Below are positions 1 to 64,000 of a stretch of 64,000 bases of DNA, one piece after another. Position 1 is the first letter of the stretch, and each line of letters opens with the position of its first letter. Below the pieces are notes generated by a model. That model was not told where the DNA came from. It searched no databases and worked only from the letters and a program-made list of their open reading frames with translations. The DNA is from an uncultured Alphaproteobacteria bacterium (GTDB lineage Bacteria > Pseudomonadota > Alphaproteobacteria > RF32 > CAG-239), in NCBI GenBank assembly GCA_944391405.1, contig CALXTN010000006.1, positions 13,885 through 77,884 of the forward strand. Reading direction: 5' to 3'. Made by a program: the position numbers and the translations under genes.

Positions 1-1120
1 GCTTAGCGAAATATTTAGATAGAGCTCTAAAAGTAGCAAACATCTCCAAACTATCACCTTGATCAGCGCAATAGACATTAAAACGATTACGCGCTTCTTC
101 GCTAAGAGGAGAAAAGCGGAATTCATCAAAACACCTGTGCAAGATATCATCAACTAAATTTTGAGTAGTTGTATAATCAACAAGAGTTCTCCGACGATTA
201 ACTTTAATTTTCTCTTGAAATTCTGAACTATTGTAATAATCGCGAATAGCCTGAGAATTTTTAAATTCATTAATAGCCGTAACATCTAAATAAAGATAAT
301 TAAAGAACATACGGCTATCAGGACTATAAGGAGAAGCGATTTCAGGTTGATCATCATGAGCTGCATGTAAAGGATTAACACCTATAAGCCCTGCCCCATG
401 TTTACCTAAAATATACCCTAACTGAGCCAAATCACCAAAATTCCCGATACCGAGATTATTTTCGCTAACCTGTTCGTAAAGCTGCACGGGAACGCCCCAA
501 GTTTTTTTACCTTCACGAATTCCAAATCCGTCATAACATTTTTCAGGTGCGGAAATAAGGCTGATTTTTTGAGAAACTTCTTCACCATTTTGATTAACAT
601 AAGAAAAAGAGACATTATGGTATCCGAGTCGCACGTCAAACGGAAATTTAAAACGATATTTACGATAAGTTACCCCATTAATAGAGCGTTCAACTTCATC
701 TCCATTACTCTGCACTCTTTCTAAATCGTCAATAGCAACTTCCCCGCTATAAAATTTCTCAGAATCATCTATAACGATTTCCCCTTTATAATATTTTTTA
801 GGATCCTCGTCTTCATAAAAGTTCCACTTAAGTTTTTTAACGCCATCAGGCAAAGATATTTCCATTGACGGAACTTTATTTTGCCTCAAAATAGGAATAT
901 GGTGTACAATATTGATAAAATTGGCATTTTTCTTTTCATCAATAATCTTCTCGACAAGACGAATATTTTCTGTCTGTTTTTCAGGGTCTTGAGTAGTATA
1001 ATCAAAGTTCTGATCGAGAATATCCATAGCCTTAAGCAATCCGACCTTTTCCTCAAGAGTTGCGTGCAACTCAATACCGGAAAGATAAGCCAGATTACTG
1101 ATACTTTCACAGATATCCAT
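1..1120 (-). CDS. malQ: 4-alpha-glucanotransferase (amylomaltase, GH77), N-terminal ~373 aa; C-terminus lies beyond the left window edge
   Basis: Absent from the ORF track because it runs off the window. My minus-strand translation from ATG 1120-1118 gives MDICESISNLAYLSG...KTWGVPVQLYEQVSENNLGIGNFGDLAQLGYILGKHGAGLIGVNPLHAAHDDQPEIASPYSPDSRMFFNYLYLDV, which is the MalQ signature region. Confidence 0.8.
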   Translation of the reverse strand, partial: MDICESISNLAYLSGIELHATLEEKVGLLKAMDILDQNFDYTTQDPEKQTENIRLVEKIIDEKKNANFINIVHHIPILRQNKVPSMEISLPDGVKKLKWNFYEDEDPKKYYKGEIVIDDSEKFYSGEVAIDDLERVQSNGDEVERSINGVTYRKYRFKFPFDVRLGYHNVSFSYVNQNGEEVSQKISLISAPEKCYDGFGIREGKKTWGVPVQLYEQVSENNLGIGNFGDLAQLGYILGKHGAGLIGVNPLHAAHDDQPEIASPYSPDSRMFFNYLYLDVTAINEFKNSQAIRDYYNSSEFQEKIKVNRRRTLVDYTTTQNLVDDILHRCFDEFRFSPLSEEARNRFNVYCADQGDSLEMFATFRALSKYFAK

Positions 1121-1289
1121 CATTAAATCCTTTAAACATAAAAGTTATTACATTATGAGCAGAGCATAGCGGTGAAAAAAAAGTAATCAAAGGCAATTAA
1201 TAACTTATAAACAAAAATTAGCATAACTAAGAATGTAAAATCATCAAAAAATCAACAATTGCAAGATAAATTAAAAACAAAAGTTTTCA

Positions 1290-1322
1290 GAAAGAAAAAG
1301 AGGAAGTATTAAAATCTTCCCC
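1290..1322 (-). terminator. putative intrinsic terminator after the 1420-aa gene
   Basis: Minus-strand hairpin GGGGAAG-N9-CTTCCTC (one G-U pair) followed by a T-rich run. Confidence 0.4.
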
Positions 1323-1345
1323 TTTTCAAGCGCAAGCACTCAATA

Positions 1346-4300
1346 TTACCATGGATCAGAATATTTTAAAGACGGATCATGTAAGCGTTTAAGATATCCT
1401 GCGTTAGTTCCTGAAGACTTATTTTTGGGATCACGATAAGAACCTAACTGATCAATTTGATCAACTTTATCCGCCCAATTGCTGTCTTGAAATTGAGATC
1501 TATCAAAATAGCAATAAACCGTAGCATGTCCTTCCAAAGTATTAGTCGGCACAGGAAACAAGTTCCAAACAAAGTTACCATGAAACATTGGATTTGGATT
1601 ATTTACATCATTATAGCCGTCCTCGTTATTATTAGAATACATACCTTCATCACCAGCACCGTCCCCTAAGTTGTAAAAATCTTTATCATAGATAAAACCT
1701 ATACGACCATGCCAACCTTCATCATATGGTTGGAGAGCTGTTTTGAGCCATGTATTCTGTTGGAAATAAAGAGGTTGAGCTACAATATATTTATCAGAAC
1801 CATCTTTACTGTAAGTATAGCTATATAAATTTTGTCCACTAGTTCCGCTAGAATTAGATTTTAAATAAGAGTCAGTTGCTGTACCATTTGCATCTGTATA
1901 ATAAGCCTTTAAGCCCAAATACCACCCTTCGGTTCTTGTCATTACTTGAGGTAAAAATGCACTATGAGACGTATCGGTAGTAAAAGTACCATTATAAATC
2001 AAGCTACTGACTTCTTCCATTCCCGGATAAATAATAGCATCATTCATATCGCCGCCACCTTGCAATGTCATTGCTGTCTCCAGAATAGATGCCTGACGCG
2101 ACGCAGGGTTAACAATCCACCTTTTAGATGGATGAGAATCATTCCCGCCAGCTTCACTATCATATGATGGTGCAAATTTATTAGCTTGAATAATTTCTCC
2201 AGCTTGTCCCATATTAAAGGAAATAGGAATAAGCGTCGCCATATTCATATATCCAGGAGGACAAAGTGCATAAGGAATACGTCCGACATAAGGATCCGCC
2301 CACGCCACATCCTCATTATGAGGTTCATAAACTTTAGTAGCACCCTGACATTGATCACCACAACTCCAAGCAATTCTCTTTGTTTTTGACCCCTCCACAA
2401 AGTCATTCGAAACATTATAAACACCTTTAAGGATAAAGTCTGGCAAGATATCGCTTAAACGAGCCCCACCACGAGTAGTTAACTTAATATCATGCATAAC
2501 TGAGGTATAGGCCGGATTAACCATATATTGATCATACATCGTTCCCCTATCCTCTTTGCCGGCAATTTCAGGAACAACTTCATTAGTATTAGAAACAAAT
2601 CTATTAGCTTTAATATATCCAAAGCCTTCATCCGCAGCAAATGTGGATGAAGAACCACCACTACTACCATAACTGTCTTCTAATTCAATAGCACCCTTAC
2701 GGATATAAATAGATGCATCACGAGTATCATCAATAGAGCTAGACCCCCCGCGAACATCTGTCGGATTAATTTTAAGCATTGCATAATAACCACCGGCAGA
2801 AGACCCCCCTGGAGCATAGTTACCATCCGTGTCTTTAGCCCAAACTTGAATATATTCAGGATCGATTTCAAACATGGCATGGTCATTATCAGCCGTTCCA
2901 ACGGCGTTAGAAGAGTTCGAAGCAATATGAATAACTTCATTACCGGTTACATGGAATGAACCGTTAACTTGAACATTAGCATCAGCTGTTTCGCTATCAG
3001 GATCCATATTAGGAGCAACCTTAAAGCGAACAGTGCTGGAATCATCTTCAACTTGAAAATCTACCCACCTTGTTCTAATTTTATCTGCATCTGCAAAGAA
3101 CTGAGCACCTTCATCTTCATCTGTTGAGCTAACATCTTTAGTTTTAATTGTAAATTTACCAGTTTTAGCATCAATTCTGTTAGTATAAGAAGAAGACCAA
3201 TGTCCACCAAATCTCATAGCTTCGCGCTGCACATCAACCACGCTGGAAACACTATCATTAAGAGTATAGAGATTAACTAAGGTAGAACCGACAACATTTG
3301 CCGAACCATCACCACCGACAGTATCAGCTAAGAAGTAGTTTTTAAGAGCACCTGTATTAGGATCACCGGCTCCAATACGAGAACTACCATCCTCAAAAGC
3401 AGCCCAAGCACCATCAGTATCATTAATCAATACCTTAGTAGAATCAGCTAAGAACATTAAATCGTTTTTACCTGTATTCATTTCGCCACGTTTATCATTT
3501 GTTCCGCCCTTAGCTTTGTTCCGAATAACAACCATATCATCATAAGCGTTCAACCATGCAGTCTGAGGTGCGTTAACAAATTGCGAATAAGATTCAAAAC
3601 CGGCGTGAAGTTCTTGCATACCGGCTTGTTTCAACCAAGCTCTGCGCGCCCACAACAGCTCATCAACCCAAGCCGAACCGGCAACACCCAAAGTAAATTC
3701 ATTACGAGTATATTTTCCGTCATCGGAAGCTGTAGAGCTCATATTTTTATTACCCATATAAGTTCTACCCATAATATCAGTAAACTTCGAAGCAATAGTT
3801 GTCAAATGCTCCAACTCAGTTCCTGATAAATCCGCATATTCATTTTTAATAGCATTATCAGCGGTCGGTTGAAAAGCAATTGAACCAGCTTCTTCTCCCG
3901 TGTAACCTTCTCCACTATAAACACGGATACCGCCACCACGTAACGAAACCTTATCTGTATCGGCATAAATCATATGGTTCGTATTATAAGCGGCCCCGAC
4001 TGAACCATTATCATCCACATCGTGCCCCACCGAGAAAACACGGTTATCAGTTCCCGAACTTGTAACATTAGCCAACAAGTGGACACGAGCACTATTATCA
4101 AATCCTTGCGCCATTAACCAACCGCCATCATGACCGGCATTAAGTTTTCCTCCCATATCGTTAATATATGTGAGCATATTTGTGGAAGCGGAAGACCCCC
4201 CGTTGATATAAACAGTACCGCCTTGACGGTTAATCTCTGTAATAGAGGAATCAGATTCGCGGTTGATATGTACTTCATTTGTCGAACCATTACGAAAAGC

Positions 4301-5608
4301 TTTAATAAGAGCCCCCTCACCACCAACGCCGGAAGATTCTCCGACTAAAAAGTCAACAATACTTGATGCACCGGCACGACGTTTGACTTGTACAAAATCA
4401 TCCATCATAGCCACACGTTCATTACCTTCTGCGTTTTCTGCACGAAGGATAACCACCTCTTCATCTCCTGTACCGGAACTGTTCATACGAGCGAATTGCA
4501 AAACATCCCATCCAGCAGAAGTACGTTCCAAATCATCATCGTATCCGTCTGTGTTTCTATTATAACCAGTACCGAGACTCTCTTCGCGGAACAATTGGAA
4601 GCTTTCGCTTAAGGCAGCCAAATTACCATAAATCCAAGCAGCACCGGTATTTCCCTCAACAGCTGGAGAATGGTCAGCCGTGTTAAGAGTACCATGATTA
4701 TCAATAGCAAAAGGCTTACCAATATATAAGTCAGCCACATTCGGATCACAAAAATCCCCCGTGGTAGATGAAATAGTTTCTGCCACATAAGCTCGGTTAC
4801 AGTTTGTGTTCATCGTTAATTTTTTAACGTTAAAGATTGAATAATAGTCATTGGCATATGTTGCATAATCCGTATCGTCAAACGGATGTCCTCCCATATA
4901 TAAATCAGTAACCATTGTATTATGATAATATGCAGAATCATCAGTTGCCGGTGACGGTGGCACACGATACAAATATTTAGCGCTGTCATCATAACTCATA
5001 GATATAGGCTCGCTTGATGTAATCATAATAGAATTTTCGGTTAAAGAAGAATCATCAATTTCCATATCTTCAATCATAGAGCTATTCAGATACCATGCAC
5101 CACCAGTACCCTTAGCCTCTCTATTATCAGTAATCACACCACCGTTAGCCCCAATCAAAGAAGCCATACGTGCGGCGCGTTTATTTCCAATATCAACAAT
5201 TTTCGGGTAAAGAACATAAGAAACCAATGTACTGTTATCACGTCGTACATAAACTTTTGGAGCATCATAGCCACGAATTTCATTTGGTGTAAAACCATAA
5301 GGCAAATAGCTGGAATAACCAACACGATAAGCTCCGGCTTGATCATCTTCAAAATCAATAACAATTGTATCATGATCTTCTCCGGACATAGAGCTCATCA
5401 ATCCGGAAAAGTTTTGTCGAATAAATGCATCCATAACGCTACCCATTGTACGAGCCTGTGAAGCAGCGTTAATATCTTGAATTTCCTGCAATCGTTCTGC
5501 GGATTTTTTATAAAGGGTCGGTGTAACCATTGCAATCAGACCCAGCATTGCGAGAGCTTCAATAAGAAGCGTACCGCGCTGTTCTGATGTTTTGAATAAT
5601 TTACTCAT
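1346..5608 (-). CDS. giant (1420 aa) surface or secreted protein with a type IV pilin-like (prepilin-type) N-terminal signal; adhesin-like, function unknown
   Basis: ORF track; ATG preceded by AAGGAG (complement of 5617-5622). N-terminus MSKLFKTSEQRG|TLLIEALAMLGLIAMVTPTLY has a short basic leader, Gly at -1, Glu at +5 and a hydrophobic helix. The rest is G/S/T/N/D-rich with no motif I recognise. Confidence 0.6.
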   Translation of the reverse strand: MSKLFKTSEQRGTLLIEALAMLGLIAMVTPTLYKKSAERLQEIQDINAASQARTMGSVMDAFIRQNFSGLMSSMSGEDHDTIVIDFEDDQAGAYRVGYSSYLPYGFTPNEIRGYDAPKVYVRRDNSTLVSYVLYPKIVDIGNKRAARMASLIGANGGVITDNREAKGTGGAWYLNSSMIEDMEIDDSSLTENSIMITSSEPISMSYDDSAKYLYRVPPSPATDDSAYYHNTMVTDLYMGGHPFDDTDYATYANDYYSIFNVKKLTMNTNCNRAYVAETISSTTGDFCDPNVADLYIGKPFAIDNHGTLNTADHSPAVEGNTGAAWIYGNLAALSESFQLFREESLGTGYNRNTDGYDDDLERTSAGWDVLQFARMNSSGTGDEEVVILRAENAEGNERVAMMDDFVQVKRRAGASSIVDFLVGESSGVGGEGALIKAFRNGSTNEVHINRESDSSITEINRQGGTVYINGGSSASTNMLTYINDMGGKLNAGHDGGWLMAQGFDNSARVHLLANVTSSGTDNRVFSVGHDVDDNGSVGAAYNTNHMIYADTDKVSLRGGGIRVYSGEGYTGEEAGSIAFQPTADNAIKNEYADLSGTELEHLTTIASKFTDIMGRTYMGNKNMSSTASDDGKYTRNEFTLGVAGSAWVDELLWARRAWLKQAGMQELHAGFESYSQFVNAPQTAWLNAYDDMVVIRNKAKGGTNDKRGEMNTGKNDLMFLADSTKVLINDTDGAWAAFEDGSSRIGAGDPNTGALKNYFLADTVGGDGSANVVGSTLVNLYTLNDSVSSVVDVQREAMRFGGHWSSSYTNRIDAKTGKFTIKTKDVSSTDEDEGAQFFADADKIRTRWVDFQVEDDSSTVRFKVAPNMDPDSETADANVQVNGSFHVTGNEVIHIASNSSNAVGTADNDHAMFEIDPEYIQVWAKDTDGNYAPGGSSAGGYYAMLKINPTDVRGGSSSIDDTRDASIYIRKGAIELEDSYGSSGGSSSTFAADEGFGYIKANRFVSNTNEVVPEIAGKEDRGTMYDQYMVNPAYTSVMHDIKLTTRGGARLSDILPDFILKGVYNVSNDFVEGSKTKRIAWSCGDQCQGATKVYEPHNEDVAWADPYVGRIPYALCPPGYMNMATLIPISFNMGQAGEIIQANKFAPSYDSEAGGNDSHPSKRWIVNPASRQASILETAMTLQGGGDMNDAIIYPGMEEVSSLIYNGTFTTDTSHSAFLPQVMTRTEGWYLGLKAYYTDANGTATDSYLKSNSSGTSGQNLYSYTYSKDGSDKYIVAQPLYFQQNTWLKTALQPYDEGWHGRIGFIYDKDFYNLGDGAGDEGMYSNNNEDGYNDVNNPNPMFHGNFVWNLFPVPTNTLEGHATVYCYFDRSQFQDSNWADKVDQIDQLGSYRDPKNKSSGTNAGYLKRLHDPSLKYSDPW

Positions 5609-5630
5609 AATTTAGTCTCCTTTACCCTAC

Positions 5631-6548
5631 TCAAAAATTCTGTATCTTAAATAAACAAGGACGATTAGCATCGCAAATTAAATTTCCATTTTTTCCTGTG
5701 AAAAAATTTTCTGTAAAAATCCAATCCGGTAGTATCCACTCACTTCTATTGCGGTTTTCAACAGGATAATTTAAGGAGTTTTGATGATCTTCGTTCCATT
5801 GATCTAAATCATTTGCATAAACCGGCAGAAAATTAATTTTTCCTCTAAAAACCCAAGCCTTATCAGAAGATCCTTCCGGTTTTGTCCAACGTATAACTCC
5901 AATATTATCGTAATAAAGTTTTTGATTAAGAGCGCGAACAAAGTCCAGCCCTACATCACCGGTAATACGATTAACCCATCTGGCATCCAGTCGTTTATAA
6001 GAAATGATATATTTAGCATCGTTACCACCAGAATTGCAACAAGACGCGGTAACATTACCATCTTCATCTTTTGTTGATTCACAATATTTACTATCGGTTT
6101 CATTAAGTGGCTTATCTAAACAAATAATTTTAGTAGCCATTTCTTCGCCATCATAAACTTGTCTGCCAAACATCAAATAATCACGACCATCAGGGTTAAG
6201 ATCTCCTTTATTGTTCTGAGAACGCAGATAAATAAGATGTTCATCCTGTCCTTCTTGTTTAATAAAGAGATGAATATCTTCATTATCTTGAACACTGCTA
6301 GAACTAAAATCCGCATAAAAAACATCGCCTGGCAAATTCCAAGGAATTTCAGAAGCATCATTGCTGACAAACTCACCATTTCCTATATCAACAAGAATTT
6401 TGCGGACAGCATTATGTTGAAGTGTGAATTTAAAAATAATGGCGGCAGCTTTCTTTCGAGCAACATCACGGTCATAATCCGGACGCGCTGAAAGATTATA
6501 TCCGTAAAGAGACGCCATAAACGTCGCAAGTAACATCAATAAGTACAT
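5631..6548 (-). CDS. hypothetical N-terminally membrane-anchored protein (305 aa), first gene of the pilin-like operon
   Basis: ORF track gives 5631..6680. I prefer ATG 6548 (MYLLMLLATFMASLYG...) because GGTGGAG precedes it and the 44 upstream codons look like AT-rich read-through. The stop lies 22 nt before the next start. Confidence 0.55.
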   Translation of the reverse strand: MYLLMLLATFMASLYGYNLSARPDYDRDVARKKAAAIIFKFTLQHNAVRKILVDIGNGEFVSNDASEIPWNLPGDVFYADFSSSSVQDNEDIHLFIKQEGQDEHLIYLRSQNNKGDLNPDGRDYLMFGRQVYDGEEMATKIICLDKPLNETDSKYCESTKDEDGNVTASCCNSGGNDAKYIISYKRLDARWVNRITGDVGLDFVRALNQKLYYDNIGVIRWTKPEGSSDKAWVFRGKINFLPVYANDLDQWNEDHQNSLNYPVENRNRSEWILPDWIFTENFFTGKNGNLICDANRPCLFKIQNF

Positions 6549-6762
6549 AAAATCAGCTCCACCATATATACATATATGCAAAATAGTACCATAAATTTTC
6601 GAAAAAATCAATAAAAAAGCATATTTTCCCCACATTTGTAACAAAAATGTCACAAAAAAGAAATAAGCGCAAAAAAACATTGCATTATTTTGAAAAAAAT
6701 CTTGTCAATACAAAGAGACAACAGTAAATTAACTCTATAAATATGAAAGGAGCCCTAAGAAG

Positions 6763-7167
6763 ATGAACGATACATCTCTAAGTCTTGCGGAAACCACCAT
6801 AAAAATGCTAGGAGACCGCTGGAAAGTTCAAATTATAGAAAGTTTAATGGACGGGACGAAACGCTTTGGTGAATTAAAAAAGGACTTAGGTAATATTACA
6901 CAAAAAGTATTAACTTCAAACTTGCGTATGTTGGAAGAAAATGGTATATTAAAACGTAAAGTGTATGCTCAAATCCCCCCACGGGTAGATTACACCCTAA
7001 CCAATCTTGGCTACAACTTGAAACCTGTCATAGATTCAATGGTGGCTTGGGCTGTTGAATATCGCGGTTCTTTGGTTCAAGAATTTAACGATATGAAAGA
7101 AAAAAGTAAAGCAAGAATAGAAAACAAAATCAATAAAATAAAAGAGAATATTCAAGTAAAAAATTAA
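6763..7167 (+). CDS. HxlR-family winged-helix transcriptional regulator
   Basis: RWKVQIIESLMDGTKRFGELKKDLGNITQKVLTSNLRMLEENGILKRKVYAQIPPRVDYTLTNLG is a typical HxlR-type HTH. The gene is divergent from the pilin-like operon. Confidence 0.85.
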   Translation: MNDTSLSLAETTIKMLGDRWKVQIIESLMDGTKRFGELKKDLGNITQKVLTSNLRMLEENGILKRKVYAQIPPRVDYTLTNLGYNLKPVIDSMVAWAVEYRGSLVQEFNDMKEKSKARIENKINKIKENIQVKN

Positions 7168-7185
7168 GTTTAAAAGCTCATTAAA

Positions 7186-7220
7186 AAGCGCCTCACTAAT
7201 CATGAAGCGCTTAATTTTTT
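7186..7220 (+). terminator. intrinsic terminator between the convergent HxlR-family regulator and tsaC genes
   Basis: AAGCGC-N15-GCGCTT hairpin followed by AATTTTTT. Confidence 0.5.
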
Positions 7221-7240
7221 ATGTCAACAGTAAAAATGTA

Positions 7241-8185
7241 TTAGCGAGCCGCACGTTTAATTCGGTCGTTAATGGCGAGCCCTAATCCTTCAAACGGAAT
7301 AGGAGCCATAGCCAAACGAGAGAAGTTTGGATTTTTATCTGCCTCACGCATATAAGCAAACAAATGAGCCGCAGCCTCACGTAAATCCCCTTGGGGGCTC
7401 AAATTCATTTCCGCCCAATCATATTTCGGACCAAATCCGATAAAAAGCTCCCCTTCAAGACGTTCAGTAGCGTTAATACGCAATTTTTTAGAAGGCGCAT
7501 AGTGTTTCAAGAGCTGCCCCGGAGAGGTTGGCCGATTAGGATTGCCGTCAGAAATAGCTACGGGCTCGTTAAGTGCTTCTTCTAGCTCTTCTTTAGTAAT
7601 CCCCCCTGCTCGTAACAAGACGGCTTGCGGCGTAGTCAAATCCAAAATAGTCGATTCAACACCAACTTCACAAGCCCCCCCATCCAAAATCATATCGACA
7701 TTATCGCCCAAACTCTCATAAACAGCTTCGGCGGTAGTCGGAGAAATAGTCTGTGAGCGATTTGCGGAAGGTGCGGCAATTGGCACACCTGATTTACGGA
7801 TAAGTTCTAAGGCGACAGGATGCTTTGGACAACGCACGGTAATAGTCTTAAGCCCTGCGCAAACCAAATCGAGCGCCGGATTTTCATCTAATCGCGGAAG
7901 AACGAAAGTCAGAGGTCCAGGCCAAAACTTTTTAGCCAAGAACAAAGCTCTTTCATCCGCTTTAGCATATTCTGCCAATTGTGCCGGTTCAGCGATATGC
8001 GAAATCAGCGGATTAAACGATGGACGCCCTTTAGCAGCAAAAATTCCAGCCACAGCGTGTGCGTCATAAACGCTGGCGCCTAACCCATAAACCGTTTCCG
8101 TTGGAAATGCGACGAGTTTACCGCCCTTGATAAGTTCCGCCGCCTGACATATATTAGCCTCATCAGCCTTAAAAATTCCGCTCAT
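7241..8185 (-). CDS. tsaC: threonylcarbamoyl-AMP synthase (Sua5/YwlC long form)
   Basis: 314 aa; YrdC-domain motif VAFPTETVYGLG plus a C-terminal Sua5-type domain. Confidence 0.9.
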   Translation of the reverse strand: MSGIFKADEANICQAAELIKGGKLVAFPTETVYGLGASVYDAHAVAGIFAAKGRPSFNPLISHIAEPAQLAEYAKADERALFLAKKFWPGPLTFVLPRLDENPALDLVCAGLKTITVRCPKHPVALELIRKSGVPIAAPSANRSQTISPTTAEAVYESLGDNVDMILDGGACEVGVESTILDLTTPQAVLLRAGGITKEELEEALNEPVAISDGNPNRPTSPGQLLKHYAPSKKLRINATERLEGELFIGFGPKYDWAEMNLSPQGDLREAAAHLFAYMREADKNPNFSRLAMAPIPFEGLGLAINDRIKRAAR

Positions 8186-8331
8186 AACATCCTCACAAAT
8201 AAAAAAAATCTCTGCGATAACAACATTTTTCAGACATTAGCACCATAAAAAGCAAAGTCAAGCCCCTTATTTTAAGACTTTATTCACAAATACGGAGGCA
8301 AAATAACCAAGATTAAACAAAGGAGAAAACA

Positions 8332-9813
8332 ATGACAGAAATTACATTTAACCGCTCGGCTAAAGAAACCGAAGTCAAAGTTCTGTTGGCAACCAAAGAG
8401 GAAGCCCTAAACTACGGTATCACCGGCGGCATTATTGATCGTTCAACTTTTAATCGCCTGAAAGATTTAATCGCTAAAGCCGATGAAGGTAGAGAAAAGA
8501 AAGAAGACATCTTAGTCTTAAATAATGGCAAAGACGTGGTTGTTTTGTTACGAATTTCAAATACAGCCACACCTGTGATGTTACAAACTTTAGGTGGCAG
8601 AGTGTATAACCAGATAAAAAATTACAAATCTGCGACAATTTTTGCAAGACACTTGCCGAAAACCGACTTTGAAGCCAAAGACATCGCTTCTAATATGGGG
8701 TTAGGTGTGGAGTTGTCATCATATAGCTTTGATAAATACCGCACGACAAAGAAAGCAGATGAATTTCCGAGATTGGAAACATTAAATTTCGTAGCCAAAG
8801 ACAAGTTGGATAAGAAAGATTATGAAAAGAGCGCCGCTCTGGCCAATGCCGTCAGATATGCGCGCGATTTGACCAATGAACCGTCCAACGAGTTAACGCC
8901 GGAAGTTTATGCGAAAGACATCAAGCGTTTGGAACATTTGGGCTTAAAGGTAACCTTAAAAGACAAAGATGAGTTGAAAAAAGAAGGTTTCAATATGTTA
9001 TTGTCCGTGGCTCAAGGTTCTGCCAACAGTCCGTATGTGGCTATTTTAGAATATAACGGCAACAAGAGCAAAAAAGGCTATGACATTGCGTTGGTCGGTA
9101 AAGGCGTAACCTTTGATTCAGGTGGCATATCCATTAAACCGGCAGCCGGCATGTGGGATATGAAACAAGACATGGCGGGCTCTGCTGTGGTTGTATCCAG
9201 TTTGAAAGCTGCCGCTCAACAGAAATTGAAGTTAAATATTGTGGGTATTGTGGGCTTGGTAGAAAATATGCCGTCAGGAACAGCCACCCGCCCCGGAGAT
9301 ATTGTAACCTCCCTATCGGGCAAAACCGTTGAAATATTGAATACGGATGCGGAAGGAAGATTGGTTCTGGGCGATTGCTTGACTTACGTTGAAAGAGAAT
9401 ATAAGCCGGAACGCATTGTAGATTTGGCAACATTAACCGGTGCGATTGTGGTTGCGTTGGGTAGTGAAATGGCCGGCTTATTCAGTAATGATGACTGTTT
9501 GTCAGAATTATTGAGTATCTCGGGCGAACAATCCGGTGAAGAATTATGGCGTTTCCCGATGACGGACGGTTATCGTAAATTGATAAAGTCCGACATGGCT
9601 GATGTTAAGAATATATCAGACGGCAGAGCCGCCGGTTCCATTACCGCCGCATGCTTCTTGGAAGAGTTTTTGCCAAACAAAACTCCATGGGCGCACTTGG
9701 ATATTGCCGGTATGGATATGTTTGGTAAACCCAAACCATTATATCCTAAGGGAGCCAGTGGTTTCGGTGTTCGCTTAATCAATAAGTTGTTACAAAACTT
9801 AGAGAAAAAATAA
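8332..9813 (+). CDS. pepA: leucyl aminopeptidase (M17)
   Basis: 493 aa; motifs VGKGVTFDSGG and NTDAEGRLVLGD. Confidence 0.9.
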   Translation: MTEITFNRSAKETEVKVLLATKEEALNYGITGGIIDRSTFNRLKDLIAKADEGREKKEDILVLNNGKDVVVLLRISNTATPVMLQTLGGRVYNQIKNYKSATIFARHLPKTDFEAKDIASNMGLGVELSSYSFDKYRTTKKADEFPRLETLNFVAKDKLDKKDYEKSAALANAVRYARDLTNEPSNELTPEVYAKDIKRLEHLGLKVTLKDKDELKKEGFNMLLSVAQGSANSPYVAILEYNGNKSKKGYDIALVGKGVTFDSGGISIKPAAGMWDMKQDMAGSAVVVSSLKAAAQQKLKLNIVGIVGLVENMPSGTATRPGDIVTSLSGKTVEILNTDAEGRLVLGDCLTYVEREYKPERIVDLATLTGAIVVALGSEMAGLFSNDDCLSELLSISGEQSGEELWRFPMTDGYRKLIKSDMADVKNISDGRAAGSITAACFLEEFLPNKTPWAHLDIAGMDMFGKPKPLYPKGASGFGVRLINKLLQNLEKK

Positions 9814-9839
9814 AAAAGCAACATAAGATAGAAAAAGAG

Positions 9840-9868
9840 AGCGTTTCTGAGAAGGAACGCTTTTCTTA
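9840..9868 (+). terminator. intrinsic terminator after pepA
   Basis: AGCGTT-N10-AACGCT followed by TTTCTTATT. Confidence 0.55.
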
Positions 9869-9921
9869 TTGCCAAATAAGTAAAATTGTGTTAAGATACC
9901 CCAAACGATAAGGAGGAACAG

Positions 9922-10731
9922 ATGTTAGAAGATATAGATTTAATATATAATGGCGAAGAACGTCCCAGTAAGGCTTACTTTACGCCAATAAGCAATACAA
10001 AGATGTCAAAACCCATTGGAGGATTATGGACATCTCCATTAGATAAGAGCACAGGAAAAAGTGCATGGCAAGATTGGTGTGAAAGAGAGGATTTTCATCC
10101 TGAGCGCTACCAAACGCAATGGCATATTGTTCCGGATAAAGATGCCAAAACATTAACTGTAGATGAAAACTTAGATAATTTACAACCATATTTGATTCCG
10201 GATGGCTATTACGGAAACATCATAGATTTCGAAAAGTTATCAAAAGATTATGATGTGGTAAGATTTCCGAAAGAAGTTGTCCGCAAAAGCTATTACGAAT
10301 TAAGTTCGTATGATATTGACAGTACAATATTCCTAACGCCCAAATTTACGGCAATGAATCACCAAGAATACAAAAGATCTAAAGCAGATGAGGCATTTGC
10401 CAAAGAGTTTCAGAAACGACAAGCCTCAAAAGATATATTGACAGAATTAAAAGAAGAGGAGAGAAAAATAGAAGACCTCATGTACGCTTCTCTGCAACCG
10501 CAAGAAAATACGCCTCAAGAAACTCCGGTAGAAATAGAACAACGTGTTCAAGTTGCATCACAACCACAAGAAAATATAGCCAGAGAAGCTCCGACAGAAA
10601 TAAAAGAAAGTGAACATGTAGCTCAGCAAACGCAAGAGAATATGATCCAAGAAACATCGCCAAAAAAGAAAAACAATCTTTTTAACAGATTGGTCAAACA
10701 AAAGTTATGGAACAAAATGTTCTCTCGCTAA
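9922..10731 (+). CDS. hypothetical protein with C-terminal QPQEN tandem repeats
   Basis: ORF track; ATG with AAGGAGG upstream; no recognised domain. Confidence 0.6.
   Translation: MLEDIDLIYNGEERPSKAYFTPISNTKMSKPIGGLWTSPLDKSTGKSAWQDWCEREDFHPERYQTQWHIVPDKDAKTLTVDENLDNLQPYLIPDGYYGNIIDFEKLSKDYDVVRFPKEVVRKSYYELSSYDIDSTIFLTPKFTAMNHQEYKRSKADEAFAKEFQKRQASKDILTELKEEERKIEDLMYASLQPQENTPQETPVEIEQRVQVASQPQENIAREAPTEIKESEHVAQQTQENMIQETSPKKKNNLFNRLVKQKLWNKMFSR
10495..10660 (+). repeat. in-frame tandem repeat, 66-nt period (about 2.5 copies)
   Basis: Units start at 10495 (CAACCGCAAGAAAAT), 10561 (CAACCACAAGAAAAT) and 10627 (CAAACGCAAGAGAAT). They encode QPQENTPQETPVEIEQRVQVAS / QPQENIAREAPTEIKESEHVAQ / QTQENMIQETSP. 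Confidence 0.8.
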
Positions 10732-10845
10732 AAGATAACAGGTACAATACTAAAGACCACATATTTTTTATTTTCTCCTCTTTACAAATACAAACAATCT
10801 GCTATACTCCGCGGCAATAAAACAATCAGAGAGAAGGAAAATAAA

Positions 10846-11739
10846 ATGAGCAAGCAAACATGGCAACCTGGAACAATGTTATCCCCTCTTCCGCCGGCAT
10901 TAATCGGCTCCGGAAATATGGAACATCCAAACGTAATGACTGCTGCATGGACGGGAATTATCTGTTCAGATCCAGTGTTAACATATGTATCATTAAGACC
11001 GAGCCGTTATACGCATGAGTTAATCAGCCAAAATAAAGAATTCACAATCAATCTGCCGACATGGAAAATTGCGGAAGCGACAGATACGGTTGGCGTAAAG
11101 TCGGGTAGAGATTTAGATAAATTTGCATTAACAGGCTTGACCGCCGAACCTTGCTCAAAAGTCAAAGCACCGCAAATTGCCGAATGCCCTGTATCTATGG
11201 AATGTAAAGTGTTGGAAGTTCGTCCGTTTGGCACTCATGATATGTTTTTGGCAGAAGTTGTGACCGTAAACGTGGATGATAAATATATAGATGAAAACGG
11301 TGCGTTAGACTTGGAAAAAGCCGGATTATTGGCATATGCGCACGGCTTTTATTACACTTTAGGACGCAAAATCGGTAAATTTGGATTTTCAGTAGAAAAG
11401 AAGAAAAAGCAACCATCAGCACCATCTATCGCAACTGTTATGAAGGCAGATGAGAAGTTTAGCAAAAAGAAAATCCAAATGCCCAAAGGCCGAATAACCA
11501 CACCCAAAGAAATAACCACCAGTTTTATGGAAAATGGTGTAGAAGTAATTGTCAAAAAGTCGAAATTTGAAAAGAAATCAAAGCCATCTGCAATCAAAAA
11601 CGACAAAGAACACAAGGCGCATGCTCGTCAAAAAAGTGTAAAATTCAGTCGTAAGGAAAACAAAAACACCAGTTACGAACCATATAGTTTTAAAAAGAAA
11701 TCAGATGGCAGCTTTAAACAAAAAGCAAAACGAAAATAA
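10846..11739 (+). CDS. flavin reductase-like (FMN-binding split-barrel) protein with a ~100-aa Lys-rich C-terminal tail
   Basis: N-terminal ~195 aa (NVMTAAWTGIICSDPVLTYVSLRPSRYTHELI...APQIAECPVSMECKV) matches the flavin reductase domain. The tail from EKKKKQ onward is K/S-rich low complexity. Confidence 0.75.
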   Translation: MSKQTWQPGTMLSPLPPALIGSGNMEHPNVMTAAWTGIICSDPVLTYVSLRPSRYTHELISQNKEFTINLPTWKIAEATDTVGVKSGRDLDKFALTGLTAEPCSKVKAPQIAECPVSMECKVLEVRPFGTHDMFLAEVVTVNVDDKYIDENGALDLEKAGLLAYAHGFYYTLGRKIGKFGFSVEKKKKQPSAPSIATVMKADEKFSKKKIQMPKGRITTPKEITTSFMENGVEVIVKKSKFEKKSKPSAIKNDKEHKAHARQKSVKFSRKENKNTSYEPYSFKKKSDGSFKQKAKRK

Positions 11740-11814
11740 GAACTAAAAAATAAAAAGCTTATTTAAATCCGTAAAAAAGCGATTATATCAAAAGAGCGCA
11801 ACGGAAAAAAAGAA

Positions 11815-12717
11815 ATGAGCTGGATATTTTTAAGCCTGATATATTCTGTTTTTAATGCCATATATACGACATTTAATGAGCAATATCGTTATAATGGTTA
11901 TGTATTGGGAATATGGCGAGGGTTCGGTGTAAGTATATTGATTGCGCCGCTATTATGGACAGTACCCATGATAAATTCTGTACCATATTATGCGATATTG
12001 ATATTACAAGGCATAATGATAGGAATATATGATAGTCATATATTCTTTGCCTCAGCAAAATACGGGAGTCATTCTTGCTCAGGATTTATGGCAACATGTG
12101 TATTGCTTACAACGTTTATGTGGTGGGGTATAGATTTTCAAGAATTAATGGATTTAATTCAAAAACCACATTTACTGATTAGTTTGGTTTTGATATTATG
12201 TGGTTTTTCGGTAAGTTATTGGCAAATGATGAAAGTAAAGATTAGTCGTCAGGCGGAAGAATATTTATATCCGGCAGTATTTGCCTTGGCTCTGATGAGC
12301 ATAGCGACACGTTTTATTGCAATACACGGAGGTAGAGTATATACAGGAGTAATTTATTATTTAACAGTATCATGTTTTACCAGTGGAATATATAATGCGA
12401 TAATGTTTTTAAGAAATAAGGAAAGCCCATTAGAAACAAAGAAAGGTATGTCAGCGAATGTAGTACCGAAGCGAAAAGAAATGTTGCTAGCACCATTAAA
12501 ATCAGGAAATGTCATATGGTTAATAATTTTTAGCGCGATATTGATAACGGCCAAAACCATAGCATTAAGAGAGGCCGAAAATCCGGCATATGTAATTGCA
12601 ATGTTATTGTTATCACCGATAATTATTGATATTTTTAAGACCAAACAATTTCCCCACTCACCGATGAGTATATCGGTAATAATCTTTTTGGGATTATTGC
12701 TATGGCTGGTTGGATAA
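11815..12717 (+). CDS. polytopic inner-membrane protein (~9-10 TM), family uncertain
   Basis: ORF track; hydrophobic segments throughout. Confidence 0.6.
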   Translation: MSWIFLSLIYSVFNAIYTTFNEQYRYNGYVLGIWRGFGVSILIAPLLWTVPMINSVPYYAILILQGIMIGIYDSHIFFASAKYGSHSCSGFMATCVLLTTFMWWGIDFQELMDLIQKPHLLISLVLILCGFSVSYWQMMKVKISRQAEEYLYPAVFALALMSIATRFIAIHGGRVYTGVIYYLTVSCFTSGIYNAIMFLRNKESPLETKKGMSANVVPKRKEMLLAPLKSGNVIWLIIFSAILITAKTIALREAENPAYVIAMLLLSPIIIDIFKTKQFPHSPMSISVIIFLGLLLWLVG

Positions 12718-12738
12718 AAGGAAAATAGTTTTATAAAT

Positions 12739-12764
12739 AAAAAAAGCGCCTCTAAAGAAGCGCT
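12739..12764 (-). terminator. intrinsic terminator after dnaJ
   Basis: Minus-strand AGCGC-N10-GCGCT followed by T7. Confidence 0.5.
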
Positions 12765-12787
12765 GCGTCAAGTTAAAGAGTAGAGAC

Positions 12788-13906
12788 TTAACCGAACAAT
12801 TTGTTCCAAAAGCTTTTTTCTTCTTCAGGAGCTGCTGCATCAAATTGTTTTAAGCATTCTTTTTGAGCATCGGTTAATTTCGTCGGAATAACGACCTTGA
12901 ACTCCACAAACAAATCCCCTCTTTTATCAGAATTCATATAGCGCATCCCTTTACCTTTAATACGTAACTTATCACTAGGCTGCGTTCCCGGCTTAACTTC
13001 TACATTAATTTCTTCACCGTCAATACCTTTAAGTTTAAATTGTCCCCCCATAGCTGCCATAGACATGGATATTGGAGAAACAGTAAACAAATCAGCCCCA
13101 TCACGCTCATAAGTTTTATGCCTTTTAACAGTAATAAAGACATATAAATCGCCCTTTGGACCGCCACGTTTACCAACTTCACCTTCGCCTGCAACTCTCA
13201 TACGTGTACCATTTTCGATACCTGCGGGAATTTTAATTTTAAGCGATTTCTCAAGTTTTTCTTTACCTGTACCACGGCATTTTTTACATTTATCGGTAAC
13301 AGCTCGTCCGGTACCTCGACATTGCGGACAAGTCGTTTCAAAAACAAAGAAGCCTCCTTGTTGAGTACGCACACGCCCCGTTCCGCCACAAGTAGCGCAA
13401 ACAGGAGGTTCTTTACCATCTGCAGTACCATGTCCATGACAAGCATCACATTCTTTTGAAGTGGTAATATTAATTTCTTTCTCTAAACCAACATAAGCTT
13501 CTTCAAGAGTGAGTGCGATATCATATCGGATATCGTCACCTCGTTCAGCATAAGAACGTTGTCTAGAGCGTCCCTGCCCTGTAAACTCGGAAAAGATATC
13601 GGAAAAAACATCAGCAAACCCTGCTCCTGTAAAATCAAAACCATTAAATGGATTAGCACCAGCACCGCCCATACCGCTTGTAAAAGCCTGATGCCCATAG
13701 CGGTCATAAGCCGCGCGTTTCTGGTCATCTTTTAAGACTTCATATGCCTCGTTAATTTCTTTAAACTTAGTTTCCGCATCTTTATTACCTTGATTTCTGT
13801 CGGGGTGATACTGCATCGCCAATTTACGATACGCCTTTTTGATTTCATCTCCCGAAGCGGTTTTGGTCACACCCAAAACTTCATAGTAGTCAGCCGTGGT
13901 AGTCAT
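12788..13906 (-). CDS. dnaJ: molecular chaperone DnaJ
   Basis: J domain with HPD (YHPDRN), a G/F region and four CxxCxGxG motifs ([32 protein letters not shown]). Confidence 0.95.
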
Positions 13907-13951
13907 ATCATCAAACCATAGAATAAAACATTACATATATAAACCTGTAGA

Positions 13952-13982
13952 ATATTTAGGTACAATATTTTGACAATGCAAG
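13952..13982 (-). promoter_or_regulatory. candidate heat-shock (RpoH-type) promoter of dnaJ
   Basis: Minus strand reads CTTG-N18-CCTAAATAT, the same CTTG-N18-CCTA layout found upstream of hsp20. Confidence 0.3.
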
Positions 13983-14118
13983 CCTAAATTAACTTTATGC
14001 CAAAATAAAATAATCAGCCTGACAAAAAAACTTGACAAGAACAATGAAAAATTTAAGATACAAAAGACTAACATAACTATATGTCTATAATTCGAGTAAA
14101 CTTTCAAACATCATAAGT

Positions 14119-14637
14119 TTGAAAAAATTATTAACTAAAAAAACAAGCTGTATGGAAAAGACTAAAGAATTAGCAGAGCAACTTCTTGTAAATGCTCTAA
14201 TCTTTTATCAACAAAGTGATCGCATCAAAGCCTTAGGAAAATGGCAATATAGTGATGATGAAACGCTTAAAATAGCTATAAAGGCAATAGAGGATGGCGC
14301 CGAACTAAATGGTAAAATAGCTTACCCTTTTGGCGGAGATGTTCCTTATCTGCAAGTAGCTACAGATAAGCAAATGTGGTCTGTGGCAAAAAAAATGATA
14401 GATTATGGGGTTAACGTGAATGAAATAAATTTTCAAGGAACGAATAGTCTTCATAATTTATTTATTTACTTTTATTACTTTGAGCTTTGTAAAGATCGCG
14501 ACGAAGCACGAGCTGTTATGGTAAAAATGCTGCAACATGGTGCATTCACCAGCGGTATAGCCGATATGGTAACAAAAGATCCATACGGACAAGAATTGTT
14601 GTCTGATCTAATTAAAGACGCAGCAATAAAGAAATAA
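14119..14637 (+). CDS. hypothetical protein with ankyrin-repeat-like segment
   Basis: TTG start in the ORF track (alternative ATG at 14152). YLQVATDKQMWSVAKKMIDYGVNVNEINFQGTNSLHNL resembles the ANK consensus (helix pair ... G-x-N/D-V-N ... G-x-T-x-LH). Confidence 0.45.
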   Translation: MKKLLTKKTSCMEKTKELAEQLLVNALIFYQQSDRIKALGKWQYSDDETLKIAIKAIEDGAELNGKIAYPFGGDVPYLQVATDKQMWSVAKKMIDYGVNVNEINFQGTNSLHNLFIYFYYFELCKDRDEARAVMVKMLQHGAFTSGIADMVTKDPYGQELLSDLIKDAAIKK

Positions 14638-14650
14638 ATCGCAATTAAAG

Positions 14651-14686
14651 ATAGACACTGCCTAACAAGGTAGTGTCTATTTTTTT
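14651..14686 (+). terminator. intrinsic terminator
   Basis: ATAGACACT-N12-AGTGTCTAT followed by T6. Confidence 0.7.
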
Positions 14687-14690
14687 AAGA

Positions 14691-15032
14691 TCAATCACAA
14701 TCAGAATAAGCGGAAATAACTTTATCATTACGCAATAAAATTTTTACACAACATTTTATAGCAGAGCTTGACGGATATGGCATGTTATAAGAAATCATTT
14801 CTCCGCCTCCAACAGACTGAAAATTCGTGTAATAAATCCACATAATAACTCCATCGCTAAGATTTTTAATAACATTAGGAGCGCCATTAGCCAACCAAAG
14901 TTCAGAGATGCTTTGTCCTTTATAAGCAGCAATACCATTAAGTTGATAATAAGAATTTTTGTTATTGGTACTCCAATGACAAGCTCCTGCAAACAAGACC
15001 AGAGCAAGTATACTAATTTTAAGCAATTTCAT
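14691..15032 (-). CDS. small lipoprotein or secreted protein; paralog of the C-terminal domain of 16098..16619
   Basis: ATG 15032 preceded by GGAGG. MKLLKISILALVLFAGAC is a signal peptide with a lipobox-like Cys. The C-terminus ...VISAYSDCD parallels ...VTTAYTNCY of the other lipoprotein. Confidence 0.6.
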   Translation of the reverse strand: MKLLKISILALVLFAGACHWSTNNKNSYYQLNGIAAYKGQSISELWLANGAPNVIKNLSDGVIMWIYYTNFQSVGGGEMISYNMPYPSSSAIKCCVKILLRNDKVISAYSDCD

Positions 15033-15157
15033 CAAAAACCTCCATCATCATCAATCTTAAGGCAGATATAATCATCAAAAAGACCGATACAAGGAGGTAA
15101 AAAAGCAAAAAAGACGTGGTTTTTAGCTAAATTTAAACTTTAACAAACAAATTTAAG

Positions 15158-16075
15158 TTATTTAAAACGCTGTTTAATTTTCTGCAATAAAGATAGATTT
15201 AGATTATTGTTAATTGATAAAATTTCCACCTGACAAGAATTAGGAATTAAATTTTCTAAATACGCAGGCAGAGCTTTTTTGAGTTTAAGATATCTAAGAT
15301 GAGATAAATCCGCCCCGATCAACAAGACTTTATCGTAACCCGATAAATCAAGAAAAGAAGGTAAATTTTTCACACCGATAAGTTGAGCTTCATGCCCTTT
15401 TCCTAAGATTAACTTATCAAAATTACGTAAATCACACCCATTAAGACAAATATTTTGCACTTGAGAAAAGTCGATATTATTCGGCAAGTTTTGACAATGA
15501 GTAATTTCAATATTGCAGTTCGGAGCAAGTTTCAATGTTTTGACTTTCTGGAGATTTTGCCCGTAAATTTCCACCGTTGAACATTCCGTCAAGTCAATAA
15601 AACTTGGCAAATTAGAAACAGCTTTAATTGAGCATTTCTCTCTCAAGACTTTAAGACCATCATATTTTTCCGCATTGAATTGCACAAAATCCGTATCAAA
15701 TGATTGAAGACAATAAGTCGGTGTCGGAGAAGACATAAGCACCTCACCTCGTCTGCGAGCCGTTTGAGCAATATATTTCGCCAATTTTTTTCCATATCCG
15801 CCCTTTTCTGCTAAATTTTTTGCAATATTATGAATATCATCAGGTTGAAGACGGTCTACAAACGTAAGAAGCACGATAGATTCAAATTCTCGTTGCTTAT
15901 CAAGCGGTAATTTTTCAATACACATCAACATATCACGAATATTGCGCGCATAGTTTGTGGATAACAGAACCTCGCTTCCGACATCTAGTGTAATTTCTTT
16001 TTCACCACGTTTATAGGGGCGCAACATATTTTCGATTTTGAGCGCCCCCTTGGGAGAAGAGATAAGCAATCCCAT
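15158..16075 (-). CDS. hypothetical protein with C-terminal leucine-rich-repeat-like region
   Basis: Repeated ~22-aa units: NLPSFIDLTECSTVEIYGQNLQKVKTLKL / NLPNNIDFSQVQNICLNGCDLRNFDKLIL / NLPSFLDLSGYDKVLLIGADLSHLRYLKL. Confidence 0.5.
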   Translation of the reverse strand: MGLLISSPKGALKIENMLRPYKRGEKEITLDVGSEVLLSTNYARNIRDMLMCIEKLPLDKQREFESIVLLTFVDRLQPDDIHNIAKNLAEKGGYGKKLAKYIAQTARRRGEVLMSSPTPTYCLQSFDTDFVQFNAEKYDGLKVLREKCSIKAVSNLPSFIDLTECSTVEIYGQNLQKVKTLKLAPNCNIEITHCQNLPNNIDFSQVQNICLNGCDLRNFDKLILGKGHEAQLIGVKNLPSFLDLSGYDKVLLIGADLSHLRYLKLKKALPAYLENLIPNSCQVEILSINNNLNLSLLQKIKQRFK

Positions 16076-16097
16076 TATATAATCACCGAATTAGAAA

Positions 16098-16619
16098 TTA
16101 ATAGCAGTTTGTATAAGCCGTGGTGACATAAGTACGATAAAATTCAACCGTTAATGTACATAATGAATGTGGTTGATACTCATCCAATTCACAATAGCGT
16201 ACAACTTCACCTTCATTATCCTCACGGTCGTAATCTATATAATAAACCCAACGTACGGTGTTATTACCGATATATTGAGCATGCATTGGCTCTTCAAAAT
16301 CATCAAAGAAGTCGCGCATTTGCTGTCCTTGCTGAATTTCAAAACCGGCGATATGCATAACCTCGCCTTTGGGAGCGCGATAATATGTATAAGTCGGCTT
16401 TTGATTATAATAAGTATAGCTAGGTTGGTCATAATAGGTATATGTAGTCTTGCGTTTATAATAGATATAAGTAGGTTGTTGTGGTTCATATTGTTCCGTA
16501 TAATAAACTTGCTGAGGTTCAACTTTCGGAGTATCTCTACGATAAGTCGGAACATAGTTAGGATTACAACAACATCCTGCCAATAGCAAAACCGCTACGG
16601 CCACCAAAATTTTTCTCAT
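16098..16619 (-). CDS. lipoprotein with Tyr/Thr-rich (P/S)TYTYY repeats
   Basis: ATG 16619 preceded by AAGGAG. MRKILVAVAVLLLAGCC is a lipobox. Repeats PTYIYY, TTYTYY, PSYTYY and PTYTYY are present. Confidence 0.6.
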   Translation of the reverse strand: MRKILVAVAVLLLAGCCCNPNYVPTYRRDTPKVEPQQVYYTEQYEPQQPTYIYYKRKTTYTYYDQPSYTYYNQKPTYTYYRAPKGEVMHIAGFEIQQGQQMRDFFDDFEEPMHAQYIGNNTVRWVYYIDYDREDNEGEVVRYCELDEYQPHSLCTLTVEFYRTYVTTAYTNCY

Positions 16620-16678
16620 GATTGAAAATCTCCTTAAAATGTAGTCTAAGGTCAAAGACCAAAATTTAATAAAAAAGC

Positions 16679-17857
16679 TTAACTTACTAACTCTAAAATA
16701 ATTTCGTCCATCAGGGTAAATCCCTTGTCCGTAAGTTTAATGTTGGCGTCATCATAACACAATAAATTTAATTGCGCAAGTCTTTTTGTCATTTTTTTTG
16801 ACAAAAAATCAAATAAATGTATACCGCACGCTTTATAAAAATATTTGTCACTTACACCTTCTTCAATACGAAGCCCCATGAGGACTAATTCTTCAGCCCT
16901 TTCAAGAGGGGTTAATGCTTCATCAAGATGTCCGTCTAAAGTTGTAAAAATTTGTCCGTTAAGTCGGAGACGTCCGTGAGCTCCCTCGCCGATACCAATG
17001 TAATCTTCTCCTTGCCAATAAGTCAGATTATGCACACTTTGGTCAGGGAAAGAGTTAGCAAGGTTTGAGCCCTCGTAGCGTTGAAAGCCACAAGAACGCA
17101 AGTAAGAAACTGTGTTATTATATAGGGATAAAGATTGTTCTTCGTCCATAGGCTTAATATTTTTACGAAAAAAGGGTGTACCCTCCTCAATAGAGAGTTC
17201 ATATAGAGAAATATGAGAGAGGTCAAATTGCAGAGCGGTATCAATTTCCTTTTGCCAAGTATCCCACTGTTGTTGCGGACGCGCATAAATTAAATCAATG
17301 GAAAATTTCGGAAAAGTTTTAGCTCCCAACTCCATCGCCGTAAGCGCATCGGATAAAGAGTGAGTGCGTCCGAGTTTTTTTAAGTCGTCAGCTTGAAGAG
17401 CCTGTACACCTAATGATAAACGATTAATACCGGCATGACGAAAAGCTAAAAATTTATTTTGCTCAAACGTGTTCGGATTAGCCTCTAAAGAAATTTCTGC
17501 ATCTTTGGCTATCACAAATTTCTTTTGCAGTTCGTTTAAGACCAAGTCAACCGCCTGCGGCGATAATAAAGATGGTGTTCCTCCACCGAAAAAGATAGAT
17601 TTAACGGCTCGCTTATGCGGGAATAAATCTGCAAAATAAGCAATATCCGACAAATAGTGTTGAATAAGCTCCTGCTCGTTAAAAGATTTAGGTAAAAGCC
17701 CACGAAAGAAATCACAATATGGGCAACGACTTTTACAATACGGAAAATGAATATAGACAGCCAATTCATCTTCATCAGACAAAGGTATTTGCCCATCCCC
17801 TATTCTCGCCGTCTGTATAGCCTCTGCTTGCTTATTAAGATTATCTTCCGTATTCAT
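16679..17857 (-). CDS. hemW: radical SAM heme chaperone HemW (coproporphyrinogen III oxidase-like)
   Basis: Radical-SAM CxxxCxxC motif in YIHFPYCKSRCPYCDF. The ORF track start at 17872 is TTG; the first ATG is at 17857. Confidence 0.85.
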   Translation of the reverse strand: MNTEDNLNKQAEAIQTARIGDGQIPLSDEDELAVYIHFPYCKSRCPYCDFFRGLLPKSFNEQELIQHYLSDIAYFADLFPHKRAVKSIFFGGGTPSLLSPQAVDLVLNELQKKFVIAKDAEISLEANPNTFEQNKFLAFRHAGINRLSLGVQALQADDLKKLGRTHSLSDALTAMELGAKTFPKFSIDLIYARPQQQWDTWQKEIDTALQFDLSHISLYELSIEEGTPFFRKNIKPMDEEQSLSLYNNTVSYLRSCGFQRYEGSNLANSFPDQSVHNLTYWQGEDYIGIGEGAHGRLRLNGQIFTTLDGHLDEALTPLERAEELVLMGLRIEEGVSDKYFYKACGIHLFDFLSKKMTKRLAQLNLLCYDDANIKLTDKGFTLMDEIILELVS

Positions 17858-17894
17858 TTCCACTATAACCAAAATCAGTGAACGTATTTTCGGA

Positions 17895-18617
17895 CTAACC
17901 TAGCTCGGCACAAGCGTTTTCGATACGATTTTGCAATTCAGCCATAAATTCTTTCTTTCCGGCAAAATCTTTAATATTCATTGGCGGTAAGAATTGAAAA
18001 ACAACTTTCCCTGGTTTACGAATAAAGGAAGCCTTAGCCCACACCAAGTCGGAATTCAAAGCCACCGGTACAATCGGCATATCCAAATTTTCCGCCAAGA
18101 AGACAATACCGGATTTATAGCCTTTAACCTGCCCGTGTTTACAACGAGTTCCCTCAGGAAAGATAATGATAGAGCGTCCGTCAGCCACACGTTTCTGCGC
18201 TTCTTTAACCATACCTTTCATTGCTTTTGCGCCGGCACCTCTGTCTACGGGAATCATACCATAAAGAGCCTGTCCCCACCCAAACAAGGGAATATAAGTT
18301 AATTCCTTCTTAAGCACAAACACCGAATTAGGAATAATATCGGTATAAGCATAAGTTTCAAAAGCAGATTCATGCTTACTGGCAAAAATCACATTAGGCG
18401 TGATATATTCTTTTCCGCGAACTTCAATGGTAATACCGCAAAGCTTAAGCATTCCGCCCCAAATCATCTTGTGCAAATATTTATCCCAAAGTTTAATCAT
18501 AGCCTTGCGAGAGCATAGCCCCACAATAATACAAACGGCAAAAGCAACCGCCATAATCGGATAAAAATACAAATTAGCAATTAAAGAGCGAATAAAAAGA
18601 TAACATTTAGACATCAT
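17895..18617 (-). CDS. plsC: 1-acyl-sn-glycerol-3-phosphate acyltransferase
   Basis: N-terminal TM segment, acyltransferase block SKHESAFE and FPEGTR. ATG 18617 lies after AAGGAAGG. Confidence 0.8.
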   Translation of the reverse strand: MMSKCYLFIRSLIANLYFYPIMAVAFAVCIIVGLCSRKAMIKLWDKYLHKMIWGGMLKLCGITIEVRGKEYITPNVIFASKHESAFETYAYTDIIPNSVFVLKKELTYIPLFGWGQALYGMIPVDRGAGAKAMKGMVKEAQKRVADGRSIIIFPEGTRCKHGQVKGYKSGIVFLAENLDMPIVPVALNSDLVWAKASFIRKPGKVVFQFLPPMNIKDFAGKKEFMAELQNRIENACAELG

Positions 18618-18632
18618 CAAGCCTTCCTTATT

Positions 18633-20423
18633 TTATAAAAGTCTGTCAAAAGCATATTGGAAATAAACAATTAAGAATTTCGTATATTCGGCAGCCATAA
18701 ATTTGAAACTACGCCAATTTTTCCACCAATGAGGCAAAACATTCGGCGTATCAACCGCCACAAAGTGCATAATAGCATCAGGCATTTCATGCTGAAGTTC
18801 CAAACGGCTGCGTGGAATATGATAAAAAGAAGTAACGACATAGAATTCCTTAATATTATATTTTTGGGTCCAAGCTTTTACCTCTTTAGCATTTCCAACC
18901 GTATCAGTCGCTTTATATCCCAAATCAATCGGTTGTGGATTTTTAAGCACAACATCTTTCCGAGAAGCAATCAGTTCTAATGTTGTACCAGGCTTAACAC
19001 CTGAAATAAGTAACCGTTCTCCAACACCTTCATTAAAGAGTTGAATAGCTTTTTCAATACGATTAATTCCGCCGGTTAAGACAGCAATACCAATAGTTGT
19101 CGTTTTTTCGGCATTATCTTTAAAATTACCGTCCATAACTTGTCGTGTCATATCAAGATAAGCATAACCGAAACGTCTGTCAGGCTCGAGCATAGCCCCT
19201 TCCGCCCACTCATTCCAAGCGTTAATAAAGACAATACGCTCATCGCCTTCCATTTTTTGCCGAGTATCATTAACGGCATAATTAAGCCAACGCCCATAAA
19301 CATCAGGTGTTGAATCATCAAAAATCAGGGCACCCGAATAAGCCTTACGTGGCGTATTATCCCAACGAGGAAAGACAGTTCGAAATGTTTTATAAGAATA
19401 ATCTTTAACCATTTTATCGGCATTGATAAACCCCGCCCAATCGTACAAACGAAAGTCTGTCGTTTCATCAATCTTTGTTACATTTTTTTGTTGTAATCCA
19501 TAAATATTGTTTAATTCAAATTCCATCACGGCATCTAATCCCCAATCTTGCGGATTGTCAAAAAAGCCAAAAGCCTTTGTAGCAATAAGATAAGGATTAC
19601 CCACGCCGCGCTCTTGCATAAATTGACGAAGATAGTTCGTAAATTCAACAAACAGAGTTTTATCAAACGCTGCCGGACGATAAATGATAAATAAAGGACG
19701 TCCGTTAATACGGATATAGCGTTTATCTTTAAAGAATGGCAATAAATCTTGTGCAAAAGGCTCAAAATCTTCACGAGAAAAAGTCTGTTCCATTAAGAGT
19801 TCTTGATTGCCGCCATCCCAACGTTTAGACCAATTTTCATTAGCCCAATTCAAACAAAACGGAAAATTGAGTTGCGGATTAGCCCAATAATTATAGATAG
19901 GCTTTTCCATCAATTTTTTACCGGAAAACCAATAGTAATAAAAAGCAAAACCACCCACACCGTAATTTTGAGCTAATTCAATTTGCCTTTTCATAACATC
20001 ATCGTGCGTGAGGTCATAAAAGCCAACATCAATAGGTAGTTGCGGTTGATAATGTCCAACAAAAAGCGGTTTAGCCGCAGTAACATTCGTCCACTCGGTA
20101 AAACCACGTCCGTGCCAGAGATTATTTTCTCTAAATTGATGATATTGCGGCAAATAGAGTGCAATTAAGCGCACATCAAAAGGCTTTTCGACATAAGATT
20201 GAAAAGGAACAAAATCTCGTTGATGTTTTTCTTTATCAAATAAAGAGCGTACATAATCTTCCGCCAAAGATCTTCTTTGTTCCAAATTCTGACCAGCAAT
20301 ATCCGTCTGTCCTTTTTTGACATAAGCAAAGACCGTGCGGTTAAATATAAAAAATCCGCCCCACCATATAAAAAATAAAATCACTGCGCAAAAAACGGCA
20401 AGTAACAAAAGCTTATGTCTCAT
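18633..20423 (-). CDS. fusion protein: WbsX-like glycosyltransferase / GH99-like domain plus a C-terminal DUF218 (YdcF/ElyC/SanA-like) domain
   Basis: YLPQYHQFRENNLWHGRGFTEWTNVTAAKPLFVGHYQPQLPIDVGFYDL...YYYWFSGKKLMEKP matches the WbsX family. IAVLTGGINRIEKAIQLFNEGVGERLLISGV...TDTVGNAKE...VVTSFYHIPRS matches DUF218. Confidence 0.75.
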   Translation of the reverse strand: MRHKLLLLAVFCAVILFFIWWGGFFIFNRTVFAYVKKGQTDIAGQNLEQRRSLAEDYVRSLFDKEKHQRDFVPFQSYVEKPFDVRLIALYLPQYHQFRENNLWHGRGFTEWTNVTAAKPLFVGHYQPQLPIDVGFYDLTHDDVMKRQIELAQNYGVGGFAFYYYWFSGKKLMEKPIYNYWANPQLNFPFCLNWANENWSKRWDGGNQELLMEQTFSREDFEPFAQDLLPFFKDKRYIRINGRPLFIIYRPAAFDKTLFVEFTNYLRQFMQERGVGNPYLIATKAFGFFDNPQDWGLDAVMEFELNNIYGLQQKNVTKIDETTDFRLYDWAGFINADKMVKDYSYKTFRTVFPRWDNTPRKAYSGALIFDDSTPDVYGRWLNYAVNDTRQKMEGDERIVFINAWNEWAEGAMLEPDRRFGYAYLDMTRQVMDGNFKDNAEKTTTIGIAVLTGGINRIEKAIQLFNEGVGERLLISGVKPGTTLELIASRKDVVLKNPQPIDLGYKATDTVGNAKEVKAWTQKYNIKEFYVVTSFYHIPRSRLELQHEMPDAIMHFVAVDTPNVLPHWWKNWRSFKFMAAEYTKFLIVYFQYAFDRLL

Positions 20424-20545
20424 AAATCCTCACTTTATGAGCAGTATACGCAGATACGCCGCATTTTCCCACACTTTTTTTCACTTTCTCCACAATTAGC
20501 TAAAAAGTTAATATGGCAATTGAAGACATACGAAATTAAATAAAT

Positions 20546-21583
20546 CTATACCATATGACGCAATGTTTTAACCACAGTTACATAAGCGGTAAAAGCCACC
20601 AAAGCGGCAGAAACAAACGGTAGAAGCAAAATCATAACCCATTCTTCCATACCAAAGGTAACTGAATTAAAAATACCTGCTTCAATACCTTGAGCCATAT
20701 GACCAATAACAAGAATTGCCGGTACGGAAAGTAAAGCGCCAATAATTCCGGCCAGCGCCGACATATGAGAAATTTGCTTCACATAGTTAAGAGCGATATA
20801 TTCATCTGTTGCCCCCATTGTATGTAAAATAGTAATAATGTCACGATGCACATTAAGACCGGTTTTAGCCGCATAAACAATAGAAGCGACACACCCTCCG
20901 GCCACCAAAATAAGAACCGTAACCGCAAGCATTTTCAAAGAGTTGATAAATTTAAGCAATCTGGAAAGCCACAGATTATGGTCGTTAATGGAGGCTTGAG
21001 CAGAAATTTCAGATAGACGCACCGTTAATTCTCGATAATCAAAATTGCGCCCGTTTCTTATTTTCACATCCAACAGCTTAGGTATCGGCAACATTTCGAT
21101 ATCAACATTAGCGCCTAACCATGGTTGCAACAAGGCTCGAAGTTCCGCATCACTTAATACCGTAACCTGCTCAATATCAGGATATTTCTCCAAAAAGTTA
21201 ACAATCTTAAGCAAGTCTTCACGGCTCTCTTGAGCATCAGGTAACGGCAAAACTTGCACGGTAAAGTTAGAAACCACTTGTTTCTTAGAGTTTTCAAACA
21301 TAGAATTGATACCGAGCACACCCGCAAGGGTAATAGCAAACAAAAAGACGGATACAGCCACCGTTACCCGCAAAAAAGTTTTAGAATACCCCTCATTAAT
21401 TGGCAATTCTTGATTTTTATCTGCCGGAGCTTTTTGCCGACGCAATTCACGAATACGTGCAGCCCGCTGTTTTGCAGTCGATTTAGAAACAGAATTTCCA
21501 ACTTTACGACTATTTCCTTTAGGAGCAACCTTTTCTTCAAGAGCCATCGCCTGCTTAATTTCATCCATTTCTGTTACCGCCAT
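20546..21583 (-). CDS. ftsX: cell-division ABC transporter permease-like protein FtsX
   Basis: Lies directly downstream of ftsE, with an N-terminal basic region, one TM, a periplasmic domain and a C-terminal 3-TM FtsX-type domain. Confidence 0.8.
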   Translation of the reverse strand: MAVTEMDEIKQAMALEEKVAPKGNSRKVGNSVSKSTAKQRAARIRELRRQKAPADKNQELPINEGYSKTFLRVTVAVSVFLFAITLAGVLGINSMFENSKKQVVSNFTVQVLPLPDAQESREDLLKIVNFLEKYPDIEQVTVLSDAELRALLQPWLGANVDIEMLPIPKLLDVKIRNGRNFDYRELTVRLSEISAQASINDHNLWLSRLLKFINSLKMLAVTVLILVAGGCVASIVYAAKTGLNVHRDIITILHTMGATDEYIALNYVKQISHMSALAGIIGALLSVPAILVIGHMAQGIEAGIFNSVTFGMEEWVMILLLPFVSAALVAFTAYVTVVKTLRHMV

Positions 21584-21624
21584 TTAAGCCTCATCTTCCA
21601 CATTAAGAAACCTATTTCAAAAAA

Positions 21625-22323
21625 CTATATTTCCACTGTATCTTTTAAATAAGACAAATTACCATCTGCCAAAACCAAGCGCGGATAATTATATCGTTGC
21701 ATCAATTCATTAGAGTGTGTAGCAATTACAACCGTTGTACCCAAACGATTAAGTTCGGCAAACAATTTCATCAATTTCAAAGCAATTTCACTATCAACAT
21801 TACCAGTCGGTTCGTCGGCAAGCAGAAGCTCTGGTCGGTTAATAACAGCGCGTGCAATAGCCACACGTTGCTTCTCACCGCCGGAGATTTCAGAACTTTT
21901 GACATACATATTGTGAGAAAGTTCAACCCATGCCAATAGTTCAATAACTCTCTGCCGAATTTCCTTTTCTTTCATTCCACGAATACGCAACGGCAAAGCC
22001 ACATTATCAAAAACGCTCAAATGCTCCAAAAGACGAAAATCTTGAAATACGACACCGATTCGACGTCTCAAAAAAGCCAACGTATCCCGATCCGTCATGG
22101 CCACATTATTTCCAAAAACTTTTAATATACCGGCGGTAGGTTTCTGAGCCAAATAGAGCATAGAAAGAAGCGAAGTTTTGCCGGCACCACTTTTACCGGT
22201 CAAAAAATGAATAGAACCCCGGCGAAAAGAAAAATTAATATTTTTAAGCACTTCCGGATTATCGCCGTAAGCCAAAGCTACATTTTTCATCTCCACAATC
22301 GGTTCAAATTGTCCCGTATCCAT
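21625..22323 (-). CDS. ftsE: cell-division ATP-binding protein FtsE
   Basis: Walker A GKSGAGKTS, signature SGGEKQRVAIARA, Walker B LLLADEPTG. Confidence 0.9.
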   Translation of the reverse strand: MDTGQFEPIVEMKNVALAYGDNPEVLKNINFSFRRGSIHFLTGKSGAGKTSLLSMLYLAQKPTAGILKVFGNNVAMTDRDTLAFLRRRIGVVFQDFRLLEHLSVFDNVALPLRIRGMKEKEIRQRVIELLAWVELSHNMYVKSSEISGGEKQRVAIARAVINRPELLLADEPTGNVDSEIALKLMKLFAELNRLGTTVVIATHSNELMQRYNYPRLVLADGNLSYLKDTVEI

Positions 22324-22369
22324 TTTAACTCCTTTTAATAATCACAACGGCTCCAAACCTTTTATCAAT

Positions 22370-22999
22370 CTACGATGCATTTTGAAATATAAGATGCATA
22401 AATCCCCAAAACAACACCATATTAAATAAAGCAACACCCCACTCCCACGTAAGTTTCAAGCGTGTTCTCTTTTTGAGATAATACATATAAGCAGCAAACA
22501 CAATACCCAATACAATCAATGTCCACAACAAAGAAGAAACCGAAAAGATTTCAACCATTTGTACCTTAGACATAATACCAATATCAGAAGCAACAATCTC
22601 ATTTGTACTAAAGAACCTTAAAATCCCAATAACAAACAAGCTAGACAACGTTATCAACCATGCCCACAACAATTTAGCTTTACGATACTTTTGCAAAAAA
22701 TAAGCCCCTACGCATAAAACCGCCACAAAAAAGAGTCTAAAACGCGCAAAACCCACCAGCAACAAAACATCCATAATCAAATAGATAACAAGCAGACTTG
22801 CGACATCACTCCAAGAAAATCTCAAAAAATCATCTAATCGTCGAACCAAGTTTACGACATTTTTCTTTCTTTTAGCACGTTTTTCTTGTGATAAAATACG
22901 ACGTTTGCGAACCATAGTGCGTCGTTTGCTTTCCTCTTTTTTCTTTTTCAGAATTCCCAAATCTTCAGCTTTGTTTGTATTTTTAGTCTGACGCACCAT
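22370..22999 (-). CDS. hypothetical membrane protein with basic N-terminus, upstream of ftsE
   Basis: ORF track; K/R-rich first 50 aa followed by 4-5 TM segments. Confidence 0.55.
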   Translation of the reverse strand: MVRQTKNTNKAEDLGILKKKKEESKRRTMVRKRRILSQEKRAKRKKNVVNLVRRLDDFLRFSWSDVASLLVIYLIMDVLLLVGFARFRLFFVAVLCVGAYFLQKYRKAKLLWAWLITLSSLFVIGILRFFSTNEIVASDIGIMSKVQMVEIFSVSSLLWTLIVLGIVFAAYMYYLKKRTRLKLTWEWGVALFNMVLFWGFMHLIFQNAS

Positions 23000-23141
23000 A
23001 TTACCTTATCCTTAGAACAGCCATTTCTAAAAAAAAGAGAAATACCAAAGAAATTAATATTTTTTAACTTATAGCTCTAAAAAAGATTTGATTAAATATT
23101 TTTTCTTTATATACTAACAAGAAATAAAAAAGGAAGGTCAG

Positions 23142-24134
23142 ATGTTAATAAGTTGTCCCAAATGTCATAGTATCTACGAAATACCGGATGATTTAATCGG
23201 TAAGACAGGTCAAAAATTCCGCTGTCAAGCTTGTTCAAACATATGGCACGCCATGCGTAGCGATGCTTTAGGATATGAAGAAGAAAAAGAAGAAGATACA
23301 CCATATATTGAGCCAATTGAAGTAATTAAACCACCGGCACGTCCATGGCCATCGGAAAAGAAAGAGTTTATTATTCCTGCAGACAGCAAATCCGGAAGAA
23401 AGACATTATCTTCTTCCGAATTGGTAAGGCAAGAAGGTAACCCAAATTTTATTGCTCCAATAATGACTAATACAGATACTCAAACAGGATCAAAAGAACC
23501 GATTCCGCCACATACACTATCATCGGCTGTTATTATGGATGCCGCCCAAAAACAAAACGAAATTACGTTAACTTCAGATTATGGAACATCATTTACCATC
23601 AGTACTGCACCGATGCCAGAAAGTAAATCTGAAGAAGTTCGAAAAGAACCACGCTTATTTATTGATAGTGAAAAAGAATTTAACTTAAAAGTAACACCGG
23701 AAGATCGTCTAGAACACAACAAACCATTTAAAGGATATAAAAAGACCTCTGCTTTTCTGGTAATGTTACTGTTGTGCTCGATCCTTCTGTTTTTAAGAAG
23801 AGAGGTTGTAACTATCATTCCACAAGCCGAAATTTATTATAACAAACTGGGATTAAGCGGATTATACAATGAAGAATACTTAAAGTTTACCAAAATCAGT
23901 GTTAACCGCATGATAGAAAATAAGAAACCGATACTAAAAATCACTGCAGAAATCAAAAATACTTCGCCCTATAGCACATATGTGCCGCAAATAACCGTTA
24001 ATGACATGAAAGAACGTTTTGCTCCGGCACAATCCAAATTAAAAGGCGGAGAAACAACCAAAGCGGTGTTCAGCATCCCTGCTCCGAACAATAACACTGC
24101 AGTAAGCTTGAACTTAAACTTTGCTAAACCATAA
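23142..24134 (+). CDS. MJ0042-type zinc-ribbon protein with single TM and DUF3426-like C-terminal domain
   Basis: MLISCPKCHSIYEIPDDLIGKTGQKFRCQACSNIW contains a CxxC...CxxC zinc ribbon. The gene is divergent from the ftsEX operon. Confidence 0.7.
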   Translation: MLISCPKCHSIYEIPDDLIGKTGQKFRCQACSNIWHAMRSDALGYEEEKEEDTPYIEPIEVIKPPARPWPSEKKEFIIPADSKSGRKTLSSSELVRQEGNPNFIAPIMTNTDTQTGSKEPIPPHTLSSAVIMDAAQKQNEITLTSDYGTSFTISTAPMPESKSEEVRKEPRLFIDSEKEFNLKVTPEDRLEHNKPFKGYKKTSAFLVMLLLCSILLFLRREVVTIIPQAEIYYNKLGLSGLYNEEYLKFTKISVNRMIENKKPILKITAEIKNTSPYSTYVPQITVNDMKERFAPAQSKLKGGETTKAVFSIPAPNNNTAVSLNLNFAKP

Positions 24135-24196
24135 ATGATTGAAAATAAGAGTTTTATTAAAAGTTTGAACAAATCTTAACCAAAAAGGAGAGAAAT

Positions 24197-24649
24197 ATGT
24201 TAAGAGAAGACTTGCAAAATGCCCTGAAAGAGGCAATGAAAAATCATGATATGACAACCGTTGCTGCTGTTCGTTTGATTATCGCCGGTCAAAAAGAAAA
24301 AGACGTTGCCGCTCGCGGTGCAGGTAAAGAATGTGCAACAGATGCCGAATTGTTATCAATGATGCAAGGCATGATTAAACAAAGAAATGAATCAATCAAA
24401 ATTTATAACGAAGGCGGTCGCCCAGAATTAGCTGAAAAAGAACAAGCAGAAATCAATGTGATTGAGCGTTTCTTGCCCAAACAATTGAGTGAAGAAGAAA
24501 CCAAAACCGCCATTGAATCAGCCATAGGCAAAACCGGAGCCACCGGAATTAAAGACATGGGCAAAGTTATGGCAGAATTAAAGAGTACTTATGCCGGTCA
24601 AATAGATATGGGCAAAGCTTCCGGTTTAATCAAATCTATGCTTGCATAA
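24197..24649 (+). CDS. GatB/YqeY domain-containing protein
   Basis: 150 aa; LKEAMKNHDMTTVAAVRLIIAGQKEKDV...INVIERFLPKQLSEEE is typical of YqeY. Confidence 0.85.
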   Translation: MLREDLQNALKEAMKNHDMTTVAAVRLIIAGQKEKDVAARGAGKECATDAELLSMMQGMIKQRNESIKIYNEGGRPELAEKEQAEINVIERFLPKQLSEEETKTAIESAIGKTGATGIKDMGKVMAELKSTYAGQIDMGKASGLIKSMLA

Positions 24650-24672
24650 CCTGATACGGAAATAAGAATAAC

Positions 24673-26748
24673 ATGAACGACGATTTGCAACGCTTTATAG
24701 AGGAATTACGAGCTCGTGTTTCGATAGTGGATGTAGTCGGCGCAAAAGTAAAATTGACCAAAAAAGGTCGAGAATATCAGGGATTGTGCCCTTTTCATAA
24801 TGAAAAGACACCCTCGTTTACCGTCAATGAAAGCAAAGGGTTTTATCATTGTTTTGGTTGCGGAGCGCATGGCGACATCATCAAGTTTGAAATGGAGGCC
24901 AACGGACTTCCGTTTATAGATGCGTTGCAAAAATTGTCACATCAAGCCGGTCTGCAAATGCCTCAGTTAACGGCAAAAGATAAAAAAGAGGAAGAAGAGC
25001 GCAAATCATTATACGATATAATGGAGTGTGCTTGTAGCTTTTTTGAAAAATCTTTAAGAATGCCCGAAGGCTCGGAAGGCTTAAAGTACTTTACTGAAAA
25101 GCGCGGCTTATCAAAAGATACAATCCAAAAATTCCGTTTAGGCTTCGCACCTAATAACAATGCTTTAATGGCACATCTCAAAGCGGAAGGCATTAATGAA
25201 AAAGAAATGAAAGAACTGGGGTTGATTGCTATTCCGGAAGACACATCTCGCCGCCCGCATGATTTTTTCCGTAATCGCGTCATGATACCAATAACCAATA
25301 AACAAGGTCGTATTATTGCATTTGGCGGTCGTGTAATGGAAAAGATTGAGCCTAAATACTTAAACTCCCCCGATACGCCGATTTTTAATAAACGCCGTAA
25401 TCTCTATAACTTAGATAAAGCCCGTGAAGTTGCTTATAAAGAAAAGAACCTGATTATCTGCGAAGGCTATATGGATGTCATCGCACTGGATAGATACGGA
25501 TTTGGCTATGCGGTAGCACCATTGGGAACAGCTCTGACGGAAGAACAGATTATGGAGGCGTGGAAAGTCTGTTCCGAACCGATATTGTGTCTGGATGGTG
25601 ATAACCCTGGGGTAAAAGCCGCCATGCGTGCCGTGGATAGAGTTTTACCGATATTAAAAGCCGGTTATTCATTAAAATTCCTATTCTTGCCGGACAATCA
25701 AGACCCAGATGAATATTTACAAGCACATGGTCGAGAAAGCTTCGGAGCGTTAATGAAAAAGACCAAACCTCTGATAGATATTTTGTGGCAAAAATATACC
25801 GAAAATGAAGATAGTTCCACACCGGAAAAGAAAGCCTTAATAGAAAAGACATTATTGGCGGAAGTCGCCAAAATTACAGATGCGACAGTCAGAAGTTACT
25901 ATGCGCAAGAAATTCGTAATCGCATTTATATGGCTTTCAAACAAACAGCATGGCAGAAAAGAGAATATAATGCGCCACACCCTCGTGCATATTTTTCTCA
26001 TCCACAACCTATGCCAGCAGCACCTGCTCCCTATAATCCGCCACTGCAAAACCAAGAGCCTCCAGCTTACTTGGAGAATATTCCGCTGGGCGAACCATTG
26101 CCGATACCACATCCTTATGAAGCACCGGCACCGCGCCCACATACCCCACAAACACCGACATATTCACGTCCAAACACTGGTTATAACAATAATCGCTACA
26201 ATAACAGTCGTCGCAATAATTATAATCCCCCTCGCCCGCAAATTAATCATGTCATCAGCAATGCGCCTGAAACGTTGCGCCAAAGTGCTGAGGGAGAAAA
26301 TGATAAGAACATCCGCTTCATGATTGCTGCCGAACTAATTTATCCGGAATTGATAGACGATTATGAGGAACAATTATTCAGTAGCGATATAAAAAATCCG
26401 AAACTAAAAGAATTGCTGACCACTATTGCTGATATTTATCACGAAACCGAAGAACCACTATCCTCGGAAGAACTACTTGAGAAATTATCCTCTACTCCGC
26501 AAAATCAGCAAATCAAAGAATTATGGGAATTGGATATGTTACAAAAACGTCCACCGTTTATCAATGACTTACGCCACAATATAGACAAAGTACTTTTAGA
26601 AGACAAATTGCGTAATTTGGAAGATGAAATCAAAAATCTGACCAACGAGATATGCCAAAACTTTACAGAAGAAGCCTACTCCCGCTTAAGTGGCTTAAAA
26701 AAAGAGCGAGATGAAATTTTATCCCATGCCGCTGAACCCGAGATATAA
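24673..26748 (+). CDS. dnaG: DNA primase, with an unusual Pro/Asn/Tyr-rich linker
   Basis: Zinc finger CPFHNEKTPSFTVNESKGFYHCFGCGAHGD and TOPRIM EGYMDV...DGDNPG. The low-complexity stretch is encoded at about 25960-26260. Confidence 0.95.
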   Translation: MNDDLQRFIEELRARVSIVDVVGAKVKLTKKGREYQGLCPFHNEKTPSFTVNESKGFYHCFGCGAHGDIIKFEMEANGLPFIDALQKLSHQAGLQMPQLTAKDKKEEEERKSLYDIMECACSFFEKSLRMPEGSEGLKYFTEKRGLSKDTIQKFRLGFAPNNNALMAHLKAEGINEKEMKELGLIAIPEDTSRRPHDFFRNRVMIPITNKQGRIIAFGGRVMEKIEPKYLNSPDTPIFNKRRNLYNLDKAREVAYKEKNLIICEGYMDVIALDRYGFGYAVAPLGTALTEEQIMEAWKVCSEPILCLDGDNPGVKAAMRAVDRVLPILKAGYSLKFLFLPDNQDPDEYLQAHGRESFGALMKKTKPLIDILWQKYTENEDSSTPEKKALIEKTLLAEVAKITDATVRSYYAQEIRNRIYMAFKQTAWQKREYNAPHPRAYFSHPQPMPAAPAPYNPPLQNQEPPAYLENIPLGEPLPIPHPYEAPAPRPHTPQTPTYSRPNTGYNNNRYNNSRRNNYNPPRPQINHVISNAPETLRQSAEGENDKNIRFMIAAELIYPELIDDYEEQLFSSDIKNPKLKELLTTIADIYHETEEPLSSEELLEKLSSTPQNQQIKELWELDMLQKRPPFINDLRHNIDKVLLEDKLRNLEDEIKNLTNEICQNFTEEAYSRLSGLKKERDEILSHAAEPEI

Positions 26749-26778
26749 AAAAAATATCAAATTCGATTATTTATTTTC

Positions 26779-26807
26779 TTGACAATATAAATATAAAGAG
26801 CTAATAG
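26779..26807 (+). promoter_or_regulatory. weak candidate sigma-70 promoter ahead of the hairpin array
   Basis: TTGACA-N17-TAATAG; the -10 element lacks the final T. Confidence 0.25.
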
Positions 26808-26850
26808 AAGAACCACTGATTCTATCATTTAGATATTATTTTTTTCTTCA

Positions 26851-27270
26851 TCTGTCGTTCATATACAGACAGACTTTCATTTCTCACATGTGAATGCCAG
26901 AAATGAAATAAACAAGACTTCAAGCAAGAATATATCTTGCAAGCCATGATTAAAAAGGATTGTTGGTTTGTGAAAATAGGCAATCCTAAATTATTAGGAA
27001 ATCTGTAAAACGGATATTTTTAAGAAATATCCCAACCTGTCTGCCCCTTTGTGAAAAGCGGCAGATTTTTCAAGAGAAAGCTAAAATAAAATAAATTAAA
27101 TTAAAATACATCCTTTGTTAGCTTTATGTCTTGAGCTAAAGTTGTATACTTAGATGTTTTTCTTCTTACACAGAAAACATCGAAGAACTGCTCCTTTGTG
27201 AAAAGTAGCAATTTCTTTCCAAATTTTTTAATAAAGCGTCTGGTTTGAGAAAATCGGACGCTTATTTTTT
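26851..27270 (+). ncRNA. candidate highly structured RNA (or dnaG 3' UTR) carrying 4-5 hairpins with a conserved UUUGUGAAAA-type loop
   Basis: Conserved-loop hairpins at 26876-26907, 26957-26986, 27040-27065, 27188-27211 and 27234-27263. Other hairpins at 26851-26873, 26924-26940, 27012-27032 and 27153-27181. T-runs follow hairpins only on the plus strand. No convincing ORF. Confidence 0.4.
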
Positions 27271-27335
27271 CTAAAAAAACTCTCAAAATTTAAAAATCTT
27301 CACAAATACTACAAGGCTAAAAAGCATAAACAACA

Positions 27336-29870
27336 TTATGATTTTTTACGAAAGAATTTAATTTTTTGAGCAAAAGCTTTAATTTTGTTAACTGAAGAAG
27401 AATTATTTAAATCCGTAGCTTCAACTTTTTGCTTAATAGCGGCAGCTTGAGCTTCAGCCTTTTGAATAGCCTTTGAAGCGATTTGTTTAATGTGTTCAAA
27501 ATGTTTATCCACTTCTTTAGAATTAATATTTAAAATATTGTTTAAAATTATTTTTTGAGAAGAAGAAACATTATCAACATTACCTTCATTCATTTCCCAC
27601 TCCTCAAATTTAGACACGCTTTCTAAACTTTGTGTTACAGATGTTGCCGGTGTTTCAACTTCAGTTATAGTACCTATTGCTGTTTCATTATCAATAGTAG
27701 AATCATTTTTCTCATTTTGCGCAGGATCATATTCAATTACTTCTTCTGTATTGGAAACATCAGAATCATTCAAAATATCAGAAACATTAGCTATATCTAC
27801 AATTTCTTCTGTATTCTCAACAGCATCAATTTTATCGCCAGTCTTCAAAGCTTGATGAGAATCATCTTGTGGTGTTGTACATGAAACAGAATTTAAATTT
27901 ATTTCTGAGGAATTTGCAGAAAAACTTTCAACTTCATCATCAGCATTTTTCTTATTTTGAGATACATCATTATCCCAAGCACTAAGCAGCGCTGCATCCA
28001 AAGGTTCAGATAATTTTGAGGATATTTCAATAACATCTATATTATCATTATTCTCTTGATTATGAGAAACAACTTCTTCTTGAACTTTTTTTTGCGTATA
28101 GCTACGAAGAATATCAGCAGAAGAAGGAATACTACCAGCAGGTCTTGCAAAAGAATATGTAGGTAATTCAGGAGGATTATCTTGAATTTTCTGAGGAATA
28201 ACAATTTCATCAGTAGTTTTATAGACATTTTTTAACAAAGAAGTAAATTGTTTTCCATCATTACTCTCTATCTGTGTTTCAGTTTTATCAGTAATAGATA
28301 TATCAAATTGTCTAGGAGAACTTTGTTTATTTAAATTACCCCTCTCTACTTTTAAAGGTTGAATATTGTTTTGAGCAATTAGTTCAGTATTTTCATCCGC
28401 ATATTTTGCCAAATTTAGCATAGATGTCCCAACCATAAACTGTTCTAATTTATGTTTATCCATCGTTAACGGATTATCTTCCTTCGTCCCAATAATAATC
28501 CCATTATCTGTTTCAAATACACCTAATTTTAATTGCTGCGCCAAAAAACACATTTCTTGGGTTAAGTTATCATCAAGTATCATGATTGTATTAGAAAACA
28601 ATATAAACTGCTGCACCAATTCGTTTTTATCCAAGAACCAATTTCCTAATACTAAATACTTAAGAAGAGCTGCAGCTTGTTGAACACATCCCTCTTCAAT
28701 AAACACACGAACAGCAGTTAAGGTTCTTCTTGCCGTATATTCAACAAAGAAATCATTTTCGCCATGAAAATTCTGCAAATTAATACAAATAATATCTAAA
28801 ATAAACGCTTCAGATCCATTAACCTTCGGAAGCAAACGATGTAAAAAACCAATAAGTTCGGTAGCTTTTCCCTTTTTAGCCAATTCAAGCAATATCTGCA
28901 CAGCGGACTTAATTTGATTAAGTTCAACTAACATCATAGCAAAAACAACACCTTTAGGCTCAACATCTTTTTGAATATGTTTCAAGCAACGTTCCGTAAT
29001 AGGACGTATTTTTCCAAATTCATGTTTAATAAATTTAGCCTCTGTTTCCTCATAAAACCCGAATTCATCTTCAAATTTAGCTGCAAAATCTTCAATTTCC
29101 GCATTTCTAGCCAATAAAGGTTCTGCTTCAAGTTCAGATAAACCATCGAAAGCTTCATCAGCCATAAGTTTCGCCAAAACAGCATCATCAAGCCCGATAG
29201 ATTTAGGAGAAAACCCATCATTTACGGCATCAAAAAGATATGAAAAGAGATAATCTTTTTCCCATTCTGCTAATTTACGGTGAGTATAAGCTGCGACATC
29301 ACAAAGTTTACGAAGCACATCAGTTTTTTCATAAATAGCAGCCACTGCGTCTGTCGTAACTCCGCAAGCCGCCCCCATACCTCTAAATCTTTCCAAATAA
29401 GCTTTTAGTTTATCAGTTAACTCAGCTTCATCAAGTTGTTCCATTAATTTTTTATAATCAACACAAAAAGGAGACACTTGCTGAGCCAAAGAAGCATCAG
29501 TTTTAACTAATTTTTCTAAAACAGTTTTACGAAATTTAACACTTGCTTGAAAATTATCCAACCCCTTCCAAGCTTTTAAGCGTCCATCTGTAAACTGTTC
29601 TGCCATATTTCGATTATAATCAGCAAGAAATCCCTTATCAAAAGCACTCACAACACCAAACTGCACCAAAGCATCCCAAATTTTATGTCGCACGGCAACA
29701 GACGTACCTTTAACTCCGGAAACACCAATCAACCCCCATAAATAAGAAAAATTAACCTTTTGAAAAAGATCATCATTTTCGGGAGCTCCCAATTTTTTCA
29801 TAAACCGTTCAACGACGATTTCCTTACCTAAACCGACCAAATTTTGCAGTTCAGCATCATTCCACAACAT
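27336..29870 (-). CDS. hypothetical 844-aa protein: helical N-terminal ~470 aa plus an N/D/S/E-rich low-complexity C-terminal half
   Basis: ORF track; no signal peptide and no motif I recognise. Confidence 0.6.
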   Translation of the reverse strand: MLWNDAELQNLVGLGKEIVVERFMKKLGAPENDDLFQKVNFSYLWGLIGVSGVKGTSVAVRHKIWDALVQFGVVSAFDKGFLADYNRNMAEQFTDGRLKAWKGLDNFQASVKFRKTVLEKLVKTDASLAQQVSPFCVDYKKLMEQLDEAELTDKLKAYLERFRGMGAACGVTTDAVAAIYEKTDVLRKLCDVAAYTHRKLAEWEKDYLFSYLFDAVNDGFSPKSIGLDDAVLAKLMADEAFDGLSELEAEPLLARNAEIEDFAAKFEDEFGFYEETEAKFIKHEFGKIRPITERCLKHIQKDVEPKGVVFAMMLVELNQIKSAVQILLELAKKGKATELIGFLHRLLPKVNGSEAFILDIICINLQNFHGENDFFVEYTARRTLTAVRVFIEEGCVQQAAALLKYLVLGNWFLDKNELVQQFILFSNTIMILDDNLTQEMCFLAQQLKLGVFETDNGIIIGTKEDNPLTMDKHKLEQFMVGTSMLNLAKYADENTELIAQNNIQPLKVERGNLNKQSSPRQFDISITDKTETQIESNDGKQFTSLLKNVYKTTDEIVIPQKIQDNPPELPTYSFARPAGSIPSSADILRSYTQKKVQEEVVSHNQENNDNIDVIEISSKLSEPLDAALLSAWDNDVSQNKKNADDEVESFSANSSEINLNSVSCTTPQDDSHQALKTGDKIDAVENTEEIVDIANVSDILNDSDVSNTEEVIEYDPAQNEKNDSTIDNETAIGTITEVETPATSVTQSLESVSKFEEWEMNEGNVDNVSSSQKIILNNILNINSKEVDKHFEHIKQIASKAIQKAEAQAAAIKQKVEATDLNNSSSVNKIKAFAQKIKFFRKKS

Positions 29871-29995
29871 ACCGTAAAAAATCTCCCTACCAACAATAGT
29901 TTATTGTACAAAGAAAGAAAGAAACTGTCAAGGCAGAAAATCAAGCTTTTAACATCACAGATTCACAAAATATCTACACTAGCCACAAATATAGC

Positions 29996-30024
29996 TTGAC
30001 AAAATCAACAAGAAAGATTATGTG
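29996..30024 (+). promoter_or_regulatory. candidate sigma-70 promoter of rpoD
   Basis: TTGACA-N17-TATGTG, about 75 nt upstream of the ATG. Confidence 0.35.
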
Positions 30025-30098
30025 TATAACCGCTTGCAATTTTTTGTCCGTTTATACTACGTATAAAAGGCAATTTAAAATCGATTTTAAGGAACGAC

Positions 30099-32159
30099 AT
30101 GTCAGAAACAGATAATGAAGATTACAGAACATCCGATGCACCATTGTTAGATACATTTGGCGGCGCACTAAAAAAACTAATCGCCAAAGGAAAAGAACAA
30201 GGCTACATCACTATAGAAGAACTCAATCAGGCTTTACCATCTGAAAAAGAGACTTCAGACCAAATAGAAGATATCATGGCAGCGATTTCCGATATGGAAA
30301 TCAGCATAATTTCAGCTGATGAAACAGAAGATTTTGAAGACGATAATGGCGAAGATGAACATCTGGAAGAAGATGAAATCATAGATGACGAAGACGGCGT
30401 AGGCAATTTAGATGGTAAAGAGCTTATGCGCTCGGATGATCCGGTTCGTATGTACCTAAAAGAAATGGGGACAGTTGAATTATTGTCAAGAGAAGGAGAA
30501 ATCGCAATCGCTAAAAGAATAGAAGCCGGCAAAACAGTTATGATTGGCGGACTTTGCGAAAATCCAATGACATTAAAAGCAATCTCCAAATGGCGCGATG
30601 AATTGGTCGAAGGAACTATGCAATTGCGCAATATAATAGATTTGGAAATGATGTATGGTGTTGATTCTGAAGCAATCGTCTATGATGATGAAACTCCACA
30701 AGTTGATGATTTAGAACAGGTTACCAAAGATCTAGAAGGCAAAAATCTGGATGAAATTGATGATGATTTAGAAAATGATATAGAATTTGATGATACTGTA
30801 GATGATGAACCGGAAGAAGACGTATCCGAAAATGAGGATTTAGACGGTGAAGGCGAAGGCGAATTAGATGAAGATGAAAGCGGTCACAGTACCACTTCAA
30901 TCAGCGCCATGGAAACCGCTCTCTTTGAACCAGTACTGGATATTTTAAACAAAATCTCCAGCTATTACGATGAATTAAGTCGAATTCAAAGTCAACGTAT
31001 GAAAGCAATCTTAGCTGGAAGAAAAGCCCAACCTGCGTTGGAAAAGAAATATACCAATATCAAAAAAGAATTGATTGAGTTAATGAGTTCTATTCACTTA
31101 AACTCAGCACGTGTTGAGGAATTGGTAGAACAATTAAACGAATTAAACCGCCGCTTGATGGGGGTTGAAGGTAAATTAATGCGTTTGGCCTTAAATTGCC
31201 GCGTTAAGAGAGAAGATTTCTTGGAAGCATATCAACGCTCCGAATTAGACCCACACTGGGTGGAAAAAATGGCTGAAAAGAAAGACAAACATTGGCAAAA
31301 CTTCATCAAAGATAACCTTGAAGAAATTACCGAGTTGCGTAACTCTTTAGCAGAAATGAGTAAAGAATGTGGTTTGCCGATTTCAGAATATCGTAAAATG
31401 GTAGATACCATTAAACGTGGCGAAAGAGAAGCAGACAGAGCTAAAAAAGAGATGATTGAAGCAAACTTAAGATTAGTTATCTCAATCTCTAAAAAATACA
31501 CCAACCGCGGTATGCAATTCTTAGATTTAATTCAAGAAGGCAACATCGGTTTGATGAAAGCCGTAGATAAATTTGAATACCGCAGAGGCTATAAATTCTC
31601 AACCTATGCAACCTGGTGGATACGTCAGGCAATCACACGTTCCATTGCCGACCAAGCACGCACAATCCGTATTCCAGTTCATATGATTGAGACCATCAAT
31701 AAATTGGTAAGAACCTCACGCCAAATGTCTTTGGAAATGGGCAGAGAACCAATACCAGAGGAATTGGCAAAGAGATTATCTATGCCGGTTGATAAAATCC
31801 GCAAGGTAATGAAAATAGCCAAAGAACCGGTCAGCCTTGAAGCTCCGGTCGGAGATGAAGAAGATTCATCATTGGGTGATTTTATTGCTGATGAAAACGC
31901 ATTACAACCGATTGATTCCGCAATTCATGCCAACTTAAAAGAAACATGCACCCGCATTTTATCATCCCTTACCCCAAGAGAAGAAAGAGTATTGCGTATG
32001 CGTTTCGGTATCGGTATGAATACGGACCACACATTGGAAGAAGTTGGACAGCAATTTAATGTCACCAGAGAGCGTATTCGTCAAATTGAGGCAAAGGCAT
32101 TAAGAAAATTGAAGCACCCGAGCCGCAGTAAGAAATTACGTTCTTTCTTAGATCAATAA
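30099..32159 (+). CDS. rpoD: RNA polymerase primary sigma factor
   Basis: 686 aa with an acidic region 1.1 and spacer. Region 2 [27 protein letters not shown]; region 4.2 [27 protein letters not shown]. Confidence 0.97.
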
Positions 32160-32171
32160 TAAAGAAACATG

Positions 32172-32200
32172 CCCCGTCATAATGGCGGGGTTTTCTTTTT
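32172..32200 (+). terminator. intrinsic terminator after rpoD
   Basis: CCCCGTC-ATAAT-GGCGGGG followed by TTTTCTTTTT. Confidence 0.7.
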
Positions 32201-32277
32201 ACGAACATTCCCCTACTCTGTTATAAATATATACAAAAAAGGCGGCGTTTCCGATAAGGAAACAACCGCTAATAAAA

Positions 32278-33780
32278 TTACTCAGCAAGTTTTTGTAAAT
32301 TGATAACATCATCAAGAGAAAGAACATGTTCCGTATCAAGTTTCTTCTTTAAAGTAGAAACTTGATTAAGCGCATTAACATAATCTTGATATTTCTGCTT
32401 AAAATCTTGTGTCAAACGTTTTATTTCCGCTGAAGCAGAACCCTCACCTTCAAGATGAGCAAACATTTGTTCTATCCGCGCCTCACTCCGGCGCAGCAAA
32501 TTTGTCTCGTAAGTTCTCATAAAGTCTACAGGCATTTCATCATACGGATACACATTCAAAATACGTCCCGTTTCCCAATAATTCACCAATTCATTAGGCC
32601 AATGAGCACGAGCAAATGCGGAAAAATGATCCCATTTAGCTTGTATTTGACAACAACTCATGCGATACATCTGTCGAGAAATATCGTGCAACACGCCTGT
32701 CAACTTAGAAAATCCCCGTTCTGTTGCCTCAGCCAACTTACAGATATCTTGGCGTAAATTAGCAATATCCACCTTAAGTTCCGTCGTCAGTTCCAAGACA
32801 TTCCCCGTATAGAAGAAAGCTCGATTCGCATAAACGTCGTTATTGGGATTGATAAACCGCTCATTCCACAACCAACTTGTATCAGAATACCCCAAAATCA
32901 CCAGTTTATTAATGTCAAAAACATTTTTTAAATCACAATATGCATGGCGCCATTTTGAAGTATGAATCCAATACAAGGTCTGCACAATTTCCAGCGGAGA
33001 AAGCACCGCAGACACAGGCACATCTTCAACAAGCAAGTGTTCATTAGCTGCGCATTGCCGTTTATCCTCTACTTTATGCTGTAGTTCATAATACGGTTCG
33101 TGCCCAATTTTATAAACGCAATTAAACCCGACTTTTATATAATCCGGATCATAAAGACAATACTCATACCAATCGTCTCGATAATATCGGCTGAGCCATT
33201 TGCAAAAAGCTCGTTGTTCATTCGGCTTATCACGATAACCCTCTGCATGATGCCCGTACCAATCAAACCAATCTCCGCGAAAATAAGGTTGAAAACTTTT
33301 ATTTTCAAATGGTCTGAAAAAGAATTGTCCGGAAAGAATATCAAAATAGACTTTAATGATATCAAATTTTTGCGCCAACTCATCTTCCCACAAAAGATTT
33401 TCATCAAATCTCCGTTTCAGATACTCTGCTTTTCTATCATATCTATCTTCAGCCTCATAAGGAGCTAATTCAACAAATGTTCTAATATCCACATCACGTC
33501 GTTCGGGCAGTTCAGCCATATTGATAGAAGGAAACCACTCTTCAATCAAACGTTTCCAATTCCATCCATCTTTAAATTTATAAGCCAGCGTCTCGTAAAC
33601 AAGATTAAATCCCAAATCGTTTTGAAAAGATTTAGGTTGTTTATCGGATTTAAACCGCACCTGAGCAAAAAAGACATCACAACAGTAATATCCGTTATCA
33701 CACAAGTATTTACTCACACAAGCCCGCATAAAGCGCGCATCTAAAAACTCCTGTCGTAAAGGAACATAAAAATCATTCAT
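32278..33780 (-). CDS. hypothetical 500-aa cytoplasmic protein, rich in W/Y/F/C/D/R
   Basis: ORF track; no recognised motif. Confidence 0.6.
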   Translation of the reverse strand: MNDFYVPLRQEFLDARFMRACVSKYLCDNGYYCCDVFFAQVRFKSDKQPKSFQNDLGFNLVYETLAYKFKDGWNWKRLIEEWFPSINMAELPERRDVDIRTFVELAPYEAEDRYDRKAEYLKRRFDENLLWEDELAQKFDIIKVYFDILSGQFFFRPFENKSFQPYFRGDWFDWYGHHAEGYRDKPNEQRAFCKWLSRYYRDDWYEYCLYDPDYIKVGFNCVYKIGHEPYYELQHKVEDKRQCAANEHLLVEDVPVSAVLSPLEIVQTLYWIHTSKWRHAYCDLKNVFDINKLVILGYSDTSWLWNERFINPNNDVYANRAFFYTGNVLELTTELKVDIANLRQDICKLAEATERGFSKLTGVLHDISRQMYRMSCCQIQAKWDHFSAFARAHWPNELVNYWETGRILNVYPYDEMPVDFMRTYETNLLRRSEARIEQMFAHLEGEGSASAEIKRLTQDFKQKYQDYVNALNQVSTLKKKLDTEHVLSLDDVINLQKLAE

Positions 33781-33888
33781 AAGCGTAAATTTTTAAGACA
33801 TAATAACTTTTTAATTGCCTACAATATAGACACAAGAAAACCTAAAAGCAACTAAAATTTGTCAAATTGTCTCATAATCATCGCATAC

Positions 33889-33916
33889 AAAAAAAGCACC
33901 GATACAAGATCGATGC
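33889..33916 (-). terminator. intrinsic terminator after the 285-aa membrane protein gene
   Basis: Minus-strand GCATCGAT-CTTGT-ATCGGTGC (one G-U pair) followed by T7. Confidence 0.6.
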
Positions 33917-33935
33917 CTAGCAATAAATTGTCAGA

Positions 33936-34793
33936 TTAATTTTCTTCTTCTGACGAATTTGAATTATTTTGTTTAGCTATCCTTCGCTCTAAGTATATTA
34001 ACTTTAATTGCATAAAAATAACCAAACAAAGGACAATAATAAGAAGGAAAGACCTAAAAAGCAATTCTGAAGCTTCTTTATAAGCATTTCTCATAAAATC
34101 CACATCAAGCTTACTAAGTTCAGAAGAAGAAGCAAAATAGCTGTCTTCCCAATCATAAATTTGTTTAATTTCAGATAACTCACATTCTATTCCGGTAATA
34201 AAATCAATATTAAGCGATAAGTCATGATCCCATACCGAAACAGCGATAGGTGCCTCATTTTTAGTTAAAGCTAAAAAGTCAAACACATGAAAAAAATTAA
34301 GCATTAGAATCAAAATAAGCACCACTCTGACAGTTGTAGACACAATTTTTCCTTTATTTGGATCTATCGTAAACAACTTAAGACCATACAAATAACAAAA
34401 CCACGCCATCAAACCTAAACCAATCAAAAACCAAGGTATAGATGAATGAAAAAAATCATAGAAAGCTAATTTAAAACAGGAAATAATTAAAGCATTAGCT
34501 CTATTTATATCCAAGTTTGAAATAACAGCCACATAACTTTCCGTAGTATAGACATAGATTTTTTTATTCCAATCAATTTCCTCACCTATCCATCCTAATT
34601 TAGCATATGTAGTCATATAGGTTTTCGGAGAATGAATTGAATCAAGCTCATCATTAATAATCAAAAGTTCCTCTTTTGAATTATATTGAGCAAATCCGTA
34701 AGCCCCTAAAGTACGAGGTCCTGAATTGTTATCATCCTGAAAAAAGTATCCCAAAATCAAAATAAAACAACAAAAAAACAAAAACTTTTTCAT
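33936..34793 (-). CDS. hypothetical polytopic membrane protein (285 aa)
   Basis: ORF track; N-terminal signal or anchor, and 4-5 TM segments. Confidence 0.6.
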   Translation of the reverse strand: MKKFLFFCCFILILGYFFQDDNNSGPRTLGAYGFAQYNSKEELLIINDELDSIHSPKTYMTTYAKLGWIGEEIDWNKKIYVYTTESYVAVISNLDINRANALIISCFKLAFYDFFHSSIPWFLIGLGLMAWFCYLYGLKLFTIDPNKGKIVSTTVRVVLILILMLNFFHVFDFLALTKNEAPIAVSVWDHDLSLNIDFITGIECELSEIKQIYDWEDSYFASSSELSKLDVDFMRNAYKEASELLFRSFLLIIVLCLVIFMQLKLIYLERRIAKQNNSNSSEEEN

Positions 34794-34827
34794 ATCTATA
34801 AAAAATTAATAATTAATAATCGCAAGC

Positions 34828-34855
34828 ATCTTAGAATGACTAGACAAAAAGTCAA
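34828..34855 (-). promoter_or_regulatory. candidate sigma-70 promoter for 33936..34793
   Basis: Minus strand reads TTGACT-N16-TAAGAT. Confidence 0.35.
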
Positions 34856-35016
34856 GCAGTTTTATATAAAAAAAACTCAAATATAAAGCCCTATACCATA
34901 TAAATTTTTAATAGATATTCTGAAACAATCAGATGATACAGAAAACCACGAAATATACTCAACAACTATCTCAATATTACTTTTTTCCCCTATAACAAAT
35001 AATCTTAATCCTCTGT

Positions 35017-35031
35017 AAAAAAAAAAAAAAA
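35017..35031. repeat. A15 homopolymer tract (T15 on the minus strand)
   Basis: Read directly: ctgt-A15-gaaaac-A8. Confidence 0.9.
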
Positions 35032-35036
35032 GAAAA

Positions 35037-35072
35037 CAAAAAAAAGAGTCGTCAAAACAAATTAACGACTCT
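35037..35072 (-). terminator. intrinsic terminator after rplI
   Basis: Minus-strand AGAGTCGT-N12-ACGACTCT followed by T8, then the T15 tract. Confidence 0.6.
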
Positions 35073-35120
35073 AACATTTAATCTACCTAAAAAAGGCAAA
35101 TAAAGAACAATAAGCTAAGT

Positions 35121-35657
35121 TTAGTTAGCTGCAACAACTTGTTCTGGTTCAGCTTTAACAGCAGTTTCAGCAGATTGATTATTATAAGCTTTTTCTTGTT
35201 TTTTAGCTTCATCAGTTGTTCTTGCAACATTAACCAAGATAGTTTGAGAAACTTCCGGGTGCAAACTCAACTTAACCTGATAAACGCCCAAATATTTAAT
35301 CGGCTTATCCAAAGAAACGAAACGACGTTCCAAAGCAACACCAGATTCATTAATAGCTTGAGCAATATCACGGATAGTAACAGAACCATAAAGTTGACCT
35401 GTTTCAGCAGCTTGACGAATAACAACAGCGGAGAAACCTTTTAATTCCTCAGCTTTTTTGTTAGCTTCATCAAAGAGAGCCTTATTGCGAGCTTCCAATT
35501 CAGCGCGTTGTTTTTCAAAATAAGCAACATTAGCTTCAGTAGCGCGCAAAGCTTTATTTTGAGGCAACAAGTAGTTACGAGCGTAACCGTTTTTAACATG
35601 AACTTTATCGCCCATTTTGCCTAATTTTTCGACATGTTCCAAAAGAATGATTTCCAT
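35121..35657 (-). CDS. rplI: 50S ribosomal protein L9 (with Ala/Glu/Lys-rich C-terminal extension)
   Basis: MEIILLEHVEKLGKMGDKVHVKNGYARNYLLPQNKA. Confidence 0.9.
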   Translation of the reverse strand: MEIILLEHVEKLGKMGDKVHVKNGYARNYLLPQNKALRATEANVAYFEKQRAELEARNKALFDEANKKAEELKGFSAVVIRQAAETGQLYGSVTIRDIAQAINESGVALERRFVSLDKPIKYLGVYQVKLSLHPEVSQTILVNVARTTDEAKKQEKAYNNQSAETAVKAEPEQVVAAN

Positions 35658-35669
35658 TGTTCCATCTCC

Positions 35670-35888
35670 TTAGTTAGCAACATACGGCAAGAGAGCAACA
35701 TAACGTGCACGTTTGATAGCACGAGCGATTTCTCTTTGAGTTTTTGCGGTTACGTTAGTGATACGGCTAGGCATAATTTTGCCTTTTTCCGAGATATAGC
35801 GAGAAAGAAACTTTGTATCTTTATAATCAATAACAAAATTAGAATTATCGCTAAAATTTTTTCTTTTAAAAAATGCTTTATTAGCCAT
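35670..35888 (-). CDS. rpsR: 30S ribosomal protein S18
   Basis: [34 protein letters not shown]. Confidence 0.9.
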
Positions 35889-35902
35889 TATTCCATCTCC
35901 TA

Positions 35903-36232
35903 TTATTGAGCAGCTTCATCAGCAGCTTTATCATCTTTGCTGCTAAATTCTTCAACTTTAACCGTCATATAGCGGATAATATCTTCGTTCAAACGAGCCA
36001 AGCGTTCAAATTCAAAAATAGCGTTAGCCGGAGCTGAAATATTCAAAACAACATAGTAACCTTTACGGTTCTTTTTAATGCGGTAAGCCAGGTTTTTCAA
36101 GCCCCAGTTATCAACATTAACAACTTCGCCGCCTTCTTTTTTAATAGCTTCAGACAAAGTTGCAACAATGTCATTAACTTGAGACTGACCGAGATCCTGA
36201 CGTGCAATCAACATACTTTCGTATTTAGTCAT
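35903..36232 (-). CDS. rpsF: 30S ribosomal protein S6
   Basis: [13 protein letters not shown]...[22 protein letters not shown]. Confidence 0.9.
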
Positions 36233-36312
36233 CTAAAAAAATCTCCTTATGGATTCTCAACAAAATTAATGTATAGCCGTAGAAACGATTTCCTACAGCA
36301 AGGACACTGCGA

Positions 36313-36340
36313 AATATAACAAAATAATTTTAAATTGCAA
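36313..36340 (-). promoter_or_regulatory. candidate sigma-70 promoter of the rpsF-rpsR-rplI operon
   Basis: Minus strand reads TTGCAA-N16-TATATT. A leader of about 75 nt contains a minus-strand-specific hairpin at 36279-36296. Confidence 0.35.
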
Positions 36341-36476
36341 GCACTTTTTACACCCATAATTATCCCTATTTAAAGCATTTACGCCCCATTGGTACAATAA
36401 AAGCATTTTTTTCTTGCAGCGTGTAAGAAAACGCGTTATACTAAAAGCTCAATAACTTAATTTTTATTATATATAT

Positions 36477-36749
36477 ATGGAAAAAGTAATTTCATGCAGT
36501 TTAAGCAACCAAGAAGTTGCCGCTGCGCAGTCAAGAGAATTAAATCCGGCAGAACAGATTGAACTCATCTGCCTAAATGATGAAGAATTTCTTAAAGGTT
36601 ATATAAGCGATAATCGCTTTGATGCCGAAGTTGAAAAAAGTTTTGTTGAGTTCGGTAAAATTGCTATGATTCTGTTTTACCGCAGGATACATGGACTAAC
36701 CGAAGCTGCAAAGCAAATTTTCAACCAGCGGTTCGGCAATTTATTGTAG
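36477..36749 (+). CDS. hypothetical 90-aa protein
   Basis: ORF track, with its own promoter-like TTGCAG-N17-TATACT upstream and a terminator downstream. Confidence 0.45.
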   Translation: MEKVISCSLSNQEVAAAQSRELNPAEQIELICLNDEEFLKGYISDNRFDAEVEKSFVEFGKIAMILFYRRIHGLTEAAKQIFNQRFGNLL

Positions 36750-36768
36750 CGCTGCATAAAAAAACACA

Positions 36769-36806
36769 GAAAGTCTCTGCCCTCACTGGCAAAGACTTTC
36801 TTTTTT
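36769..36806 (+). terminator. intrinsic terminator
   Basis: GAAAGTCT(c)TGCC-N6-GGCA(a)AGACTTTC followed by T6. Confidence 0.7.
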
Positions 36807-36821
36807 AAGCTCAAAAAAAAC

Positions 36822-36850
36822 TTTACAAATAAACAATCTCGCCTTATACA
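36822..36850 (+). promoter_or_regulatory. candidate sigma-70 promoter of ybaK
   Basis: TTTACA-N17-TATACA. Confidence 0.4.
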
Positions 36851-36889
36851 CGCCTTAAACAAACTGCGACTACATAGAGGGGTATAACC

Positions 36890-37369
36890 ATGTCCAATGT
36901 TAAAACCAATGCAATGAGGATTTTGGATAAACACAAGATAGCCTATAAAACTTACAGCTACGCCAATACGCCGGCAATATCGGGAACGGAAGTCGCCGCG
37001 GCCCTTGGAGAAAACCCTGCACAGGTGTTTAAGACATTGGTAACCACAGGCAAGAGTGGTACGCATTATGTATTTATGCTTCCCGTCGCGGAAGAGTTGG
37101 ATTTGAAAAAAGCAGCAGCAGTAGTTGGTGAAAAATCAGTAGAGATGTTGAAACAAAAAGATTTGTTACCCTTAACCGGATATGTACACGGCGGTTGCTC
37201 ACCGATTGGTATGAAAAAGCAGTTTAAGACCGTTGCACACCAAACAGCGCAAGACTTTGCAACAATTATATTCAGCGCCGGAATGATTGGTTATCAGGTA
37301 GAATTATCGTTAAAAGACTTGACAAATATTATTCCGCTAACCACAGCGGATATCATCGCTCAAGGTTAG
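36890..37369 (+). CDS. ybaK: Cys-tRNA(Pro)/Cys-tRNA(Cys) deacylase
   Basis: 159 aa; VFKTLV...LDLKKAAAVVGEKSVEM...LTGYVHGGCSPIGMKKQFKT matches the YbaK/EbsC family along its whole length. Confidence 0.9.
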   Translation: MSNVKTNAMRILDKHKIAYKTYSYANTPAISGTEVAAALGENPAQVFKTLVTTGKSGTHYVFMLPVAEELDLKKAAAVVGEKSVEMLKQKDLLPLTGYVHGGCSPIGMKKQFKTVAHQTAQDFATIIFSAGMIGYQVELSLKDLTNIIPLTTADIIAQG

Positions 37370-37374
37370 CACAT

Positions 37375-37402
37375 AAAAAAAAAGAGTGCCAATAAAGCAC
37401 TC
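37375..37402 (-). terminator. intrinsic terminator after 37416..37877
   Basis: Minus-strand GAGTGC-N7-GCACTC followed by T9. Confidence 0.65.
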
Positions 37403-37415
37403 CTCAAGAAAAAAC

Positions 37416-37877
37416 TTAATCTTCTTCATCCAAATATTGCAGATAAATACCCCTAGCTTTTTTTAAAGCAATTATTCGCGCAATAAAAGAAATCAGATTA
37501 ATGTAAAAGTATTGCATGAAGCAAGCCAAGATAAAACCGCCTATTAATCCCCAAAAAAATGGCACCAAACTAAACGACAGAAATAAAGCGACACCGCCAA
37601 TAAGACCATTTCCCATAACAATTTCAAACAATCTCATTTCACGACTTGTCTTTTGACGACAAAGAATTTTCGCCCAGCATCTCTCCCCATAATCGCCATC
37701 TTCATCAATTTTTGAAAAAGCAATTACATCGGCAACTTCAAAAGAATAATCTTCATCTTCCAACAAATGTTTAAAAAGTTGAAGACTATTAGTCCAATAC
37801 TCAACATTATAAAAAACACATGAAACAATACTGCATATCAAAAGAAAAAGTGCAGAGTAAAATAATAAGTAATCCAT
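37416..37877 (-). CDS. hypothetical membrane protein, paralog A (153 aa)
   Basis: Shares architecture and motifs with 38699..39154: N-terminal TM LLFY(S/A)AL(F/V)LL, an acidic middle, (Y)CW, and a C-terminal pair of TMs (G)GFALFLSFAL / GGVALFLSFSL. The upstream box TTATGAACTAAAA is also shared. Confidence 0.6.
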   Translation of the reverse strand: MDYLLFYSALFLLICSIVSCVFYNVEYWTNSLQLFKHLLEDEDYSFEVADVIAFSKIDEDGDYGERCWAKILCRQKTSREMRLFEIVMGNGLIGGVALFLSFSLVPFFWGLIGGFILACFMQYFYINLISFIARIIALKKARGIYLQYLDEED

Positions 37878-37959
37878 ATTCCTAAATTTTTAGTTCATAA
37901 TGATATAAAAGCAAATAGATGTTAACAGTTACATTTTTTTTGTCAACACATATCTATAC

Positions 37960-38650
37960 ATAAAAAAAGATACCCCCGCGTAAAACGCGGGGTTCTTCAT
38001 ATGCGGCTAAAAGCCTTTAGCACTGGCATCCCCTGAACGGGGTACCCATAATTCTGCCAGACGCAATTTGTTACTACCTACCCGTAAACGGGTCATTTAA
38101 GTCCATTGTTAGTTGTTCTGCTAATTGGTCTTGTTTAAGTTGATCTTTAATATATTCCCTGATTTTTTCTGTGTTCTTACCTGTTGTATCAACATAGTAC
38201 CCCTTGCACCAAAATTCTCGGTTTCTATATTGATATTTTATACTACTCCACCTTTCATATATCATTAAACTACTCTTTCCTTTGAGAAATCCCATAAATC
38301 CTGATATACTGATTTTCGGTGGAACTTTTACTAATATATGCATATGGTCTGGACACGCTTCTCCTTCTATAATTTCCACTCCCTTCCATTTACACAATTC
38401 TTTCAGTATTTTTACTATTTCTAACCTTTTACTACCGTAAAAGACTTTTCTCCTATACTTTGGTGCAAATACTATATGATATTTTCAATTCCATGTTGTA
38501 TGTGATAATCTTTCTATCTTAGTTTTCATTACTGTCCTCCAAATAGGTTGTTTTGCGTCTTGGCAGACTGCAAAACTTTAACCTATTTGGAGCGTTTTGT
38601 CATCCTCACCGCTATAAGCTTTACTGAACCACGCGTCTAACGCGTGGTTT
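37960..38650 (-). mobile_element. IS200-type insertion sequence (IS200/IS605 family, tnpA only); boundaries approximate
   Basis: Y1 transposase reading frame. Left-end perfect hairpin AACCACGCGT-cta-ACGCGTGGTT (38627-38649). RBS-occluding stem CCAAATAGGTT/AACCTATTTGG (38539-38590) overlaps the GGAGGA SD. 3' hairpin CCCCGCG-taaaa-CGCGGGG (37974-37992). Imperfect inverted copies of TCTGCCA(A)GACGCAA at 38053-38066 and 38553-38567. Confidence 0.75.
38074..38529 (-). pseudogene. tnpA: IS200/IS605 family Y1 transposase TnpA interrupted by one in-frame TGA (codon 15)
   Basis: Minus strand from ATG 38529 reads MKTKIERLSHTTWN*KYHIVFAPKYRRKVFYGSKRLEIVKILKELCKWKGVEIIEGEACPDHMHILV.... The TGA at 38485-38487 sits where homologs have Cys (W-x-C-KYH). 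The ORF track shows only the 107-aa tail (38074..38397). Confidence 0.75.
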
Positions 38651-38659
38651 TCGGAATAC

Positions 38660-38686
38660 AAAAAAAAGGAGTGTCGAAACACTCCC
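38660..38686 (-). terminator. intrinsic terminator after 38699..39154
   Basis: Minus-strand GGAGTGT-ttcg-ACACTCC followed by T8. Confidence 0.7.
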
Positions 38687-38698
38687 ATAATTTTTTTT

Positions 38699-39154
38699 CT
38701 AATTTTTGTGCTGCTCTTGATAAATTTTCAGAGCTCTTCGAAAAGTTTTCCGCACAAAAAGCACGGATAACATTCCCCGATAAATTCCCACAATTATAAC
38801 GGCAAAAACAATAGCCGCTAAAATTGTTATAATTGGAGGAAATAATGCGAACGACAAAAATAGTGCAAATCCTCCACAACGCCCCATCCATATAGAATGA
38901 CGCAATAAAGAAATTTCATTTTCTGTCATTTTCCGAAAAACTGCCGATAACCAGCAGTAATTAAAATCATCTATTTCCACCGGACATTTAGATAAAATAT
39001 CCTCATCAATCAACTGCACCGGATAATTCCGATCTTTCAGTAGATGAGTAAAAATATCTAAATCAATCCGCTCACGCATTATATGATGAGCGCAATATAA
39101 AATAACACTCATACCAAGCAGCACAAGCGCTGCATAAAATAATAAATTTCCCAT
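38699..39154 (-). CDS. hypothetical membrane protein, paralog B (151 aa)
   Basis: ORF track gives 38699..39190. I chose ATG 39154 (MGNLLFYAALVLL...) by alignment with paralog A and the shared upstream box. Confidence 0.6.
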   Translation of the reverse strand: MGNLLFYAALVLLGMSVILYCAHHIMRERIDLDIFTHLLKDRNYPVQLIDEDILSKCPVEIDDFNYCWLSAVFRKMTENEISLLRHSIWMGRCGGFALFLSFALFPPIITILAAIVFAVIIVGIYRGMLSVLFVRKTFRRALKIYQEQHKN

Positions 39155-39235
39155 ATATAAAAATTTTAGTTCATAAATATAATTTGACAAAAATGACTAT
39201 ACAACATAATCCTCATTGAGTCAACCGATAAAATA

Positions 39236-39272
39236 CAAAAAAACGCCCTGCCATAAAGAGCGACAAGGCGTT
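39236..39272 (-). terminator. intrinsic terminator after hsp20
   Basis: Minus-strand AACGCC-N19-GGCGTT followed by T8. Confidence 0.6.
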
Positions 39273-39291
39273 GAAGTTAAAGGCTTACCCC

Positions 39292-39774
39292 TTACTTCTT
39301 AGTAATTTCGATTTTACGTTTTTTATCTTTTTCGTCCAAAGACTTAGGAATAATAATGGTTAAGACACCATTGTTAAATTCCGCCTTGGCATCATCAAAG
39401 CGCATATCCCAAGGAAGTGCGACGGTACGTTTGAATGAGCCGTATGAAAATTCAGAGAAATAGCTACCTTTACCATGTTCTTTATGTTCTTGTTTCTTTT
39501 CACCCAAAATCGTTAAATATCCGTCAGCGGAAATTTCCAAATCGACATCTTTTTCACTCATCCCTGGAAGTTCGGCCGAAACCTTAACTTCATTTTCATC
39601 TTCCGCAATTTCAAGTTTAGGTTCAATTGCTTTAACGGCGTTGTTTTCATACGGAAAGTCCAACCAGTTATTAAAGAAACTGTTAACCATATCGTTAAAA
39701 TCCTTACGATATCCGTAACGTGAAGCGATGTTACTATGGTTGTTATCCTGACGTTTAATCATATAATCTGACAT
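39292..39774 (-). CDS. small heat-shock protein (Hsp20 / alpha-crystallin family)
   Basis: Alpha-crystallin core PKLEIAEDENEVKVSAELPGMSEKDVDLEISADGYLTILGEKK...FKRTVALPWDMRFDDAKAEFNNGVLTIIIPK. ATG 39774 is preceded by GGAGGA; the ORF track start at 39807 lies upstream of that SD. Confidence 0.9.
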   Translation of the reverse strand: MSDYMIKRQDNNHSNIASRYGYRKDFNDMVNSFFNNWLDFPYENNAVKAIEPKLEIAEDENEVKVSAELPGMSEKDVDLEISADGYLTILGEKKQEHKEHGKGSYFSEFSYGSFKRTVALPWDMRFDDAKAEFNNGVLTIIIPKSLDEKDKKRKIEITKK

Positions 39775-39845
39775 TATTTTATCCTCCAATTTTAATCTTG
39801 CGTTCATCTCACTGTTAATAGTGTGTTCGCATCATGTTCTATAAA

Positions 39846-39876
39846 AGAAGTAGGAAGTGAAAAATAAAAAATCAAG
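39846..39876 (-). promoter_or_regulatory. candidate heat-shock (RpoH-type) promoter of hsp20
   Basis: Minus strand reads CTTG-N18-CCTACTTCT, the same layout as upstream of dnaJ. Confidence 0.3.
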
Positions 39877-39969
39877 ACTTTTGGATAAATAAAAAAAATT
39901 TTTTTAAGTCTATTTTTAAGCACATATTAATAAACAAAATTTAAAATAAAAAAAAAGAGAGGTTCTGCA

Positions 39970-41109
39970 ATGAAAAAACACATTATATTCGCTTTGTTAT
40001 TAGGTTGCATGGCAATAAATGCACACGCCGAAACACCTACCCCTTTGCAATATCATTTTAGTAACACCTTAATCAAGTCCATTCGTAATTGTTACCGCTA
40101 CAATGAGGAATTTACTAAAATCAACCCAGATTTGGCAGATGTAGGAGCGATGTGCCAACGCATCAACATTCGCATTCAAGGAATACAAGCTGATAACCTA
40201 TGCCATGCTACAATTGTACATAAAACACAAAACATGGGCAAAACCACATACAAATGTAAACTAAACCGTTCGCAAAGAAACGAGTTATATAATGCGATAA
40301 TGACACGCTCATCCGAACCGATAACCTCAACATTTACCATATTTGAAGAGTATGAAGATGAAAATGGTAATATTTACCGAGAACCAACAATAAAAACCAT
40401 GACGGATAGTTTAATAAACATCACGATAGAAAAATTAAAACAAAATGCGTGTACAACCGAATACGAAGAACCAAATGAAAAAGAACAAAAACAATTTGCC
40501 GAATATGTATTAACTTTTTCCGAAGATTTTCAAAACAAACTGCAAACATGCTCACCTGCGGAAGAATATATCAAGACACCCTATTTAACCAAACCAATAA
40601 AAATCATCGGCAAAGAAACCAATACTTGTGTCATAGACAGTTCTGCATTTATATATCATATTCCAATGTCAGAGATATATAAACTAACCAACTACGACCA
40701 ACTAAGCGTATTTGCAACCGATCCACAAATTGCCAAGTATGTTCCCGCCCCGGATTTAAGATACACACTATTCGCACTAGACGCTTGCCTTAAAGAAGAA
40801 GAATATACATCTCCCACAAACACACAAATGATAAATGCTATACAAATGACAAAACAAACCATCTCGCACAACCAAGACCACAATTGCGTGCTAAAATATA
40901 GGGAAGAAGTTTCTCGTCCGGATTATTATGAAGAATATGAAACAGTTTGTATTTTTTCAGACGAAGAAATAGCTGATTTAATATCACCATATCAAAAAGT
41001 CTTAAACTCCTCCTCACGCCTAAAACCTTCGGGCGGAGCAGCAAAAGCTGGAATAGATTTGTACAAGATTTTAGATAAACGAGAATATTGCAAATTAAAC
41101 AATCTCTAG
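39970..41109 (+). CDS. hypothetical secreted protein (379 aa), Cys-containing
   Basis: Signal peptide MKKHIIFALLLGCMAINAHA; no recognised domain. Confidence 0.6.
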   Translation: MKKHIIFALLLGCMAINAHAETPTPLQYHFSNTLIKSIRNCYRYNEEFTKINPDLADVGAMCQRINIRIQGIQADNLCHATIVHKTQNMGKTTYKCKLNRSQRNELYNAIMTRSSEPITSTFTIFEEYEDENGNIYREPTIKTMTDSLINITIEKLKQNACTTEYEEPNEKEQKQFAEYVLTFSEDFQNKLQTCSPAEEYIKTPYLTKPIKIIGKETNTCVIDSSAFIYHIPMSEIYKLTNYDQLSVFATDPQIAKYVPAPDLRYTLFALDACLKEEEYTSPTNTQMINAIQMTKQTISHNQDHNCVLKYREEVSRPDYYEEYETVCIFSDEEIADLISPYQKVLNSSSRLKPSGGAAKAGIDLYKILDKREYCKLNNL

Positions 41110-41175
41110 CCAATATACTATTTTTTAAGATATAAAAAAGCTCTTCAAAAATTATCACCAATACCCAGGTAGATA

Positions 41176-41206
41176 ACAAAAAGGAGAGCTAAACCCTCCT
41201 TTTTCT
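41176..41206. terminator. bidirectional intrinsic terminator between convergent genes
   Basis: A5-AAGGAG-N9-CTCCTT-T4. Confidence 0.5.
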
Positions 41207-41226
41207 ATTTAATCAATTGTCCGATA

Positions 41227-42012
41227 TTACAAAGGAACAATTTCACCGTCATCAGGCACAATAACTTGCGCATCGAGATAATGTTTAGAAACAAAATCTT
41301 TAACCTCTTGACGTCCAATCATCGCATGCGGAACAGCATCCAAATGCGTAATAATCACTTTTGCCTCTGGCGCAGCCAAACAAACTTGCCTTATATCATC
41401 AAGTCCCATAATGATAGAGCCGCTATCCGTAAACTGAGCATCGGCAGCGTTAAGCGCAATGATTTCAGGATGATATTTTTTGAGCGTCTTTTCAACATTA
41501 TCAAACCAAATCGTATCGCCGGCCAAATAAAATGTCTTTTCATCCTTGTTTTCAAAAACCACCCCGCTGGCCGTCGCGCGCAAGTGAGTTGCGTCATAAT
41601 ATTTTTGTGTTGTTTCCGGATGTCCGTGCAAACAATCCACCCTAAATAACGTCACATCATTAAAGCGTACTCCGTCATAGCTAAGTGGGCGTACATCAGC
41701 AAAACCGAAAGCTTTAAGCATTTCGGCATCTTTTTCATCTTGCACAAACAGCGGTATGTTTTTAGCCAATACTTTTGCGGCAAATTCGTCAAAATGATCC
41801 GGATGCATATGTGTCACAATAACCGCATCAATGCCTTGCACAATCTTTTCATCTTTCATCGGAAGGTCAGCCGTCGGCCAACGCTTATCCGGAAAATGAC
41901 AAACTTCTAAAGGCGGATAAAAATTTTTGGGCGCAAAAAACGGATCAATTAAAAACGTACATCCGCCATACATAAGTTTAACCGTTGCGCCGCGAATTTG
42001 TTGAAATTGCAT
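41227..42012 (-). CDS. MBL-fold metallo-hydrolase
   Basis: HxHxDH motif (THMHPDH). ATG 42012 lies after AAGGAGG; the ORF track start at 42015 is TTG. Confidence 0.8.
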   Translation of the reverse strand: MQFQQIRGATVKLMYGGCTFLIDPFFAPKNFYPPLEVCHFPDKRWPTADLPMKDEKIVQGIDAVIVTHMHPDHFDEFAAKVLAKNIPLFVQDEKDAEMLKAFGFADVRPLSYDGVRFNDVTLFRVDCLHGHPETTQKYYDATHLRATASGVVFENKDEKTFYLAGDTIWFDNVEKTLKKYHPEIIALNAADAQFTDSGSIIMGLDDIRQVCLAAPEAKVIITHLDAVPHAMIGRQEVKDFVSKHYLDAQVIVPDDGEIVPL

Positions 42013-42082
42013 CAAATCCTCCTTAATTTAGTCATTAAAACCATAAAAAAAATCAGCGTCTAAAATAGATATAATCCGACCA

Positions 42083-42102
42083 ATATACCCATATGGGTAT
42101 AT
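42083..42102. promoter_or_regulatory. perfect 20-bp palindrome, candidate operator upstream of the MBL hydrolase gene
   Basis: ATATACCCATATGGGTATAT is its own reverse complement and lies 71 nt upstream of the start codon. Confidence 0.5.
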
Positions 42103-42177
42103 AGTCATTAAGTTTCACTTTGTCAAGCCATAAAAAACATCAGATTACTTTCCCCCATCCTAAAATATTCCAACCAA

Positions 42178-42204
42178 TAAAAAAGCGCCCCAAAAAAGAG
42201 CGCT
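42178..42204 (-). terminator. intrinsic terminator after the SAA-like two-gene unit
   Basis: Minus-strand AGCGC-N11-GCGCT followed by TTTTTTA. Confidence 0.55.
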
Positions 42205-42205
42205 A

Positions 42206-42559
42206 TTAGTCACTACGGCATCTATGCTCATTGTAATCATATACTTGACCATTTTGCAAACAAAAAGACACCGTTCTTGCTTCATAAATACCTGACACCA
42301 GATTATTCATGGCACAATACCCTATAAAAGACACTACCGAGATGATGTATAGAATACGTTTATAACGAAATCTAAAAAAGAAAGCACAACCTAAAGAAAT
42401 AAAACAAACAAGCATTACAAAGGCATATGCAAATAAAACAATCCCCCCTATTGAGTTTTGAACAATAAAATAATCTTCTAAAAATGCTATCAATAACAAA
42501 GATAGAATAATGAACTTAAAACTCAAAAATATTCCCTTTTGTAATGTTATTTTTGTCAT
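42206..42559 (-). CDS. small polytopic membrane protein (117 aa) with Cys-containing C-terminal tail
   Basis: ORF track gives 42206..42679, which overlaps the upstream gene. ATG 42559 (MTKITLQKGIFLSFKFIILSLLL...) follows GAGGAA and starts 17 nt after the upstream stop. Confidence 0.55.
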   Translation of the reverse strand: MTKITLQKGIFLSFKFIILSLLLIAFLEDYFIVQNSIGGIVLFAYAFVMLVCFISLGCAFFFRFRYKRILYIISVVSFIGYCAMNNLVSGIYEARTVSFCLQNGQVYDYNEHRCRSD

Positions 42560-42575
42560 TTTACACATTTCCTCT

Positions 42576-43106
42576 TCAATATCTTTTATAGTGTGTCGGA
42601 CACGTTTCTTGTAAACTTTTTCCTTGTCTAGCCCCTTCTCTCCCACGAGCATTTGCCCATAAATCACGCTTACAATCATCTATTGGATATTTAAAAATAT
42701 CTTTTGCCTCTTTCAAATACCCACCAATAGTTGATACAACCGAGCCATACTTTCCCCGAGAAGCTGCCTCATAATGAGCTTTACAATGAAAGAACGTATC
42801 GCTAGTCTTCAATTCAAGTTCATTCATTTTATTAAAATTACGCCATAAATCTTTAACAGGAGCAACCAAGCCACTTCTAACTTTACCTTTAGGATATTGA
42901 TAATCTTTTATATAATTGTCAAGTTCTTTTGCTGTGGCATCTCCATAATGTTGGGTTTCTTTTGTCTCATCAATTCCCTGCTCTTTCATCAACATCTTAA
43001 TCACTGTCCGGCGATTGGATAAATCAAGCTTATTAATTGCCTCACGTTGATGATCTGTAATATTTAACTCACTAGGTATTTCCATAAAAAAATCAAAATC
43101 AGACAT
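42576..43106 (-). CDS. serum amyloid A (SAA)-like domain protein with a ~75-aa N-terminal extension
   Basis: VKDLWRNFNKMNELELKTSDTFFHCKAHYEAASRGKYG...DLWANARGREGARQG...THYKRY aligns with vertebrate SAA [38 protein letters not shown]...DQAANEWGRSGKDP...LPEKY. No signal peptide. Confidence 0.75.
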   Translation of the reverse strand: MSDFDFFMEIPSELNITDHQREAINKLDLSNRRTVIKMLMKEQGIDETKETQHYGDATAKELDNYIKDYQYPKGKVRSGLVAPVKDLWRNFNKMNELELKTSDTFFHCKAHYEAASRGKYGSVVSTIGGYLKEAKDIFKYPIDDCKRDLWANARGREGARQGKSLQETCPTHYKRY

Positions 43107-43121
43107 ATTAAATTCCTTTCA

Positions 43122-43154
43122 TAAAAAAAAACGGCTAACATTTTGCCAACCGTT
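43122..43154 (-). terminator. terminator-like hairpin plus T9 in the leader immediately upstream of the SAA-like gene RBS
   Basis: Minus-strand AACGGTT-N11-AGCCGTT (with G-U pairs) followed by T9, then GAAAGGAATTTAAT-ATG. Confidence 0.5.
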
Positions 43155-43213
43155 GCATTTAAACCAAAGAGCCGTACTCTCATATACAGCTCAAGACACA
43201 AATAATCAGATAC

Positions 43214-43240
43214 AAAAAAAGCACTCCTTCTAGAGAGTGC
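43214..43240 (-). terminator. intrinsic terminator after tRNA-Glu
   Basis: Minus-strand GCACTC-tctagaag-GAGTGC followed by T7. Confidence 0.65.
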
Positions 43241-43249
43241 TATTTGAAT

Positions 43250-43324
43250 TGGTGATCCCAACGGGATTTGAACCCATGTTACCGCCGTGAAAGGGCGATG
43301 TCCTAACCACTAGACGATGGGACC
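43250..43324 (-). tRNA. tRNA-Glu (anticodon UUC), CCA encoded
   Basis: I folded it by hand: GGTCCCA tc GTCT agtggtta GGAC a TCGCC cTTTCac GGCGG taac ATGGG ttcaaat CCCGT TGGGATC a CCA. Total 75 nt. Confidence 0.95.
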
Positions 43325-43343
43325 AATGATCGGAACAAAAGCG

Positions 43344-43372
43344 TTTATATATAGAAAAAAATAATAAGTCAA
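43344..43372 (-). promoter_or_regulatory. candidate sigma-70 promoter of tRNA-Glu
   Basis: Minus strand reads TTGACT-N17-TATAAA, about 20 nt upstream of the mature 5' end. Confidence 0.45.
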
Positions 43373-43471
43373 CACTTTCTTTTTATTTTTTTCACATTTT
43401 TGCGCATAAATCAAATAAGCATAATAATATCAATAAGTTAGTCACAAGAAATTCTCACTTAACCTCAACAG

Positions 43472-44962
43472 CTATTTTCGCGAAACAATCGCTTTCATCA
43501 AATCAACCGCCCCCGCATCCGCATTTTTAGCAGATAAATCAGCACTATTTTTTGAATTATTTTCAATAGGTTGAGGAATTTTAACTTCATCTTCAACCGA
43601 TTCACTTTTTACTCTCTCAACAACTGACGCGACATCATCATCAATATTCTCTTCAGATGCAGAGGCAGTCAATGCATTCGGTTCAGACATTTTTTTAAAC
43701 AAATTTTCCAAGGCTTCATTAGCTTTTTTGCTCTTAGCCGCTTTATCTTCTACAATCTGCTCCCTAACTTCATTTTGCATTTCCTCAACCGCCTTAGTTT
43801 CAGAAATTACTGATTTTTCTGAAGCTGTAGCAATATTTTGAGATGTTTCTTCAACCTTTTCTACGATATTTTCCTGAGTATTAATAGTATCAATCGCCGC
43901 TTCTTTTTTAACGGGAGCTTTACCTTCTTGCATAGCTTTAATCATATCCACAGGTGCATCTTTATCAAAATTTTGTTTTAACTCAGGTTTTGTCACTGCT
44001 ACATTTGATGCAACTTCATCCTTAACAAATGTCTTGTCTTTAACCGGAACCAAAAGAGTCGGCTGCACTTTACCAGAAGCTTCAGAAGTTACCATTTTAT
44101 TGGCATCAACATTTGCTTGCTCTTTAGTTGGCTCAACAGAATTAGCTTCCGTTTTAATTTCTTCTGCTGATAGCGCATTTCCTGTTTTATCTACAGCAGG
44201 ACCTTCCACGCTCTGAACCGTGTTTTCAGAGTTTTTCATATTTTCGGTAGCCTGTAGAGCAGAAGGCTCTGCCATTTTTTTATTTTGTCCATCCGTTTCC
44301 TGAACTGTTTTTGCAGAAACAATAACCTCAACAGCTTCATGAACAGCAACCACCCCTTTTTCGCTATCATAAATTTCAATTTTACCAGCTTCAAACACAG
44401 GTTGGTCTTGATTTGTAACTTTTTTAACTTCCTGACGTTCTTGAATTTGTCCCAAAGCAGATTGTGGACGAGAAACAGCTTCAGCCTTTTGATGAATTTC
44501 TTGCATATAATCGGTTAATTCAGCTGCTCCATCTCGTGAAGAAGTTTTTTGAAGATTTGTTGCATCTTTATCTTCAAATTTTTTTTCATTTTCATTTAAA
44601 ATGATTACATTTTCATCAAATTTATCTTTTTGTTGAGAGATTTCCCAGCTTTGCGCCATTTTTTTCTGAAGAGACGGTTCCGCCATATTTTCTTTTTTCA
44701 CCTCAGGAGAAGCAATATCTTGTGCTTTAGGAGGATTAAGTTCAGAAACCGGCGCCTTAGCCTCTAACGGAGCTGTTACGGTCATATCCTGAGCTTTAGG
44801 AGCATCTTCAACATAATCAAAAACCACCATAGCCGAAGACATTGGAGCCGTTGAATGACGATATTCCGCCACCCCGCCAACCACAAAAACTAACACCAAA
44901 AACAAAATCAGCAGTTCCACCCTACCCTTTGCTTTTAATTTAGAGACATCTTGATTATCCAT
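43472..44962 (-). CDS. hypothetical N-terminally anchored, acidic/Lys-rich low-complexity protein (496 aa)
   Basis: ATG 44962 lies after GGAG; the ORF track start at 44968 is TTG. One TM (VELLILFLVLVFVVGGVA) is followed by an E/K/A/V/Q-rich sequence with PKAQD and KKMAEPS repeats. Confidence 0.6.
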   Translation of the reverse strand: MDNQDVSKLKAKGRVELLILFLVLVFVVGGVAEYRHSTAPMSSAMVVFDYVEDAPKAQDMTVTAPLEAKAPVSELNPPKAQDIASPEVKKENMAEPSLQKKMAQSWEISQQKDKFDENVIILNENEKKFEDKDATNLQKTSSRDGAAELTDYMQEIHQKAEAVSRPQSALGQIQERQEVKKVTNQDQPVFEAGKIEIYDSEKGVVAVHEAVEVIVSAKTVQETDGQNKKMAEPSALQATENMKNSENTVQSVEGPAVDKTGNALSAEEIKTEANSVEPTKEQANVDANKMVTSEASGKVQPTLLVPVKDKTFVKDEVASNVAVTKPELKQNFDKDAPVDMIKAMQEGKAPVKKEAAIDTINTQENIVEKVEETSQNIATASEKSVISETKAVEEMQNEVREQIVEDKAAKSKKANEALENLFKKMSEPNALTASASEENIDDDVASVVERVKSESVEDEVKIPQPIENNSKNSADLSAKNADAGAVDLMKAIVSRK

Positions 44963-44995
44963 AAACAAAACTCCGTCAAAAGAAAAAACTAAGGC

Positions 44996-45024
44996 ATTAT
45001 AGAACTGCTGATATATAAATGCAA
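44996..45024 (-). promoter_or_regulatory. near-consensus sigma-70 promoter for 43472..44962
   Basis: Minus strand reads TTGCAT-N17-TATAAT. Confidence 0.5.
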
Positions 45025-45043
45025 GTATTTTACTCCAAACGTT

Positions 45044-48000
45044 CTATTTTAAATGATTCCACAAACGTTTTAGAGCTTTATCCATATATCGATCAACATG
45101 TGACAGCAGATTTTTTGCAGCTTTGCTATATTGATTTTCATTAAGAAAAATAGAGTTTGAAATATTGACCAACCAAGAGCAATAAAAATAGTTTAATATA
45201 TCCATATATATATTATGAGGATATGCTTTATGAGATAAACTATTCCATAACTGTTGCGCAAAAAACTCTTCAATAGCCGTATCAATTGCCTCATTAGGAG
45301 TTGCAAAGGACATAGACCCGATTGATAAAAAAGTCGAACCACTGTGATGAACAAGTTGATACTTACCTTTACGTTTAACAATTTTATAATCATTAAACAA
45401 CATTTCTCTCACATCATCAACCATATGAGTATACGCAGTCCGCAATTTAGAATCAGTATTATAGAGAGATGTTTTAAACAATTGGCTTAAATAGTGAAAA
45501 GTTTCATGAATAATTGTCTGCTCATCAGCCTCTTCAAACAAATAAATAGTTTTATCAGCAATTTCATATGCGCCTTTGGCTAATTTTTGCATAACAAGAA
45601 CCATGCCGTCAAAAGGTGCTTTGATTTTATCATCATCATCAGGAATACTATTCATTTTTTCAAGCTCAATATCCATAAAATCTTTATCAGTTTTAGCACT
45701 ACTTGTAAATTTATGCAAAGCCGAAAAAGAAAGTTTTGTTCTATCAACCGACGGTATTTTTATTCTATCATCCCAAAAAGCAAAAGTTCTCTGCCAATCA
45801 GAATAATTTTGCCGCTGTAACATAGATCTAACTTCAATATCACCATGAGAAACTGCCCCCGCCCAAGGAAACGGAGCAGTATGAATATATCCGGAAGAAA
45901 TTCTTGAAGCGACAAGCTCAAAATTATTAAACCTACTAATCATTTCGCGCAACGAGGAATAAGCAAAATTGCCCAATTGACGCTCATGAGGATCTAAAAT
46001 ACGATTAGCATATTTCTCATCAACTTTTCGATACAGCAAATCAAAATCAATTTCCTTATATTTAAGCCGACGAGTAGATTTAGAAGATAAAGTTCCATTT
46101 TTTTTATTTTTTTTACTTTGACTTTTATAAATATTTAAAAGAGGCAGCGGCACTTCTTTATCAACCCAAAAGGTATCTGTTTTTTCATCGGGAAGATAAG
46201 TTGTCACAAACTCTGTTAATAAAAAGCCTAAATTTTTCATCGCCTTCTCTTTAGCCAAATAAAAATGCCTATCCATAAAATTACGTCTCTGAGAAGGAGT
46301 AAGTGCCAAATCAAAATGCTCACGCATTTGAATAGCAAAAGCAGCCCCTTTCATGAGCAAATCTTTTAAATTAGAATAATCAAATTGCTTAGGATCAATT
46401 TCCAAAACATCATTTTCAGTATTTTTATCCCGATAGAAATGATATCCTTCATTATTATCAAGTTCAACAAAACGCACAATTACCTTTTTCAAATCCGGAT
46501 AATTTTTATAAAGTTCATTATGCTCAAGCAAATCGTCCAATTTAAATTCTTTTTTATCTAAAAGCAATTGCCGTTGCATCCAATAAGTACGCAAACTTTC
46601 ATCACCATCATCAATTCGTTGCTTAATAAACTCGTTTGCTGCCTGAATATCACGCTGCTCTGCTTGTTTAGCAAAATCAATTTCTTTATGAAATCGATAG
46701 ATACGATAAATTCTATCCAAAAAAAACATCATAAGAGATTTATTAGCATTGCTCCAAGAGCGATAACGAGGAAGAGATAAAAACTTTTCACTCATAGACA
46801 ATGGAATATGTGCCTTTCGATACAATGAGGACAAATAATTTGCATTAAAATAGGGTTTATGGTAGTCCCCTTGCCCCGCAAGATACAATTGATAAAATTT
46901 GTTAACCGTCAAATCATCCATCATATCACCATTTTCAAAAATCCCCATACGGCGCATAGCATCTTGTCGTTTTTCAGCCTCTTCAATAAGTTCAGCATCT
47001 AATTTCTGTACCAATTTCATAAATCCATCGGTCTTAGCGTTATTTTCTTCTAAAAATTTATCCAATCTTTCGATATTGGCATTTTCATCTAACGAACTTT
47101 CCCAAATATCACTTAAAAACCCAAAAAAAGATCTTTCTTCTAAAACCGCACGAATAATTTTCAACTGTTCCTCTGTATAAAATTTGTCAGGTGATTGAAA
47201 ATTTGTATTGACCGCTCTATGTTTACGCCAAGAAGCGTGAGAAGAATTGTACAAATTTTCTATTTGCTGCTGTTGTTCATTAGAAGATGAAAGATTATCA
47301 TCTGTTTTAGCATGACCTCCATCAATCTCATTTACAGACATATTTTTCAGACGTAAATCCCAAAACAATTCTCCCTTATTGTTTTCATGAATATCAATAC
47401 GAACATTTTTGCGTTTTCCGTTAATCTCTATTGGTAAATAAGCATAGTAAGAAGCTTTAATTTTAGAGTTTGATTTTTTATTTTCTGTTTTTGAAAGTGT
47501 ATAAAACACCGCTTTTTCTGCTAAAATTGGTAAATAAGGGATCAAGAATTTAACATCATCGCTTAAATTGTCAGTTGATGATTTTTTAATTTCAATCTCT
47601 TTATTAAGGGAAGGATTAAAAATTTTCATGCCATGATAAGAATTGAGTAAACTATCCATAGCTACATTAAATTCTTCCGCTGAAATATCTTTATAATTAG
47701 AAGTTTGAACAACAACAGCCGCGTCTGAAGGATTAACATCCACAACACGATTACCCCCTGTTTTAATATTTTCATCAACAATTTGAGTACTATCCTCATT
47801 TGAAAATCTGGAAAAACGATTTGCTTCACCCTGTTTTTCTCTATTTTCATTAGCAGAAGTAAGATTGGCAATATCTTCATCTTCCAAGACCTCAAATTTA
47901 TCTCTATCAATCAATAATTGTTTTAATGTTTTATCACGAATATAAGCAGACTCAGAACCATTCTGCTTAAGTTTATTAGTATTATAGCGAGCACTATAAC

Positions 48001-50239
48001 TGCTAACTAAAGTCTCAACATTGTTATCAATTTTTTCTTGACGTTGTTTAATATCACTTTCAAAAGCAGCTTCTGGATCAGTAAAGGAAGGCTCCCCATT
48101 TCTATTTACACCATAAGAAAAATGTCCGTTATAATTTTTATCCAAAAAATCAATAAAATCGTTATAGATATTATTATAAATCTCTTCAACAACTTCTGCA
48201 TCTGAAACCACCTTTGTTTCAAATTCGCGTAAATTGATAATTTCTTGCGCTTCCTGAGCTTCTAATTTTTGAATATAAGATTTCCAATAGTGTTTAGGCA
48301 AATCATTCTCATTAACATTAAAATCGAATTTCAATTTAGCTTTTGAATCATCAATTTCAAAACGCCATTTGCCATCTGAACCATGATACCAACCTGTTCT
48401 GGCCCAAATAGCACGAGGATTAGCTTTTTTAGCTTCCATAGCATAAGCTTGTTTAAGCTTCAAGATATCAGCATTTTTAGCTCCGACACCCCCAAATTGG
48501 AATAAAAGCTTAGCTTCGGGAGAAGTTTGTTGTTTAAATTTTTCATATGTCATTTTTTTAATTTCAGGCAACCCCTCAAGAAGTATTTTTTGAGGAGAAA
48601 AAGATTTATCAACATTATAAAAAGCCATAATATTAGCTTGAATCATACTAGCCGTAATTTTAGCCTTTGTTTCATCATGAGTAGCCTGAAAAGCCCGTTG
48701 ATACATTTCATCGTAAATTTTTCGAAAAGCAGCCACATCAGCCTTTCGAACAGAACGTTCTATAGGTTTAGCTTGTGATGCTTCATATTCAAGAGCTTTA
48801 AGATTTTGTTCCAAAGAATAAGAAAACACTTTACTAAACGCATCAGGTTTACTTTGCAACAAGTCCATAGCATTTTTCTTAAACAATTCAATATCTTCAT
48901 CGCTAACTCCCTTAAGTAACATACGTCTCCGTGCATTTTCATAAGATTTCTGTGCATAATAAACTGTACCATCAGCAGCCATCAAGGCAGAAGTTCCCGC
49001 AATCGCACCAATTGCACTTTCCACAAGACCTTCAAATAAATCTTGCGTATCATCAATACCGACTTGACGAACCAAATTTTCTGCCAGTAACTGTTGAAGA
49101 ACTTCAGTACCAGCTTCACGAAGCGGTGCACCGAGTATTTCTTTGGCAATCATTTTTGAGGTCATTTTCGCACGATTTTCAATCTGTTTAGGCAACGGAT
49201 TAAATATTTTATCAATAGCAAACGTGGCTCCCCCTGAAAGCAAAGCTAAAGTATTAGCCGTATTGATATTTTGTTCTTTATCATAAGACTCATTAAAGAC
49301 TTGAGCAGCCCCTCCTCCGGCAAACAAAGCATAAGTAGGCGCCGCACCGATATATTTCGCCATCGTTCCCATAGACAAAACCTGAGCTGATCCCTGCCCT
49401 AAAACATTTGCTAATTTCTCCCAACTTGGCTCATTATTATATGCCGTTTGCATTGGAGCAAGAACAGAACTTGTATCAACCTTTTCCGCATATTGTTGAA
49501 ATTTATCACCAATATTTTTAAGCAAAGTTCCGGCTTCGGGCACAAATAAAGTTGCCCCTGCGGTCATCGCGCCAATTCCAAAATTTTTATTTTCAATATT
49601 TGCCCCAAAAGCTGAAAGTACATTTCCAATCATACGTAAATTATCGGAAGTAAATCCGCGAGTAGAAGCTTTAAGGGCTTCTTTACTAAAAGTAGCAGCA
49701 TCAAACTCTCCCATTTTCCCTTCATCATAAGCCCATTTATACTGAGCCACATCTTCACCAAAACTTTCCAAAGCATTCCAATAGGTACGCAAATCTGTTG
49801 CTTGTTTAAGCCAATCGCCAACTGCCTGAAAACTGGAATGAGGTTTTTGCTCATCAATACTATCGGCAGAAAGTTTTGGAAACTGTAAATTATGTTCATT
49901 TTCAAGATATGCAAAAGGCATATTTTCATCACTGTCACCATCACCAAAATCTAGCTGTAAATCTTCCGCTTTGGGCTCATGAGTGCTATCATCAAAAGTC
50001 GTATCGTTAACAACTTCAACCGAAGTATTTAAAGCATCATCATTTGAATTTTTAAAATTTGCAATTTCTGAGATATGGGGTTCATTGAGAAATTGTTCAT
50101 CCGTATTTTGAATTGGTAAGATGGTTTGTTTAACTTTATCGTCACCATAAGGCACCGGCGTCATCATCAAATTGTTCTGACTGGTAGAAGACTGAGCATT
50201 TGGCTCTATCGAAATAAAATCATTATCAACTGTACTCAT
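45044..50239 (-). CDS. giant (1731 aa) phage internal/ejection 'polyvalent' protein (T7 gp16 position) with C-terminal HExxH motif
   Basis: Gly/Ala-rich hydrophobic segments (GIGAMTAGATLFVPEAG, APTYALFAGGGAAQVF, LALLSGGATFAI). TGWYHGSDGKWRFEIDDS block resembles those in large polyvalent phage/ICE proteins. EEADEQTIIHETFHYLSQLF contains a zincin-like HExxH. Confidence 0.6.
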   Translation of the reverse strand: MSTVDNDFISIEPNAQSSTSQNNLMMTPVPYGDDKVKQTILPIQNTDEQFLNEPHISEIANFKNSNDDALNTSVEVVNDTTFDDSTHEPKAEDLQLDFGDGDSDENMPFAYLENEHNLQFPKLSADSIDEQKPHSSFQAVGDWLKQATDLRTYWNALESFGEDVAQYKWAYDEGKMGEFDAATFSKEALKASTRGFTSDNLRMIGNVLSAFGANIENKNFGIGAMTAGATLFVPEAGTLLKNIGDKFQQYAEKVDTSSVLAPMQTAYNNEPSWEKLANVLGQGSAQVLSMGTMAKYIGAAPTYALFAGGGAAQVFNESYDKEQNINTANTLALLSGGATFAIDKIFNPLPKQIENRAKMTSKMIAKEILGAPLREAGTEVLQQLLAENLVRQVGIDDTQDLFEGLVESAIGAIAGTSALMAADGTVYYAQKSYENARRRMLLKGVSDEDIELFKKNAMDLLQSKPDAFSKVFSYSLEQNLKALEYEASQAKPIERSVRKADVAAFRKIYDEMYQRAFQATHDETKAKITASMIQANIMAFYNVDKSFSPQKILLEGLPEIKKMTYEKFKQQTSPEAKLLFQFGGVGAKNADILKLKQAYAMEAKKANPRAIWARTGWYHGSDGKWRFEIDDSKAKLKFDFNVNENDLPKHYWKSYIQKLEAQEAQEIINLREFETKVVSDAEVVEEIYNNIYNDFIDFLDKNYNGHFSYGVNRNGEPSFTDPEAAFESDIKQRQEKIDNNVETLVSSYSARYNTNKLKQNGSESAYIRDKTLKQLLIDRDKFEVLEDEDIANLTSANENREKQGEANRFSRFSNEDSTQIVDENIKTGGNRVVDVNPSDAAVVVQTSNYKDISAEEFNVAMDSLLNSYHGMKIFNPSLNKEIEIKKSSTDNLSDDVKFLIPYLPILAEKAVFYTLSKTENKKSNSKIKASYYAYLPIEINGKRKNVRIDIHENNKGELFWDLRLKNMSVNEIDGGHAKTDDNLSSSNEQQQQIENLYNSSHASWRKHRAVNTNFQSPDKFYTEEQLKIIRAVLEERSFFGFLSDIWESSLDENANIERLDKFLEENNAKTDGFMKLVQKLDAELIEEAEKRQDAMRRMGIFENGDMMDDLTVNKFYQLYLAGQGDYHKPYFNANYLSSLYRKAHIPLSMSEKFLSLPRYRSWSNANKSLMMFFLDRIYRIYRFHKEIDFAKQAEQRDIQAANEFIKQRIDDGDESLRTYWMQRQLLLDKKEFKLDDLLEHNELYKNYPDLKKVIVRFVELDNNEGYHFYRDKNTENDVLEIDPKQFDYSNLKDLLMKGAAFAIQMREHFDLALTPSQRRNFMDRHFYLAKEKAMKNLGFLLTEFVTTYLPDEKTDTFWVDKEVPLPLLNIYKSQSKKNKKNGTLSSKSTRRLKYKEIDFDLLYRKVDEKYANRILDPHERQLGNFAYSSLREMISRFNNFELVASRISSGYIHTAPFPWAGAVSHGDIEVRSMLQRQNYSDWQRTFAFWDDRIKIPSVDRTKLSFSALHKFTSSAKTDKDFMDIELEKMNSIPDDDDKIKAPFDGMVLVMQKLAKGAYEIADKTIYLFEEADEQTIIHETFHYLSQLFKTSLYNTDSKLRTAYTHMVDDVREMLFNDYKIVKRKGKYQLVHHSGSTFLSIGSMSFATPNEAIDTAIEEFFAQQLWNSLSHKAYPHNIYMDILNYFYCSWLVNISNSIFLNENQYSKAAKNLLSHVDRYMDKALKRLWNHLK

Positions 50240-50274
50240 ATCAAATTCCTAACATAAAAAAAAGCAAAAAACAA

Positions 50275-51924
50275 CTAACCTTTCATAACTGCAAGCCGCC
50301 CTTTAAAATAAAATTTATCGCCAGGAGCCAAATCTGCTTGTATTAATTCTTCATACGAATCAAAACGCGGATAATTAAGTTCTTTTCTCTGCATTTCTCG
50401 AGCAATTTTCCGCATTGTTTCAATTTTATCCTCATTATAAGGTGCTACTTGAGCATATTTTTCCCAAATAGGAAAAACATCATTACCCGAATAAGCCGTT
50501 TGCAGAGTTTGTTTTAATTCTCCAAACGAAACAGCATCCTGAGTAGCGTTTGTTTTAAGTTTCAAATCCTTTGCAACATTATCTAAAGCCAAACGTGAAA
50601 TCTGTTTTTCAATCAAAGGTGTCAACTGACCGCCATTCTTTAACAAATCGGAAGTTAAAGCTGTTTTTTGCGCATAGTAGTTTTGATAAAGGTTCAAAGC
50701 AAATTGCGCTTTATTTTCCATAAACGATTTTGCAGCATAATCACTATTTGTTAAAGATACCGGCATATCAGCAGCAAAAGCCTTATCTGCAAGAACATCA
50801 ATTTCTTTGTCAAACAACAATTCTGCGGTATTTTTTTCCACCTGCGCCGCCATTAATTGATTTTGTAAAGTGGAAGTTTCTTCAAATCCAAGTTTATTTT
50901 GCCGATAAGCATTAATCAAATAGTTAGAAGCATCACAAATTTCCTGAGCTGAAAGTTGTGTCCCTTCATTCATTTTACGCACTAAGCGATACGTTTCCGT
51001 CAACGGTACATCAGAGCGTTGTTCATTATCGCCCCAAAGACTAAATGCATCACTGTCCTCAACATTTTCATCCTTTTGTTGCGACAACACATAGTATTGT
51101 GCCGGAGATATTTCTCCTGTTTCTTTTTTTTGCCATAAATTCTGCAAATCATTTAAACGATTAAGATAAGATAAACGTTTTTGTTTTTCTTGATTTTGCT
51201 GAAAATATTCTGAATTAATAGACTTAGTCTGTTGAATCTGAGCTTTTAATGCAGATTTAGCCGCATCATCACTAAAATAAGCATCAACAGCATTATCTGC
51301 AGCATCAGGATTATTTAAGGCAAGATTAAGAATACCCGTTTTAAGATATCCATCACGATAAGTTTCTTTATCTTTATCGCTCAAAAAGGGAGTACTGGAG
51401 ATTTCATCAACCCCCATCTGTAACAATTTTCTGCCTTTAAGATCATCTTGCGTTTCGGCCAAAAGATTTTGATTATCCGCCAACATAGAATTAAGGCTCT
51501 GCTTACCAAAATCTATTTGCTTTTTAGCAACAATTTTCTGAGCATCATTATGATTAGCCTCGCGAATTTTATCACCATATTTTTTCCAAAAATTCTGAGC
51601 TGTTTCATCTCCATCAAATTGAGAAGCCAAAAGTTTATCGTTATTTTTGATAATATCCTGAAGTTGCTCCGGAGATTGAGCATTTTCAAGAGCCTGTCTT
51701 GTATCCTTCAAAGAAACATCAGCTTGCATAGCCAAGCGTTCATTTTCAGTTTTTTGCATTTTATCGGCTAGCATATCAGCCGTATTAAGCAAAACAGAAT
51801 CTGTATAAGCATTTGTTTCAGAAGCAATAAAACGCCTTGCCGGAGTAGTCACTTGTGCGATAACCGGCCTTTTAGCCATTGCGCCATTTAAACCCATAAA
51901 AGGAATTTTTTGTCTGTTTGCCAT
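50275..51924 (-). CDS. phage internal virion protein (T7 gp15 position), helical
   Basis: Assigned by position; 549 aa, Q/K/E/A/L-rich; no enzymatic motif seen. Confidence 0.5.
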   Translation of the reverse strand: MANRQKIPFMGLNGAMAKRPVIAQVTTPARRFIASETNAYTDSVLLNTADMLADKMQKTENERLAMQADVSLKDTRQALENAQSPEQLQDIIKNNDKLLASQFDGDETAQNFWKKYGDKIREANHNDAQKIVAKKQIDFGKQSLNSMLADNQNLLAETQDDLKGRKLLQMGVDEISSTPFLSDKDKETYRDGYLKTGILNLALNNPDAADNAVDAYFSDDAAKSALKAQIQQTKSINSEYFQQNQEKQKRLSYLNRLNDLQNLWQKKETGEISPAQYYVLSQQKDENVEDSDAFSLWGDNEQRSDVPLTETYRLVRKMNEGTQLSAQEICDASNYLINAYRQNKLGFEETSTLQNQLMAAQVEKNTAELLFDKEIDVLADKAFAADMPVSLTNSDYAAKSFMENKAQFALNLYQNYYAQKTALTSDLLKNGGQLTPLIEKQISRLALDNVAKDLKLKTNATQDAVSFGELKQTLQTAYSGNDVFPIWEKYAQVAPYNEDKIETMRKIAREMQRKELNYPRFDSYEELIQADLAPGDKFYFKGRLAVMKG

Positions 51925-51947
51925 ATATTTTCTCCCAAAAACTCAAA

Positions 51948-52409
51948 TTAAAACAAAGAAGAAAGAGAAGAAGAAAGTCCGCTAAGCAAACTACCACTAA
52001 AACGATTTTTTCCCTCTTTTTTATACTGTTTTGCATTAGCTTCTTCTATTAAAGCTTGATACAAATAATTTTCTGCCTCGCTTTCCACTTTAAAACGTTC
52101 ATTTAAGATATTTTGTTCCAAAGCAGAAGACGTTGTTGCCAAAGCCGTTGTCGTCGTTGGGCTTTCTCCCATTCCCGCCTCTCCTGCCGCAGCCGAAGCA
52201 GAAGCAATTGTGGCACGTTTTTGAGAACGCAGAGCATCTTCATTTCGAGCCCCGCTCAAACGAACATTTTGAGCATTTTGTCGATAAGTTTGCGCATTTT
52301 GCAAAGCCAATTGAGCTTTATTTTCATATTCATTTTGTTCTGCTTTACCTTTTAAGAAACCGGAAGCAAAATTGATACCGGCTTTAATTAAGAGAGCCTG
52401 AGCCACCAT
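51948..52409 (-). CDS. phage internal virion protein (T7 gp14 position), Ala/Ser-rich
   Basis: ORF track gives 51948..52523. ATG 52409 (MVAQALLIKAGINFASGF...) overlaps the upstream stop by about 25 nt. Confidence 0.5.
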   Translation of the reverse strand: MVAQALLIKAGINFASGFLKGKAEQNEYENKAQLALQNAQTYRQNAQNVRLSGARNEDALRSQKRATIASASAAAGEAGMGESPTTTTALATTSSALEQNILNERFKVESEAENYLYQALIEEANAKQYKKEGKNRFSGSLLSGLSSSLSSLF

Positions 52410-52836
52410 AATAAAATTTCCTTTCATAAAGTTGATAAGTTTTTCCACCAAAAAAATTAGCCAACACCCGTACCGATTTAAAACCCAATAAATCCGCAAA
52501 ACGTTTAGCTTGTAAAAAATCATCTTGAACGGTCATAAAGACGCGCCTAATTCCCAAACAAAAAGCCTGCTCAGGAATTTTACGTTCCAAAAAACGAGTT
52601 AATTGCATAAGTTTCCGCCCAATATTTTGCCCAATAAGAGCGTAACATTGAGCCACTTGTTCTCCATGAAACTCAAATACATCAAAACCACAAACCGCTA
52701 AAATATCACCATTTTCACTAACGACGGTATAGGCGGCAATATGTTCAAATCCTTCTGCAAAAATCTGAGCCTCGCGAGCTTGACAAGCTTGCGGCACAAC
52801 AAAAAAAGCATCCCCGCTTTGATAATCTCTAATCAT
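52384..52836 (-). CDS. GNAT-like N-acetyltransferase within the tail/internal-protein module
   Basis: 150 aa with beta-alpha pattern and motif-A-like CYALIGQNIGRKLMQLTRFLERK. ATG 52836 lies after GGAG; the ORF track start at 52842 is TTG. Confidence 0.45.
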   Translation of the reverse strand: MIRDYQSGDAFFVVPQACQAREAQIFAEGFEHIAAYTVVSENGDILAVCGFDVFEFHGEQVAQCYALIGQNIGRKLMQLTRFLERKIPEQAFCLGIRRVFMTVQDDFLQAKRFADLLGFKSVRVLANFFGGKTYQLYERKFYYGGSGSLN

Positions 52837-52896
52837 CTCCAAGCTCCATAAAAAAAGAGAGGCATAAAGCCTCTCCCAATTTCCATCAATTACATA

Positions 52897-55029
52897 TCAT
52901 TCATTCACATCCAAATAAGGCACCAAAGCCAAAATATTCAAAGGAAGCGGTGCCGTTGTTTGGATCAAAAAATTAGCTGCTTGTTCTTTTTGCGTTGTTG
53001 AACCATTAAACAAAATCTCTTTATTTCCCGTAAAAAGCTCCTGAGCATAATTCATAGGAGCATCAACAGGTCGATACAAAATATCCGTCAAAGAACTTTC
53101 ATTTTCACCAATTTGTCCGCCACCTGAAAGATAAAGCGTCAAAAGTACATGATTAATACGTTGTTTTTGACCTATACCGCTTCCAAACTCATTAGGGATA
53201 TAAATATTTTGAGGAATAAACTGACTGCAAATTTTAAGCCCAACAACCAGATGAGCAACAGAAGTTTGAAGTGATATTTTCCCATTATAAACAACTTGTT
53301 CAGGTAAAACAACTCCATCGCCAAAAAGCATAACTTCTTTTCCTTCTAAATGCTCTAATCCTCCAAGTTCCGTAATATCCGTATCATCAGTTTTATCAAA
53401 AATAACAGCCGCATCTAAATAAACAGCATTTTGTCTCATAAAATGAGCTTCTTGCTGTTTTTGAATTTCCAAACTATCAAAACCGACTTGAGAAACAGGC
53501 ATTGTCAGAGGCATTCCATTATCCATCCACTCCACCGTTCTAAAATAAGAATTATTAACCACGCGCTGAACTTCCAACCAAAGTTCATCACGATTATCCT
53601 CCAAATTAGGAATAACCGCCAAACTTTCGATTATACCGGAAACATCATGCCTAGAAAAAGCCGCCACTTCTTGTTCAGAAGAAAAAGTAATTGCGGCCAA
53701 AGTTCCATCTCCAACCAAACACCACAAAACTTTATCGGGAACTTCTTGATAAGCCATAGCCACAATACGGGATTGAAACAAATGTTTTCCTAAAATAGAA
53801 ATATCCGTTTGATCATAGCCGTCGTTATAATAATTATACATCAAATCGCGCAAACTTAAACCATACCTATCCACAAACAAGACATGAGCCCCGATTGAAA
53901 CCGGCATAATAGCCTTGCTTCCAACAGTAGAAATTTGTGAAATGCGAATATTATCAGAAGCCATAGCCTGAGAAGATGTAATAGCATCAATATAAAATTC
54001 AGCAGCCCCCGTTCCGACGAAGAGTGCATCACGTGCGTAAATCCATTTTCCTTCGTTAAATTCTGTACTAAGCACCGGTACAGTAATCGCTGTTTCAGCA
54101 GTAGCCTCACCGCAGTCCATATCAGCAAAATTATTATAATCACCCGAACAAGATAAACAAACATTAGGCCCTGTTTCTGAGTTAATCAAAAAAGCAAAAC
54201 GATTTCTAAAAAAGGCCCCTGAAATTGGATAAGATGTTCCTTGATGTATCATCCCGAGTTCCCAACAAACTGTGCCATCTTCCAGAGCATCCGGTAATCT
54301 GGAAATAACTTGAGCAGACACATGCTGAGCATCTGTAAACTCAGTAATTTTCACAATACCGATACCATCATGAACATATTGCCATGAAACGCTTCCGTCA
54401 GAACGAGTTCCCTCACTGTGAACAGGTTTAATAGAGCCTGTTTGTCCAGTTCCAACCGCCATATAATATTTATTATCAGAAGAACGAATTTCCAAAGCAG
54501 AAACATTAACACCCGCACTCCAAGGTTTTGTATCATCATCTAGCACACGCAATCTAACCAAACGCCCAACATCAGTTTGCGTAAAAACATCATCAGATGC
54601 GATTAACTGAGTCAATCCTGTTTTTTCAGTAACTTGTATCATAATTTCAGAAGTATTCATACTTAAAAACGGCCCATTGCGAAGCTCTAACTCTTCCAAA
54701 CGCCAATCATCATTAGCATAACGTTTCAAGAGCATAATCGGATGATTGGCATTGAAAATATACATAATATCGGAATGCTGAATTGTTTGAATTTTACAAC
54801 ATAATTCGTCATCATCCCACAAATCACTATAGGTGTAAGGAGAAGCAAGTTCAAACGGAGGAAAAGCTTCATCAGGTTCCGAATCATCCGCATCAGAAGT
54901 AGAAATAACATGTGTACGCAACAATTCTCTTTGTGCAAAAAGACGAATTTTAAGATGGCTAAACTCCACCACATAAGCCACGCGATGACTATATTTAAAC
55001 GGAAATAAAAAACTTTTTGCATTAGACAT
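52897..55029 (-). CDS. tail tubular protein B / nozzle (T7 gp12-like), major C-terminal part
   Basis: 710 aa, following gp11-like and the gp12 N-terminal fragment. It starts with the conserved FLFPFKYSHRVAYVVEF-type segment that normally follows the gp12 N-terminal motif. Confidence 0.6.
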   Translation of the reverse strand: MSNAKSFLFPFKYSHRVAYVVEFSHLKIRLFAQRELLRTHVISTSDADDSEPDEAFPPFELASPYTYSDLWDDDELCCKIQTIQHSDIMYIFNANHPIMLLKRYANDDWRLEELELRNGPFLSMNTSEIMIQVTEKTGLTQLIASDDVFTQTDVGRLVRLRVLDDDTKPWSAGVNVSALEIRSSDNKYYMAVGTGQTGSIKPVHSEGTRSDGSVSWQYVHDGIGIVKITEFTDAQHVSAQVISRLPDALEDGTVCWELGMIHQGTSYPISGAFFRNRFAFLINSETGPNVCLSCSGDYNNFADMDCGEATAETAITVPVLSTEFNEGKWIYARDALFVGTGAAEFYIDAITSSQAMASDNIRISQISTVGSKAIMPVSIGAHVLFVDRYGLSLRDLMYNYYNDGYDQTDISILGKHLFQSRIVAMAYQEVPDKVLWCLVGDGTLAAITFSSEQEVAAFSRHDVSGIIESLAVIPNLEDNRDELWLEVQRVVNNSYFRTVEWMDNGMPLTMPVSQVGFDSLEIQKQQEAHFMRQNAVYLDAAVIFDKTDDTDITELGGLEHLEGKEVMLFGDGVVLPEQVVYNGKISLQTSVAHLVVGLKICSQFIPQNIYIPNEFGSGIGQKQRINHVLLTLYLSGGGQIGENESSLTDILYRPVDAPMNYAQELFTGNKEILFNGSTTQKEQAANFLIQTTAPLPLNILALVPYLDVNE

Positions 55030-56086
55030 TATTTCTTCCTTTCAATTCCCAAACTAAATTTCCCTGATAATAAAGTTTCAAAACATTACCGGAAACAACC
55101 CCGACATAATCGGAAAATTGAGTAATATAGTTTCCATTTTCATCATAAGGCCATCGACTAAATTTCGCATGCAAATAAGAAATAGCATTAAGAAATTCAT
55201 TATTTTCCCCATAATAGCTAACTAAAACATCATCATCAGCCGCCCCTTGTACCGCAACACAAGCTCGATATTGTGCATGGTGCATAATCACAGCGTTGTA
55301 AAGGTCATAATTAGTTTGAAAAAACAAACTTTCATCCAATATACTGCCCTCGGCAGGAGCAATTTGATTATAATCCAAAACGACCCCCAAATATCCGTTA
55401 GAAAATTTAATAAGGAAACCACGTCGAAAAGGCCCCGAAGTCATAAAGACATTACAACCAACAAATTTTTCCAAAGTACCCCAATCACCATAATCAATCT
55501 GTGTTTGCTCATCAAGTTGTAAAGAAATATCCAAAGTTTGATCATACTGAACAACAACAGAACCTTTCTGCAAAATATAACCATCCTTAAAAACTTGATA
55601 TTCGACTGTAGAATTTTTTAATACGCGCACAGAATTTCGTTGATATCCGTTAATAACAACAGTGGCATCAGAAGGAACCGTCTGAATAGAAAAAGTATAT
55701 AATTCACTTTTAGAAACTAATAAGACTTCAAGTTGCGTATCTTCCAAAACCACATAATTACCGCTTGTCTGCGAATAACCATCGCAACTAACTTCATAAT
55801 AAAGTTTATCACCGCGAGCCACCGTAATAGAAGTTCTCTCCACCCCATTAATTAAAACTTTAGCTTCAGCAGGCGTCGGTACAATTTGAAATAAAATATC
55901 ATCATCAAGCGGTGTTTGCGCAACAAAATGCGTACCACCGCGTCGTTTCAAACTCCCTTCCACCAAAGGAATAAAATTACGACAAAGCTTTGCTGTTTTA
56001 TCATATTTAGCAATATCCGTCCGCCCCTGCAACCATGGGCTAAGTTCCCCACCGTTAAATTGCATTCTAGTCGGTTTAATACTCAT
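55022..56086 (-). CDS. nozzle N-terminal fragment fused to two PEGA-like domains and an unknown ~170-aa domain
   Basis: MSIKPTRMQFNGGELSPWLQGRTDIAKYDKTAKLCRNFIPLVEGSLKRRGG parallels the T7 gp12 N-terminus (NLKGGISQQPDILRYPDQ...NGW...EGLQKRPP). Two ~60-aa units (VPTPAEAKVLINGV...DGY... and VPSDATVVINGY...DGY...) resemble PEGA domains. The stop overlaps the next ATG (ATGTCTAA). Confidence 0.55.
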   Translation of the reverse strand: MSIKPTRMQFNGGELSPWLQGRTDIAKYDKTAKLCRNFIPLVEGSLKRRGGTHFVAQTPLDDDILFQIVPTPAEAKVLINGVERTSITVARGDKLYYEVSCDGYSQTSGNYVVLEDTQLEVLLVSKSELYTFSIQTVPSDATVVINGYQRNSVRVLKNSTVEYQVFKDGYILQKGSVVVQYDQTLDISLQLDEQTQIDYGDWGTLEKFVGCNVFMTSGPFRRGFLIKFSNGYLGVVLDYNQIAPAEGSILDESLFFQTNYDLYNAVIMHHAQYRACVAVQGAADDDVLVSYYGENNEFLNAISYLHAKFSRWPYDENGNYITQFSDYVGVVSGNVLKLYYQGNLVWELKGRNNV

Positions 56087-56159
56087 CTACATTTCCCCCA
56101 AATAAAAAAAAAGCGCCCGCCAAACGGATACGCAACATCATAAAAAAAACTCAAAAAAG

Positions 56160-56756
56160 CTAATCACCCCAAACCTGACGTACTAACACCCAACTGTTAT
56201 CCGGCACTAATTCTGTATCCTTAGCAATTTCGTTATTCAGTTCAGCTTGTTGAACAAGAGTTAAGAATTCGTTTTCAAGAGCCTGTTTAAGGTTAAGAGA
56301 ATGTTTAATACGCATTGCAAGTTCTGCCGCAACTTTAGCGGCAACAGCTTCTCTAAACAAAGGAGGAAAAGGCATATCATCATCAACAATACGCACATAT
56401 TCAACATCAATACCATCATCAAGCATTGTCACAATGCAATTATTTGCCAATTCATATCCCTGCATTGCATAAGGACGCGGCTCGGTTAAATCTTTTATGG
56501 AAGCACCAAACACTTTCAGCAAAAGTAAACAATCTTTAGGCAATAGATACATAAATTTATCACCGTATTTTTCATCTAAACGCGCTAAACGTTTGGTTAT
56601 AACAGCGAATCTCCAAGGGTAAGAGGAAAGCAATAAATTTTTCACATCTTGATAAATAAGCTCATACGATTTACCAAAAGCGGCATCATAGAGCGAAGCA
56701 ACCGGCGGTTCACCGAGTTTAAGAAGCGCGCGGTTAATAATTTCAATCTTAGACAT
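56160..56756 (-). CDS. tail tubular protein A / adaptor (T7 gp11-like)
   Basis: ATG 56756 lies after GGAGG. INRALLKLGEPPVASL...SSYPWRFA...DDDMPFPPLFREAVAAKVA parallels T7 gp11 VNDILASIGEPPVSTL...SRGWTFN...YDEMPECFRYWIVTKAS. Confidence 0.7.
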   Translation of the reverse strand: MSKIEIINRALLKLGEPPVASLYDAAFGKSYELIYQDVKNLLLSSYPWRFAVITKRLARLDEKYGDKFMYLLPKDCLLLLKVFGASIKDLTEPRPYAMQGYELANNCIVTMLDDGIDVEYVRIVDDDMPFPPLFREAVAAKVAAELAMRIKHSLNLKQALENEFLTLVQQAELNNEIAKDTELVPDNSWVLVRQVWGD

Positions 56757-56771
56757 ACGACCTCCGAAAAA

Positions 56772-56807
56772 GGATAAAACAAAGAGGACGGACAAACGCC
56801 CGCCCTC
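56772..56807 (-). terminator. terminator-like hairpin after the capsid and decoration genes
   Basis: Minus-strand GAGG(g)CGG-N8-CCG(t)CCTC followed by TTTGTTTT. Confidence 0.4.
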
Positions 56808-56868
56808 CGGACTATGGACCTTTTCTTAATAATTTGAGACAAAATAATATACAAACGCCAAGCGAAAC

Positions 56869-57243
56869 TTAGCGAGCCAAATAACCTAAGGTCACACGAA
56901 TTTCGCCGGAATTGGAAGTATTAGAAGTAACCGACGCCGTAACAAAATCTTTTACATCAGCTGGTAATGTAGCCGTCGCCATCAATTCCCCATCTTCAAA
57001 AGATTTTGTTGCTTCAATAGACATAGAGAGCAATTCAGAAAAATCCCCTGTTTTAGTATCACCATGTTTAACGGTAATAGTCACACTATTAGAGATGGAA
57101 ACATCACCAACAGCAAAAGCGTTAACACACAAAGCACCTTGAGTAGAACCGGCCGCAACCACATCTCCCTCGGCAATAGAAGCTTGGTTAAGAGCACCTT
57201 TAGCCAAATCTTCATCATAAACTTTCAAAATATTGTTTAACAT
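56869..57243 (-). CDS. small capsid-associated (decoration/cement-like) protein
   Basis: 124 aa, beta-rich, immediately downstream of the major capsid gene. Assigned by position only. Confidence 0.4.
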   Translation of the reverse strand: MLNNILKVYDEDLAKGALNQASIAEGDVVAAGSTQGALCVNAFAVGDVSISNSVTITVKHGDTKTGDFSELLSMSIEATKSFEDGELMATATLPADVKDFVTASVTSNTSNSGEIRVTLGYLAR

Positions 57244-57267
57244 CCAAAAAAACTCCTAAAAAAGAGA

Positions 57268-58167
57268 TTACGCCAATTCAACAGCCTTTTCAGAACCGTT
57301 TTCAAAGTTATAAGAGGTAATAAAGCGAATACCGTTCCAAGCGGCAAAGCTACGGTTAACATCCATATCACCAGTCATTGTCTGCAACACGTTGCCTTTA
57401 TACTTATTGAGCATAGAAAGCACTTTCGGATGACAGAAGATATAAGTGGAGGCAGGTGTCGCTTTCGCATCGACCAACATATTGTCAATTTGTTCTGCTG
57501 TCGGAATATTATCGGCAGAAATATTAACAATAGCGGAAACGGCGTCTGGGTTAGCAAGTTGCATACCGATATAGCCTTTAATACGAACGCCATACCCAAG
57601 CAAGCCATTAGCGTTTTTATAGAGTTGACCTCCATTAATTGGAGTTGAATCTAAAAGACCGAAACGATTGATATTCTTAGCAGAATAAAGACCTGTCACT
57701 TCGCCAGGAACAAAACGCACCGCAACCATAGAGTAACATTTATCATCCGCACCGGCAGAAACAGCTTTACCATTTTCAACTGCATACGGGATAAAGTTAT
57801 CATAAATAATTTTCTTTTCAGCGGTTTCACCGGCGTGCTTCAAGAGAACAGGAACTTTCTTCGCAAAATATTCGGAAATACCGATAACGGCTGCTTTATC
57901 TTCCGGCACAAAGATTTCCCCACCCAAGATAGACAAGTCAATTTTCTTCAAATTAGAATCAACTTCCATTTCAGGCAACGGTTGGTTAATATCAATAAAG
58001 CCCGCACCGGAAATTTTTGCCACTTCTTCATAAGCGTTCCAAAGCCCGTGAGAAGAAGCCTCAAAACGCATATTATCCAAAATCGGAGAATCATTAGTTA
58101 AATAATCGACATAATGCTCTTGCTTTTGAGACAAAGCAACCGCAATTTCTTTTAATGTACCAGACAT
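57268..58167 (-). CDS. major capsid protein
   Basis: 299 aa, positioned between scaffold and decoration genes, with strong codon-usage regularity. Assignment rests on position and size. Confidence 0.65.
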   Translation of the reverse strand: MSGTLKEIAVALSQKQEHYVDYLTNDSPILDNMRFEASSHGLWNAYEEVAKISGAGFIDINQPLPEMEVDSNLKKIDLSILGGEIFVPEDKAAVIGISEYFAKKVPVLLKHAGETAEKKIIYDNFIPYAVENGKAVSAGADDKCYSMVAVRFVPGEVTGLYSAKNINRFGLLDSTPINGGQLYKNANGLLGYGVRIKGYIGMQLANPDAVSAIVNISADNIPTAEQIDNMLVDAKATPASTYIFCHPKVLSMLNKYKGNVLQTMTGDMDVNRSFAAWNGIRFITSYNFENGSEKAVELA

Positions 58168-58193
58168 TTAAAAAATCCTTTCAACAAACAAAA

Positions 58194-58919
58194 TTAATAG
58201 TCATTAAACATTTCTCTGAAATACTCAACCGCATTCCAATCATCGCCTTTATGACGTTTACCGAAGCTAATCGGATTGTCTTCCGAGATAGCCTCTCCCA
58301 AACGACAAAAGACTTCCATCATACGCTTGGTACCAATTGCCTTTTCAATTTCGGCAACAGTATTTTCATCATCGCAAAACATTCTGACGCCACGCTTCAT
58401 CAATTCCCAATTGCGTTGTGCGCGTGTCCCCCAAATACGTTTCATTTCTTTCATTTCTCGCAAAGAATTTTCCGCCCATGAGGTTTCGTTTTTTTCATTC
58501 AGTTCATCACGATGTTTTACATACCAATCATAGATAGCCTGTGCGGATTGCGGCAGAATATGATTTTCAAGACAAACTTGTTTAAAAGCTTCGCCGTCTT
58601 CCTTATCTTCATCGGCAAAGACAACATCAAAACAAGCGCAGTCTTGCGGCATTCCCAAACGGGAATAAAGTTTGTCCAAAGCTTTTTTATCGCCGTCCTT
58701 CGGCAAAGAAATTTTAGAAGAGAAAGCTCTTTCCAGTTCACGATAAGATTTGAGCAAATCGGCAGGAGTTTTAAAACCCTTCTTGTCAATATAATCCAAA
58801 TCCTCCGCGGACATTTCTCCCCAACCGGATTGTGCACGCAAAAAGTCTTTATCAAATTCAGACTTTAAGAAGTTATCGGAGGTAGTCTGCCCCTCCGGCT
58901 TTTTAGAATTCATCATCAT
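58194..58919 (-). CDS. scaffolding protein
   Basis: ATG 58919 (MMMNSKKPEG...) lies after GAGGGG. Acidic and helical, between portal and capsid. The ORF-track N-terminal extension to 59030 runs through terminator-like hairpins. Confidence 0.55.
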   Translation of the reverse strand: MMMNSKKPEGQTTSDNFLKSEFDKDFLRAQSGWGEMSAEDLDYIDKKGFKTPADLLKSYRELERAFSSKISLPKDGDKKALDKLYSRLGMPQDCACFDVVFADEDKEDGEAFKQVCLENHILPQSAQAIYDWYVKHRDELNEKNETSWAENSLREMKEMKRIWGTRAQRNWELMKRGVRMFCDDENTVAEIEKAIGTKRMMEVFCRLGEAISEDNPISFGKRHKGDDWNAVEYFREMFNDY

Positions 58920-58946
58920 TATAAATCCCCTCAAAAAATTAGCATC

Positions 58947-59027
58947 AAAAAAGGCAGCCTCAAACGAGCACTGCCTAAAAAAAACGTCAGATACGATGCG
59001 TAGAAAACGCCCACAAAAAAAGGACGT
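58947..59027 (-). terminator. two terminator-like hairpins plus U-tracts in the leader of the scaffold-capsid genes
   Basis: Minus strand: ACGTCC-tttttttgt-GGGCGT followed by TTTTCT (59007-59027), then a T8 tract, then AGGCAG-N13-CTGCCT followed by T6 (58947-58976). Confidence 0.45.
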
Positions 59028-59068
59028 CAACCACGCCCTAAAACAAACACTATATCCATTATGCAGTC

Positions 59069-59097
59069 ATCATAACTGAGCTCTGACAGGATGTCAA
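59069..59097 (-). promoter_or_regulatory. near-consensus sigma-70 promoter inside the phage late cluster
   Basis: Minus strand reads TTGACA-N17-TATGAT, between the 113-aa gene and the scaffold gene. Confidence 0.45.
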
Positions 59098-59133
59098 TAG
59101 GTTTGGAAACATTTTTGAAAATATTTTTTTACC

Positions 59134-59475
59134 TTAAACGTCCAAATCACGTTTCACATCATCGCCGTCACGCTGCAGTTTGGTAAACAAAGCAAACACT
59201 TCGGTTTCGGAAAGTGCCAAATATTTAATTAGCAAATCAAACATCCGCCTTTTGCCTAAAAGAAAAGACGCCGCATTCGGATCAAACCGATTTTGCGCAT
59301 CATAGAAATAAGGAACACCTCCGGCGCCGAGTTCGCCTCGAGCTCCCGCTTCGTCACGCAAAAATTCAATCACAATTTCCGCTTCGGGTTTTAATTTTCC
59401 GTTAGGCGTTAAAAAGAGTTTATGAAATGCTTTCACCAGTTCATGTTCACGCTTAATTTTCTTAAAAAACATCAT
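59134..59475 (-). CDS. phage hypothetical protein (113 aa) downstream of portal
   Basis: ORF track; 10-nt gap after the portal stop. Confidence 0.5.
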   Translation of the reverse strand: MMFFKKIKREHELVKAFHKLFLTPNGKLKPEAEIVIEFLRDEAGARGELGAGGVPYFYDAQNRFDPNAASFLLGKRRMFDLLIKYLALSETEVFALFTKLQRDGDDVKRDLDV

Positions 59476-59484
59476 TTTTCTCCT

Positions 59485-61188
59485 TTATGCTGAAGCTTTA
59501 TTAAGCAAAGCCGCAAGAGAAGCGTTTTGCGCTCCTGCTTGCGCACCGTTTTGTTGCTGTTGAAGAAGCGCTTGTTGTGGAGCCTGCTGTTGCATTAAGA
59601 GTTCCTGCACTTCGTCAGCGGTACGCACCACATCCGGACCAACACCATAATAGTCAGCGATTTTGCGGAGCGCTGCTTCGGTATCAAATACATTTAAGAT
59701 ATTCGGATTAGCCTGCGCCAAAGACGTTGCCGCCTCAATCGTTTTATAAAGTCCGACAATTGCGCCGGATTGCTGCATATGTACGGCAGGACATTCGAAT
59801 TGAATGGCAATGGAACCGTCATACATCAATTCATCCGGCACGTCGTCTAACACACCGTAAGAAGCCAAGATATCCAACTCGCGCTCAATATTACCGGCAA
59901 GCCATTCTGCGGAAATACGTTCACACATCGGAGCCAATAACATAGATTTTTCCATCTCGCGTTTTTCCACTTCGGTAGCGGTCATCTGCTTGGTTTGTGT
60001 AAGCGATTGGAACAAAGGAACCAAAAACGCTCTTTCAATCGCTGCCCGTACTTCACGTTGCATTTCAACCGTAATCGAGAGATTATTACCATATTGCATA
60101 GAAACGGCGGCGGGTTTGCCCTGATTATCCAAACCACCTCGGATAACCGCCCCCGCCGAACCGAGTTTATTCGTATCAATCAACCCCATATTGGTAAGAA
60201 TGGGCGGATTAGCCTGGAGCTGACCGGTACGAAGGATGGTCTTGCCCATTTCATTGGCGGTTAATAAATCATAAAACGCCTGCAGCGCCGGACTATCGCC
60301 ATAAGAGCTTCCGGCAATTCCCAAAAATCTCGGTGCCATATACGGACACGTGCGATACCCGCCGACATGAATAATACGCTTAGCCGCCATGTCTATGTGC
60401 ACACTGGCATATTTCATACCGTTAAAATCAACCGCATCAAGCGCATAGTCGTCACGCTCAAACACGGCGTGTAAAAACTTAAACATACGTTCAGGCGTAT
60501 TTTCCGCTGCTTGCAAAATATCGCCACGCAATGCATCGCCAAATTTTTTAGCGGCTTCTCCGGCGGTTAATTCATACTCACGAAAGACCGCGGCGATTTT
60601 TCCGCTGTCATCACGTTTAATATAAGCTTCCTTAACCGGAATAGTGCGATAAACAATTCCCTGCCCAACATTATCCTCAACCATCCATAACGCATGCCCA
60701 TAAATACCGAGCTGATTAAACAACAAATCACTTTCGGAAGCAAAATTGGAATAAGCCGAATAACGCACCCGAAAGAGTAAGTCGGTCGCTTTATCCAAAA
60801 ACTTTTTCACCCTAGAATTGTCGTCCAAATTCGGATCGACCGGTTTAAGCCTATGCCATTGAGACGTTGTCGGCGCAATCACCGATTTCATGCTGGAGCA
60901 AAAACAAGCTAAAGCGTTCCGCCCCGTGGTATCAAACACATTTTGGCGCACTCTCCCGCGGTTATCGGTCGTAAAGAGTTCCGATTCAACCGAACACATT
61001 TCCGCCGCCTTATCCCACATTGGCTCCCATTTAGCTCTTTCGGCTTTCATCGCATCCAAACGTTTCAAAATATTTTCCGCGTTAAACGCCGGTTTTTTGC
61101 GCACCAATCGCGATGCGGCAAATTGAAAATCATCCGCAAAAATATTCTCCGGATGAAATTCCGAAGAACGATTATCCAAATGTTCCAT
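59485..61188 (-). CDS. portal (head-to-tail connector) protein, podovirus/T7 gp8 type
   Basis: 567 aa. N-terminal block ERAKWEPMWDKAAEMC...VFDTTGRNALACFCSSMKSVIAPTTSQWHRLKP is typical of this portal family. The C-terminal tail is Q/A-rich. Confidence 0.75.
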   Translation of the reverse strand: MEHLDNRSSEFHPENIFADDFQFAASRLVRKKPAFNAENILKRLDAMKAERAKWEPMWDKAAEMCSVESELFTTDNRGRVRQNVFDTTGRNALACFCSSMKSVIAPTTSQWHRLKPVDPNLDDNSRVKKFLDKATDLLFRVRYSAYSNFASESDLLFNQLGIYGHALWMVEDNVGQGIVYRTIPVKEAYIKRDDSGKIAAVFREYELTAGEAAKKFGDALRGDILQAAENTPERMFKFLHAVFERDDYALDAVDFNGMKYASVHIDMAAKRIIHVGGYRTCPYMAPRFLGIAGSSYGDSPALQAFYDLLTANEMGKTILRTGQLQANPPILTNMGLIDTNKLGSAGAVIRGGLDNQGKPAAVSMQYGNNLSITVEMQREVRAAIERAFLVPLFQSLTQTKQMTATEVEKREMEKSMLLAPMCERISAEWLAGNIERELDILASYGVLDDVPDELMYDGSIAIQFECPAVHMQQSGAIVGLYKTIEAATSLAQANPNILNVFDTEAALRKIADYYGVGPDVVRTADEVQELLMQQQAPQQALLQQQQNGAQAGAQNASLAALLNKASA

Positions 61189-61242
61189 ACGAACCTCCCA
61201 AAATTAAAGAAACGCGGAAAAGTAGTTCCACGTTTCAGCCAC

Positions 61243-61270
61243 AAAAAAACCGGCTTGAGAAGCAAACCGG
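61243..61270 (-). terminator. intrinsic terminator between the membrane-protein pair and portal
   Basis: Minus-strand CCGGTTT-gcttctc-AAGCCGG followed by T7. Confidence 0.5.
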
Positions 61271-61294
61271 CTCATTAAAAAGAAAAATTAAAAA

Positions 61295-61597
61295 CTAGCC
61301 CACCAATACTTTACCGATAAGCATCACGCCGCACCAGGCCATATAAAGCCAAACAAACATCAGCGCAGATTTAATAAAATGTCGTTTATCCTCATTAACC
61401 AAACGCACATAGAGCAGTTTATGCAAAGAAAACGCCGCAATAAAAGCGATAGTAAACAACCCCATCAGCAACGCTTTTTGCAAGGATATGTTAAGACCGA
61501 GATTTGAAGCGAGTGCCCAAACCGTCCACATCGGCAACACCGCCACCCCTATGATAAAACATAAGATTGCTTTCCAATACATTTTGAATTTCATCAT
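61295..61597 (-). CDS. small 3-TM membrane protein (100 aa)
   Basis: ORF track. The C-terminal WLYMAWCGVMLIG resembles LYYLLWCGFMVMF of the upstream neighbour. Confidence 0.55.
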   Translation of the reverse strand: MMKFKMYWKAILCFIIGVAVLPMWTVWALASNLGLNISLQKALLMGLFTIAFIAAFSLHKLLYVRLVNEDKRHFIKSALMFVWLYMAWCGVMLIGKVLVG

Positions 61598-61608
61598 CTT
61601 CCGCCTTA

Positions 61609-61929
61609 TTACACCAACAAACTAAACATAACCATAAACCCGCACCACAAGAGATAATAAAGCACTCCCACGCCGACAAAACGGGCATATTCCGCCATAG
61701 GCATTTGCAGTTTCATGCTTTGGGTTAATTTGGCATAGACGGTCGTCAACGAAAAACCGCATCCGCCAATGGCGATAAACAGCACATAAACCCCGACAGC
61801 GCCAATCATCCAAAAATCCGCACCATCATCAATAAACAGCCCAAATAACAGTGCCGGCACGATTGAAGCCACATAATCAACCGCTGTCATCCTTTTGGCT
61901 TTAGAGGGATTATTCAAATTTGCGTTCAT
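61609..61929 (-). CDS. small 3-TM membrane protein (106 aa)
   Basis: ATG 61929 (MNANLNNPSKAKR...) lies after GGAGAA; the ORF track extension to 61995 lacks an SD. Confidence 0.55.
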   Translation of the reverse strand: MNANLNNPSKAKRMTAVDYVASIVPALLFGLFIDDGADFWMIGAVGVYVLFIAIGGCGFSLTTVYAKLTQSMKLQMPMAEYARFVGVGVLYYLLWCGFMVMFSLLV

Positions 61930-62016
61930 AGATTTCTCCACATAAAACAAACCATAAAACACAAATTTTATATCATCCCACCCTAAAAAAAGCAACGTTT
62001 TTTTTATCGCTCTTAT

Positions 62017-62211
62017 TTACGCACCGAGCGTCGTTTTACCGCCACCGGAACCATAAGAATTATCGTGTGATAAAAGTTGCGATACGGCGCCCATTTTCTT
62101 TTTGCGTTTACTTTCCAACTCACGCACTTCCTCAGAATTATCAACCACTTCAAGTTCCACCTCTTGCGGCTGCACCTGAACAACTTTCGGTTTAGAAAAA
62201 ACAGAACTCAT
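62017..62211 (-). CDS. small acidic/basic phage protein (64 aa)
   Basis: ORF track; lies directly after terL. Confidence 0.4.
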   Translation of the reverse strand: MSSVFSKPKVVQVQPQEVELEVVDNSEEVRELESKRKKKMGAVSQLLSHDNSYGSGGGKTTLGA

Positions 62212-62236
62212 CTCTGTACTCCTTTATAAAATTAAG

Positions 62237-63586
62237 TTAAAGATAAACGGAATCATCCACAAAATCCCCACCTGAAGAATGAGGTATTTTTAAAAGATAT
62301 TCCGCATTTTGAATAGCAAACGTGAGCGCCAACGCATCAGCAACATCGGTCGAACGCCCCAATCTCTTTTTAATCTCGGCTTTGGGTTCCAACTGCAACC
62401 GTCCGAGTGCATCAAACATCTTAAGCGGTGCGGTCAAATCTTCCACCAAGCCGGAAAATTCGGGCAAAGAAACCGGCAAAGGCGACGTCAACCATTGAGC
62501 AACTCTTGCCCACATTTCCGCCCGTCGGTTGACATAGCGCTCGGCATTATCAGCCCTCTCGCCAAAATTAACCGCAACAACATATTCAGCCAAGCCATTT
62601 GCCGCCAACACGTCATACACACCGGCCCCCAGCCCTCCCACATCAATACAAACTCTTGCCGGCTTATCTTCGGCAATAATAGAACTAATAAGATGCGCCA
62701 CCTGCACCACGTCAAGTTTTTGAAACGTTTTGAATTTTAAGACTTGTCTTCCTCGCCGATAGCAAATAGCTGTTTTGTCATCGCCGAAACGCGCCACATC
62801 AACCCCGATAATCAGCGGAGCGGTATCATCATTGATTTTAATATCGTTTTCAAACGCCCGATACACTTCCTCTCGTCCGATTAAATGATTGTCTGCAGAC
62901 AAGCGTGGTTCGCCTTCCCAAACATGTAGATATTCGCCATAATTTTCATTTTTCATCTTAAGCGCCAACCGTTTCATATTGTCGGGACAATACGGATTGT
63001 CATAATAGTTGACTTTACGAACAATCGTATCGCTGTCAGGATGCAGAGCAAGCGCCTTCCACACCGGATCGTTTTCCTCTTCACGATTAAGAGAAAGCCA
63101 AATTTCCGCATTGGGCTTACGAATGGTCGGGTCCAAAATTTGCCAGGCGCGTTCGGATATTTTCTGTGCTTCTTCACACCAACAAATATCCACCCCCTCA
63201 AGCGATTTAATATTTTGCGCATTGTGTTCCAAAATTCCCTTAAAGATAAATTTAGATTTATTTTTGAGGTTGACTATTTTATCTTCATAGAGGCGATATT
63301 CGTCGAGTTGATAAAAAGCAATTCTGTCGGCAATCAGCTTATAAACGGAATCTTTGATAGAGTTTTGCACCTCACGCACACAAGCGATTAAGAGTTTGCG
63401 ACTGGTTGCAAGCGTAAGCAGTGCATCGGCAAACGCATAAGATTTACCGCCGGCTCTTCCGCCGTAAAACATCTTATAGCGAGCTCTTGCCGTCAAGAGC
63501 TCCCGAAACGCCCTCGGCAGTTGCACTTTCATTTCTTTTTGTATTACCTTTACCATTTTAACACGCTTATTCAATTCGTTACACAA
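62237..63586 (-). CDS. terL: terminase large subunit
   Basis: Walker A-like YGGRAGGKSYA and nuclease-domain acidic residues (IGVDVARFGDD...). The start is uncertain: TTG 63586, or ATG 63556 or 63532. Confidence 0.85.
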   Translation of the reverse strand: MCNELNKRVKMVKVIQKEMKVQLPRAFRELLTARARYKMFYGGRAGGKSYAFADALLTLATSRKLLIACVREVQNSIKDSVYKLIADRIAFYQLDEYRLYEDKIVNLKNKSKFIFKGILEHNAQNIKSLEGVDICWCEEAQKISERAWQILDPTIRKPNAEIWLSLNREEENDPVWKALALHPDSDTIVRKVNYYDNPYCPDNMKRLALKMKNENYGEYLHVWEGEPRLSADNHLIGREEVYRAFENDIKINDDTAPLIIGVDVARFGDDKTAICYRRGRQVLKFKTFQKLDVVQVAHLISSIIAEDKPARVCIDVGGLGAGVYDVLAANGLAEYVVAVNFGERADNAERYVNRRAEMWARVAQWLTSPLPVSLPEFSGLVEDLTAPLKMFDALGRLQLEPKAEIKKRLGRSTDVADALALTFAIQNAEYLLKIPHSSGGDFVDDSVYL

Positions 63587-63977
63587 ATTTCACCACAATT
63601 TCCTTTAAGTTCCGTCCATCATCATTTTCATCATCTGTATTTTGCAACGTTGCCCAAATCGGCTCCGGACACGCCTTTTGCGCCAACCATTTTTCGGTTT
63701 CAATCAATAGTTTCGCGGTAGAATTATCTATTTCCCCACCTTTAAGTTCAGCCACAATTTTCCGAATATCATCTGTACAACTATCGGCATAGTCGGCGAG
63801 AGCCAACTTATACCCCTGTGAAAATGAGGGATTTGCAGCCGTTAACTCATAAAATCGCTTTGTTCCGATACCATTTTTTTGACATGCAGCAAAAAGTGAC
63901 GCTCCTTTACGTAGAGCATCAAACACCGCCATCAAAATCTCTTCATCATTTTTTACAACCTTTTTCCTTGCAACCAT
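63579..63977 (-). CDS. terS: terminase small subunit
   Basis: 132 aa with an N-terminal HTH-like segment (ALRKGASLFAACQKNGIGTKRFYEL). The gene overlaps terL. Confidence 0.65.
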   Translation of the reverse strand: MVARKKVVKNDEEILMAVFDALRKGASLFAACQKNGIGTKRFYELTAANPSFSQGYKLALADYADSCTDDIRKIVAELKGGEIDNSTAKLLIETEKWLAQKACPEPIWATLQNTDDENDDGRNLKEIVVKFV

Positions 63978-64000
63978 AATAACCCAACCTATACACGGAA

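Follow-up and report, generated by a model that had tools for sequence, protein, structure and literature searches.

RNAs of the CsrB/CsrC/RsmX/RsmY/RsmZ group are expressed from their own promoters, end in Rho-independent terminators and carry hairpins whose stems vary while a short apical motif is shared; the number of motif copies differs between species, and paralogous genes occur. Each of these properties recurs in a predicted noncoding RNA gene that we describe here from an uncultured gut alphaproteobacterium of low GC, in a stretch of 64,000 nucleotides (64 kb) referred to below as the window. The shared motif is a different one, however. In the CsrB/RsmZ group it is A(N)GGA presented in an open loop, whereas here it is a GNGA tetraloop seated on U-A pairs, and the module found here, unlike the Csr/Rsm motif, also occurs singly in phages. 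That the loop has no GGA had already been pointed out in the initial annotation of this DNA, and this holds across the family, with none of 63 caps reading GGA; the Csr/Rsm models of Rfam gave no match to positions 26600-27450 even at E <= 10. We therefore regard the RNA as CsrB-like in design but not as a member of that family.

The CcsR1-4/'cuckoo' and ar14 RNAs offer a second parallel, being tandem alphaproteobacterial sRNA genes of variable copy number whose loops share one motif. The loop motif of the cuckoo/CcsR RNAs is C-rich (CCUCCUCCC) and pairs with ribosome-binding sites. Here, in contrast, the loop has four nucleotides with a free second base, and there is no upstream DUF1127 gene. 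Neither the CCUCCUCCC motif nor a match to the cuckoo, CcsR or ar14 models of Rfam was found in the region. The boxB element of lambdoid nut sites also resembles the module, in that it is a short hairpin with a GNRA-like apex, read in that case by a protein, and occurs in phages at transcript positions near terminators. Yet boxB is a pentaloop on a G-C stem bound by N proteins, whereas the module has a true tetraloop on a longer stem with a fixed G.U pair and a fixed mismatch, and no N-like gene was identified. The module may also resemble the S15 G.U/G-C motif and NusA-binding RNA. A boxA-like UUUAACAA string lies near the second and third hairpins (hp2 and hp3) in some relatives and is degenerate in the window.

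Type III toxin-antitoxin RNAs (ToxI) are likewise made of tandem structured units that share a promoter, vary in copy number and are linked to phages. ToxI-type repeats, however, are near-identical direct repeats of 34-45 nt followed by a toxin gene on the same strand, whereas the units here differ in sequence and length, the repeats being 63-80% identical and irregularly spaced, and the next gene lies on the opposite strand. Intrinsic terminators, finally, share with one hairpin class of the array (type C) and with most phage copies a stable hairpin followed by a U-tract, but ordinary terminators have no common 15-nt apex across unrelated genomes, and the internal modules here have no U-tracts. 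Because the comparison with CsrB fails, the cuckoo/CcsR motif differs and the fit to boxB and to terminators is incomplete, we file the element as a new family of repeated-motif hairpin RNAs. Searching the literature by motif string and by context found no description of it; chance resemblance of the string accounts for matches to Rex, CodY and a cGAS-activating phage RNA.

The predicted RNA gene downstream of dnaG

The window has a G+C content of 37%, and the array sits in a 587-nt gap between dnaG and a convergent ORF of 844 codons (Table 1). Judged from its sequence, the stretch 26779-27271 is a predicted plus-strand noncoding RNA gene with a promoter of its own and a product of ~455 nt; a shorter form of ~255 nt, ending at hairpin H2, is possible. 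Transcription probably starts near 26814. The promoter had been proposed in the initial annotation and gains comparative support, in that TTGACA, 17 nt and TA head ~20 units in relatives; it was missed by a consensus scan because its -10-like hexamer ends in G. No terminator lies between the dnaG stop codon and the array in the window. The 5' leader is the most conserved unpaired segment of the RNA, with the consensus AAUCACUAAAUUAUMACUUAAAUAUUAUU in relatives.

Table 1. Features of the dnaG-rpoD interval, in window coordinates
Feature	Position	Strand	Basis and remarks
dnaG	24673-26748	+	full primase domain set
sigma-70-type promoter (predicted)	26779-26807	+	-35 TTGACA 26779-26784, 17-nt spacer, -10-like TAATAG 26802-26807
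A/U-rich 5' leader, predicted single-stranded	26814-26850	+	alignments of relatives
hairpin hp1, UCUGUC/GACAGA	26851-26873	+	fold; shortened orthologue of relatives' GUCUGCC...GCAGAC
hairpin hp2, cap CAU-GUGA-AUG, tetraloop 26890-26893	26876-26907	+	fold; covariance model 24.5 bits
hairpin hp3, GCAAGA/UCUUGC, without GNGA cap	26924-26940	+	fold
type-A hairpin (H1), GUGA loop 26970-26973	26956-26987	+	fold; 34.0 bits; 9-bp lower stem, G.A mismatch, G.U pair, UUU/AAA
hairpin hpX, GGAUAUUU/AAAUAUCC	27012-27032	+	fold
type-B hairpin (H2), GUGA loop 27051-27054	27039-27071	+	fold; 39.6 bits; conserved C.C mismatch 27046/27059, then U5 at 27066-27070
filler hairpin GAUGUUUU/AAAACAUC	27153-27181	+	fold
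type-B-like hairpin (H3), GUGA loop 27198-27201	27184-27216	+	H2 paralogue; 34.2 bits
type-C hairpin (H4), GAGA loop 27247-27250, then AUUUUUU	27234-27271	+	fold; 35.0 bits; 13-bp perfect stem, -18 kcal/mol, z = -6.4
844-aa ORF	27336-29870	-	convergent to RNA gene; orphan
rpoD	30099-32159		beyond 844-aa ORF

The H4 hairpin and its U-tract are the gene's predicted intrinsic terminator, and a type-C hairpin at the end of the unit is conserved in relatives. A hairpin followed by a U-tract on the transcribed strand is found at 27234-27263 with U6 and in part at H2 with its U5, which may together act as a partial terminator; hp2 and H1 have no such tract, and only an interrupted U-rich stretch follows H3. 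With H3 and H4 but no recognisable promoter, the 3' third (27071-27271) appears to be what is left of a second unit. Comparison of relatives found no conserved ORF in the RNA gene. A small ORF was considered and rejected: the frames that start at an ATG in the hp1 loop are 5-27 codons long, vary in length and frame among relatives and are absent from the window, and there is no Shine-Dalgarno sequence.

The initial annotation listed four hairpins with a common loop (H1-H4), a fifth with a related core and four fillers between them. Their coordinates are correct and all nine fold, with z-scores from -2.4 to -6.9, while the whole intergenic region folds with z = -6.3; the fifth (hp2) does belong to the same class. 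The common loop core is also real, as TTTGWGAAAA has four matches in the 64-kb window, all on the plus strand within 26967-27253; since about two matches are expected per window, it is their clustering and not their count that constitutes the signal. Two details of that description have to be amended. The loops were given as 14-16 nt long, but RNAfold pairs UUU with AAA, so that only four loop nucleotides (GNGA) stay open on top of three U-A pairs, and a single mismatch or wobble lies underneath. The stems were called unrelated, but they are partly paralogous, H2 and H3 being 80% identical over 30 nt and H4 and H2 63%.

Cap structure and covariation

Five hairpins of the window share a cap module, composed of the GNGA tetraloop, three pairs that are mostly U-A and then a fixed non-Watson-Crick feature, which is a G.U pair with an R.A mismatch in type A and a C-G pair with a Y.C mismatch in type B. 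In a test blind to pairing, 60 of 71 distinct plus-strand TTGNGAA sites in the gaps were flanked by at least 7 of 9 possible pairs, against 5 of 233 TTGNGAA sites on both strands of 395 kb elsewhere. In a set of 62 distinct hairpins, pairing holds for 91% of stem cells, as opposed to 65% with shuffled partners, a percentage that is partly built in because the set was selected for pairing, so that the covariation is the informative part of this test: double-sided changes number 162 where 42 are expected, a value reached in 0 of 500 shuffles. Sliding the partner strand by one column lowers pairing to ~55%.

The same picture emerges from hairpins A and B taken over 11 units, in which eight pairs show compensatory changes (0/500 shuffles). 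The three apical U-A pairs vary hardly or not at all (11, 11 and 10-11 of 11 units). All 11 units keep the G.U that forms the fourth pair in type A, and all 11 likewise have an unpaired Y.C as position five of type B. RNAalifold, run on eight orthologues, recovers hp1, hp2, A and B independently, and the stems of hpX take other sequences in relatives with pairing kept (GAGAUG/CAUCUC and others). Orthologous regions, whose comparison the initial annotation had proposed as a check, thus keep the loop motif on stems that change in compensation. Among the 63 caps the loop reads GUGA 46 times, GCGA 10 times, GAGA 7 times and never GGGA; we infer that the loop tolerates U, C or A as its second base, in the manner of a GNRA-type fold. 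Rare swaps of an apical U-A pair to C-G are seen in distant relatives, in the metagenomic contig L152 described below and in phages, and they argue that the apical positions form a helix.

One stem pair reads U.G in 20 of the 62 hairpins. Such G.U pairs, which would be C.A mismatches on the other strand, point to the plus strand as the RNA, as do the promoters and the U-tracts, the latter following hairpins on the plus strand only. The plus-sense structured noncoding RNA envisaged at the outset is supported on all three counts. On these alignments the structure is under selection, and the cap more strongly so. A mimic of an anticodon loop, suggested by the likeness of UUGUGAA to the loop of tRNA-His, was rejected, because a loop of 7 nt does not stay in register with the stem and because covariation is seen at the apical pairs. 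None of the resemblances to ANTAR, K-turn, T-loop, CRISPR-repeat or DnaA/CRP-box elements fits the fixed positions.

Relatives, copy number and gut phages

A search with the DnaG protein, taking one genome per species, matched only metagenome-assembled 'uncultured Alphaproteobacteria', from human, mouse, pig and ruminant gut samples and with DnaG identities of 64-96%. The gene order yqeY-dnaG-gap-large ORF-rpoD is common to these relatives and the window. A unit of the RNA gene starts with an invariant TTGACA, an unconserved 17-nt spacer, a hexamer beginning with TA and the conserved A/U-rich leader, and proceeds through hp1, hp2 (capped), hp3, A (capped), hpX, B (capped) and a variable stretch to C (capped) with its U-tract; a palindromic AGAUCU linker is conserved as well. 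The leader is nearly invariant over ~28 nt among type-1 units. In type-2 units and in more distant relatives the leaders differ substantially, whereas the caps do not. An abundant human-gut species of 52% G+C (DnaG 71% identical), whose DnaG protein cluster is seen on hundreds of contigs, keeps the promoter, the leader and four hairpins capped by UUUGYGAAAA, while the more distant L009, L011, L016 and L008 have shorter units with GUUGNGAAAC-type caps. Four characters, namely the TTGACA-17-TA promoter, the string of U-A-closed GNGA-capped hairpins, the type-C terminator and the position after dnaG, are all found in the window and in L001-L005, L013, L023, L024, L028-L030, L033 and L034. On this comparative evidence the element is a predicted new RNA family, present as one to three tandem genes after dnaG in related species.

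One unit is present in four relatives (L001, L005, L029, L033), two in three (L003, L004, L030) and three in two (L013, L024), and the number of caps ranges from five in the window to ~12 in relatives. The DnaG proteins of L001, L028, L029 and L030 are 95-97% identical to that of the window, and L028 is a hybrid in which the 5' part of unit 1 is joined to the 3' part of unit 2. That relatives with near-identical DnaG carry one unit, two units or a hybrid indicates that recombination between hairpins is ongoing. The hairpin array of the initial annotation is therefore real as a structured array but is not one fixed array, being instead a gene whose copy number changes at the strain level. In L010, L012 and L014 the gap and the RNA are absent and the dnaG-ORF spacer is 4-48 nt; the RNA is dispensable, given that these close relatives have no intergenic region altogether. 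The 844-aa ORF has no Pfam family, its best NCBIfam match scores 18.9 bits (cutoff 840) and its PDB match has E = 0.36. It was rejected as a partner of the RNA because it is present also in relatives without the RNA and has no family assignment.

Outside the gap, the hairpin covariance model, whose E-values are rough, found nothing comparable in the source DNA: its five matches in the 64-kb window (24.5-39.6 bits) all lie in 26876-27264 on the plus strand, and the next best scores 16.5. In 20 related loci (246 kb) matches were confined to the orthologous gap, which in the rearranged L006 lies next to rpoD. Rfam 15, searched at gathering and at permissive thresholds with the window, the orthologous arrays and the phage loci, gave nothing relevant. 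The only gathering-level match in the window is a tRNA at 43253-43324. Weak matches to GibS and Yfr19 (24-26 bits, against gathering cutoffs of 70-115) are terminator look-alikes. As had been presumed, the region is not tmRNA, RNase P, 6S or SRP RNA: Rfam gave no real match to these or to tRNA in 26600-27450, and a hit to the Plasmodium (eukaryotic) RNase P model was at chance level (15.4 bits against a gathering cutoff of 100, E = 8.5). BLAST of the region against plasmids and GenBank phages returned no match.

The type-A hairpin (GGUUUGNGAAAAUAG apex) is nevertheless present in more than 100 gut viral contigs, some with an apex identical to that of H1. The 15-nt apex GGTTTGTGAAAATAG has at least 120 loci in viral contigs, to which its GAGA and GCGA versions add at least 34 more. 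Among the matches listed, 7 or 8 of the 8 further stem pairs form at 78 of 123 apex occurrences, which represent 38 distinct covarying stems. Since the search pattern fixed the apex of these matches, the independent evidence comes from the stems, the strand bias and the additional matches found without that constraint; these unforced, model-found hairpins keep GUGA, the G.U pair and the R.A mismatch, while covariation is seen at their three apical pairs (GCUU-GUGA-AAGU, GUCU-GUGA-AGAU). No type-B hairpin turned up in viral contigs among the matches listed. The initial annotation had agreed to give up its reading if the motif turned out to be a REP/terminator repeat dispersed after many genes. 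Within the 64-kb window and ~246 kb of related loci no REP/BIME-like dispersal is seen, but type A is common in gut phages, and these copies do touch on that clause, though only outside the source genome.

Among the matches listed, phage copies are intergenic in 34 of 38 cases and share the strand of the upstream ORF in 34 of 36 and of the downstream ORF in 30 of 37. They lie 15-100 nt after ORF ends, and most, again among the matches listed, are followed by a U-tract, terminator-like. A called tRNA lies within 150 nt of 7 of the 38 copies, and several more stand directly before uncalled tRNA- or tmRNA-like sequences. Promoters within the phage hairpins were considered and rejected, the TA-rich hexamers before tRNAs being too near the tRNA 5' end. 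No recurring neighbour protein family was found in the 38 phage contexts, and the copies are not near primase genes. One group of the contigs consists of relatives of the Bacteroides phage C3_41T2LP (host B. uniformis), whose complete 74-kb genome has two matches only (at about 71569-71600 and 72633-72664 of its record), which argues that the type-A hairpin is a low-copy element and not a general terminator of these phages. The 179-kb viral contig L164 has a tRNA cluster with five type-A hairpins, and in four cases the hairpin is followed after 3-4 nt by a tRNA-like 5' end. L164 surfaced in a pattern scan designed to test for a link to phages, and the frequency of the hairpin there was unexpected. 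The three-motif pattern scan of metagenomes gave mostly chance matches, with 7 of 120 loci real among the matches listed. The unrelated metagenomic contig L152 (34% G+C) carries an array of at least 13 type-A-like modules at intervals of 69-98 nt; UUUUUCYAAGAC stands behind every module, and the array leads into four tRNA genes.

Possible roles of the capped RNA

The reading we favour, at a probability of about 0.4, is that the chromosomal RNA is multivalent and that its caps are recognised by a conserved trans-acting factor. The cap, with its fixed wobble and its mismatch three pairs below a GNRA-type loop, would serve as a docking site, recognised from its shape and from a few bases. We are led to this idea because the cap stays constant from 37 to 52% G+C, the second loop base is free, the number of modules is fluid and unrelated phages reuse the module. 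The docking partner would be a trans-acting factor that different gut bacteria have in common, probably a protein that works in transcription, termination or RNA processing. By presenting several caps at once, the chromosomal RNA could then serve as a sponge or scaffold in the manner of CsrB/RsmZ. Several observations sit against this reading: the phage copies mostly have U-tracts, so that the module may be foremost a specialised terminator or 3'-end element that titrates nothing; only type A, not type B, is in viral contigs, and the RNA is dispensable in some relatives; and no gene is consistently adjacent in phages.

Alternatively, and with the odds clearly against it, the RNA could be a base-pairing sRNA or sRNA family whose seed is the leader (26814-26850) or the AAGAUCUA linker, the capped hairpins then being modules for stability or processing or derivatives of terminators. 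The tandem sRNA families CcsR1-4/cuckoo, AbcR1/2 and LhrC are the closest analogues. Tandem paralogous genes with their own promoters are typical of such families, and the strong conservation of the unpaired leader is what a seed would show; as the free second loop base argues against the cap as a seed, the leader is left as the candidate. When the leader was scanned for duplexes with the 5' regions of 54 window genes, however, a test of low power, it did no better than shuffled leaders, and it is the leaders of type-2 and distant units that diverge while the caps persist. Base pairing would also leave unexplained why the cap is invariant and why it recurs in phages.

That the array acts purely in cis, on transcription or on RNA ends, strikes us as unlikely. 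Its module would then be a specialised intrinsic terminator or a 3'-end and processing hairpin, as the phage copies seem to be, and the array a leaky stack of terminators and stabilisers that insulates dnaG against the convergent ORF or shapes the dnaG 3' UTR. The U-tracts after type C and most phage copies, the U5 after H2, the open stretch between the dnaG stop codon and the array, and the placement of phage copies just past ORF ends would all suit such a role. Against this, each unit has its own conserved promoter, the internal type-A and hp2 modules have no U-tracts, the 74-kb Bacteroides phage genome has its two copies only, and the relatives with a 4-48-nt spacer manage without the array; moreover, a plain terminator needs no invariant cap, fixed G.U or fixed mismatch. 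A role of the module itself in termination, 3'-end protection or processing is plausible all the same; such an activity may have come first, with the array derived from it. One could combine these elements in a rather doubtful further proposal, in which the cap is a portable tag recognised in gut bacteria by one conserved factor that works on RNA while nascent or at its 3' terminus, phages use it, in one or a few copies, for termination or for the release of tRNAs or late transcripts, and the chromosomal multi-copy RNAs are decoys that titrate the factor.

Two other readings are less likely. It is very unlikely that the RNA folds on itself or assembles, with GNGA tetraloops docking into helix minor grooves within or between molecules to form a compact particle or a multimer reminiscent of the ornate RNAs imaged recently. 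In tetraloop-receptor work, CU:AG steps are the preferred partners of GUGA-type loops, and such steps do occur in several conserved stems (UCUG/CAGA in hp1 and B, ACUAU/AUAGU in type A) of a 455-nt RNA with five GNRA-type loops and the conserved palindromic AGAUCU linker; yet the hairpins follow one another in a row, with neither long-range helices nor multi-way junctions recovered by RNAalifold, modules occur singly in phages, and a module number that varies between strains is not tolerable for a precise tertiary fold. Most improbable is that the array has no function of its own, as an expanding selfish or slippage hairpin repeat, or acts as DNA (a single-strand initiation or primase site, or a protein-binding motif like a TGTGA half-site), for although copy number shifts by recombination, the locus adjoins dnaG and TTGTGA resembles CRP/FNR/Rex-type half-sites, the array is conserved over genomes of 37-52% GC with compensatory stem changes and an invariant cap, its G.U pairs, promoters and terminators lie strictly on one strand, no partner half-site stands at operator spacing, and the phage copies keep away from primase genes.

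At a minimum, the result is a well-defined, structurally supported ncRNA family that can be deposited in Rfam and used in metagenome annotation. Should the caps act as a tag titrated by decoys, the family would stand for a new global post-transcriptional regulon or for an RNA-decoy anti-phage defence, depending on whose factor is bound. If instead the favoured reading of a multivalent RNA bound through its caps is true, bacterial 'sponge' RNAs with multiple sites, of which there are very few, would gain a second motif class, and an element now unannotated between phage genes and before phage tRNA genes would gain a function. It would also mean a new RNA-protein (or RNA-RNA) recognition code in uncultured gut Alphaproteobacteria and many gut phages, one that would span a species found in hundreds of human-gut assemblies as well as relatives of a culturable Bacteroides phage.

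Capped hairpins outside the RNA gene

Stems bearing a GNGA tetraloop on mostly U-A closing pairs, which we call capped hairpins, stand close to tRNA genes on a metagenomic contig (L152, 34% G+C) and a viral one (L164). In the former, each hairpin of the array, which resembles the type A hairpin of the RNA gene 3' of dnaG, is followed by UUUUUCYAAGAC, and the array is followed by four tRNA genes with CCAACACAA-like strings after their 3' ends. In the latter, five capped hairpins lie within a tRNA cluster that includes a tRNA with a CUA anticodon (amber suppressor-like) as well as several tRNA-like genes that contain long insertions; four of the five hairpins stand 3-4 nt upstream of tRNA-like 5' ends. 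Bacteroides phage C3_41T2LP has its second capped hairpin within a 48-codon CDS (L292 32560-32706; OR296439.1 72560-72706) whose label, "major outer capsid protein", is probably wrong. A DUF2693-FD RNA (Rfam RF02926, 59.9 bits) was also seen at 1794-1844 of the gut viral contig L227, ~1.3 kb away from a capped hairpin.

Within the window, two ordinary terminator-like hairpins carry GAGA and GUGA loops, respectively, and the covariance model of the capped hairpin gives them only 11-14 bits.

Features in the window and on related contigs
Feature	Sequence	Position	Strand	Remarks
ORF, 844 aa	window	27336-29870	-	between dnaG and rpoD
Ordinary terminator-like hairpin, GNGA loop	window	9835-9866	+	G-C-rich closing pairs
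Ordinary terminator-like hairpin, GNGA loop	window	36768-36801		G-C-rich closing pairs
Type-A-like capped-hairpin array, at least 13 copies	L152 (JAEEGL013378468.1)	~2900-4650	-	spacing 69-98 nt
Large tRNA cluster	L164 (IMGVR_UViG_3300028048_000050)	5480-10810	-	viral contig, 179 kb

The neighbourhood of the RNA

A large ORF (631-971 aa) is retained between dnaG and rpoD in relatives, including those that lack the RNA. The copy in the window, which has an apparently structured N-terminal half (~480 aa) and a long, acidic, low-complexity tail, matched no Pfam family, and its NCBIfam and PDB matches were far below cutoff and at E = 0.36, respectively.

Repeats of several kinds accompany the locus in relatives. 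In L034, from an abundant human-gut species, the interval from dnaG to the RNA promoter holds about four GC-rich direct repeats of ~60 nt each (~10200-10440; pattern CCTGCCCGTTCG[CT]RCAGACTTTCCG..TTATTTCC.CTGCCCCGG). The RNA array of L024 is preceded by 2.4 kb without genes, where a CTT/CCT-rich simple repeat and two direct-repeat pairs of ~120 nt lie at 8780-9500, and in the rearranged locus of L007 tandem ATCGCGAGTCATTGCGAGCGCACCTTTTTT copies (8200-8290) stand where the capped-hairpin RNA would otherwise be.

Linker strings within the RNA

Between its second and third hairpins, the RNA carries a GUUUAACAAUUUA-like string in four relatives (L002, L004, L005 and L033); the string is also found at L024 10113-10128 and, in the degenerate form AUAAACAAG, at window 26908-26918. 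It resembles boxA, the antitermination sequence of the E. coli rrn operons. The linker 3' of hairpin A contains a palindromic AAGAUCUA that is almost invariant in most promoter-to-terminator units (alignment A5, columns 48-55), its place being taken in the window by GAAAUCUG (27003-27009). This palindrome could be a site of pairing or dimerisation.

Follow-up and report, generated by a model that had tools for sequence, protein, structure and literature searches.

The window, that is, the whole 64,000-nucleotide stretch of DNA that was analysed, carries two adjacent minus-strand genes that probably form a toxin/immunity cassette of the Prok-SAA/Imm-SAA kind, and for which we infer toxicity, substrate and neutralisation. 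The first gene (42576–43106) encodes a predicted toxin of the Prok-SAA family in the Lipocone superfamily, and the second (42206–42559) encodes a predicted immunity protein of the TM+TM+TM+Imm-SAA type. Prok-SAA was placed in the SAA-Wnt clade of the Lipocone superfamily (Burroughs, Nicastro and Aravind, eLife 2025; PMC12419801). The supplements give the architecture "Prok-SAA ... TM+[TM+TM+]Imm-SAA", and the Prok-SAA set holds close relatives, such as MBE6462418.1 with its ...FFHCKANYEA...CPTHHTKYK motifs (PMC12419801). The Lipocone proposal is that animal SAA descended from bacterial toxins cutting lipid head groups (PMC12419801). Judged by its sequence, the window cassette is a further member of this known pairing, which has so far been catalogued by computation. 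It provides a compact test case for the Lipocone proposal, with a 176-aa toxin, a 117-aa immunity protein, a clear partner, all predicted catalytic residues and natural alleles for comparison.

Homology and Fold of the Predicted Toxin

In animals, serum amyloid A (SAA) belongs to the major acute-phase proteins, and what it does biochemically remains a matter of debate. The toxin gene was assigned from the ORF list, Pfam and PDB matches and an AF2 model. Its product matched the Pfam SAA family PF00277 with 48.9 bits (E = 9.2e-13; gathering score 30.8), and residues 84–164 were aligned with profile positions 11–93 of 102. The phmmer matches in the PDB were mouse SAA3 (E = 1.6e-8) and human SAA1 (E = 1.1e-6). 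The AF2 model had a pLDDT of 81.4, and SAA3 and SAA1 were its sole Foldseek matches, with target-normalised TM values of 0.69–0.77 and a probability of 1.00. The modelled helices were H1 (82–97), H2 (103–115), H3 (119–136), H4 (142–160) and a short H5 (165–168), which gave a soluble domain with the four-helix core and short fifth helix of the Prok-SAA fold. A further helix (47–66) preceded H1, and the conserved toxin core comprised residues 54–176. Hence, the SAA likeness claimed in the initial annotation was upheld by the profile score, the PDB matches and the predicted structure, and the 176-aa protein is a true homologue of the SAA fold.

The vertebrate proteins (SAA1 and SAA3; PDB 4ip8 and 4q5g) share with the toxin the four-helix fold (TM 0.77, about 30% identity), the SD.(F/Y)FH motif, the helix-3 Glu (Glu133 in the toxin) and D..AN..GR. 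However, vertebrate SAAs are secreted apolipoproteins with a signal peptide and no partner gene, whereas the toxin is leaderless and partner-linked. They also have no counterpart of the Cys108/Cys169 pair of the toxin. The N-terminus of the 176-aa protein, as read from the sequence, was acidic and not hydrophobic, in agreement with the earlier statement that a signal peptide was absent. No recognised trafficking domain was found in the toxin, and neither the toxin nor its partner had a match in NCBIfam. A Pfam match of the toxin N-terminus to LTXXQ was below threshold and was set aside.

Bacterial SAA domains had been regarded in the initial annotation as rare and uncharacterised. They are not rare: a profile search retrieved 867 representative clusters with E ≤ 1e-3, and 332 passed the stricter limit of E ≤ 1e-10. 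Hundreds of clusters were bacterial, many of them at Rhs tips, and the domain also occurred at the C-terminal tip of TcdB-midN and SpvB proteins, in line with its use as a toxin elsewhere. Moreover, Prok-SAA and its 3-TM Imm-SAA had already been described computationally in PMC12419801. The same annotation had suggested a phylogeny of bacterial and animal SAA domains to look for horizontal transfer. In the resulting tree, animal SAAs formed a separate clade (100/99 support) and the gut-alphaproteobacterial clade was nested among bacterial sequences. The Rhs-tip bacterial domains reached 98–117 bits on the animal-based Pfam SAA model, against 49 bits for the window protein. Host-to-bacterium transfer was rejected on the basis of the tree and these scores. 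The same results make it highly improbable that the toxin is a host-directed mimic recently taken from an animal, acting through retinol or lipoprotein binding or as a receptor ligand, although the organism inhabits chicken, bird and rat guts and the model superposes on retinol-bound SAA3. The missing signal peptide and the tight linkage to a membrane partner also argue against such a mimic.

Predicted Active Site and Cysteine Pair

The Lipocone active site is predicted to consist of a His in H2, a Glu in H3 and an Asp in H4, together with an sNxxGR motif in H4 (PMC12419801). The toxin residues matched this definition, and the predicted site was intact: His107, Glu133, Asp148 and A151-N-A-R-G-R156 were all present. 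Among 201 domain sequences, His107 and Glu133 were each conserved in 196 and Asp148 in 192, and with Gly155 included the range was 191–196; Asn152 was kept in 181 and replaced by Asp in 11. The residues Cys108 and Cys169 covaried among 129 sequences (both in 104, neither in 20, mixed in 5; raw counts, uncorrected for relatedness). This pattern suggests that they are likely to form a disulfide pair. The L008 and P0001 alleles of the toxin carried C169S, W149G and G157R, and on account of these substitutions their sub-lineage may be decaying.

The Membrane Partner

The partner gene was assigned from its ORF, TM prediction and homologue loci. Its ATG, preceded by GAGGA, lies 16–17 nt after the toxin stop, and its product has three TM helices, as expected from the polytopic membrane protein gene first annotated just 3' of the SAA reading frame. 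The TM helices (3–33, 39–61 and 67–87) are followed by a helix (89–102) and a beta hairpin (106–115) with Cys100 and Cys114. According to the positive-inside rule, the N-terminus was placed inside and the Cys tail in the periplasm.

Imm-SAA is described in PMC12419801 as a helix with four beta strands and four absolutely conserved Cys. The window copy has the three TM helices and the position directly downstream of Prok-SAA, but it differs from that family description in having one helix, two strands and two Cys; hence, the Cys-rich tail reported initially is reduced to C100 and C114, against four Cys in orthologues. The orthologues carry 16 extra C-terminal residues with two further Cys, and the tail of the window copy is shortened, the similarity to the long-tailed orthologues ending at 42210. 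The L018 and L048 orthologues were 87–91% identical and had four Cys (C-x13/14-C-x3-C-x9-C), as in most of family A. Two-Cys partners were also present in L023, L025 and family B. Essentially all of the 55 related loci had a 3-TM partner immediately downstream of the toxin, family A accounting for 44 loci and family B for 15, and the two families were homologous (hhalign 95%, E = 3.5e-8). The co-occurrence anticipated for the pair was thereby confirmed. As for candidate relatives of the partner, Foldseek against the PDB returned generic helical bundles with E above 1, and a MARVEL match in Pfam was below threshold and was set aside.

Exchange of the Cassette and Retention of the Partner

All 55 related loci came from gut or rumen Alphaproteobacteria MAGs. 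In L018, L048, L059 and L060 the toxin gene was 5'-truncated and the neighbouring partner intact; L017, L022 and L041 had extra partner copies or arrays, and a start-less cassette lay behind full-length genes in L028. Among the relatives, toxin loss was seen at all stages, with the partner retained throughout. The window was also compared with L007 (CASFQO010000002.1), which blastn identified as a separate genome despite its 100% identical toxin. The toxin genes had 0 differences in 531 nt, whereas the partner genes had 6 in 354 and the MBL genes 49 in 789, and the flanks were 85–87% identical. The comparisons show that recombination moves the cassette between related gut Alphaproteobacteria and that immunity genes outlive toxin genes. 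Orphan immunity genes, displaced cassettes and recombinational exchange, by which polymorphic toxins are recognised, were all found. The effector/immunity layout proposed initially was supported by the conservation of the partner next to homologues and by the orphan partners beside truncated toxin genes. Little-known gut Alphaproteobacteria carry a sizeable, actively exchanged set of predicted cell-wall-directed toxins.

The stages of toxin loss and the start-less cassette of L028 would also fit a remnant, in which the immunity gene is kept against the toxins of neighbours and the toxin, no longer deployed after the loss of its trafficking domain, belongs to a stored or decaying cassette. The N-terminal extension of the window toxin, unique to its lineage, and the loss of Cys169 in the L008 and P0001 alleles point in the same direction. 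However, every conserved residue is present in the window copy, which has an RBS and an ATG, and its toxin gene is DNA-identical in a second genome. Moreover, standalone forms of 127–131 aa with their own RBS are conserved in more than 20 species. A remnant was therefore considered unlikely, and the reading as a working toxin/immunity cassette was preferred.

N-Terminal Regions and Delivery

Toxin codons 1–53 (42948–43106, minus strand) form a lineage-specific N-terminal extension, which was delimited by alignment, AF2 and contig matches. Its AF2-predicted helices were 18–25, 29–42 and the start of 47–66. The extension is missing from the 127–131-aa relatives, which start with MPKYGDK, and contigs of other strains cease to match the window at 42950. 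In gut-alphaproteobacterial relatives, the SAA domain is fused to an N-terminal module of roughly 100 aa, from which the 53-aa N-terminus of the window toxin differs. Across 94 clusters, this module is joined to SAA, GH108, pesticin-type, VgrG3-C-like or Tlde1 domains, and such variable C-terminal domains on a shared N-terminus are typical of polymorphic toxin systems.

Within 6 kb on either side of the 55 loci, no secretion-system gene recurred, and no secretion gene adjoins the toxin of the window. The candidate routes for export of a leaderless toxin would be as Hcp-type T6SS cargo or by release and import of the colicin M/pesticin kind. Colicin M and pesticin, both bacteriocins without a leader, attack lipid II or peptidoglycan in the periplasm of the target cell. 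Their immunity proteins are Cmi, which is small, anchored in the inner membrane and equipped with a disulfide-containing domain on the periplasmic side, and Pim, respectively. The pesticin-type lysozyme is also fused to the N-terminal module of the relatives, whereas the folds of colicin M and pesticin are unrelated to that of the window toxin. No TonB box, receptor-binding domain or lysis gene was identified for the window cassette. A more speculative and rather doubtful proposal is that leaderless SAA toxins and the roughly 100-aa module of the relatives represent a new bacteriocin-like delivery without a dedicated secretion machine, in which expression would depend on read-through of the pre-RBS terminator and the 53-residue N-terminus of the window toxin would be a further import or export tag.

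Proposed Mechanism and Comparison With Known Systems

In the favoured toxin/immunity reading, the toxin would be a soluble Lipocone domain with the SAA fold, its structure and residues being modelled and its chemistry predicted. By analogy with TelC, it would most likely act on the outer face of the inner membrane, where it would release the phosphate-linked head groups of lipid carriers or phospholipids. Its candidate substrates are lipid II and undecaprenyl-linked intermediates, whose cleavage would halt the wall synthesis of a competitor. The partner would lie in the inner membrane of the producer with its N-terminus inside and its tail outside, and the disulfide-stapled helix and hairpin may neutralise incoming or self-made toxin in the periplasm.

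The window pair shares with the Prok-SAA/Imm-SAA pairs described in PMC12419801 the domain family, the predicted active site, the short fifth helix, an immunity gene directly downstream, and a 3-TM partner with a Cys-stabilised helix/strand region. It differs in that the toxin is standalone and leaderless, has the unique 53-aa extension and shows no T6SS, MuF or Rhs link at the locus, and the Imm-SAA tail has two of the four Cys. The roughly 100-aa module of the gut Alphaproteobacteria, the pre-RBS terminator hairpin and repeat-flanked cassette arrays were not found in the parts of PMC12419801 that were covered. TelC of Streptococcus intermedius, a T7SS LXG effector and lipid II phosphatase paired with TipC, is given there as the sole Lipocone toxin tested experimentally so far. 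TelC belongs to the same superfamily as the window toxin and is toxic only outside the cytoplasm, and TipC acts at or outside the membrane. However, TelC represents the Prok-TelC family, comes from a Gram-positive source and is delivered by the T7SS through its LXG domain, and TipC is unrelated to the 3-TM partner of the window.

Regulatory Elements and Genomic Context

The hairpins and the tRNA gene described here are on the minus strand. The pair is closed by an intrinsic-terminator-like hairpin with a T-run (42178–42204; stem 42204–42184) directly after the partner stop, and its own terminator, as first annotated, was thus verified. In front of the toxin, the annotated hairpin and U9 were likewise recovered as an 11-pair hairpin with T9 (43121–43154; stem 43154–43130), which ends about 15 nt before the start codon. 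The toxin RBS, AAGGA, lies between the two (about 43114–43118). Expression would probably be kept low by this hairpin. The region held 5 terminator-like sites, against 0.9 expected from shuffles, and a terminator-like hairpin just before the RBS was strongly enriched at SAA genes (13 of 41, versus 17 of 465 other genes). The hairpin was conserved in L007 and L008, with one compensatory stem-pair change in L008; the pre-RBS hairpin sequences were unrelated between loci and had no match to an Rfam family, and the attenuation control suggested initially is accordingly a candidate mechanism.

The tRNA-Glu(UUC) gene (43250–43324; Rfam tRNA) is the upstream neighbour and the fixed left border of a variable slot. 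A hairpin scan placed two more hairpins in the interval from the tRNA to the cassette (43169–43241): one with a T-run at 43220–43241, which is likely the tRNA terminator, and one with a weak tail at 43169–43192. The tRNA was the sole Rfam match upstream of the toxin gene, with no riboswitch or known RNA leader, and the roughly 380-nt cassette repeat of L005 also had no Rfam match. The scan called no sigma-70-like promoter between the tRNA and the toxin gene; a possible TTGGCA-17-TTTTAT promoter inside the pre-RBS hairpin was read by eye, outside the scan calls. The tRNA had suggested a tRNA-targeting island in the initial annotation. This candidate was rejected for lack of an att-like repeat: even with up to 3 mismatches allowed, the 26-mer of the tRNA-Glu 3' end did not recur in the 64 kb, no flanking repeats were found around the cassette, and no integrase family was found among the scanned ORFs at 37–43 kb.

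The pair has a T7-like prophage structural module about 2 kb away, which brings two phage-related explanations into play. In the first, the pair is a cell-internal suicide or dormancy module at a prophage edge, for abortive infection or superinfection exclusion, in which a leaderless Lipocone attacks not yet flipped lipid II from the inside, with the membrane protein as its antitoxin or trigger. The toxin without a signal peptide and the terminator gating the pair would suit this explanation, and intracellular Min-Wnt and TelC versions have been proposed in antiviral immunity (PMC12419801). However, PADLOC gave no match to a known defence system, searches of 2.9 million viral contigs and 50,697 phage records gave no relative, and in other genomes the pair has non-phage surroundings, such as a position after tuf or deoA. 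Moreover, the covarying Cys pair and the outward Cys tail of the partner indicate the periplasm, and the toxin core is fused in relatives to a module bearing exported-type peptidoglycan hydrolases. Hence, the suicide module has only a small chance of being correct.

The second is a lysis cassette of the prophage, in which an SAA-fold enzyme acting on lipid II replaces the endolysin and the partner is a 3-TM holin. The pair follows the internal virion proteins at the far end of the late-gene block of the phage, the size and TM count of the partner are those of a class I holin, and the enzyme is leaderless. Against this, there was no relative in IMG/VR or INPHARED and no PHROG match for either protein, on which grounds a phage gene was rejected. 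The phage genes are missing from the other loci, orphan and arrayed partners would be senseless as holins, and between the pair and the phage genes lie three terminators and a tRNA. A lysis cassette is accordingly very unlikely, and the toxin/immunity reading was preferred.

The third gene of the slot, identified by Pfam and locus comparison, encodes an MBL-fold hydrolase (41227–42015, minus strand). It lies within a block 94% identical to L007 and L008 and is replaced by two lipoprotein genes in L018 and L048. Metatranscriptome contigs covered 42245–42732 at a depth of 2–6, which DNA carry-over could explain; transcription of the cassette is possible. An IS200-like fragment was observed at 38074–38397.

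Organization of the locus and hairpins ahead of the SAA gene

The pair was probably a Prok-SAA/Imm-SAA toxin–immunity cassette directed against rival bacteria. The 176-aa toxin would attack lipid-linked head groups in the rival's periplasm, and the membrane partner encoded downstream would neutralise it. The fold, the active-site residues, the gene linkage, the orphan partners and the exchange between genomes are observations made here; chemistry, toxicity and neutralisation are inferred. The elements of the locus follow one another on the minus strand. The tRNA-Glu(UUC) gene (43250-43324) was the only Rfam match in the region. A hairpin with a T-run (43241-43220) and another with a weak tail (43192-43169) separated it from the serum amyloid A (SAA) gene, and a third hairpin with U9 (43154-43130) preceded the ribosome-binding site AAGGA of the 176-aa ORF (43106-42576). 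The 117-aa partner ORF (42559-42206), with GAGGA ahead, began 16-17 nt past it and was followed by a terminator-like hairpin (42204-42184). Five terminator-like sites were counted in the region, where shuffled sequences gave an expectation of 0.9.

In 13 of 41 distinct SAA genes, a terminator-like hairpin followed by a T-run ended no more than 40 nt from the start codon, compared with 17 of 465 other genes of the same loci (odds ratio 12, p=4e-8). The hairpin sequences differed from locus to locus, and the outer pair changed from A-U to G-C in the relative's locus L008. No sigma-70-like promoter was found between tRNA-Glu and the SAA gene. On the simplest reading, the toxin would be transcribed at a low level through read-through; regulated anti-termination is possible. 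The organism was present in chicken, bird and rat gut samples, and two metatranscriptomic runs gave low-depth contigs over 42245-42732. Contigs of other strains diverged from the window at 42950, the border between N-terminal extension and core, and at 42210, where the partner tail is cut; hence, both were allelic break points.

Structure and predicted active site of the SAA-fold protein

The likeness to SAA proposed in the initial annotation was upheld by the Pfam profile, which matched residues 84-164 at 48.9 bits (threshold 30.8, E=9.2e-13). A phmmer search against the PDB returned mouse SAA3 (E=1.6e-8) and human SAA1. In the AlphaFold2 model built from 38 relatives (pLDDT 81.4), the four core helices were joined by a short fifth one and by three additional N-terminal helices. 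The expected SAA fold was recovered by Foldseek against the PDB, which gave SAA3 and SAA1 only (target-normalised TM 0.69-0.77, probability 1.00; next E=4). The predicted active-site residues were His107, Glu133, Asp148 and A151-N-A-R-G-R156. Across 201 domain sequences, His107 (196), Glu133 (196), Asp148 (192) and Gly155 (191) were nearly invariant.

Cys108, which follows the catalytic His, and the tail residue Cys169 occurred together in 104 sequences, were both absent from 20 and were mixed in 5 (Fisher p=3e-18, treating related sequences as independent). This pattern suggests a disulfide pair, which would imply action outside the cytoplasm. No signal peptide was found on the 176-aa protein, as would suit an internal suicide or exclusion module, a reading considered unlikely.

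Bacterial SAA family and its origin

Animal SAA was placed within the 'Lipocone' superfamily, which also holds the lipid II phosphatase toxin TelC and phosphatidylserine synthases (Burroughs, Nicastro and Aravind, eLife 2025, PMC12419801). The authors define Prok-SAA as a bacterial family within the SAA-Wnt clade, derive animal SAA from it and describe it as a toxin tip in polymorphic toxins. They recognise it by a short fifth helix, sNxxGR within helix 4 and an active site, held to be ancestral, of His (H2), Glu (H3) and Asp (H4). The 176-aa protein has the same His/Glu/Asp set, helix-4 NxxGR and short fifth helix. Moreover, the Prok-SAA list in the supplement holds members of this clade, such as MBE6462418.1 ending in ...CPTHHTKYK; the kind of system was therefore already catalogued, and the pair belongs to a known, computationally described kind.

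The profile of the window's family matched 867 representative clusters, 332 of them at E<=1e-10, including many long proteins with a C-terminal SAA domain. The toxin-tip use of the domain was independently confirmed here: it formed the C-terminal tip in eight of these long proteins, seven of which had RHS repeats, and TcdB-midN, SpvB or FG-GAP regions were also present among them.

Maximum-likelihood analysis of 201 domains separated the animal sequences, represented by two segments from the PDB and one tandem SAA from a metagenome, as a clade of their own (support 100/99). The window's clade fell among bacterial domains, in a group with good support (97/94). The animal-based Pfam model scored Rhs-tip domains at 98-117 bits versus 49 bits for the window's protein; together with the tree, these scores indicate that the family was not borrowed from the host. 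A host-directed SAA mimic was judged very improbable. A divergent SAA-like subtype (..DKYKHA..NC.A...ANKIGR..) formed a long branch in the tree, separate from the main gut clade (L061 8133-8813 and 10170-10679; L042 6930-7514, in locus coordinates). The first L061 copy, which alone was scored, reached 46.6 bits on Pfam SAA; this copy and that of L042 were fused to the conserved ~100-aa N-terminal module described below.

Membrane partner

Every ORF in 61 fetched loci was compared by tblastn and clustering. The partner was conserved beside SAA homologues, as anticipated: only two gene families recurred next to the SAA gene, both directly downstream. Family A (44 loci, 53 copies) includes the window's partner, and family B was found in 15 loci; the two were homologous by hhalign (95%, E=3.5e-8) from TM3 through the next helix to the first Cys. 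For the window's partner, AF2 (pLDDT 90) modelled TM helices at 3-33, 39-61 and 67-87, with residues 89-102 as a further helix and 106-115 as a beta hairpin. No solved structural relative was found by Foldseek. From Lys3, Lys8, Lys15 and the loop R-F-R-Y-K-R (62-67), the N-terminus and loop 2 are assigned to the cytoplasm, which places the tail in the periplasm. This 3-TM architecture fits the string 'Prok-SAA | ... TM+[TM+TM+]Imm-SAA' in the PMC12419801 supplement.

Most family A members end in C-x13/14-C-x3-C-x9-C. The window's partner is a short allele: likeness to the L018 and L048 orthologues stops at 42210, and their last 16 codons, with two Cys, are swapped for a stop and terminator. 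L023, L025 and every family B member independently have a two-Cys form, so the short tail may still be functional.

Variable slot beside the prophage-like block

Above tRNA-Glu lay a T7-like phage structural block (45044-64000) with genes for the large terminase, portal, capsid, tail tubular protein, nozzle, internal virion proteins and a 1731-aa LPD23/LPD3 polyvalent protein. Below ~37 kb were rpsF, rplI, rpoD and dnaG, and between these housekeeping genes and the slot lay a 107-aa fragment of IS200-like type (Y1 transposase; 38074-38397). The tRNA-proximal end of the block, with the polyvalent and 498-aa acidic protein genes, occupied the same chromosomal place in L007, L008, L018 and L048 at 67-87% DNA identity; the block resembles a long-resident element, inherited vertically or domesticated, more than a recent prophage.

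These four species-level genomes share with the window, at 67-87% identity, the gene order polyvalent gene, acidic protein, tRNA-Glu, variable slot and 379-aa secreted protein. The slot held SAA, partner and the MBL-fold hydrolase (MBL) gene in the window, the same genes with two lipoprotein genes added in L007 and L008, and a truncated SAA, partner and two lipoprotein genes in L018 and L048. The lipoprotein genes follow the partner (L018 6792-7872, L048 6696-7802, L007 8066-9141, L008 8064-9154) and encode small paralogues of 148 and ~165 aa, each with a lipobox; the window lacks them, and they are possibly additional orphan immunity genes. Neither a second copy of the tRNA-Glu 3' end nor a flanking repeat was found, against the proposed tRNA-targeting island. 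No relatives of either protein were found in IMG/VR, INPHARED, PHROGs or PADLOC. Given this absence and the slot variation, the pair lies in a recombination-prone slot adjoining a prophage-like block and is not a typical phage gene; a phage lysis cassette is scarcely credible.

Predicted toxin and immunity genes across relatives

All 55 related genome loci came from uncultured gut or rumen Alphaproteobacteria, several genomes having two. The arrangements seen in them, like the paired Cys108 and Cys169, are in keeping with toxin/immunity function. An intact partner accompanied a 5'-truncated SAA gene in L018, L048, L059 and L060, and additional partner copies occurred in L017, L022 and L041. 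In L028, an SAA cassette without a start stood behind full-length genes. That the window's pair is a stored or decaying cassette keeping a working immunity gene was given a low probability. Compared with L007, the window's toxin gene differed at 0/531 nt, the partner at 6/354 and the MBL gene at 49/789, with flanks 85-87% identical; an identical toxin gene between diverged flanks indicates its recent exchange. In one species, the same 127-aa gene occupied at least three chromosomal contexts.

In the family-B subgroup, the SAA core was joined to the conserved N-terminal module (consensus ..YQSPLGY..DSYGVDHS.FST.DELEYQ..YPQYGTNFWG..NNYGFG..). In neighbouring genes and 94 protein clusters, the module was joined to GH108 (with or without PG_binding_3), pesticin-type lysozyme, VgrG3-C-like and Tlde1 domains, all peptidoglycan-directed. 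It occurred at L039 4423-4722 (residues 1-100) and in L028, L032, L034, L021, L045 and L061, and had no Pfam match; the clusters that it heads, at least 94, also include SAA and many unknown C-terminal domains. The module may be a new trafficking domain, used by gut Alphaproteobacteria.

A ~380-nt direct repeat preceded each cassette in arrays (L005 1258-1652, 2445-2826, 4561-4712 and 5749-5902; also L001-L006). The non-coding copies, 92-98% identical, carried hairpins and an RBS ahead of successive toxin/immunity cassettes in an integron-like layout; no recombinase was in view, and the repeat had no Rfam match. In the parts of PMC12419801 consulted, no mention was found of the N-terminal module, the enrichment of terminator hairpins at SAA genes, the repeat-flanked arrays or the short immunity alleles with two Cys; all four are modest additions. 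In L056 (6001-7113) and L057 (6001-7131), the SAA gene was split by ~420 nt encoding an 86-aa partner-like fragment, which looks like a recombination scar inside the cassette.
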